57,988 nucleotides of DNA from an uncultured Acetobacter sp. (GCA_937875265.1 CALLXM010000326.1:1-57988); one strand, 5' to 3'. Counted from the first letter of the stretch, positions 1-57,988 are shown. Numbers and translations: made by a program. The notes: a model not told the origin generated them from the letters alone.

Positions 1-2
1 AT

Positions 3-932
3 TTTGGGTGGCGGGATTTTGTCCATGCATCCTTGTCTGAATGGCCAACATGGCTTGCTATTGTGTTCTGTTACGGTGGTTGGTGGTCTCTGGGGTATTG
101 GCTTTATCCAGTAGCACCATGGGCTGCATTGGCAGGGTTGGCGATAGTTGTCGCATTCCATTCTTCTTTGCAGCATGAGGCCATTCATGCTCATCCAACA
201 CCATCTACACTGTGCAACGAACTGCTGCTGGGGTTGCCGCTTGGGCTGGCATACCCTTACCGACGTTACCGTGAGACCCATTTGCAGCATCATGATGATG
301 AGAACCTGACTGACCCTTATGCTGACCCCGAAAGTTATTATTGGGATAGCAATGAGTGGGCAAAGCTGGGGCGTGTCTATCGGTTTCTGCTCGGCGTAAA
401 CCAGACCCTTTTGGGGCGTCTGCTGCTTGGTCCACTATTTGGGAGTTTACGATTTTTTATCGCAGATATGCGCGTTATTGCTGCAGGCAACCAGAAGGTC
501 GGGTTGGCATGGGCTATTCATGGTGTTTCAGTTCTGATCGTTGCGGCAATTGTTACGTTTGGCTTCCATATATCATTCTGGCTGTATGCTCTTGGCCCAG
601 CCTATATTGGTACATCTCTTATTGGCATGCGCTCCTATTGTGAGCATCGGTGGCATGATGCAACAGGCGGAAGAACCATTATTGTAGAGGGGTCACTACT
701 TTCTTTTTTATTCCTCTTTAACAACCTGCATAGTGTTCATCATCATTATCCTGGCCAACCGTGGTTTCGGTTGCGCCAGCTCTACTATGCAGACCGGACG
801 GCATGGCAGGCTCTCAACCACGGTTACGTTTTTAAAGGGTATCGTGCAATTCTCTGGCAGTATCTGTTGCATGCCAAGGAACCACTGCTGCACCCTGCAC
901 AACAAAAATCTGAGAAAAAGAAATGGGCATGA
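3..932 (+). CDS. Membrane fatty acid desaturase-family (His-box diiron) protein, probably 5'-truncated by the window edge
   Basis: Three His boxes (QHEAIH, HLQHH, NLHSVHHH) and several hydrophobic segments. The frame is open from position 3 to the TTG at 33, so the true start may lie upstream. Confidence 0.85.
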   Translation, partial: FGWRDFVHASLSEWPTWLAIVFCYGGWWSLGYWLYPVAPWAALAGLAIVVAFHSSLQHEAIHAHPTPSTLCNELLLGLPLGLAYPYRRYRETHLQHHDDENLTDPYADPESYYWDSNEWAKLGRVYRFLLGVNQTLLGRLLLGPLFGSLRFFIADMRVIAAGNQKVGLAWAIHGVSVLIVAAIVTFGFHISFWLYALGPAYIGTSLIGMRSYCEHRWHDATGGRTIIVEGSLLSFLFLFNNLHSVHHHYPGQPWFRLRQLYYADRTAWQALNHGYVFKGYRAILWQYLLHAKEPLLHPAQQKSEKKKWA

Positions 933-1753
933 AATTCATAGCCAGCATGCCAATGTATGACCAACCTCAGGAACGGGGTACACTTGATGCAACATGGATT
1001 CAGGTGCGTGATGCTTTGCGCCAGAACGGTGTGCCTGCACCAGACGCGCTTGTCCGTCGCAATGCTGATCTTCCGCCGGTACCGGGTGGGATACGGGATG
1101 CCGTGGGACGTCTTGTTGCGCCAGACCCAGCATCTTTACCGCCGGATGAACTGGACCTTTCGGTTGTGTGGCGGCACCCGGCCCTGTTGTTTGGAGAAAC
1201 GTGTTGGGGACCTTTGCAGCATGGGCTGGGTGATTTTGTGCATGTTGTCGAGCAGAACAGCTACGAGGGGCTGACAGGAGGGCAGGGTATTTTTTATCGC
1301 AGTGCGCTTTTGGTGGCGCGTGGGAATTATAATGCATGCGATGCTTCGCCCACGTCTCATGTCAATATTGTGCAGGCCATGACCGGTCGGCACTTTATGT
1401 TTAACGATCACGTATCGCAATCCGGTTATCTGTCTGTTGTCCGTGATTTGCAGAGGCAAGGTGCTTCTCTGGAGGTTTGTTCCGGCACAACCATGACAGG
1501 GAGCCATCTGGCCTCCATGATGCACATTGTCAATGGAAGCGCTGATATTGCCGCAATTGATTGTCGAACCTGGGCCATGCTCCGTCGGGCGGACCCAATA
1601 GCGGCCGATCGTCTGCGAGTCATAGGCTGGACAACGCCATCTATAGGCTTGCCATTTGTTTGTTCACGGCACATCCGTAGTGCACTGCGCCGAACGGTTG
1701 CTAAGGTAGCACAGACGATCATGCCCACTATCCGATATGATTATTATGTTTAG
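929..1753 (+). CDS. PhnD/phosphonate-binding-like (periplasmic binding protein fold) protein without a signal peptide
   Basis: Motifs ASMPMYD, ETCWGP, YRSALL, N..SQSGY, TGSHLASM, ADIAAID, GLPFV. ATG 929 overlaps the desaturase stop (ATGA). No hydrophobic N-terminus. Confidence 0.75.
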   Translation: MKFIASMPMYDQPQERGTLDATWIQVRDALRQNGVPAPDALVRRNADLPPVPGGIRDAVGRLVAPDPASLPPDELDLSVVWRHPALLFGETCWGPLQHGLGDFVHVVEQNSYEGLTGGQGIFYRSALLVARGNYNACDASPTSHVNIVQAMTGRHFMFNDHVSQSGYLSVVRDLQRQGASLEVCSGTTMTGSHLASMMHIVNGSADIAAIDCRTWAMLRRADPIAADRLRVIGWTTPSIGLPFVCSRHIRSALRRTVAKVAQTIMPTIRYDYYV

Positions 1754-1762
1754 CGCCTGCGG

Positions 1763-1800
1763 GCCTCATGCCGTGGTATGCAGGGCATGCTTTATGAGGC
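1763..1800 (+). terminator. Stem-loop after the desaturase/PhnD-like pair (possible terminator)
   Basis: GCCTCAT (1763-1769) / ATGAGGC (1794-1800) with an inner GGTATGC/GCATGCT pairing, 10 bp after the stop; weak U tract. Confidence 0.4.
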
Positions 1801-1977
1801 ATGCGATATGCTTTCTTTAATATTTTATTATCAAAGAAAATCGTAATTTGCTTTAATAACGCAACACTGAGTGTCGTAAGGTAAACAGCGAATAAAATAG
1901 TGATTTTTGGCATATATGGCGCATACGCCACAACGCCATCTCCCATATGCAAGTACGTTGTTGGAACTGAGGCAGGT

Positions 1978-3201
1978 ATGGAAGTATCGACCCTGATTTA
2001 TTTTGTAAGCCTCGTTCGCAATCATTCTGTAAATGATGCGGCTATGGAGTTGAACGTCAGCCCTACGACTATCAATCATGCCGTATACGCGCTTGAGCTG
2101 AGTGCTGGAGTTCCCTTGTTGCTGCGGAATGCGCATGGCCGCAAATCTGTTCCTATAACAACAGCATATGGCGAAAGTTTTCATCGTACCGCTGTTCTTT
2201 TTCTTCAGTCCTGCCTGCGGCTCATCTCTCCTGCTGGCAGGGAGGAAGAGTTGATTACGCAGTTAAGCGAACAGGAGCTTCATAAAATAAGGCAGTCAGG
2301 CATAACCTTTAGAATGATCTCTTATTTTCTGCATGTTTGTGATGCAGGCAGTATTTCCGCTGCCGCAAAAGGGCTGGCAGTGACCCAACCGACATTATCG
2401 CGTCAGATTAGTAAGTTTGAAACTGTTCTGGGTTTCCATATTTTTGAAAGAACACACACAGGCATGCAACTGACCGCTGCTGCGCAGCCAATCAAGGCCA
2501 TATGCGAGACTACAGCGCTTCTTTTTGAACGTCTGAGGCGGAGTATTAGCCTTGGATATTCCCGCGCGGTGAAAGACCTTAAATTTGCGGCAATGATTCC
2601 ATCCAGTAGTAAAAGTGCTCTGGCTTCTTTGCTGGCCGGGCTTATTCCTCTCTGGCATAATCGTGCTTATCAGCCGCCCCTGAGTATCGCAACAATTGTA
2701 GTGCCAGCCATTGTTGCAGGTCTTCTTGATAAAACCTACGATGTTGGGTTGGTCGATGTTATTGACGTACCACCAACATTAGATTTTCTGGATTTTGAAA
2801 CATCACCGATTTTTCTAGTTTTTGGAAAAACGGATCAGAAACTGTCCTTATATAATGACCCGGAAAATATTATAGCTGTGAGCACCATGGCTCTTCCAAG
2901 CTTTGGGACCGGCATGCGACATCTTACGGATGCCTATCTGGAGAGTGCAGCCGTGCGCCCACGCGCTGTACTGGAAACACAGTCCATGTCCCTTATGCTC
3001 CGGCTTGTGGAGGACAATATCTGCTGTGCCATTTTACCGGCAGGATCTTTTGAAGACCATAATGTTTTTTCCAAACAACTGCCTCGAAGATTTTCGCGTA
3101 CAATCCGCCTGTTATGGCGGCGCGATTATAGCAATAAGGATGTGATTGGCCGCCTGGCATCGGCATTACAGGAAGTCCGCTCGGGTTCGCGATGTTGTTA
3201 A
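1978..3201 (+). CDS. LysR-type transcriptional regulator with two tandem HTH domains
   Basis: HTH1 SVNDAAMELNVSPTTINHAVYALE, HTH2 GSISAAAKGLAVTQPTLSRQISKFE, then one LysR substrate-binding domain. ATG 1978 follows GAGGCAGG. Confidence 0.85.
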   Translation: MEVSTLIYFVSLVRNHSVNDAAMELNVSPTTINHAVYALELSAGVPLLLRNAHGRKSVPITTAYGESFHRTAVLFLQSCLRLISPAGREEELITQLSEQELHKIRQSGITFRMISYFLHVCDAGSISAAAKGLAVTQPTLSRQISKFETVLGFHIFERTHTGMQLTAAAQPIKAICETTALLFERLRRSISLGYSRAVKDLKFAAMIPSSSKSALASLLAGLIPLWHNRAYQPPLSIATIVVPAIVAGLLDKTYDVGLVDVIDVPPTLDFLDFETSPIFLVFGKTDQKLSLYNDPENIIAVSTMALPSFGTGMRHLTDAYLESAAVRPRAVLETQSMSLMLRLVEDNICCAILPAGSFEDHNVFSKQLPRRFSRTIRLLWRRDYSNKDVIGRLASALQEVRSGSRCC

Positions 3202-3258
3202 GAGTATATGCCTTCCTTGAATTCCGGAACTCAGTAATGTCTTCGAAAGAAAAATAAT

Positions 3259-5604
3259 ATGGTAAAGACACGTATTTTTTTAACGGTATCAACTCTTTTG
3301 AGCGGTATCGGTTATCCATTGTTCGCTTATGCCCAAAGTGATGCTGCACCAGCGGTCATTAAAAGTGACCCGGGGAAAAAAGCTGTGAAAAAGGACGATA
3401 AAAAGAAAAATGTCGCAGATAATATAGAATCCATTGCCGTTTTTGGGCACGGGTCGACCCGCCAGACGATGTCCATAGGTCGTGCCAGTATGCAGCAGAG
3501 TGCTCCAGGAACATCAGCGCTCAAGGTGCTGAACGAACTGCCGGGCGTTTTATATCAGTCTGCTGATCCTTTTGGTGTGTATGAATATTCCAGTCAGATA
3601 TTTATGCGCGGTTTCAGCCAGTCCCAGCTTGGGTTTACGCTGGATGATGTTCCCTTGGGGGACCAGCAGTTCAATAATTACAATGGCCTTGGTGTTACAC
3701 GCGCTATTATTTCCGATAATATTGGAAGTGTGAATGTCTCGCAGGGGGCCGGGGGCATTGATGTTGCCTCAACGAGCAATCTGGGTGGCGCGATAGAAAT
3801 TCACTCGATGGATCCGTCACACAAGCGTGGTGGTGCTGTATCCCAAACGTTTGGAAGTAATTCGACTTTTCGAACCTTTGCGCGACTGGATAGTGGAGAC
3901 CTCAACCAATCTGGAACACGTTTTTCCGTTTCCTACGCCCGTCTGAACGGTAATTTGTGGAAAGGGCAGGGTTACGATCATTCTGATCAGGTTAATGCCA
4001 AGTTTGTTCAGCCTCTCGCGCGGGACTCATCGCTCAAGGTCTTCTTTGACTGGAGCTCGACCCAGCAGTTTGATTATCAGGATATGACCAAGAACTGGCT
4101 CTCGACCGCAGGAGCGAATTTGTCCAATTATTATCCCGATTATACTGCGGCCTATCAGGCGGCTCAGGGAACCTATCCTGCGCAGATCAGCAAGACAAAT
4201 GACCCCAAAGATGCGGCCTATTATGCTGGAACCGCCAATAGAGTGGATTATCTGGGGGGGATTACGCTGGATGAAAACCTGACGTCAAACCTGAACTGGA
4301 AAACCACCCTTTATGGTCATGCGGATACAGGATACAGCACATGGACGACGCCCTATAAAGCCTCGCCCAACGGAGCGCCATTATCTCAGCGGGTGCAGCA
4401 GCCACAGGTTGCGCGTGGTGGGTTTGAAAGCGCGGTAACATGGAAAGTCGCGCGCAATACGTTTAACGCTGGCGTCTGGTACGAATACGGGAACTTTGAA
4501 ACCGGTCGTTATTTTTCGCAGGCGCCTCTTCTGGGGCAGGGTACACTTGGTAACCCAACAAACGGTTTTCCAGCAGACAAGATATTTGCAACGGCATGGC
4601 ATGAAGCGTTTTCGTCCAACACATTTGTGTTTCACATGCAGGATACATACCATGTGACAGATACACTCAAAATCAATGCCGGTTTCAAATCCATGATTGT
4701 GAACGCTGGCAACAGCGTTCTTGCGCAGGACGAGACGATTAACGGCAAACCTATCGCGCAAGGCCACCTTGAGGCATCCAATGCCTTCTTACCCCAGATT
4801 TCGGCCAACTGGCGTTTTCTGCCTCATCATGAACTGTTTTTTGATGTGTCGCACAATATGCGTGCTTTTCCTGAGGACGGGTTTGGTACCAATATTTCGG
4901 CAAGCCCGTGGACAGCCTCCCAGGCTTCTTTTCAGGAAACAAAGAAAACTCTGCGGCCGGAAACGGACTGGGTTTATGAGGGCGGCTATCGTTTCAGTTC
5001 GCAGTATATCAGTGCGCTAGCTTCTCTTTATCGGATCAATTTTTCCAACCGCTTACAGTTGATTACTAACTCGGCTGGTATTAATCCGGTGACTGCCGTG
5101 CAGAATGTTGGTGGCGTTACAACCAACGGGGCAGAGGCTAGTATTACAGTGCGACCTGTGCACGGACTATCAATCTATAATTCGTTTTCGTATGCTCATT
5201 CAACATATGACCAGAACGTTGTTACGTCCAATAGCCTGCAGGCCATTCGTGGCAAGTTAGTACCTAATTATCCGCAGTTTATGTATAAAGCCAATATTGC
5301 CTATCAGTTAGGTGATCTTAACCTGCATGTGGACGGGTCCTATATTTCTCGGCGAGAGCTGACTTATACAAATGACTTGCGTGTGCCAGGATATTTTTTG
5401 ATGAATTTTGGTGCACGGTATAATTTTGGTGATGCCGGGCCGTTTAAAGGTATTAATGCAAGTTTCAATATATATAATCTGACCAACAAGACGTATGTTG
5501 CCACAACCAATGAACTGGGAAATAATTTTGTCAATACTGGCTACAATTATTTCCTTATGGGCGCGCCCAGGCAGTTTTTTGGTACAATCGGCACAGCGTT
5601 CTGA
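3259..5604 (+). CDS. TonB-dependent receptor
   Basis: Signal peptide (LFAYA/Q), TonB-box-like ESIAVFG, plug motif (LPGV...MRGF...LDDVP), NLTNKTY, C-terminal Phe (GTAF). Confidence 0.93.
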   Translation: MVKTRIFLTVSTLLSGIGYPLFAYAQSDAAPAVIKSDPGKKAVKKDDKKKNVADNIESIAVFGHGSTRQTMSIGRASMQQSAPGTSALKVLNELPGVLYQSADPFGVYEYSSQIFMRGFSQSQLGFTLDDVPLGDQQFNNYNGLGVTRAIISDNIGSVNVSQGAGGIDVASTSNLGGAIEIHSMDPSHKRGGAVSQTFGSNSTFRTFARLDSGDLNQSGTRFSVSYARLNGNLWKGQGYDHSDQVNAKFVQPLARDSSLKVFFDWSSTQQFDYQDMTKNWLSTAGANLSNYYPDYTAAYQAAQGTYPAQISKTNDPKDAAYYAGTANRVDYLGGITLDENLTSNLNWKTTLYGHADTGYSTWTTPYKASPNGAPLSQRVQQPQVARGGFESAVTWKVARNTFNAGVWYEYGNFETGRYFSQAPLLGQGTLGNPTNGFPADKIFATAWHEAFSSNTFVFHMQDTYHVTDTLKINAGFKSMIVNAGNSVLAQDETINGKPIAQGHLEASNAFLPQISANWRFLPHHELFFDVSHNMRAFPEDGFGTNISASPWTASQASFQETKKTLRPETDWVYEGGYRFSSQYISALASLYRINFSNRLQLITNSAGINPVTAVQNVGGVTTNGAEASITVRPVHGLSIYNSFSYAHSTYDQNVVTSNSLQAIRGKLVPNYPQFMYKANIAYQLGDLNLHVDGSYISRRELTYTNDLRVPGYFLMNFGARYNFGDAGPFKGINASFNIYNLTNKTYVATTNELGNNFVNTGYNYFLMGAPRQFFGTIGTAF

Positions 5605-7145
5605 TGACAGATCATTCTGACAGCCAGAGTGTTCTGCTGGCGCCTGGTCAAACAGGTATTGCCGATATCGAGCGTATTGCTCTTACCGGGCATAAGGTTC
5701 TGCTATCAGCTCAGGCATCGGCGAATATTGAGGCAGGGCATGCCTGTCTGTTGCATCACATTGCCGCAGGGGCAACAATTTATGGCGTGAATACCGGGCT
5801 CGGAGCTAACGTGGACACACCGCGCCAGCCAAGCACAGCAAGTGCACAGCAGCACAGTATAATCTGGGCTCGCGCCAGTGGCGCCGGACCATCCGCTACC
5901 AATGCACAGGTCCGTGCCATGATGGCCGTGAGGCTGGCACGGCTGACACTGGGTCGTTCGGGTATTTCTCCTGCCGTTGCAACGGCGCTGGCCACTATGC
6001 TCAATAATAATATTACGCCGGTTGTCCCGCTTGTCGGTGCTTTGAGCGAGGGAGATCTGGCACCAATGGCCCACATTGCCAGTATTCTTACAGGTAAGGG
6101 ACATGCCAGCGTAGCAGGGAAGGGCAGGGTATCGGGGGCTGAGGCGTTTGCACAGATAGGGATACCGTTGCCTGCTTTGGGGCCAAAAGATGGTCTTACG
6201 CTTATTTCCACTAATTCCGCGTCCATCGGGCTCGCATGCCTTAATCTTGGCAGTATCCACAGGCTCATGCGTGCCCATATTGCTGCGCTGGCTTTGTCAT
6301 GCGAGGGGTTTTGCGCAAATCTCTCTCCATTTCAGCCTGGGAGCGTGCATTTACGGCCCGCGTCAGGACAGATGGAGGTTAGTTATGCGCTCCTTGGGTT
6401 ACTGGATGGCGGCACTTTGAACCATGAAGGGTCTGCTCGCCGGTTGCAGGACCCGATCAGTTTTCGGAGCGCAGCCTCCATTGCTGGAGGAGCGTTGGAA
6501 AGCCTGCAACAGGCGCAGCGTGCTGTTGAGCTTGAATTGTCTTCCAGTGACGATAACCCGGCAATCGTGGCGGAAACAAACAGTATTATCCCGAACGGAA
6601 ACTTTGACCCGACGCATGTGGCCGTTGCGGTTGATGCCCTGCATCTGGCCCTGGCAAGGGTGGCGGCTGCAACCGGGGAGCGAATTATGAAAATGATGTC
6701 TCCCTCATTGTCTGGTTTGCCGCGCTTTCTGGCTGAACCGGGAGGAGATGGTACAGGCTTTGCGCCCGTGCAAAAAACGGTTGCTGCACTGGTGGCGGAG
6801 ATTGTGCATGACGCGACCCCACTGCCCCCCGTGGTTATTCCGGTTGCCGAGCGTGTAGAAGATTACGCGTCTCTGCTTTTTCCTGCCTTATGTCACGGAA
6901 AACGCCTGATTTCGCGGATGTATGAACTAAGTGCCATAGAAATCATGGTGGCCGTGCGGGCTATTGTTCTGCGCCCGCCTGTTTGTCTGGGGGCGGGAAC
7001 TCAGGCGTTGCTGGACAGACTTGGTTCCTTATGCCCTCAACTGCCGTTGGAACACCCAGTGGCAGATAATATTGCCCTTCTTACTCAGGCTATAGAACAC
7101 CCCGATTTTTTAGCGTCCTTCGGTATTTTGGCTGATGGCGAATAG
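5604..7145 (+). CDS. Aromatic amino acid lyase (HAL/PAL) superfamily protein lacking the MIO tripeptide; ergothionase-like
   Basis: YGVNTGLG, KDGLTLISTN, LQDPISFR, DNP, GNF, EDY. GALSEGDLAPM replaces GSVGASGDLAPL. TGATG overlap with the TBDR. Confidence 0.85.
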   Translation: MTDHSDSQSVLLAPGQTGIADIERIALTGHKVLLSAQASANIEAGHACLLHHIAAGATIYGVNTGLGANVDTPRQPSTASAQQHSIIWARASGAGPSATNAQVRAMMAVRLARLTLGRSGISPAVATALATMLNNNITPVVPLVGALSEGDLAPMAHIASILTGKGHASVAGKGRVSGAEAFAQIGIPLPALGPKDGLTLISTNSASIGLACLNLGSIHRLMRAHIAALALSCEGFCANLSPFQPGSVHLRPASGQMEVSYALLGLLDGGTLNHEGSARRLQDPISFRSAASIAGGALESLQQAQRAVELELSSSDDNPAIVAETNSIIPNGNFDPTHVAVAVDALHLALARVAAATGERIMKMMSPSLSGLPRFLAEPGGDGTGFAPVQKTVAALVAEIVHDATPLPPVVIPVAERVEDYASLLFPALCHGKRLISRMYELSAIEIMVAVRAIVLRPPVCLGAGTQALLDRLGSLCPQLPLEHPVADNIALLTQAIEHPDFLASFGILADGE

Positions 7146-7201
7146 GTAATATTGCTTCCTGTTTATGTAGGTTTGCAAAAATTTTTCAGGAAAAGAAAAA
7201 C

Positions 7202-8203
7202 ATGACCGATGTCCAGATCAACTACCTTAATGGTGCTGATGTCGCCCGTCTTTCCCTAACGGACAGCGAGATCATGGAGGCTGTGTCAGGCGCTCTTGCA
7301 GCGCAGTCACATGGGCAGACTGTGGTTGAACCACGTGTGCATCTTGTGCCCGAGAGTTCGGATAAAGGTCATTTCAACGTCCTGCGAGGTGTCATTCAGC
7401 CTCTGGGTCTTGCTGGTGTTAAAATTGTTGGTGATTTTGTCGATAATTATAAACAGAATCTGCCGTCCGAAATGGCTGTTCTCAATCTGTTTGACCCTGT
7501 GACCGGCATGCCAAAAGCCATTATTGATGCCACGCGGATTACAGATATGCGCACTGGAGCGATGACCGCACTGGGTGCGCGTTTTCTGGCTCCTCGGAAT
7601 AGTCGCATACTTGGGCATATTGGCACGCGTGGAACAGCATATTGGAATATAAGACTTCTTGATCACCTCTTTGATTTTGAGGAAATACGCGTGCATTCCC
7701 GCAGGGAAGAAAGCCGACAGTCCTTTGCACGGCGGTTGGAGCAGGACTTGGGTAAAAAGGTGATTGTTACAACAACATGGGAAGCCTGTCTGGACGGGGC
7801 AGATATTCTGGTGGAGGCCAGTCGGTTACCAGAACCCACGCCACTCCTGAAAACCGAGTGGGTTCGCAAGGGCGCATTGATTATTCCATATGGCACTATG
7901 AGCGCTCTGGAGCTCAGTTTAACAGATGTGATTGATAAAGTGGTGGTGGATGACTGGGGGCAATGTGGTCCAGGCCGCCCATACGGTGCTCTGCGTCAGC
8001 ACGTAGATCAGGGGAAGATCACGCGCGAGACTCTTTACGCAGAGTTGTGTGATATTGTTGGAGGAAAATTGCCAGGCAGGGAGAGTGATGACGAGACGAT
8101 ACTGTTCTGGCACCGAGGGTTAAGCATTACCGATATTGCATTGGGCGCGGCCCTGTTGAACAAGGCAGCCAAGCTTGGAATTGGCCAGAAGCTGCAATTT
8201 TAA
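7202..8203 (+). CDS. Ornithine cyclodeaminase/mu-crystallin family protein
   Basis: GVKIVG, ITDMRTGAMTALGA, Rossmann GHIGTRGTA, C-terminal FWHRGLSITDIALG. Confidence 0.9.
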   Translation: MTDVQINYLNGADVARLSLTDSEIMEAVSGALAAQSHGQTVVEPRVHLVPESSDKGHFNVLRGVIQPLGLAGVKIVGDFVDNYKQNLPSEMAVLNLFDPVTGMPKAIIDATRITDMRTGAMTALGARFLAPRNSRILGHIGTRGTAYWNIRLLDHLFDFEEIRVHSRREESRQSFARRLEQDLGKKVIVTTTWEACLDGADILVEASRLPEPTPLLKTEWVRKGALIIPYGTMSALELSLTDVIDKVVVDDWGQCGPGRPYGALRQHVDQGKITRETLYAELCDIVGGKLPGRESDDETILFWHRGLSITDIALGAALLNKAAKLGIGQKLQF

Positions 8204-8301
8204 AAATCTTGTTAAATTATATATAAGTCTGAAATCATGACACAATGACGTCAAACAACGGTTTTTCAATCCCTACTGATCGTGTGATAATCCTTTATAC
8301 G

Positions 8302-8334
8302 ATCCGGACCAGAAGCGGTTGTTCTGGCCCGGAT
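8302..8334. terminator. Hairpin between convergent genes
   Basis: ATCCGG-A-CCAGAA / TTCTGG-C-CCGGAT: 12 pairs with one mismatch and a 7-nt loop. Confidence 0.55.
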
Positions 8335-8354
8335 ATCTTATCAGTGGATGGCGA

Positions 8355-9455
8355 TCAGACCGTGAAGAGGTCTTTGTGGGTGTGTGGCTGACACCGGAGA
8401 TACTGGTTGGGCGCTTTGACATGCCCTCCCAGATGCGCGGCTGCGTGCCAAGGCCAGCGCGGATTGTAAAGGATCGTACGCGCAATGGCGATCATGTCGG
8501 CATCACCCGTAGCCACGATAGCTTCGGCCTGTTCGAAGCCCGTAATCAGGCCAACGGCTACCACGGGGATGGACGTTTCCTGCTTAACCACGCGGGCTAG
8601 TGGAACCTGGTATCCTGGAGCAACCGGAATGTTCTGATGGGGGCTCAATCCGCCACTGGAAACGTGGATAGCATCGCAGCCGCGCGCTTCGAGAGCATTC
8701 GAGAAGGTGATGGTCTGCTCAATGTCCCAGCCACCTTCCACCCAGTCAGTTCCAGAGACCCGAACAGAGATGGGGCGGTCGGGCAATGCTGTGCGCACGG
8801 CGTCGAACACCTCCAACGGAAAGCGCATCCGGTTCTCGAGCGCTCCTCCATAGGAATCGTCCCTTTGGTTTGAAAGGGGTGAAAGGAATTGGTGCAAAAG
8901 GTAACCGTGCGCAGCATGCAATTGCACGGCATCGATCTCCATTGTTGCGGCTCGACGGGCGGATGCGACGAAGGCATCCCGTATCCTGAGCATGCCATCA
9001 CGGTCTAGTCTCATCGGTGCATGATCTGTTGGCTGAAAACGTAGATCAGAGGGAGCGACCGTTTGCCACCCGTTTGCCATGTCGGGTGCGATTTGTGGCC
9101 TACCTTTCCACGGTACCTCGCACGATGCTTTACGCCCGGCATGGGCAAGCTGAATGGCGATCTTAACGTCTGAAGTTGCCCGGATAACGTCCAGAACACG
9201 GCGCATGGCACCTTCAGTCCGCTCATCCCACAGGCCGACATCGGCATACGTGATGCGCCCATCGGGTGTTACGGCTGTTGCTTCGATCGTTAACAATCCT
9301 GCGCCAGAAAGCGCCATGGAGCCAAGGTGACTCAGATGCCAGTCTGTCATTTGGCCATTTACGGCCGAATACTGGCACATAGGTGCCACGACGATACGGT
9401 TGGACAGAGTTAAGCCCTGAATGTCTATCGGCGTAAAGAGAACAGGTCTGCTCAT
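8355..9455 (-). CDS. NADH:flavin oxidoreductase (Old Yellow Enzyme, YqjM/NamA-like)
   Basis: NRIVVAPMCQYSA, IQLAHAGRKAS, HAAHGYLLHQFLSP, NQRDDSYGG. Confidence 0.93.
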   Translation of the reverse strand: MSRPVLFTPIDIQGLTLSNRIVVAPMCQYSAVNGQMTDWHLSHLGSMALSGAGLLTIEATAVTPDGRITYADVGLWDERTEGAMRRVLDVIRATSDVKIAIQLAHAGRKASCEVPWKGRPQIAPDMANGWQTVAPSDLRFQPTDHAPMRLDRDGMLRIRDAFVASARRAATMEIDAVQLHAAHGYLLHQFLSPLSNQRDDSYGGALENRMRFPLEVFDAVRTALPDRPISVRVSGTDWVEGGWDIEQTITFSNALEARGCDAIHVSSGGLSPHQNIPVAPGYQVPLARVVKQETSIPVVAVGLITGFEQAEAIVATGDADMIAIARTILYNPRWPWHAAAHLGGHVKAPNQYLRCQPHTHKDLFTV

Positions 9456-9581
9456 GTGAAGTTTCCCAGATTTGTAAGGACGTTTTTATTCTAGGACGTG
9501 TGGTTGGTTAATCCCAATGATAGCGGAGACGATTGGGGCCGCCGCTATAAAGATTGATTTCACTTTATTATATTTTTACCG

Positions 9582-11267
9582 TCAGTTTTTAAAAGGATCT
9601 GACTTTCCGGTTTCTGTGCCAGCAATTGGACGCGAAGGGGCTGCGGTCATCAGGTTCTCATAATATGCCGGGTTAGGGGGGACATCAATGCCGCCAGTCG
9701 GAGTGGGGTGATGCAATCCTTCATATTGAAAGCCCGTGAACGTCATGGTCTGGTCTGGTGAAGGGAGGAGTTGGTCATTCCAGCCACCGCCCAAAGCTCG
9801 CACCATGCCGACTGTGGCCTGAAGTGCACGGGCTTGTACCTGCGCCTGCTCAATACGGGCATCAAGCGTGTTGACCTGTGCGATTAACGCATCCAGATAA
9901 CCGTCAGCGCCGCCTTTATAAAGCGTCATGGTCAATGTCTGTGATTGCATGGCGGCGTCAACGGCCTGTTTCAGGCGACTGTTTTCTGCACGCAGGCGTG
10001 CTGTCATCGACAGGCCGTTTTCAACATCCTTGAAGGCAGACAAAACTGCCATGCGATAATGGTCGCGGGTTTCGCGATAATTTGACCATGTGCGTTGAAG
10101 CTGGGCTCTGCGCAGTCCGCCTTCAAACAGAGGCATGGTGACGGAGGCGCCGTAAGACCACATGCTGTTTGCCAGATTGGCCAGATCAAACCCGTTGGCG
10201 TCAAAGCCACCATTCGCGTTGAAAGATACATGCGGGTAGAATGCTGCCCGCGCAATGCCAATGGCCCGGTTGGCCTGTGCCATTTCGCGCTCGGCTACGG
10301 CAATATCCGGACGCCGTTGCAATAGTTCGGACGGCATGCCCAGCGGAAAAACAGGCTCGGCAGCATCCTGATGAGCGATTTCAGGAATATGAAAAGATGA
10401 GGGCGATGCATTGACTAGAACAGCCAGAGCATGTTCCAGCACTTCCCGCTGTGCCTGTACATCCAGCTGGCGTGCCTGGGTCATATAAAGCTGGTTTTTT
10501 GCACGCGCTACATCAATGCCGGTTGCATCCTGATTATCAAGCCGTGTCTGGGTGACACGGAGCGCCTGCTGGTAATAGCTGATAGATTGCTCATAGATGG
10601 CGTTCTGTGCATCAAGTCCTCGGAGGGCAAAAAAATCGGTTGCCAGTTCGGCCTGAAGACTAAGCCGGGCAGACGCATATTGTGCGGCCTGTGCCTGTGC
10701 ATAATATTTTTGCGCCCGTACACGATTGCGAACAGAAGACCATATGTCAGGTTCCCAACTAGCCATGCCCCCATAAAATTCATCAGTCGCAGTAATCGGT
10801 CCTTTGTAGCGGAATAGCCGATCTGAAGAGCTTTTGTTGTTGCTTGACCCAAATGCCAGAGCAAAGTGCGGCAGCAAGTCAGACCGTGCTTCCATTACAA
10901 TGGATCGTGCCTGAATAAAGCGCTCAGCTGCGGCTTGCAGATCGGCATTGCCTTCCATGGCCTTTGCTTCAAGAGTACTCAGTGTTGGGTCGTTAAACAG
11001 TGTCCACCAATCAGATCGTATGACAGTATCCTGTGGCTGTGCCTCACGGAACAAACCTTCCCCGTGCCATGATGCAGGAACAATGAAGTGGGGAGCCTGA
11101 TAGGCTGGGGCTAAATCACACGCGCTAAGCACAATGAGCGTGGCAAGTGCCGCACCTTTAAAAATATGATTCTGATAAAAGGTTTTTCCGAGAAGAGACT
11201 TGTTTACGGAAGTCACAAGCATATTTTTTCGGGGGGATGTCTGGGGGCGTGTAAGGAGAATGCTCAT
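9582..11267 (-). CDS. RND efflux outer-membrane lipoprotein (NodT/OprM family)
   Basis: Lipobox LSAC, WWTLFNDPTL, WEPDIW, PSELLQRRPDI, ALGGGW. ATGA overlap with the adaptor gene; the start could be further downstream. Confidence 0.92.
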   Translation of the reverse strand: MSILLTRPQTSPRKNMLVTSVNKSLLGKTFYQNHIFKGAALATLIVLSACDLAPAYQAPHFIVPASWHGEGLFREAQPQDTVIRSDWWTLFNDPTLSTLEAKAMEGNADLQAAAERFIQARSIVMEARSDLLPHFALAFGSSNNKSSSDRLFRYKGPITATDEFYGGMASWEPDIWSSVRNRVRAQKYYAQAQAAQYASARLSLQAELATDFFALRGLDAQNAIYEQSISYYQQALRVTQTRLDNQDATGIDVARAKNQLYMTQARQLDVQAQREVLEHALAVLVNASPSSFHIPEIAHQDAAEPVFPLGMPSELLQRRPDIAVAEREMAQANRAIGIARAAFYPHVSFNANGGFDANGFDLANLANSMWSYGASVTMPLFEGGLRRAQLQRTWSNYRETRDHYRMAVLSAFKDVENGLSMTARLRAENSRLKQAVDAAMQSQTLTMTLYKGGADGYLDALIAQVNTLDARIEQAQVQARALQATVGMVRALGGGWNDQLLPSPDQTMTFTGFQYEGLHHPTPTGGIDVPPNPAYYENLMTAAPSRPIAGTETGKSDPFKN

Positions 11268-12460
11268 TCGTCATCCTCCTCATCATTATTGCTGGCCGAA
11301 GTCAGGTATCCTTTTTCTGGCACACTCAGGCGTACGGTCTGCCCTTCGAGGAGGTCTGCCGGAGGGTTATTAATAATCTGGTCGGTCGGGGTTAGCCCCG
11401 CATCCACTTCCGTATATGCATCTGACATGCGGCCTACGGTTATGTTTTTGTAGTGTGCCTTGTTTTGGGTATCGACAGTTACGACCTGCATACCTTTTTC
11501 CTGAAATACCAATGCGCCAGTTGGAATTGTATAAACCCCACCTTCTGCCGGCGCAGAAAGGGAAACGGTGGCAAATGTTCCTGGCCACAATTTCTGGTCC
11601 GCATTATCAATCGTAAATTCTGTAATGGCCGTGCGCGTATTGGGGTCATAGCCCTTAGCAATGGTCAGAAAATTAGCTGTAAAAACCTGATTGGGATATT
11701 GCGGAACCGTTACGCGGGCTTTCAGTCCTGGTTTCAGAACATAGGACAACACCTCGGGCACGGAGACAAATAGACGCATCTCATGGGTGTCTGCTACGGT
11801 AAACAGTTCACCAGCAGTTCCATTGGCGTTCAGATTGCCACCGCCTGCGCCAACATAATCTCCTACACTGATATTTCGGGCCGTTACAACGCCGTCAAAT
11901 GGAGCAACAATGGTTTTGAAGCGTTCCAGAGCATCATAATGGTCCACATTGTGCTGTGCTGCCTCCAAAGCTGCACGGGCAGACTGTTCATTCGCGTTTT
12001 GAACAGACACGGACTGCCCTGATACAGCCTGTGATTTTCCCATCGAACGCCAGCGATCAGCCGTAATAGTGGCAAGTCCGTATTTGGCCTGTGTCACCTG
12101 AAGGTCAGCCTTGGTCTGTGCATATTGCGCATCCAGCCCCGGGGCGTTGATTTCTGCAAGGGTATCCCCCTTTTTTACAAGAGCACCATAATCCTTGTTC
12201 CACATTTTCACATAACCGGAGACCTGCGCATAAATGGGCGCTTCATACCAGGCGTTGATATTTCCAGGCAGGGTCATGGCAAGTGTAGACGGCGCTGGCT
12301 TGGGCTGTACGACTGCAACGTCGGGGATACTGGCGTGGATTGCGTCAGCCTGTAGCGTCACCTGATTACGGAGATGCTGTAATTCCAGATACACCACATA
12401 TCCCACAAGCACACACAGCAGGGAGCCGACAAACAGACGGTTTTTTGTAATTGTGGACAT
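11264..12460 (-). CDS. RND efflux periplasmic adaptor (MFP)
   Basis: N-terminal TM anchor, lipoyl-like IYAQVSGYV..VKKGD, IVAPFDGVV, LWPGTF. Confidence 0.93.
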   Translation of the reverse strand: MSTITKNRLFVGSLLCVLVGYVVYLELQHLRNQVTLQADAIHASIPDVAVVQPKPAPSTLAMTLPGNINAWYEAPIYAQVSGYVKMWNKDYGALVKKGDTLAEINAPGLDAQYAQTKADLQVTQAKYGLATITADRWRSMGKSQAVSGQSVSVQNANEQSARAALEAAQHNVDHYDALERFKTIVAPFDGVVTARNISVGDYVGAGGGNLNANGTAGELFTVADTHEMRLFVSVPEVLSYVLKPGLKARVTVPQYPNQVFTANFLTIAKGYDPNTRTAITEFTIDNADQKLWPGTFATVSLSAPAEGGVYTIPTGALVFQEKGMQVVTVDTQNKAHYKNITVGRMSDAYTEVDAGLTPTDQIINNPPADLLEGQTVRLSVPEKGYLTSASNNDEEDDE

Positions 12461-15400
12461 CAGACGGCCTCCTGCCCATTGTCATGGTCCGTTTCAGACG
12501 GACTGCGGTTTTTTGTATGAGAGGTATTGTGAAAAATTGTGTATACACACGGTACAAACAGCAGTGTTGAAATGGTCGCCACAATAAGGCCGCCGATAAC
12601 TGCCTTACCTAATGGTGCATTTTGCGAATTACTGGTCGCCATGGGCACCATGCCAATCACCATGGCAGAGGCTGTCATGATAACTGGTCGAATACGTCCA
12701 AACCCGGCTTCTACTGCTGCAACAAGAGCATTGCCGTGCAGGGTGAAACGTTCCTTCGCAAAAGAGACGACCAAAATAGAATTTGCCGTAGCCGTTCCCA
12801 TGCACATGATGGCGCCCGTCAACGCCGGAACGGAAAGACGTGTGTGGGTTAGGAATAGGCTCCAGGCAATTCCGGCAAGTGCTCCTGGCAGCGCGGAAAT
12901 AATAATGAAAGGATCAACCCATGACTGGAAGTTTATAACAATCAGCATGTAGATCAGCATAATAGAGATAATCAGACCGGAAATGAGCTCTACATACGCC
13001 CCATGCATAGTGACTGCCTGCCCACGAATATCGACTGCAGCAGTTTGTGGGAGGTCTTTTTGCGTGTTGGCAACGACTTGTTTGACTTTTGCCAGCACAG
13101 ATCCCAAATCAGTACCTTCAGTTGAAACATACACATCAATTTCCGGCATGGAATTGTAGTGGGATACCTGTCCTGGTGTCCCTGTCGGCGTCACGGTGCT
13201 GATGCTGCCCAGAAGCTGCATATCTGTGCCTTTAGGGTCATTATCGCCTTTATCAACAGGGATGGTCAGCAAATCATTATAATGAGTCAGCTGATCTTGT
13301 GACACGTAGACGTTCAGTGGAAACGTGATGCCTGTTTTTGGGTCAAGCCAATATTGCGGGTCCACCGTCTGACTTCCAGAAAGAGTCATAAGCTCGTTAT
13401 TGGCAATATCCGCTTCCGTCATGCCTGTAGCCTGACCGAATGTACGATTGCCTTGCACAAACAGGGTCGGTGTTTTCATGGTTTGCTGGATCACCACATC
13501 TGCCGTGCCGGGAATGGCGCGCAGCTTGTTCACCAAGAGGCGGGCATACTGGTAATTGTCACGAATATCCGGACCGGACACCTGAATATCAATGGGTGCT
13601 GGTGACCCAAAGTTGAGTATTTTTTCTGTCAGATCAGCTGGCTGAAAGGTAAAGACGCTTCCGGGGAATTTGGCAGACAGATCGTGACGTAGCAGTTTAC
13701 GATAAGTCCAAACTGGAGATTCCTCATCCGTGAGCGAAATTGTCAGGTCACAATCCTGCGTGCCTATAGAGGGGGTTGGGATGAAAGCCTGATTATGTGG
13801 CCCTTCGGGCAAACCACAATTATTGATGATACCGGAGACTTTTCCAGGAAGAAGCTGCTGGATTCTATCATCAACCAGAGAGACGATGCGTCCTGTTGTT
13901 TCAATACGCATTCCCAACGGCGTACGCATGTGCATCTGCATTGTGCCCGATTTCACTTCCGGGAAAAAATCCTGGCCGGATATCAGGAACAATCCTAGTG
14001 AAAGGACAGATAGCCCCAGAAAACCCATGGCAAAAAGACCGCGTCGCGCAATGATACGTTCTAGCAGTCGACCATAACTGGCCCGAAAATTATGAAATGC
14101 GTGTTCAAACCGGTTCTGGAAACGCCCGAGAAAACCTTTGGGCAGAGCAAGGTGCTCATCACTGTGCAGTCCCGGATGAACCTGCCCGGCCAGAAGATAT
14201 TTGGCCATTGTCGGCACTAATGTGCGTGACAGAATGAAAGATGCCAGCATGGCATAGACAATGGCTTCTGCCATGGGCATGAACAGCCAGCCTGCAACGC
14301 CGCTTAACCGAAAAAGCGGTGTCCACACTATGCAGATACACAATGTTGATACCAGAGTAGGCACCACAATCTGGTTGGCGGCGTCAATAATTGCTGGTTC
14401 CAGCTCCTTACCTTCTTCAAGGTGGGTATCAATATTTTCAATCATGACGGTGGCGTCATCCACCAGAATGCCGACAGCCAGAGCCAAGCCGCCAAGTGTC
14501 ATGACATTGATGGTCTGTCCTGATAGCAGAAGACAGATAATAGCCGTGAGAATGGCCAGAGGAATGGATGTGGCGATAATAAGGGTGGAGCGCCATGAAC
14601 CCAGAAATAGCAGAACGACCAGCCCGGTCAGAATGGCGGCGGTCACCATTTCACGTACGACGTCCTTAATGGCATTTTTTACAAAAACTGATGCATCACT
14701 CAGGAGAGAAATATGTACGTCAGGCGGAACAAGTTTCTGGAGGCGGGGGAGAAGCTCCTTGGTACGTGCCACCACATCCAGTGTTGAGGCGTTACCACTT
14801 TTCATCACGACAACTTCCACTCCCTGGCGGCCCTGAACCAGCACAAGGTTAGTCTGTGGGTGGCCGCCACGGTACACCTGCGCTACGTCGTGCACGTAGA
14901 TAACGGCATTCCCAACACGTTTGACCGGAATGTCGCCCAGTTCCTTCATGGAGCGAGGGGTGGCGTTAGTCTGAACCATCCAGTCTGTTGTTGCTATTTT
15001 CTGATCGCCAGCCGGAAGCACAATGTTCTGTTTGCGTAGGGCATTCTGCACATCCATTGCCGAGAGATGGTGTGCCTGTAATTGCTTCTGGTTCAAGGCA
15101 ACCATGATAAAGCTGTCCATGCCACCATAAGGATGAGGCAGAACCGCGCCCGGAACTGTTACCAGAATGGGTCGAATACGCGTCATAGCGATTTTATACA
15201 GATCAGAGGGCGTCTGTTTTTCAGACGTGATCTGAAGGGCCAGAACCGGAACGGATGATGCTTCCAGCCGCATGACCATGGGAGCAGGGATGTTGTCGGG
15301 TAACTGTTTGATAACAGTTTGAGAAATTGCTGTGACTTCAGCCTCAGCTTCCCCAATATCCGTGCCAGGTTGAAAATAGATGTTAACAATGCTCCTGCCG

Positions 15401-15663
15401 TAATAGGAGCTGCTTTCCATATGTTCGATACCCTCAACCGTGGAAGTTACGGCCAGTTCGTAATTATAGGTAATGCGGCCAGCAAATTCCTCAGGCAGCA
15501 TGCCGCCGTATGTCCATACCACAGAAACAACGGGAATTCGGATATTTGGAAACACATCGGTCGGGGCATTGAAAAGGGACAGCACACCAAAAGCGATAAT
15601 AAGAAGCGACAGGACAATAAATGTGTAAGGTCGCTTCAGTGCCGTCACAACGATGGCATTCAT
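12460..15663 (-). CDS. RND efflux permease (AcrB/AcrD/AcrF family)
   Basis: 1067 aa, DVFPNI, GILVDDATVMIEN, RIRPVIMTA, APLGKAVIGGL. TGATG overlap with the adaptor gene. Confidence 0.95.
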   Translation of the reverse strand: MNAIVVTALKRPYTFIVLSLLIIAFGVLSLFNAPTDVFPNIRIPVVSVVWTYGGMLPEEFAGRITYNYELAVTSTVEGIEHMESSSYYGRSIVNIYFQPGTDIGEAEAEVTAISQTVIKQLPDNIPAPMVMRLEASSVPVLALQITSEKQTPSDLYKIAMTRIRPILVTVPGAVLPHPYGGMDSFIMVALNQKQLQAHHLSAMDVQNALRKQNIVLPAGDQKIATTDWMVQTNATPRSMKELGDIPVKRVGNAVIYVHDVAQVYRGGHPQTNLVLVQGRQGVEVVVMKSGNASTLDVVARTKELLPRLQKLVPPDVHISLLSDASVFVKNAIKDVVREMVTAAILTGLVVLLFLGSWRSTLIIATSIPLAILTAIICLLLSGQTINVMTLGGLALAVGILVDDATVMIENIDTHLEEGKELEPAIIDAANQIVVPTLVSTLCICIVWTPLFRLSGVAGWLFMPMAEAIVYAMLASFILSRTLVPTMAKYLLAGQVHPGLHSDEHLALPKGFLGRFQNRFEHAFHNFRASYGRLLERIIARRGLFAMGFLGLSVLSLGLFLISGQDFFPEVKSGTMQMHMRTPLGMRIETTGRIVSLVDDRIQQLLPGKVSGIINNCGLPEGPHNQAFIPTPSIGTQDCDLTISLTDEESPVWTYRKLLRHDLSAKFPGSVFTFQPADLTEKILNFGSPAPIDIQVSGPDIRDNYQYARLLVNKLRAIPGTADVVIQQTMKTPTLFVQGNRTFGQATGMTEADIANNELMTLSGSQTVDPQYWLDPKTGITFPLNVYVSQDQLTHYNDLLTIPVDKGDNDPKGTDMQLLGSISTVTPTGTPGQVSHYNSMPEIDVYVSTEGTDLGSVLAKVKQVVANTQKDLPQTAAVDIRGQAVTMHGAYVELISGLIISIMLIYMLIVINFQSWVDPFIIISALPGALAGIAWSLFLTHTRLSVPALTGAIMCMGTATANSILVVSFAKERFTLHGNALVAAVEAGFGRIRPVIMTASAMVIGMVPMATSNSQNAPLGKAVIGGLIVATISTLLFVPCVYTIFHNTSHTKNRSPSETDHDNGQEAV

Positions 15664-15800
15664 GCGTTTCCTTCCTTGCTCGAGTCAGTGGAATTCAGTG
15701 CACGATAGAATTGGAGTTATTTATAAATCTTTTAAAAAAAATATTATTGAGATATATAATTTTTTAATAAATTAAAGTTCAATGATCATTTTAAAATTTC

Positions 15801-15849
15801 ATCTATGAAATCAAAAGATAGCGTCATGCGTAATATATTATCTAATCAT
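15801..15849 (+). promoter_or_regulatory. Putative LysR-regulated promoter element, copy 1
   Basis: 36/49 ungapped identity to 18708-18756. Contains T-N11-A and ends in ATCTAATCAT. Confidence 0.6.
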
Positions 15850-15907
15850 TGAAGCCGGGCGGATCATAAACTCTCCAAAAAACGACTTACATGGAGAGTG
15901 GGCTGCT

Positions 15908-16100
15908 ATGACGCAGATATATTCGGGAAAAGTCGTATTTGTTACGGGGGCCGGAGCAGGAATAGGGCTGGCCGTGGCAAAACGTTCGCTTACGCAGGAG
16001 CATCTGTGATGCTGGCGGATGTTAATCCTGATGCCGTTCGGGCAGAGGCTGCAAGTCTGACTTCTGAAGGATTGATTGCCCACGCCGTCACTGTGATGTC
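15908..16100 (+). pseudogene. N-terminal fragment of an SDR oxidoreductase, frameshifted
   Basis: MTQIYSGKVVFVTGAGAGIGLAVAK, a frameshift near 15985, then FAYAGASVMLADVNPDAVRAEAASL..GLIAHAV. The rest of the SDR is absent. Confidence 0.8.
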
Positions 16101-16335
16101 TGGGAACGTCCCGGCCTTACTCCACGGGAACGCTGCATCGCCATGGTCAGCAGTCTGATATCGCTCTACCGTACCAAACGAACTGGAGTTTCGTATTCTT
16201 AAAGCGCTCACTACCGGTATCAGTGAAGCAGAAATCATCGAAATTATTATGCGTCTTGCCTTCTATTCAGGGTGGCCGACAGCTTCGACGGCGCTGACTA
16301 TTGCGCGTGGTGTTTTTGACCAACAGAAAGACTAA
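16095..16335 (+). pseudogene. C-terminal fragment of a carboxymuconolactone decarboxylase (CMD/AhpD-like) family gene, frameshifted
   Basis: DVWERPGLTPRERCIAMVSSLISLYRT, a frameshift near 16175, then NELEFRILKALTTGISEAEIIEIIMRLAFYSGWPTASTAL...KD*. No start codon or N-terminus. Confidence 0.8.
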
Positions 16336-16339
16336 GGTT

Positions 16340-17080
16340 ATGGAACAGAATATTCAGGGTAAGGTTGTGGTTGTTACAGGTGCCAGCAGTGGTCTTGGTG
16401 AGGCAGCTGTGCGTCGCCTGGCTGCGGAAGGAGCTAAAATCGTTATCGGAGCACGCCGTCTGGATAAACTGGAGGCTCTGGCCAGTGCGTTGTCTCTTGG
16501 AAGAGAGGTGGCGGTCAAAACGGATGTCACCCAGTTTGATCAGCTTCAGGCGCTGGTAGATCATGCGGTGAAGCTACACGGTCGGATTGATGTGATGATC
16601 AACAATGCTGGTGTGATGCCGCAGGCTCCACTGGAAAAAATCCAGGTTGAAGACTGGAACAGGACCATCGACGTCAACCTCAAGGGCACACTCTACGGAA
16701 TTGCGGCGGCTTTACCATACATGAAGGCGCAGAAGAGTGGTCAGATTATCAATGTCTCATCAGTTGCTGGTCATAAAGTCGGGCCGGGAAGCGCTGTTTA
16801 CTCTGCAACCAAGACAGCCGTTCGGGTCATTTCCGAAGGGCTGCGTCAGGAGGTCAAACCCTACAACATTCGCACGACGGTTATTTCTCCCGGCGCGGTC
16901 CAGACAGAACTGCCAGAGAGTGTAACCGATGTTGATACAGCAAAAGCTATCAGGAATTTCTATGTAAAATATGCAATCTCAGCAGACTCTTTTGCTCGGG
17001 CTGTGGTCTTTGCTATGAGTCAGCCTGAAGATGTCGATATTAACGAAATCCTGTTCCGTCCGACACGGCAAGAATACTAA
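16340..17080 (+). CDS. SDR family oxidoreductase (YdfG-like)
   Basis: [12 protein letters not shown], catalytic [22 protein letters not shown] 16340 after AAGG. Confidence 0.93.
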
Positions 17081-17084
17081 TAGT

Positions 17085-17804
17085 ATGCATCCTTATATTA
17101 TATGTCACATGATCAGTTCAATTGATGGGCGTATTGTGACCGACCGCTGGACCGTTCCCGTCGATGGTTTGGATCGTGATACGCTGATTAACCAGTATTT
17201 CGACATTGAGAAGCTATATGATGCAGATGGCTGGATTATAGGGCGTTCAACAGCCTCAGAGCATTTCGTGAAGGCTGCAGAACCTTGGATGGGCTCCACC
17301 AACAGGTTCCCGCGAGAACCTTATGTGGCTCACCCCCTCACAGCACGCTTGGCAATATTGATGGATCCACAAGGAAAATTGCAATATGAGCGCTCGGATA
17401 TCGAAGGGGACGCGATAGTTACTGTTCTTGCAGAAAATGTTGCTGATGATTATCTGCAAATGCTGCGTGATAATGGTGTGTCTTATTGCTTTGCCGGACC
17501 GGGTGGTCATGACATCCAAAAAGCTGTTGCGATTTTAGGGAGTGCATTTGGACGTCGTAAACTTCTGCTTGAAGGGGGAGGCTTGATCAATGGTGCCTTC
17601 CTGCAAGCCGGCGTTATTAACGAGATTAGTTTAATGGTTTATCCTGGGATTGATGGCGTATCAGGGATTGCCAGTATGTTTGATTGGGTTTGTGAAAAAA
17701 ATGATGAACCTGCATGTGGGCAGGCTTTAAGTCTCCTGCATGTTGAAAAGCGTGATAACGGTGTTTTATGGATAAAATACAAAGTGGAAAAAATCTCTTC
17801 GTAA
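17085..17804 (+). CDS. RibD C-terminal/dihydrofolate reductase-like protein
   Basis: PYIICHMISSIDGRI, LLLEGGGLINGAFL, EISLMVYPGIDG. Confidence 0.88.
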   Translation: MHPYIICHMISSIDGRIVTDRWTVPVDGLDRDTLINQYFDIEKLYDADGWIIGRSTASEHFVKAAEPWMGSTNRFPREPYVAHPLTARLAILMDPQGKLQYERSDIEGDAIVTVLAENVADDYLQMLRDNGVSYCFAGPGGHDIQKAVAILGSAFGRRKLLLEGGGLINGAFLQAGVINEISLMVYPGIDGVSGIASMFDWVCEKNDEPACGQALSLLHVEKRDNGVLWIKYKVEKISS

Positions 17805-17815
17805 AATAATAGTTT

Positions 17816-18709
17816 CTAATTTTTGTAACGTAATGCCTCCACAACCAAACGGAAGGCAGCAGAAGACTGGCGTCGGCTCGGATAATAAAGGTGATAACCG
17901 GGAAAGGGCGGGCACCAGTCTTCCAGAACACGGACCAGACGACCATCTTCCAGATATGATGCAATCTGGTCTTCCATGACGCACGCCAAACCGAAGCCAT
18001 CCAGTGCTGCCTGACGGATCATAGGCACATTGTTGAATGTCAGTTGTCCCTCGACGCGTACTCGTAGAGCCCGGTGTCCTTTTTCCAGCTCCCATGCATA
18101 AACACCGCCTGAAGTGGGAAGACGCAGGTTAATACAGGCATGTTGGGACAAATCCTGCGGCTTGCGTGGAGCGGGATGAGTGGAAAAATAGGACGGTGCC
18201 CCAACAACCGCCATACGAAGTGGAGGTCCAATGGGGACGACAATCATGTCCCGGGCGATGGTTTCTTCCAGTCTTACTCCAGCATCAAAACGTTCAGCTA
18301 CGATATCCGTCAAGCTGGCATCTACCGCCAGTTCAACATGTAGGTCGGGATAAGTGGAAAGCAGTTTACGTAAAGCAGGCCATAGAATAGTTTGAGCCGC
18401 ATGTTCTGATGTGGTGATACGTACAGTCCCTGATGGTTTCTCGGAAAGTTCGCTAAGTGCGGCGATTTCACTGCTGATCGTATCAAGTGCCGGAACAAGT
18501 GTTGTTAACAGGCGTTCGCCCGCCGCCGTAGGTGCAACCCGACGGGTTGTGCGCATGAGCAGCCTTACGTTCAGGCGAGCTTCCAGCCGACGGATGGTAT
18601 GACTTAACGTGGACTGGGACGTGCCGAGTTTGGCTGCGGCACGCGTGAAACTCTGTTCTTCCGCGACGACCATAAAGGCATTGAGATCGACCAGTTCCTC
18701 ACGACGCAT
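17816..18709 (-). CDS. LysR-type transcriptional regulator (CrgA-like)
   Basis: SFTRAAAKLGTSQSTLSHTIRRLE, FDAGVRL, GYHLYYPSRR. Confidence 0.95.
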   Translation of the reverse strand: MRREELVDLNAFMVVAEEQSFTRAAAKLGTSQSTLSHTIRRLEARLNVRLLMRTTRRVAPTAAGERLLTTLVPALDTISSEIAALSELSEKPSGTVRITTSEHAAQTILWPALRKLLSTYPDLHVELAVDASLTDIVAERFDAGVRLEETIARDMIVVPIGPPLRMAVVGAPSYFSTHPAPRKPQDLSQHACINLRLPTSGGVYAWELEKGHRALRVRVEGQLTFNNVPMIRQAALDGFGLACVMEDQIASYLEDGRLVRVLEDWCPPFPGYHLYYPSRRQSSAAFRLVVEALRYKN

Positions 18710-18756
18710 TCATGAACTCCAAATATAAGATCAAGCTTATTATAGCATCTAATCAT
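18708..18756 (+). promoter_or_regulatory. Putative LysR-regulated promoter element, copy 2 (overlaps the LysR start codon)
   Basis: 36/49 identity to 15801-15849; classic divergent position between a LysR gene and its target. Confidence 0.6.
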
Positions 18757-18837
18757 GGAAATGACCTCATGCTTTGATGCCCGCTGGACCTGCCGGACAA
18801 CATTTTATCCGTCAGGGAGTTTTATAGGAGAAGAGGT

Positions 18838-19228
18838 ATGGATATTCGCCGCCCTGGTTTCAAGCCATCTGTCAAAGGTCCATCTGAATGGTTCACCGGC
18901 GCTGTCCGGGTCGATGCCCCATTTGCTGGCAGTGGCGCGCTCGCTTGCGCAACCGTCACGTTTGAGCCCGGCGCGCGCACGGCATGGCATACGCATCCCC
19001 TTGGGCAGACCCTTCTGATTACTGACGGCTTTGGGTGGGTTCAGAGAGAAGGGGCCCCAATTGAAAACGTGCGCCCGGGTGATATTGTTTGGTTCGAGCC
19101 TGATGAGAAGCACTGGCATGGTGCGTCCCCTGAGTGTGCGATGACGCATATCGCCATCACGGAAGCAAAGGATGGGTAAGTCTTCGGACTGGATGGAACA
19201 TGTCAGCGACGAACAGTATCGCCGCTGA
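18838..19228 (+). pseudogene. Cupin-domain protein with a +1 frameshift near the 3' end
   Basis: [43 protein letters not shown] gives a stop at 19179; removing one G restores [18 protein letters not shown] (stop 19228). Confidence 0.75.
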
Positions 19229-19370
19229 TAATGTCCTTACAGAGAGAGTACCATATCACCTTAGGTTTTTAACTTTTCTACAGAAAATACCTATCGACAC
19301 AATTAAAGCTTTACTCATTATAGTGCTGTAAATTGTTGTAGCCATCATCAAAACTAACTGACTCTACGCT

Positions 19371-22300
19371 CTAGAGAAAACATATGACTGTATGGAGTTT
19401 TCCGTCATCTTTAAGTGGAAGTCTGTCCGTTTTACCAAGAGGAATATCATCGACAGTCAAGGAAGGTGATGTGCTTCGACTGACCTGATTGGGGTTCTTT
19501 ATGACGCACTGATATCGAGCACTGCGCCAGTGGAGCACGACTTCAAATTCAGACCATTCCTGAGGAATACAGGGGGCTATTATAAGTATTTCACCCTGGA
19601 TGCGAATGCCAAGAATTGATTCAATGCCTGTACGCTGCATCCATCCCGCAGAGCCTGTATACCATGACCAGCCGCCTCGTCCGGTGTGTGGTGCTTCCGA
19701 GTAAATGTCCGCAGCAACAACATAAGGCTCCAGTTTATACCGGTCTGCATGACCCGATGTCAGACTATGTTGTATTGGGTTAAGCATACTGAACAGAGCA
19801 TGTGCCTGGTTGCCATCCCCCAGTATGCCAACGGCCATAACTGTCCAGAGGGCGGCATGTGTATACTGGCCACCATTTTCTCTCACACCAGGCGGATAAC
19901 CCCGTATATAGCCTGGATCAGGCTCGGATTTATCAAACGGTGGCGTGAGAACAAGAATTAACCCGTTCTCCTGTTGTACAAGATGCTGAATGGCCGAATG
20001 AAGGGCATGGTGAGCCCGCTCTGGAGATGCTGCACCGGACAAAACTGCCCATGACTGTGAAATAGCGTCAATCTGACACTCTGTGTTCTTATGCGAGCCA
20101 AGAGGTGTGCCATCATCAAAATAGGCACGGAGATACCAGTCTCCATCCCATGTCTGCTCCAGAGTGCAGGCAAGTTTTTCCATATGGTTTTGCCAATGTG
20201 TGGCACGTTTGACGTCATGACGCTCTAAAGCCAGCGGGATAAAGGCTTTAAGGGTTTTATACAGGAACCAGCCAAGCCAGACGCTTTCCCCTCGGCCATG
20301 CTCTCCCACCCGGTTCATACCGTCATTCCAGTCTCCTGTTCCCATCAGAGGCAACCCGTGAGTGCCTAAGGCGAGGCGACGGTCCAAGGCCCGTGCGCAA
20401 TGTTCGAAAAGAGCGGCAGTTTCAGAAGATAGTGTTGGCACAGAAAAGTGATCATGCTCATTCAGTGCGAGTAGTGGGGCGTCAAGGAAGCTGACCGTTT
20501 CTTCCAGAACTGCGGCATCTCCTGTGGTTATGACGTAGTGTGCAACTGTGTAAGCAAGCCATGTGCAGTCATCAGAAATATGGGTACGAACGCCTGCTCC
20601 GGTTTGAGGAAGCCACCAGTGTTGCACATCACCTTCAGGAAACTGTCGCGAGGCTGCTCGTAAAATATGTTCCCGAACGCGCTCGGGAGAGGATGTCGCA
20701 AGCGCCATGCCATCCTGAAGCTGGTCCCGGAAGCCAAAAGCGCCACTGGCCTGATAAAATCCTGATCGAGCCAGAACACGGCTGGAAAGAGTCTGATACA
20801 AAAGCCAGCCATTGAGCATGATATCCATGCTTCTGTCAGGGGTTTTTACCTGAATGGCATGGCAGAGGGCGTTCCATTTTTCGGTAACGGCTTGCAGAGC
20901 AGTATCAAGGTTTGTAGTGCGATATCGGATAATCAGACGCCTTGCTTCATCCTCGTCCGCGGCTTCGCCCAGCAGAAAAAGGATTTCGACACGGCCATTT
21001 GTTGGCAACGTAACAAGGGTTTGTAAAATACCGCATGGATCCAGTCCGGAGCCTGTCAGGTTTTGTGTTGCATCTGGGTGGTTAAAGGCTGCGGGGTCGT
21101 CCAGAGAGCCGTTGCGGCCGATAAAACTCTTGCGGTCGCCGGAAGTGATTGTGACGTAACTGCCAAGGTCAGCAAATGCTACGCGGGAGCCGTAAGTGCT
21201 ATCCCAGCAGTTTCTTGCAAAAAGTGCTCCGGTTTTTGGGTCCGTTTCAGTTGCTATGAAAGGGGCTGTCTTGGTACGAGAAACGCCCAGAACCCATTCA
21301 ACATAGGCTGTAAGAGACAGGGTGCGAGGCTGTCCTGAAAGGTTGTGAAGCTGAATACGTGAAAGCTTAACCGGATCCGTAGTGGGAACATACTGTAGAA
21401 GACTGCTGGCAATGCCGTGAGCTATCCGTTCATAGCGTGTGTATCCACGCCCATGGTATGCGACATAGGTTGCAGCAGCATCTCTTCTGGTTGAGGCGGT
21501 CAGGCACCAGAGAGCCTGCGTTTCTTCATCCCGAAGGTAGAAAATTTCTCCGGGAGGATTGCTCACAGGATCATTAGACCAGGGGGTAAGCTGATGTTCG
21601 CGGCTATTAAGAGCCCATGTGTGTCCACTTCCTTCAGCCGAGGCCAGAAAGCCAAAAACCTCGTTGGCTATAACATTGATCCACGGTGCAGGCGTAGTGA
21701 TACCAGGAGGAAGCACGACAACATAAGTTTCACCATTATCTGCAAAACCGCCGTAACCATTAAAAAACTCCAATGGAGGAGTAACTGGAACATTAAAGTT
21801 TTCCGGGTTCGAGAAAACAAGTGGCAGGGCAGTGGGCGGCGTCTGCGCTGGCTGGGCTTCAGCATGATCAAGTTGTTCAGTAAGGCTACCCTTGGCACCC
21901 AGAACAACGCGCGCAACAGAAAGCAGGAGGGCTAGGGCTTTAGATGAGAGGAGGTCCGTCCGTAAAATACGAATAGATTCACCACCAGTTGCTGCTTTAG
22001 GAATAGAGCGGACCAGATTTTCCAAAGAGATCTGGAGGTCTTGCAGATAAGACGACGGATGGTCGTTCAGGATAACGAGATCAACTGCGAGCTGTTTCAG
22101 GCGGAAATACTCATGAGCCAGCAAAACCTGACGTACGATGTCCGTATTAGAATTTTCCTTAACAGTCAGAACAATAATCGGAAGATCCCCTGAAATGCCA
22201 TGTTCCCATAAGGCTTTCTGAGGGCCAGCACCAAGCCTGATGGTGTCAGATGCGGCACGCAGAGAGGAACCAGAAAAAAGAATGTGTCCTGCAAGGCGCT

Positions 22301-25300
22301 GGAACAGATCCGCTTCACTGGGGTGGATATCAAGATGACGCAACTGAATTTGTGCTTGTGTCCAGGCCAGCGTGCGAACGCGGTCAAGGGCTGCGGCATC
22401 TTTATGAGTATCAATCAGATCCAATAGTTTTTCACGGGATGAGGCTGCCATGGTCCAGAACGAAATTCTCGTTGTGGTGCCTGGTTTAAGAGTTGCACGG
22501 ATGCGTAGGGAAAAAGACGGATCAAGAACCGTACCTGTACGCCCGGACAAAGCGGAATTCCCGGCAATGGCGGCGGGTGAACGCACCGTATGGCCCCGGC
22601 CTATAAAGGCAGCACGGTCTGTTTCAACAGTGACAGCAAGAGGGGAGACAGCAAGATGCGCAACCCAGATTTCAGGCTCATCAGGAGTTCGGCGTCGGCG
22701 TGTTGCTACAAGAGCTTTGGCTTCAGGTAAATATTCTGTTTGAACGAACAGTTTAGTAAATGCCGGATGAGCAAGGTCTGCATCCTGAGCCAGAAGAGCC
22801 AGCTCTGCATAGGATGTAACATCAAGTTCCAGCGTTTCATGGCCTGCATTAAGCAGGGTAAGGTGCCTGACTTCAGCATCATCTTCAGCCGAAACCATGA
22901 TGTCCAGCGTGGTTGTGACTGGACCGTCACGGCGGGTAATTTCTGCGCGATCCTCATGAAATGCGACAAGATAGTCATCCGGCACTGTGGCGCAAGGCTG
23001 AATACCTGCGGACCAGACGTATCCTGTTCTGACGTTTTTCAGATAAAGAAAGGAGCCGTAATGATCGAGCGTTGGGTCTTCCCGCCACCGTGTCAGCATG
23101 TGCCCTTGCCAACAGCTGTAACCAGAACCTGCAGAGGTAAGCATAACGGTATATCGGCCGTTTGAAAGCAGATGTGTGACAGGTTCCTGCGTATAAGCGG
23201 TGTCATAAAAACGCCCCGCACGGGTGGTTGTGTCAGACACATGTGTTGGCAGAGCTTGTTCAGTCGGCAAAGGCCGGGCCACAGCGCCTTTAACTGGGGC
23301 GCGTTCCTGCAGGAGCAGCTCGGCGGAGGCCATGACCGGATCCGCATGAAAGCGTGATCTCATGATACCATTCAGGATTGTATCGCTGACAGCCAGAATG
23401 GACATTCCCTGATGATGCGCCATGTAAGCGCGTATAATGGCAAAAGACTGGTTTTCAGGGATGCGCTCGGGCGTATAATCCAGAGATTCATAAAATCCGT
23501 AACGACCTTGCGCGCCAGCTTTTTCCAGAACGGAAAGGTTGGCAACAGCCTTTTGCGGGTCGACCATGGAGGCCAGCATTGTGGCATAGGGTGCTACAAC
23601 CATATCCTGCGCAAGGCCACGCTTGAGGCCTAGTCCGGGTATGCCAAAGTTTGAATACTGATAGGTATAGTCAAGGTCTCGTACGTTATAAGCAGCTTCA
23701 GAAATGCCCCACGGAATATTTCTGGTTTGTCCATACGTAATCTGGCGCTGCACAATCAGAGCATTGGTCTCTTGCAGCAGGCTTCCTACCGGTGCGCGCA
23801 TGACAAGTGACGGCATGAGATATTCGAACATGGATCCGGACCAGGAAACAAGTGCCGCGCCACTGCCGGATGGGGTGATGGTGCGGCCAAGACGAAACCA
23901 GTCTCGAACTGGTATGTCGCCCTTAGCGATGGCGAAGTAGACGCCAAGCCGGGCTTCAGAGGCTAGAAGATCATAACAATTGCTATCGGCCGTATCTTCC
24001 GAAACAAGAAAGCCAATGGAAAGAAGTTTGCGAGAAGAATCTCGTAGGAAGCTAAAATCCATCTCATCAGCGAGCCGTCGGGCCTGATGTTCCAGTGCTT
24101 GTAGTCGACCAAAAAGATCAGCTTGCTCCGACAGGTCAAAATCACGCAGGTGACTTTGCAGTGTGCTGAGCGGAGCAGTCGCCCAGAAGAAGGGATCTGG
24201 CAATGACGTATCAGATATACTTTTGGTTTGGGGGAACAGATGCGAGGCGTGCCTGGAAATGACTTCAGCCTGCTTGAAAAGGTCTGTTAGTGCGCTGCTG
24301 GTTGTATCCTCTGTTGCAGACAGAACCGCAGTTTTCAACCTGCCGAGAGACCGGACAAGAGCACGCTGTTGCTTGGTAAGCTGAAGGCGAATTCCATTCT
24401 GGAATGTTATTTCCAGAATGGCAATTGTGATGGCGTCAGCAAGCCCGGTTCGCCAGCCACAATATTTTGTCTCTTGCGTCAACCATTCACGACAAGTGCT
24501 GGCAACGGTTACAAGATGACCGGCAAGATTGCCACTATCAACCGTGGAAACATAAAGGGGATTGAGGGGAGCTAGGGTTTCCGTACTATACCAGTTATAT
24601 AAATGCCCCCGATACTTCTCCATTTTTTCGACTGTTTTCAGAGTGGCTTCCAGCCGTTCCACTGTGTCATATAAACCGCACCACCCAAAATCTCGAGCAT
24701 TGATTGCGCAGAGAAGATAGAGGCCGATATTTGTGGGTGAGGTGCGTCGTGCCAATACAGGGCTTGGGTCTTCCTGAAAATTGTCAGGTGGGAGCATGTT
24801 GTCAGCAGTAGTCACAAATGTCTCAAAAAACCGCCACGTCCGGCGTGCTGTCATGCGCAATGTTCTGATATCGGTTCTGGAAGGGCGTGACTGAGAGGGT
24901 AGGACAGGGGATCGGCTAGTCCATAAAGCAAGCGCCGGTGATAGTGCCCAGAGAATTGAAAGTGGCCCGGATAAAAGCAGGGTTTCAGGGTCAGACCAAA
25001 CAATATAAGCAGTCAGAATGCCTGCAAAAACTGGAGCAGGCAGCATCTTGAGGTAATACTCTTTCATACCGGATTGAAGCAGGTTTACCGTCTGAGCTGC
25101 CGGAACCCATTGTAATAGCAAACGCCGTGTAATGATTACGCGAAAAAGCGTACGGCTTATGGCATCAGCCATGAGAAAAGCTTGATGCGCCATAAAGGTG
25201 AGGTTAAGAGCCGTCATGATTGCTGCGGTCATGAGGTGAGACGCAATGACCTTGAAATAACTTCGTAACGTGATCCACTCCCGGCGAGGAAAAACATCTG

Positions 25301-27932
25301 GCACGACAGGGAGGAATGCTGGGAGAGCAATCATTACAAGAACAAAGAGCGTCCAGATGGCCGCATTTTCAGGCGTAAATAGCCAGCAGACCAGTAAAGT
25401 GAGTATTGTGAAAGGAGCACATAATGTCCGACGTAGATTATCAACCATTTTCCAGCGTGCGATGCCGGACAGGCGGTCATGCGGTCGTGGCGTTCTGGTT
25501 GCTCCAGAAATAATCCAAGGGAGAAGTTGCCAGTCTCCCCGTGTCCAGCGGTGCTGTCGCTGTGCAGAAATCATATAGTCTGTGGGAAACTCTTCAACAA
25601 CTTCTATGTCTGAAACGAGGCCCGCTCGTGCAAAAACTCCTTCAAACAGATCATGGCTCAATAAACAGGCTTCTGGAACACGTCCTGTAAGAGCAGATTC
25701 AAAAGCATCAATATCATAAATGCCTTTCCCTGCGTAGGACCCCTCTCCAAACATATCCTGATAAAGGTCCGATATAGCAGCCGAATAGGCATCAATACCG
25801 CTGGATGTTGAATAGATCCTCTGGAATAAAGTGCTTTGATGCCCAACTGGCAGTGAAGGAGTTACACGAGGTTGCAGAATGGCATAACCTTTCTCCACAC
25901 GGCCTGTCTCATGGTTAAACTGTGGGGCGTTGAGAGGGTGAGCAAGCTTACCGACCAGCCTGCGGACTGTTTCTAAAGGAAGGCGCGTATCCGCATCCAG
26001 TGTAACGACATAACGTACATTCTGCGGAAGGTTATGGTAGAAACCCTCGAGAAATGTTGTATCTTTCGCGCCACGGAGAAGTCGGTTCAGTTCATGCAGC
26101 TTTCCACGTTTACGTTCCCAGCCCATCCAGACGCCTTCGCTTTCGCTCCAGATGCGATGACGATGGAGAAGCAGGAAGCGTTCTCCATCCGAAGTCAGGC
26201 CAAAGCGCTGGTTGAGGCGGGTGATGCCTTCGTAGGCCTGTTGTAAAAGCATTTCGTCATCTGCTGCGTGCTCGTTCTCACCATCTTTCCAATCGGTAAG
26301 AAGTGCGAAGTAAACGCTGCTATCATGTGTCGCCAGATAATGAATTTCTATTCTGGTGAGCAGTTCTTTGACTGTTTTTTCGTTCGTCAGAAGAGCGGGA
26401 ATAACTACGATAGTCCGCAGATGGCTTGGAATGCCATGTAACAGTTCAAGTCCCGGAAGGACGGTGACATTCAGGGCGCGAAGAGCAAGTCGATTTATGC
26501 AGGCTATAGCAGCTTCAGATGTAGGAACGCAGGCACAGGCAACAATAACGGCAAGCCATAAGGTAGGAGAGTATTCTTTTTCTGAAATCCATATAGGAAT
26601 ACTGAGGAAAAAAAACACAAGAAAGCATATGGACAGACTATATCCTGTAATGCCTTGACGACAACAGTTTCGGACAAATTTTCTGGAAAATGGAGGACGA
26701 AATTCCAGTGTGGCTTCGAACTCAAGGCGGCCTTCCTGAAAAAGATAGTAGCCTGGGTCACTTCTGCGTGGATCATATGGCACGCTTGAAGGTGGGTTTT
26801 GTGCGAGTGATATTGCCCGATGGACAATATCGAGTTCTGAAAAATTACTTCCAAGCGCAAGCTCTTCCACCGCCTTGCGGTATAGATCCCGGCTAGGAAA
26901 ATCCGCTTCTGTAAAGCCGGGATAATCTACAAAAGCTTTATCAATCAGGCATATCTGTTCAAAAACTTCTGTCCAGTCCAGCCCTGCGATCAGCCTGAGG
27001 CTCGTGATAATATTGCGGGTGGTTGCATTGAATGCTCCCTGAGCCTGTAAATCCTTCCTAATAGCATCATCTATATTGCTTTTTTTATCTGCAAGACGTT
27101 GCTCCAACCAGACAAAAGCAGGATCCTTTTCCAGATCCAGACCTCTGGAGCGGTGAACCAGGCGCGCGACAAAGGCCGGGGTAAGGGATTCAGATTCAAC
27201 AAGAGAAAGAATTTTCTGGATAGAAGAAATTTTATCTTTACGGGTATTTTCAAGTTTGTCGGCAAGAATATCTGCTGCACGACGGCTGGCGTTATTCTCT
27301 ATGATAGCAAAAGCAGTGCGACGCAGATTTTCTATAAGGACAATGCGTAATGTAATGGGAACAGCCCAGAGTTCTCCAATTGTCAGAGGAACAACGCTTT
27401 GATAGGCCGACAGGTAGCGACACAGTACGTCAACCTGTAGGTGGCTGTCAGTATGAGCAATAAGGGCCCAGATAACTCCAAATATCCGAGGCAATTCCTG
27501 AAATGGTCCATTTGCTAGTTTAGGCAGGCGGGCATAGTAGCTTGGAGACAGATCAAGGCTTGTTTCCCGGATTTGCATATCAATCAGAGCGTAATTGTCG
27601 GTCAGCCATTGCGCGGCTGGCGTTAGCTGTTTCCCCATCTGCAGGGCCTCGGTAATAGCCACGTCTGCCTTGCGAAGAAAGACCCCATTTTCGGCCAGGC
27701 GATGCTTCAAGGAGTAGCTGTTTGTATTGGCCTTATGTGTGATAATCGTTTGAGCAACAGCAAGACTACGTGCATGTTCTTCGAGCCGCTCGATACCGAA
27801 AATTTCACTTCTTACCAGGGCTTCATCATCCTGCCAGCAAAAAGGCGTGCCAACCCTGAACAGACGCTTCCATAAGGATGGGCGTGTGGTGTTGGGGTAT
27901 GCATGCTGTTGAATATTTGTAGAGCCATCCAT
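19371..27932 (-). CDS. ndvB: Cyclic beta-1,2-glucan synthase (Cgs/NdvB/ChvB) with C-terminal GH94 phosphorylase domain
   Basis: 2853 aa. GT84 motifs WERKRGK, TLDADT, SHDLFEG, RQHRWTRGDWQ. Middle domain RTSPTNIG, LASEAR, SWSGSMFEY, MAHHQGM. GH94 motifs GFRDQLQD, GDWNDGMN, ENGGQYTH, WYTGSAGW. Confidence 0.93.
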   Translation of the reverse strand: MDGSTNIQQHAYPNTTRPSLWKRLFRVGTPFCWQDDEALVRSEIFGIERLEEHARSLAVAQTIITHKANTNSYSLKHRLAENGVFLRKADVAITEALQMGKQLTPAAQWLTDNYALIDMQIRETSLDLSPSYYARLPKLANGPFQELPRIFGVIWALIAHTDSHLQVDVLCRYLSAYQSVVPLTIGELWAVPITLRIVLIENLRRTAFAIIENNASRRAADILADKLENTRKDKISSIQKILSLVESESLTPAFVARLVHRSRGLDLEKDPAFVWLEQRLADKKSNIDDAIRKDLQAQGAFNATTRNIITSLRLIAGLDWTEVFEQICLIDKAFVDYPGFTEADFPSRDLYRKAVEELALGSNFSELDIVHRAISLAQNPPSSVPYDPRRSDPGYYLFQEGRLEFEATLEFRPPFSRKFVRNCCRQGITGYSLSICFLVFFFLSIPIWISEKEYSPTLWLAVIVACACVPTSEAAIACINRLALRALNVTVLPGLELLHGIPSHLRTIVVIPALLTNEKTVKELLTRIEIHYLATHDSSVYFALLTDWKDGENEHAADDEMLLQQAYEGITRLNQRFGLTSDGERFLLLHRHRIWSESEGVWMGWERKRGKLHELNRLLRGAKDTTFLEGFYHNLPQNVRYVVTLDADTRLPLETVRRLVGKLAHPLNAPQFNHETGRVEKGYAILQPRVTPSLPVGHQSTLFQRIYSTSSGIDAYSAAISDLYQDMFGEGSYAGKGIYDIDAFESALTGRVPEACLLSHDLFEGVFARAGLVSDIEVVEEFPTDYMISAQRQHRWTRGDWQLLPWIISGATRTPRPHDRLSGIARWKMVDNLRRTLCAPFTILTLLVCWLFTPENAAIWTLFVLVMIALPAFLPVVPDVFPRREWITLRSYFKVIASHLMTAAIMTALNLTFMAHQAFLMADAISRTLFRVIITRRLLLQWVPAAQTVNLLQSGMKEYYLKMLPAPVFAGILTAYIVWSDPETLLLSGPLSILWALSPALALWTSRSPVLPSQSRPSRTDIRTLRMTARRTWRFFETFVTTADNMLPPDNFQEDPSPVLARRTSPTNIGLYLLCAINARDFGWCGLYDTVERLEATLKTVEKMEKYRGHLYNWYSTETLAPLNPLYVSTVDSGNLAGHLVTVASTCREWLTQETKYCGWRTGLADAITIAILEITFQNGIRLQLTKQQRALVRSLGRLKTAVLSATEDTTSSALTDLFKQAEVISRHASHLFPQTKSISDTSLPDPFFWATAPLSTLQSHLRDFDLSEQADLFGRLQALEHQARRLADEMDFSFLRDSSRKLLSIGFLVSEDTADSNCYDLLASEARLGVYFAIAKGDIPVRDWFRLGRTITPSGSGAALVSWSGSMFEYLMPSLVMRAPVGSLLQETNALIVQRQITYGQTRNIPWGISEAAYNVRDLDYTYQYSNFGIPGLGLKRGLAQDMVVAPYATMLASMVDPQKAVANLSVLEKAGAQGRYGFYESLDYTPERIPENQSFAIIRAYMAHHQGMSILAVSDTILNGIMRSRFHADPVMASAELLLQERAPVKGAVARPLPTEQALPTHVSDTTTRAGRFYDTAYTQEPVTHLLSNGRYTVMLTSAGSGYSCWQGHMLTRWREDPTLDHYGSFLYLKNVRTGYVWSAGIQPCATVPDDYLVAFHEDRAEITRRDGPVTTTLDIMVSAEDDAEVRHLTLLNAGHETLELDVTSYAELALLAQDADLAHPAFTKLFVQTEYLPEAKALVATRRRRTPDEPEIWVAHLAVSPLAVTVETDRAAFIGRGHTVRSPAAIAGNSALSGRTGTVLDPSFSLRIRATLKPGTTTRISFWTMAASSREKLLDLIDTHKDAAALDRVRTLAWTQAQIQLRHLDIHPSEADLFQRLAGHILFSGSSLRAASDTIRLGAGPQKALWEHGISGDLPIIVLTVKENSNTDIVRQVLLAHEYFRLKQLAVDLVILNDHPSSYLQDLQISLENLVRSIPKAATGGESIRILRTDLLSSKALALLLSVARVVLGAKGSLTEQLDHAEAQPAQTPPTALPLVFSNPENFNVPVTPPLEFFNGYGGFADNGETYVVVLPPGITTPAPWINVIANEVFGFLASAEGSGHTWALNSREHQLTPWSNDPVSNPPGEIFYLRDEETQALWCLTASTRRDAAATYVAYHGRGYTRYERIAHGIASSLLQYVPTTDPVKLSRIQLHNLSGQPRTLSLTAYVEWVLGVSRTKTAPFIATETDPKTGALFARNCWDSTYGSRVAFADLGSYVTITSGDRKSFIGRNGSLDDPAAFNHPDATQNLTGSGLDPCGILQTLVTLPTNGRVEILFLLGEAADEDEARRLIIRYRTTNLDTALQAVTEKWNALCHAIQVKTPDRSMDIMLNGWLLYQTLSSRVLARSGFYQASGAFGFRDQLQDGMALATSSPERVREHILRAASRQFPEGDVQHWWLPQTGAGVRTHISDDCTWLAYTVAHYVITTGDAAVLEETVSFLDAPLLALNEHDHFSVPTLSSETAALFEHCARALDRRLALGTHGLPLMGTGDWNDGMNRVGEHGRGESVWLGWFLYKTLKAFIPLALERHDVKRATHWQNHMEKLACTLEQTWDGDWYLRAYFDDGTPLGSHKNTECQIDAISQSWAVLSGAASPERAHHALHSAIQHLVQQENGLILVLTPPFDKSEPDPGYIRGYPPGVRENGGQYTHAALWTVMAVGILGDGNQAHALFSMLNPIQHSLTSGHADRYKLEPYVVAADIYSEAPHTGRGGWSWYTGSAGWMQRTGIESILGIRIQGEILIIAPCIPQEWSEFEVVLHWRSARYQCVIKNPNQVSRSTSPSLTVDDIPLGKTDRLPLKDDGKLHTVICFL

Positions 27933-28581
27933 GCTGCTGCTCCGCTTTGAGTGTTTAAAGAGAAAAATGTTTTGATTTTTATTCTAAAAATAGTCCCCAT
28001 CAGCCTTTAAGGTCGATGTATGAGTATTTCATAAGAAAAAAATGATATTACAGCCACAAATTAAGAAATTATGGATAAAGCTTTCAGGAGGCGTACAGGG
28101 CTCTTCTCGATCACCAAGCGTCACAAAGGAATTTAAACTAGGCTTTTGTATTTATAAGAATAATCTCGAGCCGCAACCTAATATTGAGATGGAGGCAGGT
28201 ATCAGGCTCTATCCCCTTAACGTCGGGAAAGAGGGATGGTTCCGTATTTTATGGTGGAGGACAAAGTTTAGAGCGATTTGATCTAAATTCTTACGGGGCA
28301 AGTTTAATGGAAAGTGACAAGGAGCTGAGGCATCTCATCAGGGAGGGGCATATATGCCCAAAAATAAAGTCCTCAAAATATAAATAAAATTATATTTGAA
28401 TTCTGCATAATAATAGAGATTATTTTTCAATTGTTACTTAATATTTTACGAAAGGCCGTCTGAATAAAATAATATGTAGGCCAACCAAATAAACGGTTCA
28501 TGAAGAAAGGCGAGGTGTAATCCAACGCTGAGCAGGTTTATCGGCCTGACCAAGAAAGACTATGAAAGCAGCGATAAGACG

Positions 28582-28619
28582 AAAAATGCTGTAGACTTCT
28601 TTTTTCAAGTCTACAGCAT
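28582..28619 (-). terminator. Rho-independent terminator of the TBDR at 28649-31003
   Basis: Perfect 13-bp inverted repeat ATGCTGTAGACTT (28586-28598) / AAGTCTACAGCAT (28607-28619), followed by a U run on the minus strand, 30 bp after the stop. Confidence 0.8.
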
Positions 28620-28648
28620 AAATTATTTTCGAATAAAAAATAAGACTA

Positions 28649-31003
28649 TTAAAATCCTGTACTAACAGATGCAACTGCGGCAAACCCACCACCAACATAA
28701 TAAGTTGGAGAACCTGATGCTGCAATTGTCGTGCCATTGACTCCAATCGTGGAGCGGGCATTAGTTTTTATGCCATATGCGCCTGATAAATAATGTTCAT
28801 TTCCAATATTCATCAAGTTAAGTTGAATCTGTGGGTGCTTGGCTGGCCCAATATCTTTATAACGATAGCCAATTGTTACATTCGCTGTTTCATAAGATGG
28901 CATTTTTTCGTCGTTCATGAGCGATGTATACTGATCCCCAACATATGTTAGAGCAAAATTTCCAAAATATGTTCCATCATCATAAGACAATCCTATGGAG
29001 CCGGTAAAGGTAGGCATCATAGTCGGCTTTTTGCCTTTAGTTGGAAGATAGTCTGTGCCCTGAAGTATGTTGTTATCAATAGTACCATGGAGGTATTGTG
29101 CGGAAACATATGGGCTAAAATGATGCCAAGGTCTCAAGCCTAGTTCACCCTGTACGCCTCGTGTTGTTTGTCCCCCAGCATTAATGGAGAATGTTTCAGG
29201 CGTTCCGTTGACAAGTGCACTTGTAGAAAGCTGCCTATTTGTGAAGTTGTAGTTAAAGAAAGCAACGGAAACATTGACAAGACCTGTATGACGATAACCC
29301 AATTCCTCAGAAATGGAGAATTCCGGGCTTAAATTTGTGTTATGTGTACTAGACATTTTTCCGGTCGAAACACTGTAAATATCAATATAAGAGTTAATGG
29401 AGGCAGGTTCTCGGAAGGCTGTTGTTCCATTAATATATATTTGGTCATGCGGCGTAATTTTATAGCTTGCTGAAACCTGTGGGAGCGGTTGAGCTGTATA
29501 TGCATTAACGTGCGCTGTTGTGCCAGGCAACTGGCTACTGGCGTTCCTTGCTATCATGACTTCTTTGAAGCCAGCATTAAGTAAAAGCTTATCATGCAGA
29601 AGGTGCAGAGTATCACTTATAAAAAGACCATTAGCCTGTTGAATAATATGCCCGCTAAAAGACCGTAATATTTGTCCATCTTGGGTGAGAACAGGTGTGT
29701 GTCCGAAAGAGTTTCCGACATTTCCGTTGGCATCGGCTTCGGCAAACGATGTCGCTTCATTATGGTCGAAGTAGTCGTACCATGCACCAAACTGTAAAGT
29801 GTTAATGCCCTTTTTCCATGTCAGGTAGGCATTTATGCCTGAACCAAACTGGGTGTAGGGGTCAACGTTCTCAACCGTAGCTTTGCCATTAACAACATTT
29901 TGTAAGTTAAGTTGACCAGCTGGTGTATTTCCCAAATAGGAGTTATTCTGACTGAGCGTTGAGCCACCGTTGATAATACCATGCCCATAATTAAAATATG
30001 GTGTGACTGAAAAAGTTAATCCTTTCGTAATATGGAGATTCGTAGGGGCCGCCATCATGACAGTTTGACGCTGATAGAAATGGAACCCCTGGTACATTGA
30101 ATCTCCAAAGGTATATTTTCCATCATAGTTATAGGAAATCCCGCTTTGCTTCCACTGGGCCATGGTCGGGTTAGTGAAAAGGTCCGCCTTAACCTGATTC
30201 CATGATAAGAAAGGAGCGATTTTGTTGCCATGCCCCCATTCTTTTAAGAAACGTGTATCGACGTGATATCGGTTCTGCCCCCCTGTGCCACGCCAGTTAT
30301 TATTAGATTCGTGTGAGAAAGACGTGTAGTTTTTGATTCCAGAATTCCCTAAGTATCCAGTATCAATACGCCCGAACTCTTTGTTCATAGATTTGGTGCC
30401 ACCAGCCAAATTAAGGAAGCCACCAAGATGGTCAGAAGGGTTTCTAAGGCCAGCATTAATCTGGCCGCCTACAGAGTTATAAACAGGGGCGCTAATGTCC
30501 GCTGAACCCTGCGCAACATTCACAAAGCCAAGATTTTCTGTGTCAGCCCATTCAGAGGTAAAGGGGCTGTAATAAATTCTATCACCAACAGGCATACCCT
30601 CAAACGTTGTTCCAAGTTCCGTCTGGTTCAACCCGCGAATGGAAACATTCATGCGGTCAGAGGTGCCCAGAGAATCAGCGCTGGATACAACAACACCTGG
30701 CATAGCCTTAAGAAGCGTCAAAGCATTGGCTGTGGGAGCTTGTTTGGCGATGAAGTCCTGAGTGACCCCACTGATTGCCTTAGCCGCTGTCTGGGGAGGC
30801 ATAAGCCCTCCACCGGGAGTTTTGCCCCTTACACCGTTTGCCGTTTTCAAGCCGCCGGCAGTTACCGTGACCAATTCCTGACTTTGAAGTGGACTCACAA
30901 GGTTTTGCGCATGCGCTTTATCTAAATATGTAAAAAAAGAAAACCCTGTTACACTGGCACAAAGAATTTTTTTAAGTGAGAGGCGTGTTCGCAGGTGTGC
31001 CAT
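28649..31003 (-). CDS. TonB-dependent receptor
   Basis: Signal peptide (AHA/Q), ELVTVTA TonB box, GGGLM, SIRGLNQTELG plug, C-terminal STGF. Confidence 0.92.
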   Translation of the reverse strand: MAHLRTRLSLKKILCASVTGFSFFTYLDKAHAQNLVSPLQSQELVTVTAGGLKTANGVRGKTPGGGLMPPQTAAKAISGVTQDFIAKQAPTANALTLLKAMPGVVVSSADSLGTSDRMNVSIRGLNQTELGTTFEGMPVGDRIYYSPFTSEWADTENLGFVNVAQGSADISAPVYNSVGGQINAGLRNPSDHLGGFLNLAGGTKSMNKEFGRIDTGYLGNSGIKNYTSFSHESNNNWRGTGGQNRYHVDTRFLKEWGHGNKIAPFLSWNQVKADLFTNPTMAQWKQSGISYNYDGKYTFGDSMYQGFHFYQRQTVMMAAPTNLHITKGLTFSVTPYFNYGHGIINGGSTLSQNNSYLGNTPAGQLNLQNVVNGKATVENVDPYTQFGSGINAYLTWKKGINTLQFGAWYDYFDHNEATSFAEADANGNVGNSFGHTPVLTQDGQILRSFSGHIIQQANGLFISDTLHLLHDKLLLNAGFKEVMIARNASSQLPGTTAHVNAYTAQPLPQVSASYKITPHDQIYINGTTAFREPASINSYIDIYSVSTGKMSSTHNTNLSPEFSISEELGYRHTGLVNVSVAFFNYNFTNRQLSTSALVNGTPETFSINAGGQTTRGVQGELGLRPWHHFSPYVSAQYLHGTIDNNILQGTDYLPTKGKKPTMMPTFTGSIGLSYDDGTYFGNFALTYVGDQYTSLMNDEKMPSYETANVTIGYRYKDIGPAKHPQIQLNLMNIGNEHYLSGAYGIKTNARSTIGVNGTTIAASGSPTYYVGGGFAAVASVSTGF

Positions 31004-31385
31004 GATATTTTCCTATGATGGATGGGGACTATCGCCTCCGAAGATCATTCCATATTTTTTTTCGTTACGGTATAATAATGTCTATTATTTATATGTGGTA
31101 TCATTTACCGCACGTTATAGATAAAAAGTTATATTAATTTGTTTTTATTTAAGGCAAGAAGGTGAAGCCAATTATCAGAAGGTCTCTTGGTCCATTCTGA
31201 AATTTGATTTAATGGGAGCCTTCGTGATGCAATGCTGTGGAGTTGGAAGGCGCGAGCAAGGCCGACAGATTATCGCTGTAACAGCCCAAATGGATCTGCC
31301 TATCCACATACTTGTTCTACTGGGGATACGGTGGTGATGCTTGCTTGCGTAGCTTGTTGACGCATAGTGTTTGTCTACGACAAAT

Positions 31386-31424
31386 CCGTAGCATTTTTTG
31401 CGCAAGCGGCTGAAAATGCTACGG
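31386..31424. terminator. Long intergenic hairpin (terminator or repeat-type element)
   Basis: CCGTAGCATTTT / AAAATGCTACGG 12-bp perfect arms capped by GC-GCAA-GC. No clear U tract. Confidence 0.45.
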
Positions 31425-31503
31425 GGTCTAGCTGGGTAAGATGACTTTTACTCTCGTAAATCAATAAAATAACGAGTTTTATTTTTATAGAAAGAGAAAT
31501 GAA

Positions 31504-32910
31504 TTAGGGTATAGTTTTTCCAGGATTAAGAAGGTTTTTTGGATCAAGAGCACTTTTAATAGAACGCATTACTTCTAGAGCGACAGGGTTTTTATGTTTT
31601 TGCATTGAATCTAGTTTACAAAGACCGACGCCATGCTCTGCAGAAAAAGTACCTCCTAACTCCACGGCAAGATCATCAATGGCAGTACGTATTGCGCTAC
31701 AGAGTGCTTCATCAGTCTTGGATGGCCAGACGGTATAATGAATATTTCCATCACCTAAATGTGCTACTGCAATATCTGTATAATCAGGGTCAATGGCTTT
31801 CATGCGGAGTGGGATTAGATCTAGATAAACTGAAATTTTATCTAGAGGAACTGCGATATCTGTATCTACCACTGGGTGTTTGCAGAAAGCAACTTCAGCA
31901 GCAGCTTCTCTTATTTTCCATAAATTTTGTCTTTGTGTATCATTTTGCGCAATAACTGCATCCTGCACTATTTCTTCTTCTAAGGCATCAGACAGTACAT
32001 CCTGCAATATTTCAGAAATATCTTTTTGAGAAAAGGATGTTTCTAACTCTATTAGAATACAAGAAGGATAAGGTGAACAAAAAATTTCATTTTCATTAGG
32101 ATGAAGATCATAATAGCAACTTAAAAAATTAGCTGACATAAATTCGTAAGCAAGAAGCGACCCATTAGATGCATCTTGCAGCTTATTGAAGAGCAAGGGT
32201 ACTAGCTCGAGGGTATTAACTGTTACCATGGCCGTAGCGTAACACGTGGGGCGTGGATATAATTTCACAATGGCAGCAGTAATAATACCAATCTGCCCTT
32301 CCGCTCCAATAAAGAGATCTTTTAAATCCAAACCTGAATTATTTTTAGGTAAAGCCTGCATAAGGTCAAGAATGCGCCCATCAGGCATAACCACTTCCAA
32401 ACCAAGGCATAATTCTCTCGTATTGCCGTAGCGTATAACATTCGACCCTCCAGCGTTTGTGGATAACACGCCACCAATCTGAGCAGATCCTGTTGCACCA
32501 AAGGACAAGGGAAAAATAAGATCATTCTCCATTGCGGCCTTGTTAAGAGTATCGACTACGACGCCGGCTTCAACAACAGCAATACGTGCTTCCGTAGAGA
32601 TTTGTCTTACGCGGTTCATACGATCAAGCGAAATAATAAGAGAATTTACAGCGTGAGACCCGCCTGTCAGTCCTGTATTGCCTGATATCGGCACAACAGG
32701 GATGCCTGATGCGTAAGCAAGGGCAAGAACAGCTGAAATCTCTTGCGTGCTGCCCGGTCGCACAACCGCCAGGGGTATGTTGCGATATTGGCCCGTCCAG
32801 TCTGTCTGCCATTTTTCGGTATCAGGACCATAAAGCACATGTGCCGAACCAAGAAGAGAAGTGAGTTGAGTGAGGAATGAGATATTTGTCATGTGGTCCC
32901 GCTGTATCAT
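31504..32910 (-). CDS. FAD-binding oxidoreductase, D-2-hydroxyacid (D-2-hydroxyglutarate/D-lactate, GlcD-like) dehydrogenase
   Basis: SGNTGLTGG, QIGGVLSTNAGG, FIGAEGQIGII, HLGDGNIH, SAEHGVG, LLNPGK. Start may be 32892. Confidence 0.9.
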   Translation of the reverse strand: MIQRDHMTNISFLTQLTSLLGSAHVLYGPDTEKWQTDWTGQYRNIPLAVVRPGSTQEISAVLALAYASGIPVVPISGNTGLTGGSHAVNSLIISLDRMNRVRQISTEARIAVVEAGVVVDTLNKAAMENDLIFPLSFGATGSAQIGGVLSTNAGGSNVIRYGNTRELCLGLEVVMPDGRILDLMQALPKNNSGLDLKDLFIGAEGQIGIITAAIVKLYPRPTCYATAMVTVNTLELVPLLFNKLQDASNGSLLAYEFMSANFLSCYYDLHPNENEIFCSPYPSCILIELETSFSQKDISEILQDVLSDALEEEIVQDAVIAQNDTQRQNLWKIREAAAEVAFCKHPVVDTDIAVPLDKISVYLDLIPLRMKAIDPDYTDIAVAHLGDGNIHYTVWPSKTDEALCSAIRTAIDDLAVELGGTFSAEHGVGLCKLDSMQKHKNPVALEVMRSIKSALDPKNLLNPGKTIP

Positions 32911-33021
32911 GCCTAATTACGACATAAATCATGTGCCCAAATAGTTTCTCAGCAGAAACAGAGTGAATGCGTCAATAGTTTAATTTTGTAATTTTTAAAG
33001 GATATATCTTCAAGTGATAGG

Positions 33022-33044
33022 TTTGGTATTTTTATGATACTAAA
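33022..33044. promoter_or_regulatory. Imperfect palindrome / LysR-type box in a divergent promoter
   Basis: TTTGGTAT-N7-ATACTAAA (GTAT-N7-ATAC, contains T-N11-A). Confidence 0.35.
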
Positions 33045-33128
33045 GAGTTCATAAAATTCTGTCCTCGAAACGATATCGCGTTAGTGTCTTGGCAATATCC
33101 ACCAGATAATGACCGGATCGGACGCAGT

Positions 33129-35576
33129 ATGTTTGGTAGCCGAATAAATTTCTTGTTAGTTTCAACTGCCCTTACCGTTTCATGGGGAGGTCTGGCTTAT
33201 GCAGGACCAATAGCTTCAGACACACATAATAAAGCCTCTCCTGCATCAAAACATGAAATTGCTGCGAAACCTCTAGCCAGGAAGCTCAAGAAAGCGCGGG
33301 CAAACGGTGATGACGAAGTCGTTATTGTTACGGGAACACGAGAAAGTAACAGGAAAGCAAGAAATAGCATTGCTCCTATTGATGTCGTGACGGCAAAGCA
33401 GCTACAGCAAACGGGAGAGACAGATCCGTCTCGTGCTCTTACACGGTTAATGCCCTCAATTTCCATGAGTTCTTATGGGAATGATACTTCAGCATTTAAT
33501 TCCACCATCCGCATGCGTGGCCTTAATCCAAATGAGGTACTTATTCTGGTGGATGGACAGAGAAGGCACCAGACAAGTCTGATGAGTTATGATACGGGGC
33601 CCGAGCAGGGTGCCACTCCGACGGATATCGATACTATTCCTGCCGGTATGATTGATCATATTGAAGTTTTACGAGATGGTGCCGCAGCACAATATGGGTC
33701 TGATGCCATTGCAGGCGTTGTGAACATTATTCTTAAAAAAGATGCGCATAAAGGAAATGCTTATAGTCAGATCGGGCAGACTGAGCAGGGCGACGGTTTT
33801 GCCGTCACGGCTGGGTTCGATAAGGGATTTACTTGGGGGAATGATGGGTTTGTCCACATCAGTTACGACTATAAGCATCAGGACCACACAGTTAGAAGTG
33901 GTCCTGACAATAGAACTGGTGCCTATGATAATAAGGTTCTCGGCCAACCAGAATTAACTCGGCATTCTTTCGGTGCAACTTTTGGAAAAAATATTGTTGA
34001 TGATCATTTAGTATTTTTCGGGAATGCTACATATGCGCATAAACATGGTGAAAGCTACCAGAATTACCGTCTTCCAACCTCGTTACCAACAGTTTATCCT
34101 AACGGCTATACTCCCATTCAGACAGATAACGAGAATGATTATTCAGTAACCATTGGGTTTAAAGGCACTAAGCTGCTTGGGTTTGACTGGAAACTTTCTT
34201 CAACATGGGGCGAGGATATTGCTGATATCAGCAATAAGGATACGGCAAATCTTGCGTATTATGCAGATTATGGTTCTACGCCAACAAATTTTGATATTGC
34301 AGGATATCGTAGCACGCAGTGGACTAACAATTTTGATTTGCGGCGTTCAGTGGATGTAGGTCTGGCATTGCCAATAGTTTTTGCAGGCGGGGCTGAATAT
34401 CGTTACGAAAAATATGATATTTCATCTGGAAGCCCCTCATCTTATTACAAAAGTGGCTCTCAGGGGTTGGGGGGAATTATCCCCGCCATCGCAGGAGGTC
34501 ATAGTCGCAATGTGACTGCGGGGTATATCGATATTGATATTCACCCCATCAAAAAGCTGGATATTGATCTGGCAGGACGTACCGAACATTATACAGATGT
34601 TGGTGATACACAGACTGGAAAAATTGCCGCACGATATGACCTGTCGCGTCGCGTAGCTTTTCGGGCTGCTATTAGCAGTGGATTTCGGGCACCTACTCTT
34701 GCAGAAGAATATTTCAGCAATATTGTGACTGATGCAACCGGCGGAGCAAGTGGTCTTCTCGCAACTGGGTCAGCTGGTGCTCGTCAGATCGGTGCCAGCA
34801 AACTTAAACCGGAACGTTCAACCAATATTAGCGGTGGAATTGTTCTGGAACCAGTTGACCATTGGCATATTGCCGCAGATGTCTATCAGATCAATATTCG
34901 CGACCGTATTGTTGGTGGCGGCCGAGTTAATGGACAGCAGGCCATTGATGCAATCGAGACAAATGGTATACCGCTTCAGGCGGCTACACCCAGCGATGTT
35001 TCGGCTAATTACTTGACTAATGGTGCCAGTACTCGCACGCAGGGTCTTGATATTACTTCCGATTACACTTGGAGAACCCAGAAGTACGGTACGTTCCAGT
35101 TTAACCTGGCGCTTAATCTTAACCGTACGACCATTCACCACATGGCGCTTAATGCCTCCGGTGGGCCACAACTCAACGCGCAGTTAGCGACCTATCTGAC
35201 CAATGCTACGCCCAGAAGTAAGATCATATTAGGTATGAATTGGACGTATGGAAAATTTGATGTGATGCTCCGTGAAACCCGATTTGGAAGTCTGGCAGAA
35301 AATCTAACATTTTATGCTACTGGTCCTAATCAATACTCTACGTCAGTCTTTCAGCATTTTATTAATGCACCACGTTGGAATACTGATATTGAGCTGGGAT
35401 ATAAGCCTCTTACCTATTTACGTGTAGCGGTGGGCGCACGCAATGTGACCAATATCAAACCCAGCAAACTACCAGCTGAAAATAGTTATGTCGGCTCTTA
35501 TTGGTATTCTATACGTAATGGGCAAATGGGATTTAATGGAGGGTTCTACTACGCACGGGCTAACGTCACTTTTTAA
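33129..35576 (+). CDS. TonB-dependent receptor
   Basis: Signal peptide (LAYA/G), EVVIVTGTR, MRGLNPNEVLILVDGQR, IEVLRDGAAAQYGSDAIAGVVNIILK, C-terminal VTF. Confidence 0.95.
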   Translation: MFGSRINFLLVSTALTVSWGGLAYAGPIASDTHNKASPASKHEIAAKPLARKLKKARANGDDEVVIVTGTRESNRKARNSIAPIDVVTAKQLQQTGETDPSRALTRLMPSISMSSYGNDTSAFNSTIRMRGLNPNEVLILVDGQRRHQTSLMSYDTGPEQGATPTDIDTIPAGMIDHIEVLRDGAAAQYGSDAIAGVVNIILKKDAHKGNAYSQIGQTEQGDGFAVTAGFDKGFTWGNDGFVHISYDYKHQDHTVRSGPDNRTGAYDNKVLGQPELTRHSFGATFGKNIVDDHLVFFGNATYAHKHGESYQNYRLPTSLPTVYPNGYTPIQTDNENDYSVTIGFKGTKLLGFDWKLSSTWGEDIADISNKDTANLAYYADYGSTPTNFDIAGYRSTQWTNNFDLRRSVDVGLALPIVFAGGAEYRYEKYDISSGSPSSYYKSGSQGLGGIIPAIAGGHSRNVTAGYIDIDIHPIKKLDIDLAGRTEHYTDVGDTQTGKIAARYDLSRRVAFRAAISSGFRAPTLAEEYFSNIVTDATGGASGLLATGSAGARQIGASKLKPERSTNISGGIVLEPVDHWHIAADVYQINIRDRIVGGGRVNGQQAIDAIETNGIPLQAATPSDVSANYLTNGASTRTQGLDITSDYTWRTQKYGTFQFNLALNLNRTTIHHMALNASGGPQLNAQLATYLTNATPRSKIILGMNWTYGKFDVMLRETRFGSLAENLTFYATGPNQYSTSVFQHFINAPRWNTDIELGYKPLTYLRVAVGARNVTNIKPSKLPAENSYVGSYWYSIRNGQMGFNGGFYYARANVTF

Positions 35577-35590
35577 TTAGCTTGGGCGGC

Positions 35591-35625
35591 TCTGCCTGCT
35601 TTCCTGTAATAGGGCAGCAGGCAGA
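35591..35625. terminator. Probable bidirectional terminator between convergent genes
   Basis: TCTGCCTGCT / AGCAGGCAGA 10-bp arms plus inner wobble pairs, in a 54-bp gap. Confidence 0.7.
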
Positions 35626-35630
35626 ATAAC

Positions 35631-36533
35631 TTATTGTATAGTAAGGTCTATTTTTTTAAGAGCCAAACGACAAGCAGCAAGATCCCACGCAGCACAACCA
35701 ACACTTTTGAAAAAAATTGGCTGTGAGATTGGTTGTGTGTTCTCAAGAAAATCTGAAAGCTTTCTAACGTCTTTCCACTCTTTTTGAGCTTGAATAATGT
35801 CACCTGCCTCTTCCGGGGCGCCGACAAGATCATCCACAACACACAAGCTTTGGTTTACAACCTGATGGCCTATTTCAATCATGTCTGGCCGGTATGCGCC
35901 AACCCCAATCACAAGGGTATCAGGTGAAGGGATTTGGTCGTAGAGCACCTCTTTGCTGCTGGTGAGGGTAATTACAAGATCGTAGTGCTGTTCCTTGTTT
36001 TGTTCAGCAATCAAAGTCAGGTTCGGATATGGCCCTTCAACAATGGCTTTGACCCGCTCTGCGTTGCGACCACGAATGAAAACCGTCAGGCCTGAGTATA
36101 ATTCATTCAAGGCTTCAAGATGCACTTTGGCTTGTGCGCCCGTTCCAATAAGAAGAACGCTCTTTAGATTTTGTGGCTGAAAAATTTCAAGCGCTAGGAG
36201 GGATATCGCAGCTGTTCTACGTTCTGTTACGGTAATACCATCCAAAGCGAATAAAAAAGACCCGTCTGCGGCATCCAGGCAAGTGACTTGCCCCTGTAAA
36301 GTAGGTTTTTCTTTATTGCTCGCAAATATGGTGAGGAGCTTGTGTGCCATGATATTAGTGCTACACGCCACCATGGAAAGGATAACCCCCTTTTTTCCAA
36401 GTGTCGGTACAACCAGCCGTTCAGGGCACACAATATGACCTTGATCAAATTCTTTGGTGACTGAACGAAGGGTTTCTATCAATGGGCGGAAAGGCAGAAC
36501 CTGACGGGTCTCACTGGCAGAGAGTATGCGCAT
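35631..36533 (-). CDS. OCD/mu-crystallin family ketimine reductase (Delta1-pyrroline/piperideine-2-carboxylate reductase-like)
   Basis: ITVTERRTAAISLL, LIGTGAQA, GVGAYRPDMIE, FKSVGCAAWDLAA. Confidence 0.85.
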   Translation of the reverse strand: MRILSASETRQVLPFRPLIETLRSVTKEFDQGHIVCPERLVVPTLGKKGVILSMVACSTNIMAHKLLTIFASNKEKPTLQGQVTCLDAADGSFLFALDGITVTERRTAAISLLALEIFQPQNLKSVLLIGTGAQAKVHLEALNELYSGLTVFIRGRNAERVKAIVEGPYPNLTLIAEQNKEQHYDLVITLTSSKEVLYDQIPSPDTLVIGVGAYRPDMIEIGHQVVNQSLCVVDDLVGAPEEAGDIIQAQKEWKDVRKLSDFLENTQPISQPIFFKSVGCAAWDLAACRLALKKIDLTIQ

Positions 36534-36590
36534 AGGGTGCTTTCAGGCTCCGTGGGGAAGGCTGGCGGAGGCAGGACATTACCTTGGAAT

Positions 36591-36941
36591 TTAAGTAGCT
36601 TTAGCCACGAGCGTTATTTCGACCTTCCATTCCGGATTGGCCAGTTTTGCTTCTACAGTAGCACGGGCTGGTTTATTTTCTTTGTCCAGCCATGCATCCC
36701 ATGCTTTGTTCATGGCCTCAATATCCGTAGTATCAGATAAGAATATCTGGACAGAAAGAATATTGGATTTACTGCTGCCAGCGCGTGCCAAATGTAAATC
36801 AATCTGCGTCAGCACATTGGACGTCTGTTCTTCCGTGCTGAGGTTTGTGTCGGTTGTCACTTGTCCGGCGAGATAAACAAGGCCGTTATATATAACAGCA
36901 CCACTAAGACGTTCATGAGGATCTAAGCGAGTAATAGTCAC
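36591..36941 (-). CDS. RidA/YjgF family imine deaminase (YoaB-like)
   Basis: VYLAGQV, MNKAWDAW, PARATVEA with the catalytic Arg, KVEI. Confidence 0.92.
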   Translation of the reverse strand: MTITRLDPHERLSGAVIYNGLVYLAGQVTTDTNLSTEEQTSNVLTQIDLHLARAGSSKSNILSVQIFLSDTTDIEAMNKAWDAWLDKENKPARATVEAKLANPEWKVEITLVAKAT

Positions 36942-36968
36942 CTTATATTCCTTCTCGACAATAAAATT

Positions 36969-37844
36969 TCAAAAAATAATTACGGGAAGAGTCATAACTG
37001 CCTGCATGTAGGCGTCATAAAGAGCATCAAAAACAGGACCGGGTTTTCCGCTACCAACTGGCGTGCCATCCATTTCCACAACGGGAATAGCAATGGTCGA
37101 GGCGCTGGTATAAAAAACTTCAGCAGCGTCAAAAACTTCCTTGCGAGTAAAGGGGCGTTCAATCACATTCAATGCGCGTTGATGGGCAATTTGTAGAATG
37201 GTCTGCCGTGTGATCCCCGGCAAGGTCTCGTGCGAGAGAGCTCTGGTAACCAAATCTCCCGCTTGAGTAACAATGTATGCTGTAGATGATGCGCCCTCTG
37301 TAATCGTCTCTCCGCGCGTCATCCATGCTTCCGCAACACCTGCCTGGGAGGCTGCGTGTTTTGCCAAAACCTGCGCCAGAAGAGATGTCGACTTGATATC
37401 GCACCGTGCCCATCTAAGATCTGGTAGAGTTATGATACTCGCGCCAGTTTTGGTCAGTGGACTATATTGCACTGGAGAGAATTGTGGAAAAATGACGACT
37501 GTGGGTTCAAGTTTGTCAGCGTATTTGAAAGCACGCTCAGCTACTCCGCGGGTGACCTGAATATAGATCAAGCCATTTTGTAGCTTATTGCGGCGTACGA
37601 TTTCTTCTTCAAGCTGGGTCCATTTTTCAGCGGGGTAGGGATTGGTGATACCAATTTCGTTCAAAGACCGAGCCAGCCGTGTTAGGTGCGGTCCGTCATC
37701 TACCAACCGTCCTTCAATAACGGCGGTTACTTCGTATACGCCGTCACCAAAAAGGAAACCTCTGTCCATAACGGGAATGGTCGCATCGGCTAACGGGGTA
37801 AATGCTCCGCGTATATAACCAACGCGTGTTTCTTCTGTCGTCAT
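36969..37844 (-). CDS. dat: D-amino-acid aminotransferase (PLP class IV)
   Basis: DRGFLFGDGVYEV, YIQVTRG, RWARCDIKSTSLL (PLP Lys), TEGASS, LPGITR. ATG 37844 with GGAG RBS. Confidence 0.88.
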   Translation of the reverse strand: MTTEETRVGYIRGAFTPLADATIPVMDRGFLFGDGVYEVTAVIEGRLVDDGPHLTRLARSLNEIGITNPYPAEKWTQLEEEIVRRNKLQNGLIYIQVTRGVAERAFKYADKLEPTVVIFPQFSPVQYSPLTKTGASIITLPDLRWARCDIKSTSLLAQVLAKHAASQAGVAEAWMTRGETITEGASSTAYIVTQAGDLVTRALSHETLPGITRQTILQIAHQRALNVIERPFTRKEVFDAAEVFYTSASTIAIPVVEMDGTPVGSGKPGPVFDALYDAYMQAVMTLPVIIF

Positions 37845-38058
37845 GTTAACTCCGGTAAATTTGATGCCGGGCATCATTCTTGTTTGCGCATTAAGCATAA
37901 AAACAAAGCCTGCCTTTTGCACATTGTATATCCGGCTAACCTATTCATTAAAATGATACTCTGGGGTGTATTCCAATACGACATGGCAGGCTGAATGTTG
38001 CTAGAGTGTAAAGATTGACCAATCAGACCACTCTTCAGCAGCATGAGAGGATACGGCT

Positions 38059-39375
38059 ATGCAACATTTCGATACCATTTTGAGGGGGGGGACAGTTCTT
38101 GCGCAAAAAACCGAGGTAACAGATATAGGCTGTCAGAACGGTAGGATTGTTGCTTTAGGTGATCTGCGCACTGCAACCGCTAATGAAGTGGTGGAGTGCC
38201 GTGGTCTTCATGTTCTGCCTGGCATTATTGATCCACATGTGCATTTGCGTGAACCCGGAGACGCAACGGTCGAGACGATTTACGACGGAACAAAAGGTGC
38301 AGTTCTTGGCGGTGTAACGGCCTTGTTTGACATGCCAAATACACGGGACCCCGTGGTATCGAAGGAGGCAATCGCCCGTAAACGAGCCCTGATTCCTCAA
38401 AAATCGTGGTGCGATATGGGGCTATATGTGGGAGGGACCAAAAACAATATTCCTGAATTAGATGTGCTTGAGGCAGAAGAGAACGTCTGTGCTATCAAGG
38501 TTTTCGCAGGTTCAGCTCCCAGTGATTATCTGATTGAGGATGATATCAATCTGGAAGCCTTGATGCGTAATGGTACCCGTACGGTATGCTATCATTCAGA
38601 AGATCAGAACCGCTTGCAGGAGCGCCGTAAACTTTTTTCAGAGGGGCAACCTTATCGTAACCATATGGAGTGGCGGGACGTAGAATGCGCGTTTCTGGGT
38701 ACCCGTCGTCTCATGGCATTGGCGCAAAAAACAGGTCGTAAAGCGCATATCCTGCACGTCTCAACCGCTGAAGAGTTAAATTATATGCGGGGATTCAAAG
38801 GGTTGGGGACGGTAGAAGTTCTGGTCAATTATCTGACGCAAACTGGCCCGGAGGCCTATGATCGTCTGGGAGGCTACGCCGTTATGAATCCTCCCATACG
38901 TGATCAACGCCATTATGATGCATCATGGGCGGCTGTGAACGCTGGAGACGTAGACTGTATTGGGTCTGACCACGCTCCGCATTCGCGTGAAGCTAAAGAG
39001 CGACCCTGGCCGCTCACGCCTGGTGGGCTGACTGGTGTGCAAACACTGGTTCCTATTATGCTTGATCATGTTAACGCGGGGCGTCTGTCACTTGAGCGTA
39101 TGGCGCAGCTTATGTCTTCCGGACCCGCTCGCGTATACGGTGCTGTGGGCAAGGGGCACATTGCGCCGGGTTACGATGCCAGCTTCACTATTGTTGATAT
39201 GAACAAAGAGAGATCAATCGAAGAAAGCTGGATTACATCTCCCTGTGGCTGGACGCCTTTTGCTGGCTATCACTGCACCGGGTGGCCGGTCATGACTGTT
39301 ATTCGTGGCACTGTGGTTATGCGGGAAGATACAGTATTGAACACACCAGGCGGTGAACTGGTGTCATTCCGCTAA
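38059..39375 (+). CDS. pyrC: Dihydroorotase (type I amidohydrolase)
   Basis: IDPHVHLREPG, DMPNT, IKVF, HSED, HILHVST, NPPIR, SDHAPH, GWTPF. Confidence 0.8.
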   Translation: MQHFDTILRGGTVLAQKTEVTDIGCQNGRIVALGDLRTATANEVVECRGLHVLPGIIDPHVHLREPGDATVETIYDGTKGAVLGGVTALFDMPNTRDPVVSKEAIARKRALIPQKSWCDMGLYVGGTKNNIPELDVLEAEENVCAIKVFAGSAPSDYLIEDDINLEALMRNGTRTVCYHSEDQNRLQERRKLFSEGQPYRNHMEWRDVECAFLGTRRLMALAQKTGRKAHILHVSTAEELNYMRGFKGLGTVEVLVNYLTQTGPEAYDRLGGYAVMNPPIRDQRHYDASWAAVNAGDVDCIGSDHAPHSREAKERPWPLTPGGLTGVQTLVPIMLDHVNAGRLSLERMAQLMSSGPARVYGAVGKGHIAPGYDASFTIVDMNKERSIEESWITSPCGWTPFAGYHCTGWPVMTVIRGTVVMREDTVLNTPGGELVSFR

Positions 39376-40017
39376 GAGCAGATCACCGATGAGGAGAGCA
39401 ACGGCCGCCTTGGTGGGTTCAATAACAGGGCGGCCACAGTGTTTTTCCAAGGAGCTCTGGAAATGAGCCATGCCGGCACAGCCCATAATTATGGTGTCTG
39501 CACCCATAATGCGTAACTGATGGGCAGCGTCTATCATGCGGCTAAGCAGGCTACCATCGGTCGCACCTTCAGCAGAGGTTTCAATAGGGTAGCTCCCTGC
39601 ATAGCGCTCGCAAATGCCCATTGTCCGGACAAGCCGGCGTTGCCTGAGAACAGATTTGTGGGAGAGCGCAATAATACCAAACTGATCCGCCTGTGTCAGG
39701 GCACGCAGAATGGCGCTTTCTCCAATGCCTCGTATGGGCGTTGTAGGAGAATTTTCTCTGGCCCCCAGTACGCCGGGATCACTGAAGCACGCGATTGCGT
39801 ATGCCGCGGCTTGATTGGCCAGCATAGCTGCCTGAACCAAAGGCGCTGTCACGTCAGCATCACTTTGTAAAGAGACGCCAGCGGGAGCCGTTGGTAAGCC
39901 AATTACCTCTATTGCAAAGGGGCTACGGAGCCGCAGGGGGGAAAGAGCCGTATCAATGGCGTCTGTCACACGCACAGACGAATTAGGATTGATAACAAGA
40001 ATACGCTCAGAGCTCAT
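39364..40017 (-). CDS. Asp/Glu/hydantoin racemase family protein
   Basis: ILVINPNSS, IACFSDPG, GIGESA, MGCAGM (two catalytic Cys), VIEPTKAAV. Confidence 0.9.
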   Translation of the reverse strand: MSSERILVINPNSSVRVTDAIDTALSPLRLRSPFAIEVIGLPTAPAGVSLQSDADVTAPLVQAAMLANQAAAYAIACFSDPGVLGARENSPTTPIRGIGESAILRALTQADQFGIIALSHKSVLRQRRLVRTMGICERYAGSYPIETSAEGATDGSLLSRMIDAAHQLRIMGADTIIMGCAGMAHFQSSLEKHCGRPVIEPTKAAVALLIGDLLLAE

Positions 40018-40852
40018 GAGTAGAACAGTCTGGTTGAGGTCCTGAGAAGGCAATGGCACTACTTTCCGGTAAGTGCCATTTGCGGATCAGGGCCAGATAG
40101 GTGCCATCAGCCTGCAACGCTGCTAATGCCGCCGTTATCAGGCATTGCAGGTGTGTATCGTTTTTTGGAAGGCCAATGCCTAGCGGGGTAAGTTCAAAAG
40201 AGTCTCCCAGTAGGCGGAACTGCCCAGGGTTTATAGTCAGCGTCCACGGGGCCGTAAGGCTATCTTGCAAAACTGCGGCTACGCGTCCTTCGCGCAATTG
40301 CAGACGTGCATCCGCCGAGTTTTCAGCCGCGAACAACTCTACTGGTGGTTTGTGCTCTGCCACACAATGCTGGTTGCTCCAGGCAATAAGGCTTGCGGGT
40401 TCAGAGGTAATACGGCTTGTGGCAATCATCCTTCCACAGAGCTCTGGCAAGGTGTGTGGTGCAAAACTGTCATCTGACAGCGTTATAAATTGTAAGCCGG
40501 ATTGCAGGTAATCAACAAACCCAATGCTTTTGCGTCGTACAGGCGTATCCATCATGCCATTAAAAAACATCTGGATACGATCAGTTAGAAGTGAGGGAAT
40601 CAGCTGTGCGAATGATGTTTCAATAATTTCAAATGAACGCCCAGCACGCTCAAGGAGTGCGTGGCTGAGGTCAACATCAAAACCCTCCAGCGTATTGGTC
40701 TGAGTATTACGCATGTCCAGAGGCGGGTAGCTGGGGTACATGCCAATAGATACAGGGTGGTTTTCAGCGTGTCCGTTTGCATGGAGCAATGTCACGAGGC
40801 ATAGGGCTGCAAGCCAGCGTGAACCATACCCTTTTTTCGTGCATCTGCGCAT
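40007..40852 (-). CDS. Polar amino acid ABC transporter substrate-binding protein (family 3)
   Basis: Signal peptide, YPPLD, GFDVDL, DGTYLALIRKW. Confidence 0.88.
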   Translation of the reverse strand: MRRCTKKGYGSRWLAALCLVTLLHANGHAENHPVSIGMYPSYPPLDMRNTQTNTLEGFDVDLSHALLERAGRSFEIIETSFAQLIPSLLTDRIQMFFNGMMDTPVRRKSIGFVDYLQSGLQFITLSDDSFAPHTLPELCGRMIATSRITSEPASLIAWSNQHCVAEHKPPVELFAAENSADARLQLREGRVAAVLQDSLTAPWTLTINPGQFRLLGDSFELTPLGIGLPKNDTHLQCLITAALAALQADGTYLALIRKWHLPESSAIAFSGPQPDCSTHEL

Positions 40853-42309
40853 CAGCCGTGTGTGGGGTATGTTGGAGGAATAAGCTCTTCAACCGAGCGG
40901 CCAAGTCGATCCCGCTGAGAAACGGAACCAGAAATTCGCGCCTGTTCCTGCACTAAATTAGCCGTTGCTTTCTCGTAATCCATAGTAAGAACACGACCTT
41001 TTTCGACAACTTTTTTTCCATCCACATAAACTGAATGAATGGCGCGGTCATCGCATGAAAAAATCAATGAACGGATAGGATCAAGCGATGGGCGCATCAT
41101 TGGATGATCCATATCGACAAGAACGAGGTCTGCGCAACTTCCTGGCTCAATACGGCCAATGTCTGAACGACCAAGAAGTGAAGCTCCAACATGCGTAACC
41201 GCATCAAAGACATCTTTTGTGGAGACAGCCTCTGGTGTTTGCTCCTGAATACGGCCCAGATAAGCAGCCAGCCTGACATCATCAAGAATTGTGTGAGGAT
41301 AGGTGTCTGTTCCAATACCTAAGCGCAGGCCAGCACGTTTATAACGTCCAAAATCACGCAGCACATAGCCGCGGCGCGCAAAAACAGTCGGGCAGTGTGC
41401 AATAGCAACATCACGTTGTGCCAGAATGGCCAGATCTGTCTTGGTGTGCCATGGCGTCGAGGGGTGATCATCCAGAAAAATACCGTGACCAATAATGCTG
41501 CGCTGTGCCAGCACACCCAGGCTATCCAGCCACTGAATTGGGGTCAGCCCATGGCGGCGTGTTATTTCCTGAAATTCAACAATGGATTGTGCGGCATGTG
41601 TCTGCCACGGAATATTACGAGATTCCGCCTCTTTGAAAGACGCTTTGAGAATTTCAGCCGAACAGGTATCGACCTGTGCCGGAACAACCATACCGGATAA
41701 ACGGCCAGAGTTATGCGCACTGGCGGCATCAACAATAGCGAGTGCCTCCTGCATGGACCGGCGACCACCATCTTCAGACCATGCGTAATCTACAGTATAT
41801 CCGTTGGTTGTTTTCCATGACGCTGAGCGGAACATTGGCCCCAAGCATACACGTAGTCCGCTTTGCTGTGCGACATCCAGCCAGCCAGCCCAGGGAGTGG
41901 AAAGGTCCACGGCGGTTGTTACACCTGAAAGGAGCATTTCACTGTATGCAACGCGTGCGCAGTCCGGCTTGCTGGCGGCGTCTGAACGGAAAACAGGCAT
42001 GTATTCGTAAAGAGACGAATAGAACAAACCGGGAGACCCTAGTTCGTCAAACATGCCACGACTCATAGGCTCTGTTGCCGGGTGGGAATGAACGTCTACT
42101 AACCCCGGCATAGCCAAGAGGTTGCGCCCGTCAACAGAAATGGGAAGAGTTGCATAGTCGGCAGGTAATTCATGCCCTGGGCCGGCATACAGCACTTTCC
42201 CGGCCTGCATAACAATGTCGGCATCAGGCACATAACAGTGACTATTTGTAAGCTTATCCCACAAAATGGCCTGTTTTAGTCGGCTTATACGATAGGGAGC
42301 CTGCATCAT
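40852..42309 (-). CDS. Amidohydrolase, TRZ/ATZ (SsnA/guanine deaminase-like) family
   Basis: MPGLVDVHSH, EMLLSGVTT, QTHAAQ, IIGHG, AHCP, GIGTD, GRIEPGSCADLV. Confidence 0.88.
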   Translation of the reverse strand: MMQAPYRISRLKQAILWDKLTNSHCYVPDADIVMQAGKVLYAGPGHELPADYATLPISVDGRNLLAMPGLVDVHSHPATEPMSRGMFDELGSPGLFYSSLYEYMPVFRSDAASKPDCARVAYSEMLLSGVTTAVDLSTPWAGWLDVAQQSGLRVCLGPMFRSASWKTTNGYTVDYAWSEDGGRRSMQEALAIVDAASAHNSGRLSGMVVPAQVDTCSAEILKASFKEAESRNIPWQTHAAQSIVEFQEITRRHGLTPIQWLDSLGVLAQRSIIGHGIFLDDHPSTPWHTKTDLAILAQRDVAIAHCPTVFARRGYVLRDFGRYKRAGLRLGIGTDTYPHTILDDVRLAAYLGRIQEQTPEAVSTKDVFDAVTHVGASLLGRSDIGRIEPGSCADLVLVDMDHPMMRPSLDPIRSLIFSCDDRAIHSVYVDGKKVVEKGRVLTMDYEKATANLVQEQARISGSVSQRDRLGRSVEELIPPTYPTHG

Positions 42310-43193
42310 GCCGCTCCCCCTTGTGCCGCGGACTCATGGGCTTCAAAATGTCGGGCAATCTGCTCTCCTGTCGCAATCCAGACATCACGGCATTCCAGCG
42401 TGTAAAGCAGGAACTCCCGCAGCAGACGGAGGCGCATAGGGCGACCACTTACCAGAGGATGCAAAACCGTTGCCACCATGGCACCCCATGCCCGTGTTTC
42501 ATCAAGGTCGTCTTTCCACATGGAAAGGATATGTTCTTTTGGGAAAACGGGACGTGGCCCAAAACGGGTGCTAAGGCCCAGTGTCCAGTCATCGTAACCC
42601 GCTGTGGGAGGAAGCTCCACAACGCCAGCAGTCCCGTCTGGCAACACCTGACGATAAGGACGAACATCATCTCGCCAACTGCTGGAATAAAGCATGCCTT
42701 CACGCTTTAAAGCGATGCGAAGTTCGTTACAGCTTTCTCCGTAGGGAGCACGGTACCCAACAGGACGCACACCATGCCGTGCCAATGCTTCAAATCCTTT
42801 GGCGAGTTCGCTTTCAATATGCGGAGAGCCAGGGTCCGGAATAAGGTGGTGATACCCATGATGACCAATTTCGTGACCATCTTTCATGACGGCCTCAACC
42901 ATAGCCGGGTAGGCATCCGCAACCCACCCTGTTGTGAAAAAAGTGGCTTTTAGATTGAGGTCTCGCAGGAGTTCCAACACTTTGGGAAGTCCCACCCGTG
43001 CTTCATATCCACCATAAGACATGTAGACGAGCTTTTCTGCATGCGCTGGATCTTTTGATGTCATCGCTGTTTCAGCGTCAATATCAAAAGACAGCATCAT
43101 GGCGGCGCGCTTGCCATCTGGCCATGGAAACTCTGGCGCCGGGGCAGCCATGTTGGAAGGGCGAATGGGAACATCGTCATAGGTGCGGATCAT
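42306..43193 (-). CDS. Polysaccharide deacetylase (CE4) family protein, PuuE/HpPgdA-like
   Basis: WPDGKRAA, SFDIDAE, YEARVG, ATFF, HEIGHHGYHH, GYRAP, LHPLVSGRP. Confidence 0.88.
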   Translation of the reverse strand: MIRTYDDVPIRPSNMAAPAPEFPWPDGKRAAMMLSFDIDAETAMTSKDPAHAEKLVYMSYGGYEARVGLPKVLELLRDLNLKATFFTTGWVADAYPAMVEAVMKDGHEIGHHGYHHLIPDPGSPHIESELAKGFEALARHGVRPVGYRAPYGESCNELRIALKREGMLYSSSWRDDVRPYRQVLPDGTAGVVELPPTAGYDDWTLGLSTRFGPRPVFPKEHILSMWKDDLDETRAWGAMVATVLHPLVSGRPMRLRLLREFLLYTLECRDVWIATGEQIARHFEAHESAAQGGAA

Positions 43194-43996
43194 GGCGTGA
43201 TTTCCTTGCAGGTTTCCTGCTGTGGTCGGTGACCCAGCACAGCAGAGAGAAAAGCTTTGGTACGGTCTTCTCTTGGAGTAGTGAAAAAATCTGTAGTCGG
43301 AGCATCTTCCAGAATGATGCCGTTATCCATAAAGAGGATACGGTCAGCCACCTGCCGGGCAAAAGCCAGTTCGTGGGTGACAACAAGCATCGTGACGCCA
43401 CTGGCAGCAACGTCTTGCATGACGGCCAGCACATCCCCCACAGATTCTGGGTCAAGTGCGCTGGTCGGCTCATCAAACAACATAACAGAAGGTTTAAGAG
43501 CCAATGCTCGCGCGATGGCAACGCGCTGTTGCTGGCCTCCAGAAAGCTGCGCAGGGTAGTGATCAGCCCGATGCGCCAGTCCTACCCGATCAAGCAATGC
43601 CAAAGCTTCCTGCTTCACGTCAGTGGCTAGGCGCTTTTGGACCTGAACCGGACCCTCCATAATATTTTGCAGAGCTGTCATATGGGGAAACAGATTGAAA
43701 CGCTGGAATACCATGCCTGCTTTACGTCTTTGGCGTGCAATATCATGAGCATTTCGGCGCACCATCCGGCCTTTATGTTCCTGCTGGCCTAAAATTTCGC
43801 CATTCATAACAATCAGGCCACGCTCAGCCGTCTCAAGCTGTGCAATGCAGCGAAGCAAAGTTGTTTTGCCAGATCCAGAACCTCCAAGAATGCAGACGAC
43901 TTGGCCTGCTGGAATATCAAGAGAAATTCCTTTGAGGATATGGGTGCTACCAAATGATTTATGCAGATCCCGCAACCAGACAGCAGGTTCAGTCAT
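43190..43996 (-). CDS. Amino acid ABC transporter ATP-binding protein
   Basis: Walker [38 protein letters not shown]. Confidence 0.95.
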
Positions 43997-44847
43997 CAGC
44001 GTTTTCCCTTGGCAAAATGGCGCTCGAGGAGGTGCTGAAGCGGCGACATGACGGTCACAGCAAGAAGATACCAGAATCCCGCAACAATCAGCAGTTCGAT
44101 AACACGCGTATTGGCGTAATAAATATTCTCGGCATTATGCAATACCTCTGGGTATTGGATAATACTGGCAAGAGATGTCAGCTTGATCATGTTAATAAAT
44201 TCGTTGCCAAGAGGCGGGATAACCGTTCGGAAAGCCTGTGGCAGAATAATGCGTTTCATCGCTTTGAAACGAGTCATACCTATTGCTGATGCCGCTTCGT
44301 ACTGCCCGATATCTACGCTTTGAAAGCCTGCTCGAAAAATCTCTGCAATATATGCTGCCTGATTTAACCCAAGACCTAAAAGAGCTGAGAGAAAAGGCGT
44401 CATAAGATCAACGGTGCGCATAGTGCCAACGCCAGGTATCATGATGTGAGGAAAAATAAGCGCCAGATTAAACCAGATCAGCAATTGCAGAATAACCGGC
44501 ACCCCCCGGAACAGCCAGACATAGATCCCTGACACCACACGAGGCAACCAGGATGAAGACAGGCGTCCCAGAGCCAGAAAAAGCCCGGCAAACATGCCTA
44601 AACCCATAGCACAAACCGCCATGAGTAAAGTGGCGCTTACCCCTCTGAGTATAGCAGGCACAAACAAAAATTGTCCGACATACGACCACGCGATCTGCCC
44701 GACTGCGAAAGCATGAATAATCCATGCCAGGAGAAGTAAAAGAAAAATGCCGGATGTCAGATGTCCCCACGCCACACGACGACCGGCAGGGAGTGCGAGA
44801 TAATGCGATGCATCATTCTTTGTTATGAAAGAGGCAGGTATACTCAT
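43996..44847 (-). CDS. Amino acid ABC transporter permease
   Basis: FRGVPVILQL, AAYIAEIFRAG, GQYEAA, IILPQA, KLTSLAS. Confidence 0.95.
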   Translation of the reverse strand: MSIPASFITKNDASHYLALPAGRRVAWGHLTSGIFLLLLLAWIIHAFAVGQIAWSYVGQFLFVPAILRGVSATLLMAVCAMGLGMFAGLFLALGRLSSSWLPRVVSGIYVWLFRGVPVILQLLIWFNLALIFPHIMIPGVGTMRTVDLMTPFLSALLGLGLNQAAYIAEIFRAGFQSVDIGQYEAASAIGMTRFKAMKRIILPQAFRTVIPPLGNEFINMIKLTSLASIIQYPEVLHNAENIYYANTRVIELLIVAGFWYLLAVTVMSPLQHLLERHFAKGKR

Positions 44848-45647
44848 GGTGTTACTCCCTCTATAGCCTCAATGGAATCATTTAAAAGAGACCATTTTTC
44901 AAGAAGCTTCGTGTAGGTCCCATCATTTTTTATCTGGTTAAACGCGCTCTGAATATTTTCCTTGAGCGCGGAAGAGTTTTTAGGAAAAGCCATTGCCAGT
45001 GTCATGTGGGACAAGGGGGAGCCAAGTCTGCGAAAGGCATTGTGGGTTATCTGGATAAAGTAGCCCACTGTCTCACGTCCCTGTACCATGGCAGCTACCC
45101 GGCCTTGAAGAAGTTGTATGCGGGCATCTGCACCACTTTCAGACGGGTAGAATTTCATGGCTGGGCGTCCGGCTGCAATGCAGTTCTTTCTGCTCCACTC
45201 CTGAATGAAAGAGGGGAAAGACGTTGCTCTGCTGGCGGCTATGTCTTTCCCACAGAGCTCGGCTGGGTCTGATATGTAGTCATCAGTCCTGACAAGAACC
45301 TGAGCGCCAGATTGTAGATACGGAACAAAATCAAGCAAAGTATGTCGCTGGGGGAGGTCTGAAAAGCCGCTCAGAATCATGTCCGTACGACCACTTTGCA
45401 CGGACGCAGTCATCTGGGGAAAAGACGTTTCGATCCATTGTACGGTCATACCCATTCTGGCGGCAAGGAGGTTACCAAAATCGATATCAAACCCTGTCAG
45501 AGCGTCGGTGACAGGGTCACGAAATTCGAGCGGCGGATAGATAGGGTTCACGGAAATACGAAGCACTCCTGCCGCATGGGCCATTGGAAGACTGACTCCA
45601 GATAGAAGAGCCAGGCAACAGAGGGTGGTTCGTATCGCCGACTTCAT
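44844..45647 (-). CDS. Polar amino acid ABC transporter substrate-binding protein (family 3)
   Basis: Signal peptide (AHA/A), YPPLEF, GFDIDF, DGTYTKLLEKW. Confidence 0.9.
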   Translation of the reverse strand: MKSAIRTTLCCLALLSGVSLPMAHAAGVLRISVNPIYPPLEFRDPVTDALTGFDIDFGNLLAARMGMTVQWIETSFPQMTASVQSGRTDMILSGFSDLPQRHTLLDFVPYLQSGAQVLVRTDDYISDPAELCGKDIAASRATSFPSFIQEWSRKNCIAAGRPAMKFYPSESGADARIQLLQGRVAAMVQGRETVGYFIQITHNAFRRLGSPLSHMTLAMAFPKNSSALKENIQSAFNQIKNDGTYTKLLEKWSLLNDSIEAIEGVTP

Positions 45648-46600
45648 GTCGTCGTTTCATTTTCCGGAAGAATAACACCAGTTTGTTTTGAAATGCGTTC
45701 ATAATGCATCGGGCGACGGTGCGCCTCAAAATTGAACATTTTGCTTTTACCTTGCGCGCACATATCCATGTCACATGCGGCAACAACAACCTCATCAGCC
45801 AGTGTCTGGGTTTGGGCAACAATAATGCCATTGGGGTCTACAATGCAGGTCCCGCCGATCAGACCTGATCCGTCTTCATTACCAGCTTTGGCAACGGCAA
45901 CAGCCCAACATGCATTCATGTAAGCGTTAGCCTGCACGACAAGCTGAGCGTGAAATGTACGGAGCTCAGCACTTTCCGTGTCTCCGCCGTTAGGGTCATA
46001 GGCGGCTGAATTATAACCAACGCACAGTAGCTCCATCCCTTGTAGAGCAAGACTTCTCCAGCCCTCAGGCCAGCGGCGGTCATTACAGATCAGCATACCC
46101 ATGAGAGTATTGGCCCAGTCCGGCCCGCTGCGAAAAACAGGGAAACCAAGATCACCATAGTCAAAATAGCGCTTTTCAAGTTGCTGGTATTTTGCGCCGT
46201 CGCGTGGCTCAACGGAACCTGGCAAATGCACCTTGCGATATTTACCCAGAACTGTTCCATCCGGTGCGACAATAATGCTGGTATTAAACTGCTGGCCTTC
46301 TGGGGTCAGTTCTGCATAACCCACATAAAACCCAACGCCCAGTTCCTTGGCACGGTCAAAAAGAGCCTGAACATTAGGATTAGGCATTGCTGTTTCAAAC
46401 TGACTGATAAGGTCATTCTGCTGAAGCAACCAGCGTGGAAAAAAGGTTGTAAAAGCTAACTCTGGATAGACAACAAGCGTTGCACCTTGCGCCGCAGCGC
46501 TTTCCATCAGCTTTATCATGCGTGACAGCGTCTGTTCACGGTCATCAGAGCGTTGTGTAGGCCCCATCTGGGCTGCAGCAATGCGGATAATTCGGCTCAT
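45644..46600 (-). CDS. N-carbamoyl-D-amino acid amidohydrolase (D-carbamoylase, nitrilase superfamily)
   Basis: YPELAFTTFFPRW (Glu), YRKVHLPG (Lys), LEKRYF, ICNDRRWPE (Cys). Confidence 0.9.
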   Translation of the reverse strand: MSRIIRIAAAQMGPTQRSDDREQTLSRMIKLMESAAAQGATLVVYPELAFTTFFPRWLLQQNDLISQFETAMPNPNVQALFDRAKELGVGFYVGYAELTPEGQQFNTSIIVAPDGTVLGKYRKVHLPGSVEPRDGAKYQQLEKRYFDYGDLGFPVFRSGPDWANTLMGMLICNDRRWPEGWRSLALQGMELLCVGYNSAAYDPNGGDTESAELRTFHAQLVVQANAYMNACWAVAVAKAGNEDGSGLIGGTCIVDPNGIIVAQTQTLADEVVVAACDMDMCAQGKSKMFNFEAHRRPMHYERISKQTGVILPENETTT

Positions 46601-46734
46601 TACGTACTGTAACCTTGTCCGGGGTGGCTGCCAGTTTATCACGTGGCGTGTTGAAAATCATTGCCATCTTGTTCCAAATTCTTCAATTATAATGACGATC
46701 AGATATATGGTCTCCTTATTCACGTTGGTTATAC

Positions 46735-47643
46735 ATGAACCTTAGACAGATAGAGATTCTACGCGCCATCATCCGGCATAATACGACCGTTGCCGCGGCT
46801 CGTGTGCTTGGCCTCTCGCAGCCAGCGATCAGTAATGCGCTCAAAGCGATGGAGGAACAAACCGGTTTTGCCTTGTTTCAAAGGGTCAACAACAGAATAT
46901 ATCCAACGGCAGAAGCCACACAGATAGCAGAAGATGCAGAAGCTCTGTTTGATCTGCACGATAAATTGGAGCGGCGCATTCGCGACCTGCGTGACAGTAG
47001 GGCAGGGCAGTTGCGGCTTGTTGCTACTCCTCCAATTGGTTACGGAATATTAACGAAATCTATTCAGAAAACACAAATCTTACGGCCTAGAATACGCACT
47101 TATTTTGATGTGAGACGATTTGAAGGTGTTGTAAATGGCGTTGAAAGTCATAACGCAGAATTAGGTTTTATTCTGGCCTACGGTGGAAAACCTGGCTTGC
47201 AATCAGAAGTGTTGTATGAATGCAAAATGGTTTGCGTTATGCCTACAGGCCACCCATTGAGTAAGAAAACGCATATTGTTCCGAAAGATTTGCGGAATCA
47301 CCATTTCATTGCTCTGGAACGAGAAACCCGTCTTGGAGAAGCAACAAGAGCGGTATTTGAGCAGGAAGGGGAAGACTTCAACTTCTCAGCAGAAGTCCGG
47401 TATGGCAATACAGCCTGCGCTTTAGCTGAAGCCGGAGCTGGGATAGCAATTATTGACCCTCTGACGGCTTATTCTGGACGATTTGACATAGCCGTGCGTC
47501 CTTTTGAGCCTGCAATTCCAATTGCTGCGTATGCCATTTGGTCGGAAAATCGATCACTTTCACGTCTTGCTCAGTTTTTCCTTGATCGGGTTAAAGAGGT
47601 GGTAAGTGAGCTTCCAGATCAGTTAGAACAGCAGCAAATCTGA
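46735..47643 (+). CDS. LysR-type transcriptional regulator, divergent from the carbamoylase operon
   Basis: MNLRQIEILRA...AARVLGLSQPAISNALKAME. Confidence 0.93.
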   Translation: MNLRQIEILRAIIRHNTTVAAARVLGLSQPAISNALKAMEEQTGFALFQRVNNRIYPTAEATQIAEDAEALFDLHDKLERRIRDLRDSRAGQLRLVATPPIGYGILTKSIQKTQILRPRIRTYFDVRRFEGVVNGVESHNAELGFILAYGGKPGLQSEVLYECKMVCVMPTGHPLSKKTHIVPKDLRNHHFIALERETRLGEATRAVFEQEGEDFNFSAEVRYGNTACALAEAGAGIAIIDPLTAYSGRFDIAVRPFEPAIPIAAYAIWSENRSLSRLAQFFLDRVKEVVSELPDQLEQQQI

Positions 47644-47658
47644 AAGCCTTTTTCATTT

Positions 47659-48843
47659 TTATAGAGTGTCAGAGTTTGGATAAGGGACTAAAAAAAGCGT
47701 GATACAAAAATCCATAATATAAATAGAAGAAAGTATTATAAGAGCTTCTTTGTAAGAGGTTCTGGCTAGAATTAAGCCAAATACAGCAGGGCCAAACCCA
47801 CCTAATGCACGGCCAACACTCCAGAGCACGTTTTGGGCCGTGCTTCGTATTGTGGCGGGATATAGACTGGTTATCAGCGCGCCATAGCCGCCCATCATTC
47901 CATTTACAAAAAAGCCTGCCACGAACCCAGCCAGCAGAAGTGTCTGCGCTGAGGTCATGAGAGCATAAAATCCTACCGCAAGCATAGCAAAGCATTGATA
48001 AATCAAAAAACTTTTTTTTAGTCCAATTCGATCAGCCAATTGGCCAAATATAAAAACACCACTTATCATCCCGCAAACAGAAAATGCGGTCCAAACACCA
48101 GAAAGAGATAGAGAAAGATGGAAGTGTGTCACTAGGTAAGATGGCAGCCAGACCATCAGTCCATAATAGCCAAAATTTTGGATAGTGCTTAGGCTTAAAA
48201 TCGCAAAGCTTTTTCTACACATGTTTTTGTTACGGAATAAGTCCCATAAAGGAAACGACTTCCTTTTTAGAAGCTGCGTTTTTTTAAAAGCTTCCGGTTC
48301 TGGGAGTGAGTGGCGAACAAACCATACCATAATGGCTGGAGTGCCACCGATAACAAACATGCCGCGCCATCCAACATACGGTAGAAGGAAAGGCGTTAAC
48401 AGCGCTGCTGCGAGCACGCCAAACTGCCAGCTCATACCGACCCATGATGTAACGCGTCCACGCAAGGCAGGTGGGTAATATTCGGTCACTAATGCCATGC
48501 CAATACCGAATTCACACCCCAGACCAATGCCAGCACACACCCGCCAGATCAGCAGGTCTGAAAAGCCCTGAGAAAATGCACAAAGGAACGTGAAAAAAGA
48601 GAAAATAATAATGGCAAGACTAAGTGTGCATGCCCGCCCAATATAATCTCCAGCTATACCGAACAAGATACCGCCTATGGCACCACCAATAAGCGTCCAG
48701 GTCATGAGTGCGCCAGCCTGACCAGACGTGAGGTGCAGGGTTTGCATAATCTGGGGAAGCATGAAGCTCAGCATGATGATGTCGAAGCCGTCTATGGCAT
48801 AGCCAGACATTGCGGCAATAAGAGCGCGCCGTTGTAATTGCAT
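47659..48843 (-). CDS. MFS transporter (aromatic acid:H+ symporter-like)
   Basis: DGFD, GDYIGR, EYYPPALRG, LPEP, ADRIG, YPATIRSTA; about 12 TM segments. Confidence 0.9.
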   Translation of the reverse strand: MQLQRRALIAAMSGYAIDGFDIIMLSFMLPQIMQTLHLTSGQAGALMTWTLIGGAIGGILFGIAGDYIGRACTLSLAIIIFSFFTFLCAFSQGFSDLLIWRVCAGIGLGCEFGIGMALVTEYYPPALRGRVTSWVGMSWQFGVLAAALLTPFLLPYVGWRGMFVIGGTPAIMVWFVRHSLPEPEAFKKTQLLKRKSFPLWDLFRNKNMCRKSFAILSLSTIQNFGYYGLMVWLPSYLVTHFHLSLSLSGVWTAFSVCGMISGVFIFGQLADRIGLKKSFLIYQCFAMLAVGFYALMTSAQTLLLAGFVAGFFVNGMMGGYGALITSLYPATIRSTAQNVLWSVGRALGGFGPAVFGLILARTSYKEALIILSSIYIMDFCITLFLVPYPNSDTL

Positions 48844-49160
48844 AAAAACATCCAAGAAAACTTGATAGACAAATCGTGATAAAAGCCTTTTGTCTATTGA
48901 CGCTCTTACACGAGATAATTGAGGAGAGGATATTATTCTGATAACGATACAATTAAAAGAAAAAATTTCCTGTCACTTCCCATAAATTCTATTCGAGGGT
49001 TATTCTGATGCTATAAGCGAACTTAATAGTAGAATTTATAAATACATAGGTGTTTTAAAAAATATTATAGAGAGGACTATAAGAAAAAATCTATTAAATT
49101 TCTAGATACATTGTATATTTTGTTAACAAAATAATTATATTTATTTAAAGGTGCTGGTGA

Positions 49161-50114
49161 TTAAACATAGAATAAAATTTTCTTTTTTTCATATTTTGCT
49201 TTACAGCCGAGTAAAAAAGAAACCGCTTGAGCAAAATCATTAATCTTGAGCAAATCGAAACTTCCTGAAATTTTTCTTTGGTTAAGGGTGCTGCTGGAAA
49301 TCAAACACTGTGTATCAGAATACTGATTAAACTCTTCCACAGCAGCTTGAAGAGTAGAGTTATTCAAAATAATCTGCCCATTACGCCATGCTTTCTGCAT
49401 AAGAGAGGCGTCTCCCGTAAGAGGGCTACTTGCAATAAGTTCAGTTCGTGCATTTTCTCTGTTGGAAAAATAAAAGATTTGAGGTGACTCTATGGTTTGT
49501 GGAAGCTTACCTCTCAGCCAGTGAACACTTCCAGCATATAGGGATAGAATGATTGTCTGATCATGAAGTTTAATATCAAAATCTGCTTCTTTACCTCTAA
49601 GCTTCAATGCGCCAGCCGAAATCCAGGTTGGTTGTAGGGAGAGTTGCAGACCAATACGTCCCTCAGAAACCTGCATAATATTTTTTGAATTATAAGAGGA
49701 GAAGTAGGCACCAGAGCGTGCATCTACCGTCACGCCATTGCCGTTCCAGATATAGTGTTGTGGGGCCTGACGTCCTCTAGACCGCATGACAAATTGATCA
49801 TGTGCTTTTTGAGGTAAGCATAACCCAGCAAATCCGGCAGCAAAAGCTGTCACCATAAATCGTCGACGGCTTGGCTGAGGAAGGGAGGACGTTACCGTTG
49901 GCACCTCATGGCAAGATGTTTTTCTATAATTTAATGATTGGTAAATGCTTTTTGCCTGTACATAGGCCCCAAGATTGCGGGGGTCGGTGTTCAGCCACAT
50001 AGTCAGCGCCTGTTGCTCACTCTGAGAGAGTTCGCGGGCATCACCTAGAGCAACCCAGTGCGTCGCTTCGTCCTGACGTTTCTTGCCGTCTGCTACGGGA
50101 GAAGAGTACAGCAA
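49161..50114 (-). CDS. FecR-like anti-sigma factor/transmembrane sensor
   Basis: N-terminal EATHWV...WLNTDPRNLGAY, central SRRRF plus TM segment, C-terminal AWRNGQIIL..L.AAVEEFNQY, ISGSF. Confidence 0.85.
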   Translation of the reverse strand: MLYSSPVADGKKRQDEATHWVALGDARELSQSEQQALTMWLNTDPRNLGAYVQAKSIYQSLNYRKTSCHEVPTVTSSLPQPSRRRFMVTAFAAGFAGLCLPQKAHDQFVMRSRGRQAPQHYIWNGNGVTVDARSGAYFSSYNSKNIMQVSEGRIGLQLSLQPTWISAGALKLRGKEADFDIKLHDQTIILSLYAGSVHWLRGKLPQTIESPQIFYFSNRENARTELIASSPLTGDASLMQKAWRNGQIILNNSTLQAAVEEFNQYSDTQCLISSSTLNQRKISGSFDLLKINDFAQAVSFLLGCKAKYEKKKILFYV

Positions 50115-50210
50115 GTAAATCTCGTTTTGTTAGAAAATTTAAAATCAGAGCACAAAATAACAGCTATCCAAACATGACACAATAGTAAGGGTATGGCTTT
50201 TTCCGGGATT

Positions 50211-50810
50211 CTACCCGACGTTTTGGCCAGATTCTATCAGTGTCTGTAATCCACGGCTAATGTGCCTCTCAACTGTCCGAAGTGAAAGCCCAAGCTGTTG
50301 AGCTATAGATGCATGACTATAATTATATATTTTTCGAAGAATAAAAACATCCTTGCATGGACTGGGGAGTGTCATCATCTGCTCTTTTAGCCAGTCAAGC
50401 TGCTGGCGAGCTAAAAAATTCTGCTCCGGGTCCGGCCTGCTATCAGCGACATTGTGTGCTTCCAGACCCAGGTTTGCATTAATGTAAATAATTTTTGACC
50501 GTCTGGCATATTCGATCACAAGATTTCGTGCGCAGGAAAAAAAATAAGCGCGCCCATTTTGGATATCCCGATAGGGAACTGAACAAAATCGTGCGTAACA
50601 TTCCTGAATAATGTCATCAGCAGCAATGCCTGAAAGTGTAGTCCGATTAAGCCATCGGCGTATTGCAGGTTCATGCGGCATGACGTCCTGAGTGATCCAT
50701 GCCATGCGCTCTGCATCCGGCAAACAGGGTGTTTCGTCACTTTCTGGTTGTGGGGAATATCCTGTGTTCTGCATGTCTGTACCGTTATTGAGAGGTGCAT
50801 CCATGGGCAT
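50211..50810 (-). CDS. ECF sigma-70 factor (FecI-like)
   Basis: Region 2 ADDIIQECY..AYFFSCARNLVIE; region 4 LPSPCKDVFILRK..SHASIAQQLGLSLRTVERHISRG. Exact start uncertain. Confidence 0.9.
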   Translation of the reverse strand: MPMDAPLNNGTDMQNTGYSPQPESDETPCLPDAERMAWITQDVMPHEPAIRRWLNRTTLSGIAADDIIQECYARFCSVPYRDIQNGRAYFFSCARNLVIEYARRSKIIYINANLGLEAHNVADSRPDPEQNFLARQQLDWLKEQMMTLPSPCKDVFILRKIYNYSHASIAQQLGLSLRTVERHISRGLQTLIESGQNVG

Positions 50811-50963
50811 GAGAGTGTTTTACCATCAGGAAAGGGCCGGGCGTGACAGTGACTTACACTGCACGCGCTACATGAAGCAAGCCCGATTGAGGGAGGATAA
50901 ATTCTTGTTGTAACATGCTGTTCCAAAAAGAATTTAGCACCGTCCAATACGAAAAAAACTCTT

Positions 50964-50981
50964 CTGTCACAAAACCTTAAC
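50964..50981 (+). promoter_or_regulatory. Pho-box-like direct repeat upstream of the TonB-dependent transducer
   Basis: CTGTCAC-AAAA-CCTTAAC with 11-bp periodicity, versus the PhoB consensus CTGTCAT-A(A/T)A(T/A)-CTGT(C/A)A(C/T). Confidence 0.4.
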
Positions 50982-51074
50982 ACAACTTCTGACCCTTTTG
51001 AGGGGGGAAACCATGATGGTTGTTCATCTTAGAGGGTGAATTTTGCACAGTCCTCCGAAGGTAATGTTTCCCTC

Positions 51075-53630
51075 ATGCGTTCAGTCAAGACAATCAGCAC
51101 ACTGACATTGCTGTCCTCTGCCGTCACATGCAACATGGCGTTTGGGGCTACGCACATGTTCAATATTCCAGCAGGAACAGTTCCAGAAGCTCTTTCTATT
51201 TTTCAGAAGCAGTCAGGCTCTGGTGTTATCGCAAAAGCGAAAGACTTTCATAACGTTAGAGTATCGTCTGTTCATGGACTAATGGATGACCAGACAGCAT
51301 TGCAAAAGCTGCTTTCTGGAACATCTCTAAAGGTCAGCAGACAGAACCAAGGTTCTCATTTTGTTATTGTAGAACGAAAATTACCGTTTGAAGCAAAAGC
51401 TAGTGGCGAAAATGTGGACGTTGTAGAGCGTCGCAAATCAGCCGGTGGCGGTATGATGGTAAAGCACACCACGCCGAGAACTGTCAGTTCTCTGTCTCAC
51501 TCCTATATCGAGATGCAGTCTCCGACTTCGACCATTGAGTCTCTTATTCAAACACTGCCAGGTGTGGTTTCTGCCAGTGAAGGCCCGCTGACAACGTCTT
51601 TTTCAACCATCCACATTCGCGGCATGTCGCAGCCGGAAATAGGCGTCACTCTGGAGGGAATGCCTGCGGCTAATCCCTTTACATACAGCACTTACACGCC
51701 CTCACTGGTGGACAGTGAGAACATAGGCCAGGTCAATGTGATGCAAGGGGCGGTTGATATCAACTCGCCTACCTATAATGCAACCGGTGCTGAAATTTCA
51801 GCGTCAATCCGCCGTCCGACGGATCATCAGAATATCCATATAGCTGGGTCAGGCGGTTCATACGGCACCAATAAAGACTTCATCCGATACGATACAGGAG
51901 AAATCGGGCATTCTGGGGTAAGGGCATTTGCATCAGGCTCTTATGCGCGCAGTGACATGTGGCGTGGTGATGGTAATATCCAAAAATGGCACGTTGATGC
52001 CGCACTGACAAAAAGCTGGGCAGCCAATAGTAATTCCGAAGTGGTTTTTGGTTTTACCAAGGCGCAGCAGGGGGAGTGGCTCTATCCGTCTCTGGCAAAC
52101 TGGAAAACATATGGGGTGAACTACGGCCTTAATAACCAGTACTATAATGGGGATACTCATTATTCAGGTCTAAATGGAAAAAATACTGGTGCTATTTATG
52201 GTGCGTTAAAAAATCATTTTTCATTCGGCCACGGTTTAAGTCTTGATGCGGAAGCCTATTCCGTAGAATTTCACGGCCCCTACACGTATGGGGAAACTGT
52301 GCCTGTTTCAAACGGTTATGCCGGAGCAGAAAAATATAAACATCTCGATAACTATCAAAATCTTCCTGGGTATGATCCCGCGGTCAGTAAATTGACCTCT
52401 GTTGAGGTTTCAGATTGGTACACATTATCTTCCGGCCTCACTCTTACAGGGCGTTGGAAGCATAAATTTAATACGTTAAGCCTGACATACTGGTATTCCT
52501 ATGCACAGGAAGCGGCGAGCCAGAATTTTTATCCTGTGAATAGCAAGGGAGGGTGGAACGCCCATGGTGCGCCGTTAACCGCTAACGGCGGTCAGCTAAT
52601 TAGTGAAGATAACGAAAATGGTTTACAACAGCTTAATAGTTTTTCTGTTGATGACAAAATGAGCTTCCTGCATGGTCATCTGACGATTGACGGCGGGATT
52701 AGAATGGCGATGGCTAACCGCCAGTATACGCAGGATCTGCCGGGTGTTGTCGGGAGCAATTATAAGTCGATTAAGAATGTTTTCGTACCTGCCCCACAGG
52801 TTCTTATCAACTATAATTTTAATTCTCAGCATCAGATTTATGTAAATGGTACAACAGGTTACCATCTTCCTGCATCACTAAGTTCACAGTTGGCGTCTTA
52901 TAGCTATTCAACAGGAAAGCCCACTTCGCTCCCCATGTCGGATTACAAGCCGGAATACATGATTACCGAAGAGATTGGTTATCGGTATAATGGATTTTTG
53001 TCGGCCAATGTCGCTGGTTTCCATTACAATGTTACAAACCATCAAGTCTCGGCTGAGAGTTACGAGCCTGGATCAACCTCTACCATTTCTCAGTTGATCA
53101 ATGCAGGGGGAATGGAAGCGTATGGGATTCAAGCCGAACTGGCAACGCACCCCTGGCACCATGTGAGTTTCTATGCCTCCGGCCAGTATATGCACACTAA
53201 AAATGGGAATAATATTGCTTACGAAGGCGATTATCTTGCCACAAAAGGCAAGCAGGAAGTTGGAGCGCCTAAATTCTCCGGTTCACTGGGACTAACATAT
53301 AATGATGGCTTATGGTTTGGTAATTTTACGCTGCAATATACAGATTCCCAGTACTCTACATTGATGAACGATCAGAGCATCCCCAGTTATGTTAGCGCTA
53401 ACCTGGCTGTTGGACGGCAACTGCCGAAGATTGGTCACGTTCAGCCAAAAATCAGGATCAATCTCGTCAATTTGGGAGATAATCATTATCTGTCTTCTAT
53501 GTATGGATACACGACCAACGCACAAACGCAGCATGGTGTTGTGACAGGCAAAAGTTTTTCGGGATCGCAGCCGACTTATGTGATTGCATCTCCTTTTGTG
53601 GTGATGGCAACATTTTCTGCTGATTTTTAA
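51075..53630 (+). CDS. TonB-dependent receptor with N-terminal STN signalling domain (transducer)
   Basis: Signal peptide, STN FNIPAGTVPEALSIFQKQSG...ALQKLLSGTSL, GGGMM, IRGMSQPEIG, C-terminal SADF. Confidence 0.92.
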   Translation: MRSVKTISTLTLLSSAVTCNMAFGATHMFNIPAGTVPEALSIFQKQSGSGVIAKAKDFHNVRVSSVHGLMDDQTALQKLLSGTSLKVSRQNQGSHFVIVERKLPFEAKASGENVDVVERRKSAGGGMMVKHTTPRTVSSLSHSYIEMQSPTSTIESLIQTLPGVVSASEGPLTTSFSTIHIRGMSQPEIGVTLEGMPAANPFTYSTYTPSLVDSENIGQVNVMQGAVDINSPTYNATGAEISASIRRPTDHQNIHIAGSGGSYGTNKDFIRYDTGEIGHSGVRAFASGSYARSDMWRGDGNIQKWHVDAALTKSWAANSNSEVVFGFTKAQQGEWLYPSLANWKTYGVNYGLNNQYYNGDTHYSGLNGKNTGAIYGALKNHFSFGHGLSLDAEAYSVEFHGPYTYGETVPVSNGYAGAEKYKHLDNYQNLPGYDPAVSKLTSVEVSDWYTLSSGLTLTGRWKHKFNTLSLTYWYSYAQEAASQNFYPVNSKGGWNAHGAPLTANGGQLISEDNENGLQQLNSFSVDDKMSFLHGHLTIDGGIRMAMANRQYTQDLPGVVGSNYKSIKNVFVPAPQVLINYNFNSQHQIYVNGTTGYHLPASLSSQLASYSYSTGKPTSLPMSDYKPEYMITEEIGYRYNGFLSANVAGFHYNVTNHQVSAESYEPGSTSTISQLINAGGMEAYGIQAELATHPWHHVSFYASGQYMHTKNGNNIAYEGDYLATKGKQEVGAPKFSGSLGLTYNDGLWFGNFTLQYTDSQYSTLMNDQSIPSYVSANLAVGRQLPKIGHVQPKIRINLVNLGDNHYLSSMYGYTTNAQTQHGVVTGKSFSGSQPTYVIASPFVVMATFSADF

Positions 53631-53670
53631 GAGTGACGGTTTCTTAGACAATACACTGCAAGCTGTCTTT

Positions 53671-53708
53671 TCCCTGTCGGCGCATCATGAAGTTAACGTC
53701 GATAGGGG
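53671..53708 (+). other. Intercistronic RNA hairpin between the transducer and plc
   Basis: TCCCTGTCGGCG / CGTCGATAGGGG, fully paired using G-U pairs on the plus strand; no U tract. Confidence 0.4.
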
Positions 53709-53806
53709 CATAATTTTAAAGCACACTGTCGCGGCTCCTCCATCGGACTTATCAAAAATTGGGTGGATGGCCTGTTTTGTAACATGAATTGGACGATACG
53801 CAGATC

Positions 53807-56305
53807 ATGGCAACACGTAGAGATTTCCTGAAATATGCGCTCATGTCCGGGGCTGCAGCGAGTTCCAGTGCGGTATTACCGGAATCTATCCGCCGTGCAT
53901 TTGCTATTGCGCCAGATGCGGGGTCGACATGGAAAGATGCGGAGCATGTTGTGATCCTTATGCAGGAAAACAGATCGTTCGATCATGTCTTTGGAACACT
54001 GCAAGGCGTTCGTGGTTTTAATGATCCGCGCGGCATGCGCCAGCCAAACGGCAATCCGGTCTTTGTGCAGTCCAGCCAGTCTGGTGAAACCTATATGCCT
54101 TGGCGGCTGAATATTCGGGATACCCGGGTAACGTGGATGGGCTCTATCCCACATTCTCGCGATAGTCAGGTGGATGCCTGGCACAATGGCGGGCATGACC
54201 AGTGGATTGACGCTAAAAAATCACATCATAAAGGATATGACCGTTATCCTTTGACGATGGGGTATTACACGCGCGAAGATCTGCCTTTCTATTATGCGCT
54301 TGCAGATGCATTTACTGTTTGTGACCAGAATTATTGCGGTGCCATGACCAGCACGACGCCCAATCGTCTGTTGTTTATGACGGGAACGGTGCGCGATCGC
54401 CAGGAGACATCGTCCAGTGTCTATATGCGCAACGGGGAGATTCTCGAAGGGGGGATGACGTGGAGCACCTTTCCTGAAAGGCTTGAAAAGGCTGGTATAT
54501 CATGGAGGTATTATCAGAATGAACTGACCCAGACAGGTGGCATGAGTGACGAAGAGCGCGGCTGGCTGGGTAATTTTGGAACCAACGTACTGGAATGTTT
54601 TGACCAGTATGTTGTCTCTGCCAATCCGGGATTTGATGACTGGCTTGATGCACGTATCAGTGATTGCCAGAACCATCTGGAGCGCCTGAATAGCCGGGAA
54701 ATGCTGATATCAGAAACACAGGCGGAAAAACTGTCCGAAGCACGTCTGCTGCTGGACGTCCTGATGCAACGAAAGGAGCAGGCCGCTAAGACACGCGGGA
54801 AGCTGACATCTGATGAGCGAGCTCTATTTGAGAAAGCCTTTGTTATCAACAAAGGTGATAAAAATTATCGCGAACTGGAAAAACTCACTTTTCAGGATGG
54901 AGCAAAATCCATCAGCATGAAAGCACCGAAAGGTGACATCCTGTATCAATTTCGTCAGGATGTAAAAGAAAGTAAGCTTCCCACCGTATCATGGCTTTCA
55001 GCGCCCGGGCATTTCTCAGATCATCCAACTTCACCATGGTATGGGGCATGGTATGTCTCAGAGGTGATGGATATTCTTACAGAAAATCCTGAAGTTTGGA
55101 AAAAGACGATTTTCATTATTACTTATGATGAAAATGATGGATATTTTGACCACTGTTGCTCTTATGTGGCGCCAGACCCCACACGCCCCGAAACTGGGCT
55201 TTCGTCCAGCAGCATTGGAGGGGAGGGGCTTGAATACACGACTGCGCAAGATGAAATTGCCAGAGGGGTACCTGAGCATCTGGCCCGTAGCGGCCCAATT
55301 GGACTTGGTTTTCGTGTGCCTATGATCGTCGCTTCTCCCTGGAGCAGGGGAGGGTGGGTTAACTCACAGTTGTTTGAGCATACTTCTACGTTGCGTTTTC
55401 TAGAAAAATTTGTTCAGGAAAAATTTGGGAAAAATATTACCGAAACAAACATTTCACCATGGCGGCGTGCCATCAGTGGTGATCTGACATCATGCTTTCG
55501 TACCCATGATGGATCGATACCAGTCTTGCCGTATCTGAAGCGTAACACATATTTGCATATGATTGAGGATGCGAAAGATCGGCCCATGCCCAGCGGCTTC
55601 CGTGCGCTTGAAGTCGATGAAATTGCGGAACTACGTATTAATCCAGAAAAAATGTATGAGACTATTCGGCAGGAGCCAGGTGTTCGTCCGGCCTGTGCGC
55701 TACCCTATGAACCCTATTGTGATGGTGGTGTCAGTGCGGATGGCCAAAGTATTATGCTGCGCTTAGAAGCCGGCACAGCGTTATACGGTCGGCATGCTGC
55801 CGGTTTGCCTTTTAACGTCTACTGTTACACCAATCCGGCAAGTAACAGCATGCAGTCCGGCACGTATGCTGTTGCCGCAGGCGATACGTTGAATGCCGCA
55901 TTTGAGATGTCTGCTTTTTCACAAGGTCAGTATGATTTAGAGGTGCATGCACCGAACGGTTTTTATCGTCGCTACAAGGGGCAACAGCATGGCCTTAGGA
56001 TAGAGGCATCCTGCAGTTATCTGGCTGGCCAGAAGAAAGACATCGTTTTGCATGTGGCTAATCACGGGAAGAAGACTGTCGAGCTTATCTGTATCTTAAA
56101 AGGCGACTCTCTCACGCGGACCGTGCACCTCGTTGCCGGGCAGACACAGGCTATAGCATTTGATCTCGCTGCACATGCCATGTGGTATGATATTACAGTA
56201 TCTACCAGAGACGAGGCTGAATTTCTGTATCACTTTTCCGGTCGGGTTGAAACAACCCGACCCGGGAGGACGGATACAGTAATGGGAAGATTACAGGCCG
56301 ACTAA
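53807..56305 (+). CDS. Tat-exported phospholipase C/phosphoesterase (PlcN/AcpA family) with C-terminal DUF756-like domains
   Basis: Tat signal TRRDFLK, HVVILMQENRSFDH, TSTTPNR, YDENDGYFDH, GLGFRVPMIVASPWSRGG, FEHTSTLRF, HAPNGFYR, GRVET. Confidence 0.93.
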   Translation: MATRRDFLKYALMSGAAASSSAVLPESIRRAFAIAPDAGSTWKDAEHVVILMQENRSFDHVFGTLQGVRGFNDPRGMRQPNGNPVFVQSSQSGETYMPWRLNIRDTRVTWMGSIPHSRDSQVDAWHNGGHDQWIDAKKSHHKGYDRYPLTMGYYTREDLPFYYALADAFTVCDQNYCGAMTSTTPNRLLFMTGTVRDRQETSSSVYMRNGEILEGGMTWSTFPERLEKAGISWRYYQNELTQTGGMSDEERGWLGNFGTNVLECFDQYVVSANPGFDDWLDARISDCQNHLERLNSREMLISETQAEKLSEARLLLDVLMQRKEQAAKTRGKLTSDERALFEKAFVINKGDKNYRELEKLTFQDGAKSISMKAPKGDILYQFRQDVKESKLPTVSWLSAPGHFSDHPTSPWYGAWYVSEVMDILTENPEVWKKTIFIITYDENDGYFDHCCSYVAPDPTRPETGLSSSSIGGEGLEYTTAQDEIARGVPEHLARSGPIGLGFRVPMIVASPWSRGGWVNSQLFEHTSTLRFLEKFVQEKFGKNITETNISPWRRAISGDLTSCFRTHDGSIPVLPYLKRNTYLHMIEDAKDRPMPSGFRALEVDEIAELRINPEKMYETIRQEPGVRPACALPYEPYCDGGVSADGQSIMLRLEAGTALYGRHAAGLPFNVYCYTNPASNSMQSGTYAVAAGDTLNAAFEMSAFSQGQYDLEVHAPNGFYRRYKGQQHGLRIEASCSYLAGQKKDIVLHVANHGKKTVELICILKGDSLTRTVHLVAGQTQAIAFDLAAHAMWYDITVSTRDEAEFLYHFSGRVETTRPGRTDTVMGRLQAD

Positions 56306-56325
56306 AATTAAGGTAGCCTGCTGAA

Positions 56326-57987
56326 TCAGGCTGGGCAATGAGGCCGTTTATCAGCAGACCACCTCTGATATTTCGTCAAACAAGATGCGTCAGTCAGACT
56401 GCCATAAACATCCGCTTTTCCTATAGCTTGCGTATGCGTGTAGCGGCTGCAAGCTTTGATCTGGACGGCCAGAAGGGTAAAGCCGCAGGCTTTGCGTTCA
56501 CCCAAAGGAAGTAGGGCATTTCCTGCTGTCCAGCGAATGTCTTTGCATTCCAGCCCGTTCCAGCCATCGAGGTTTTTTTCAGATAGATGAGCCGTGATGG
56601 TATGGGTCTTACCGTTTTCGAGCATTGTTATCTCACCGACCGCCACTCCAAAATAACGGCGGTCATCTACAAACGGACCTATGACATCACAAGGGCGGCT
56701 CGCACGGGAGACAAGACGTAAGGTCTGCACTCCTGTCGGGATTATGAACATGACCCGACCATTATGTTCGCGGATTTGGTGGATGATTGTGCCTTTTTCA
56801 GTCACAAGGTGTAGATCGGGTTCGTCGGAGAATGCAGGTGCTTCCGTCTGTGGTCGATAACCTGTTTTGTTTGCGCGCGCTTCGATACGACGAAACACTG
56901 GTTCAACATGCTCACGTGACACACCCAGAGGCGCAGTTGCATCATTCCATGTAAGGTTACGGGATCGCGTGAAAGATACCACATTACCTTTTTGCTGGAA
57001 GGCGCCACGGTTGCCTGTATCGAGGTAGCTTTCCGTGAGCATGCCATCAGCCATTATGATGGAATGCTCTTCAGTTTCTATGTGATAGTAGTCATAGGAA
57101 ATAAACGACTTATCGTAGAAGATCGAAAGACCGTTCACAAGCATCCGGGCAGGGATAAATATTCCGCCAAAGAACAGAGCATGTTCGGCTGTAATCAACA
57201 TATCTTTGAAGGGCACACCAGCTGTAATAGCATTTTTTAGAATGCGCACAGGGTATCCAGCCTCATCATCCGGCAGGTTGGGTCGAATATTACAGTGTGA
57301 CTGGCCCGCCCAGGTCACACGGCGATTTTCAGAGCGTCCGTTGACGAAGGTGATCACCTCATCGCCTTGACGAATGTCCTGTATTGCCCGGTTGCCGGAC
57401 GGAGTGGAAACCATACTGTCTGTCAGGAAACAGACTTCATAAAGCAGACTGCCATCTGGTGCTGAGTCCAGCGCAAAGCCATGGCTGGCAACACCGAGAA
57501 TATTAAGCGTGATGTCCGCCCCACCATTAAGGTGCAATATGACGTGGTCGGTATCAGAATATGTTACTGATGTGACGTCATCTGTGTTGAGGCCAGCTAT
57601 TTCTATACTGTCAGACTGATCGCCGGATGTTCCCTCAAATCCACTTATGACTGTTGTCAGTGTACCGCCGGAAGACAATCCTGAAACGGTCAAGTCAACA
57701 TTGTTATCGCCATCCATAACAATGGCTCCACTAACATTTGCCCAGATATTTGCAACCGCCCCACCTTTGAGTGTGAGGGTGCCATCCAGAGTGGCATCAT
57801 TTTCAAGGGTAATTCTGCCTCCGTTACTGACCACAGTATCGGTTGCGCTACCACTGACGTCTAGAATGCCACCACTGTTTACGGTCGCTCCAGATAAAAT
57901 TCCGCCATTAGAGACAAAGATTTCCGCACCGTTATTAACAGTTATGTCAGATACACCCCCTCCATAGGAGACAAAAATTTCGCCGCC
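56326..57987 (-). CDS. Hint (Hint_2, intein-like) domain protein with AIDA-like repeats, 5'-truncated by the window edge
   Basis: The frame is open to the window end with ~19-aa repeats (GGEIFVSYGGGVSDITVNN GAEIFVSNGGILSGATVNS GG). Hint motifs: EV|CFLTDSMVSTPSG, YPVRI, ITAEHALF, YYHIETEEH, ADGMLTESY. Confidence 0.9.
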   Translation of the reverse strand, partial: GGEIFVSYGGGVSDITVNNGAEIFVSNGGILSGATVNSGGILDVSGSATDTVVSNGGRITLENDATLDGTLTLKGGAVANIWANVSGAIVMDGDNNVDLTVSGLSSGGTLTTVISGFEGTSGDQSDSIEIAGLNTDDVTSVTYSDTDHVILHLNGGADITLNILGVASHGFALDSAPDGSLLYEVCFLTDSMVSTPSGNRAIQDIRQGDEVITFVNGRSENRRVTWAGQSHCNIRPNLPDDEAGYPVRILKNAITAGVPFKDMLITAEHALFFGGIFIPARMLVNGLSIFYDKSFISYDYYHIETEEHSIIMADGMLTESYLDTGNRGAFQQKGNVVSFTRSRNLTWNDATAPLGVSREHVEPVFRRIEARANKTGYRPQTEAPAFSDEPDLHLVTEKGTIIHQIREHNGRVMFIIPTGVQTLRLVSRASRPCDVIGPFVDDRRYFGVAVGEITMLENGKTHTITAHLSEKNLDGWNGLECKDIRWTAGNALLPLGERKACGFTLLAVQIKACSRYTHTQAIGKADVYGSLTDASCLTKYQRWSADKRPHCPA

Positions 57988-57988
57988 A

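Follow-up and report, generated by a model that had tools for sequence, protein, structure and literature searches.

The question raised by this locus is which compound its genes act on, and whether they form one catabolic system, as a preliminary description of the DNA had it. On the whole, the best explanation of this locus in the window (the whole analysed stretch, 57,988 nucleotides long) is that two modules scavenge sulfur from ergothioneine, a reading to which we give roughly even chances. Which organisms break down ergothioneine, an antioxidant plentiful in fungi and in the diet, and for what purpose, is mapped only in part.

Gene content and the two modules

Positions 1-8203 of the window contain six intact ORFs, all on one strand as previously claimed, here the plus strand, the first one being open at its 5' end. 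All six proteins score over the Pfam cut-off, and none of the six reaches the cut-off of any named family in the NCBIfam search. Translational coupling had been claimed at two places, and both overlaps are read in the sequence, ATGA between the desaturase-like and PhnD-like genes at 929-932 and TGATG between the TBDR and lyase genes at 5602-5606. An upstream extension had also been suspected, and the flank bears this out: contig C121, whose overlap with the beginning of the window is 55 bases long and exact, holds the first dozen or so desaturase codons (candidate ATGs at C121 2524 and 2533) and, divergently on the opposite strand, an XRE-type HTH regulator gene and an MFS transporter gene. 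In an independent assembly a single contig covers the window from 1 to 9500 and differs from it by 90 substitutions but by no indel, and the identical eight-gene order is present in the Acetobacter records L023-L025 and in L247.

The neighbourhood analysis shows that these genes are two modules travelling separately and not one conserved unit, and the idea of a single six-gene system is thus given up. Module A consists of the MFS and XRE genes, the desaturase-like gene (1..932, PF00487), the PhnD-like gene (929..1753, PF12974) and the TBDR gene (3259..5604, PF00593/PF07715). Module B consists of the double-HTH LysR gene (1978..3201, PF00126 twice and PF03466), the lyase gene (5604..7145, PF00221) and the OCD-family gene (7202..8203, PF02423). 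All of module A, but no module B, is present in L214, L215, L216 and L246, and TBDR orthologs (57-76% identity) adjoin the desaturase-like and PhnD-like genes in six other Acetobacteraceae loci lacking lyase and OCD. By profile search, PF00221 was not found in 4 of the 5 genomes with module A alone, nor in genome G024. Since such genomes carry module A, this module must bring some gain of its own, as would be the case with a release of sulfur. Among 150 Acetobacteraceae genomes, the desaturase is found in 15 and the OCD subfamily in 15, with both in only 2, so that their co-occurrence within the family is about at chance level. At the class level (250 genomes), 12 of 17 OCD genomes overlap with the desaturase, a figure inflated by kinship and genome size. 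The desaturase is joined to OCD or MIO-less lyase genes in Acetobacter, Pseudomonas, Lichenicola and Terrarubrum and in L132, L136, L128, L217 and L221, which represent several unrelated lineages.

The lyase and its OCD-family partner

We propose that the lyase is a MIO-less, ergothionase-like trimethylammonia-lyase, with ergothioneine sulfonate as its putative substrate. The ergothionase 6s7j, at 26% identity, ranks first both in the profile search (E 4.6e-124) and in the fold search (TM 0.91), while a single-sequence search places HAL slightly above ergothionase. For comparison we use the best 80 of 466 lyase loci, picked by likeness to the window's lyase subfamily, and conservation among them is therefore partly due to selection. 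MIO formation is ruled out, as had been noticed before, by the tripeptide S148-E149-G150 (6045..6053), which stands where Ala-Ser-Gly would form MIO, and Ala-Ser-Gly occurs in none of the 79 covered relatives from these best 80 of 466. The lyase shares E-G-D at the MIO site with ergothionase and keeps Tyr60, Lys391 and Glu419, so that the features of the Treponema denticola type are largely present, namely absence of MIO, the catalytic Tyr and the Glu for the imidazole nitrogen. The Lys384 that serves the thiolate has its counterpart in Lys391 (6774..6776), which aligns with the QKT lysine of 6s7j, chain position 383, taken here as Lys384 with an assumed numbering offset of one; Lys or Arg occupies this site in 80/80 relatives (best 80 of 466). 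The imidazole-binding His, on the other hand, is missing: at its site in HAL and ergothionase the window's lyase has Arg90 (5871..5873), lined up with the LNSH histidine of 6s7j, and Arg stands there in 79/79 covered relatives of the same best 80 of 466. The MIO-less HAL fold, E-G-D, the Tyr base, Lys384 and Glu are common to our lyase and the ergothionases of T. denticola (6s7j/6s7q) and S. oneidensis SO_3057 (bioRxiv 10.64898/2026.04.22.720169), whereas Arg90 sets it apart, as does its partner, an OCD-family enzyme instead of a thiourocanate hydratase or flavocytochrome.

A sulfur-binding Lys that is kept and an Arg that is added are what would be expected for an anionic C2 substituent. The histidine betaine trimethylammonia-lyase Swoo_3913 is also a MIO-less PF00221 member, with the His kept and Asn at the Lys384 site (bioRxiv 10.1101/2025.08.13.670108). 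That type needs a neutral residue and His where the window's lyase has K391 and R90, and hercynine is thus an unlikely substrate; of the substrates suggested earlier, an ergothioneine-type compound stands. Assignment to HutH was rejected as well, for want of Ala-Ser-Gly, with Arg90 and Ile285 replacing the imidazole His and the QDPY Tyr and a TIGR01225 score of 303 bits against a cut-off of 539. A version of the earlier reading, in which ergothioneine or hercynine itself is the substrate of the lyase, thiourocanate hydratase is replaced by the OCD and diiron enzymes, and the skeleton serves as a source of nitrogen or carbon, now seems improbable. It would agree with the ergothionase Tyr, Lys and Glu kept in the lyase and with a urocanase in some close relatives carrying the locus, but the change of imidazole-binding His to Arg runs throughout the lyase subfamily, the hercynine lyase (bioRxiv 10.1101/2025.08.13.670108) is neutral at the Lys site, and two genomes with the full locus, G000 and G436, gave no urocanase in the search.

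The OCD-family protein matches PF02423 with 180 bits (cut-off 24). Named functions of this family (OCD, AlaDH, SbnB, EutC, LhpI, BhcD) were rejected, the best NCBIfam equivalog reaching 176 bits against 409. A partner of the same OCD subfamily, at 61-96% identity, is found in 73 of the best 80 of 466 lyase loci; these 80 also have OpuAC betaine-type binding proteins (48), SsuA sulfonate-binding proteins (21) and YeiH-type exporters (5). Among 23 OCD-centred loci, hut genes lie inside 8 and urocanase directly adjoins in 4, which fits urocanate as the product. We propose that this NAD(P) enzyme, whose subfamily is tightly conserved, is a reductive desulfonase giving urocanate. Similar double-HTH LysRs (26-27%) stand beside OCD and lyase in L050, L058 and L059, and none turned up in the 43 desaturase-centred loci. 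Module B is probably a pair of sulfonate lyase and NAD(P)H-dependent desulfonase.

A pathway of this kind in Agrobacterium radiobacter reportedly employs an ergothionase-like C-N lyase with an OCD/mu-crystallin-family reductive desulfonase, and perhaps also a sulfinate desulfinase. The work of 2022 by Yan and colleagues reportedly pairs a MIO-less lyase with an OCD-family enzyme; the two are adjacent here, and we take module B to be probably the same pathway. The lyase-OCD half alone is therefore probably known already, and the description of the system as new probably does not hold for this half. The pathway in print is a bacterial ergothioneine sulfonate pathway (Yan, Huang, Zhang 2022, ACS Catal 12:4825, doi 10.1021/acscatal.2c00169). 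Rhizobium loci show the same lyase-OCD pair as the window, at 40-51% and 72-74% identity, and in some of them a PhnD-like gene and an ABC transporter for betaine are present too; the OCD of the window clusters with rhizobial ones (100/96). Compared with the A. radiobacter pathway, the locus has TBDR and MFS as proposed uptake, adds the desaturase-like enzyme and the XRE regulator, and has a PhnD-like protein of the other subtype, and no urocanase was found in its genome.

The desaturase-like enzyme and the AioX-like protein

The PhnD-like protein has a profile match to AioX (E 1.5e-35), and the fold search also ranks AioX and ArrX highest (Z 20.4, rmsd 3.1, 220 aligned), at 14-18% identity. 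Six of the seven AioX oxyanion-pocket residues are kept, C92 (codon 1202..1204), Y123, S163, S165, H193 and D211 corresponding to the arsenite-binding Cys106 and to Tyr131, Ser161, Ser163, His192 and Asp210, while the seventh, Tyr88, falls outside the aligned stretch. C92, S163 and D211 are invariant in 61/61 homologs, and Met9-Tyr10, also invariant, is extra relative to AioX/ArrX. The fold and these six residues are thus common with AioX (Rhizobium NT-26) and ArrX (PMC5908839), but the periplasmic setting is not: the N-terminus has no hydrophobic, signal-like stretch, in keeping with the cytoplasmic location claimed earlier, and the window has no arsenite oxidase, sensor kinase or arsenite oxidase/reductase regulators alongside. 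A PhnD-type ABC binding protein was rejected, given the missing signal peptide, the lack of ABC permease, ATPase or other ABC genes within the eight-gene locus, and a TIGR01098 score of 38 bits against 112. We propose that the protein is a sulfinate desulfinase or a sulfite handler.

The desaturase-like enzyme has three His boxes and an EH motif, and the His boxes are invariant in 26/26 aligned homologs. AlkB (8f6t, E 0.0017) was the one relative of solved structure to turn up; the His-box diiron motif is common with AlkB, CrtR and GntB, all matches being weak and far below cut-off, and the name of the GntB model shows that the fold is compatible with an amino acid as substrate. In public records the subfamily goes by no other names than 'fatty acid desaturase' or hypothetical protein, no named NCBIfam model is reached, and the neighbours are transport and catabolic genes. 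The enzyme is a candidate ergothioneine S-oxygenase, although membrane diiron enzymes are not known to act as S-dioxygenases. Among 43 desaturase loci, PhnD-like genes are found in 26, PF00221 lyases in 7, MttB-family betaine demethylases in 6 and hut genes in 3, while most have no histidine- or sulfur-related neighbour. In rhizobia the desaturase is often among sulfur-starvation genes, and sulfur-scavenging genes are present in 4 of the 7 plasmid desaturase regions picked by hand, in one of them only weakly. Three adjacent lyases keep the His but have neither MIO nor the Lys, a pattern typical of hercynine lyase and expected for a step that follows desulfurisation.

Another arrangement would be one linear route, in which the desaturase oxidises ergothioneine as far as the sulfonate, lyase and OCD then set free trimethylamine, urocanate and sulfite, and the AioX-like protein serves as a non-enzymatic cytoplasmic sulfite trap or sensor signalling to XRE or LysR. 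Within the best 80 of 466, the 28 loci that hold a desaturase all have the PhnD-like gene and nearly all have OCD, and PhnD-like genes in 51 of the 80 would suit a handler of the shared product sulfite; AioX itself is a sensor and no enzyme (PMC5908839). Most of the 28 loci, however, belong to related Pseudomonas genomes, and module A occurs where neither lyase nor this OCD subfamily was found, so that there the sulfonate would lead no further. We consider the linear route unlikely. It speaks against our preferred reading that in 22 of the best 80 of 466 lyase loci another PhnD-like subtype without the pocket His accompanies OCD, mostly without any desaturase.

The ergothioneine dioxygenase ETDO and its desulfinase partners offer a precedent for the chemistry that we prefer for module A, going from thione to sulfinate to desulfurised betaine. 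ETDO is an iron enzyme unrelated to the desaturase-like protein that dioxygenates ergothioneine sulfur to the sulfinate, and it is a soluble dimer with 3-His-ligated iron (bioRxiv 10.64898/2026.05.19.726356), whereas module A would employ a membrane enzyme of the His-box diiron type together with a Cys protein of PBP fold, and so would be convergent. Its assignment as S-oxygenase and desulfinase is tentative, with chances somewhat below even.

It is also possible, with the same low probability as for the linear route, that module B works as proposed and module A is a mere neighbour acting on another compound, such as another thione or sulfonium betaine, a selenium analogue or an arsenic species. 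The nearest structures to the PhnD-like protein bind arsenite, one of its homologs adjoins arsB/arsJ, module A neighbours include carnitine, MttB, arsenic-resistance and 2-thiouracil desulfurase-family genes, and desaturase and OCD are not enriched together within Acetobacteraceae. Against this stand the joining of the desaturase to OCD or MIO-less lyase in the unrelated lineages listed above, and the coupling of the module A TBDR to the module B lyase.

The proposed use of ergothioneine sulfur

In the preferred reading, ergothioneine scavenging by both modules, the TBDR and the upstream MFS protein would import ergothioneine, whose thione sulfur the desaturase-like diiron enzyme would oxidise (ergothioneine + O2 -> sulfinate) and the Cys-bearing AioX-like protein would free (sulfinate -> hercynine + sulfite). 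The lyase would turn ergothioneine sulfonate, a further-oxidised form, into 2-sulfourocanate and trimethylamine, and the OCD enzyme, as NAD(P)H-dependent desulfonase, would convert 2-sulfourocanate to urocanate and sulfite, the sulfite entering cysteine synthesis. Uptake and breakdown of an ergothioneine-type compound, as first suggested, is thus retained as the best reading. Sulfur and nitrogen had both been named as the gain; sulfur-starvation neighbours in other genomes point to sulfur, while urocanase was not found in the window's genome (96% complete), which argues against nitrogen or carbon, and the carbon skeleton would be discarded.

More generally, the widespread pair of 'fatty acid desaturase' and signal-less 'PhnD' in Proteobacteria may be an unrecognised ergothioneine desulfurisation system, a diiron thione S-dioxygenase with an AioX-fold desulfinase acting through the arsenite-binding Cys, which we hold to be a little less probable than the module A assignment itself. 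The pair would be a Gram-negative counterpart of ETDO and desulfinase, supplying sulfite to sulfur-starved cells, and its hercynine could feed lyases or MttB demethylases. If so, about one tenth of sampled Alphaproteobacteria (29/250) and many Pseudomonas carry a mis-annotated ergothioneine sulfur route, 'fatty acid desaturase' is wrong for at least 973 protein clusters and 'phosphonate-binding protein' for at least 992, S-oxygenation is new chemistry for the membrane diiron superfamily, and the desaturase-like enzyme with its Cys-bearing partner is a new way to oxidise and remove ergothioneine sulfur. The host, an Acetobacter-like bacterium, is present in a metagenome from food fermentation, a setting in which this kind of route could reduce the ergothioneine content and set trimethylamine free.

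Structure and distribution of the locus

The locus at window 1-8203 (+) is a real, intact composite of two modules. The six same-strand open reading frames of the preliminary description, encoding a desaturase-like enzyme (1-932), a PhnD-like protein (929-1753), a double-HTH LysR (1978-3201), a TBDR (3259-5604), a lyase (5604-7145) and an enzyme of the OCD/mu-crystallin family (OCD, 7202-8203), are borne out by the sequence together with both coupling overlaps. The suspected extension upstream is also real: the window stands at the start of contig C326, and the neighbouring contig C121 of the same genome (G000) shares 55 exact bases with the window start and supplies the start of the desaturase gene, and, divergent from it, an XRE-type HTH regulator of 279 aa with an unannotated C-terminal domain (C121 1592-2431, -) and an MFS transporter of 416 aa (C121 267-1517, -), the two lying in locus record L021. 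A pseudogene or an assembly artefact is ruled out by an independent assembly, which covers window 1-9500 in a single piece without indels. The same eight-gene order is present in the Acetobacter records L023-L025, with proteins 81-96% identical, and the host is therefore Acetobacter-like. Of 54 genomes of the genus Acetobacter, 6 have the desaturase and 5 the OCD; these carriers are close kin, and some may be identical with the assemblies behind the named loci. In genome G005 a frameshift near codon 195-199 interrupts the OCD ortholog (L022 11605-12602), which reflects either a sequencing error or a pseudogene. Scans for promoters (15 vs 9.3 ± 3.2 in shuffled sequence) and terminators (8 vs 9.9 ± 2.5) stay near the shuffle level, and there is no RNA record among the listed holders of the locus.

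The idea of one conserved six-gene system does not hold, as module A (MFS, XRE, desaturase-like, PhnD-like and TBDR) recurs without lyase or OCD in other genomes. Four other acetic acid bacteria have the MFS-XRE-desaturase-PhnD-like-TBDR order without a lyase or OCD gene in the vicinity, and two further ones have desaturase, PhnD-like and TBDR genes. Genome searches turned up no PF00221 gene in four of five module-A-only genomes, nor in genome G024, while the fifth has a high-scoring HutH-like PF00221 match adjoining urocanase. Double-HTH LysRs adjoin OCD and lyase in three non-Acetobacter loci and none of 43 desaturase loci, thus the LysR is part of module B, with the lyase and the OCD. At the class level, 12 of the 17 genomes that carry the OCD have the desaturase as well (present in 29 of 250), with a Fisher p of 2e-9 that is overstated by kinship. 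At the family level this is so for only 2 of 15 OCD genomes, about chance, which we count against our best reading, as we do the uninformative neighbours in most desaturase loci and one PhnD-like homolog adjoining arsB/arsJ. In Pseudomonas, desaturase, PhnD-like, ECF sigma, FecR, TBDR, OpuAC, SsuA, OCD and lyase genes stand in one run (L043 697-11449 and about two dozen related loci); this is an independent fusion of both modules, in a host tractable for genetics.

The lyase and the OCD-family enzyme of module B

The lyase reads Ser-Glu-Gly where histidine ammonia-lyase (HAL) has Ala-Ser-Gly, and is therefore incapable of making the MIO cofactor. A profile of 33 relatives ranks the ergothionase of Treponema denticola (6s7j) first (E 4.6e-124), ahead of HAL (E 3.9e-106), and reveals a shared E-G-D at the MIO site; 6s7j is also the top fold match (TM 0.91) of the AlphaFold model (pLDDT 90.8), whereas a single-sequence search places HAL slightly above ergothionase. 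Tyr60, Lys391 and Glu419 of the lyase correspond to the Tyr, the QKT lysine and the Glu of ergothionase. According to two preprints (bioRxiv 10.64898/2026.04.22.720169; bioRxiv 10.1101/2025.08.13.670108), Lys384 of ergothionase binds the thiolate, hercynine-type lyases have a neutral residue at this site, and the two imidazole nitrogens are bound by His and Glu. Among 80 lyase loci, the best 80 of 466 picked for likeness to this subfamily, Arg occupies the His site wherever it is covered (79 of 79), and the Lys site holds Lys or Arg throughout (80 of 80). Judged from these residues, the two conserved positive charges suggest that the substrate's imidazole bears an anionic group, i.e. that the substrate is ergothioneine sulfonate or sulfinate.

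Other MIO-less lyases are immediate neighbours of desaturase, XRE or PhnD-like genes (L128 9928-11400, L217 9980-11896 and L221 5766-7256). With the His retained and the Lys missing, they have the pattern of hercynine lyases, which desulfurisation would feed, and are candidates for that activity. Very divergent MIO-less PF00221 proteins accompany either the desaturase or an OCD of the window's subfamily (L139 7483-13375; L201, L203, L205, L207 and L208). Most of them carry Arg in place of the His, with the Lys position taken by other residues, and several further substrates may exist.

The OCD subfamily (61-96% identity) is within 10 kb of the lyase in 73 of these best 80 of 466 loci. The 80 loci also hold betaine-binding proteins (48), SsuA (21, above the NCBIfam cut-off in the one tested) and YeiH-type exporters (5). 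The OCD itself reaches no named NCBIfam cut-off. Its subfamily has two peculiar invariant motifs, GHFNVLRG and WHRG, the latter at the position of DSTG in alanine dehydrogenase. Of the 23 loci centred on the OCD (from 16 of 18 class-level and 7 of 15 family-level matches), 8 contain hut genes, 4 have urocanase as immediate neighbour of the OCD and 7 have a MIO-less lyase, which suggests urocanate as the OCD product. The ergothioneine-sulfonate pathway of Agrobacterium radiobacter (Yan et al. 2022) reportedly employs a C-N lyase for the sulfonate and a reductive desulfonase of the OCD family, and perhaps a sulfinate desulfinase as well. On Rhizobium plasmids the order hutC-lyase-betaine SBP-OCD-PhnD-like-ABC is seen, and in an unrooted tree the window's OCD clusters with those of rhizobia and not with the other ones from Acetobacteraceae (100/96). 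Module B probably represents a new member of this already described pathway; our search, of mainly open-access literature, returned no text on the enzymes of the sulfonate pathway, and supplements of subscription papers may name these genes.

Module A and its PhnD-like protein

Module A is the more interesting half and was not found described within the literature searched. The search, of mainly open-access literature, gave nothing tying the desaturase-like or the PhnD-like protein to ergothioneine. The desaturase keeps all iron ligands, and AlkB, a weak match, is its only solved relative found; its 'DPES' motif was dropped as subfamily-specific, being also present in AlkB. The desaturase loci compared number 43: 29 stretches at class level (from 28 of 29 genomes), 13 of 15 at family level and one at genus level. 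Their neighbours are XRE in 27, PhnD-like in 26, PF00221 in 7, MttB in 6, the TBDR ortholog in 6, hut genes in 3 and OCD in 2. Since the XRE adjoins the desaturase in 27 of 43 loci, it is probably the sensor of module A. Seven annotated plasmid desaturase regions, hand-picked from 57 records, include four with sulfur-scavenging genes (LLM monooxygenases, msuE, tauA, sfnG/sfnB, sulfonate and sulfate ABC), two with MttB or corrinoid genes and one with a HAL-family gene. Taken together, these neighbours suggest a histidine-derived betaine that also serves as sulfur source, which would point to ergothioneine. L214 has a PF04463 (2-thiouracil desulfurase-family) gene (4682-5260, -) at a distance of about 1.7 kb from a module A that stands alone.

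A signal-like N-terminus is found in none of 61 aligned PhnD-like homologs. By profile and fold alike the nearest solved relatives are AioX and ArrX; six of the seven AioX pocket residues given in PMC5908839 are kept, and AioX binds arsenite through the Cys equivalent to Cys92. This Cys92 is invariant among the 61 homologs. The sulfur of sulfite and sulfinate is pyramidal, as is arsenite, and by this analogy the protein is plausibly a cytoplasmic S-oxyanion enzyme or trap. DszB is a Cys desulfinase of the PBP fold; it is absent among the fold matches listed for the PhnD-like protein, and the likeness is one of analogy only. Two subtypes are seen: the one that accompanies the desaturase, as in the window, bears the His, and the one that accompanies the OCD lacks it (22 of the 80 lyase loci, best 80 of 466). 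An Atlas search with one homolog gave PhnD-named clusters only. In Ruegeria conchae, a homolog is divergent from an arsB-arsJ-gapdh operon (L244 3779-8744), so some members may handle arsenic.

Proposed sulfur salvage and the rest of the window

Ergothioneine and its oxidised forms would most likely be imported by the TBDR and the MFS transporter. The diiron desaturase-like enzyme would then produce ergothioneine sulfinate, from which the Cys-bearing PhnD-like protein may free sulfite, leaving hercynine, while lyase and OCD would regain sulfite from ergothioneine sulfonate. A sulfite/nitrite reductase-family gene is present in G000. Urocanase is not found in G000 (a 96% complete genome) or in genome G436, yet is present in other carriers of the locus; thus sulfur gain is likely the common purpose, and carbon use optional.

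The window contig (1-57988) has a G+C content of 40-54% vs 56% genome-wide. Among its genes are four of TBDR type and several catabolic operons, and it looks like a nutrient-scavenging island. Convergent with the locus, an Old-yellow-enzyme-type flavin oxidoreductase and, by sequence, an RND-type efflux trio (8355-15663, -) are not conserved beside it in L022-L024. A 2853-aa GH94 protein follows (19371-27932, -), which from its domain content we take to be cyclic beta-1,2-glucan synthase-like. An FAD-linked oxidase, a TBDR, a second, distant OCD-family gene (35631-36533, -) and a class IV aminotransferase form a possible further uptake and catabolic unit (31504-37922). Two amidohydrolases, an Asp/Glu/hydantoin racemase, a polysaccharide-deacetylase-like protein, a carbon-nitrogen hydrolase, a polar amino acid ABC transporter and a LysR make up a putative N-compound catabolic operon (38059-47643), and a phospholipase C-like gene and a Hint-domain protein are encoded at 53789-57834.
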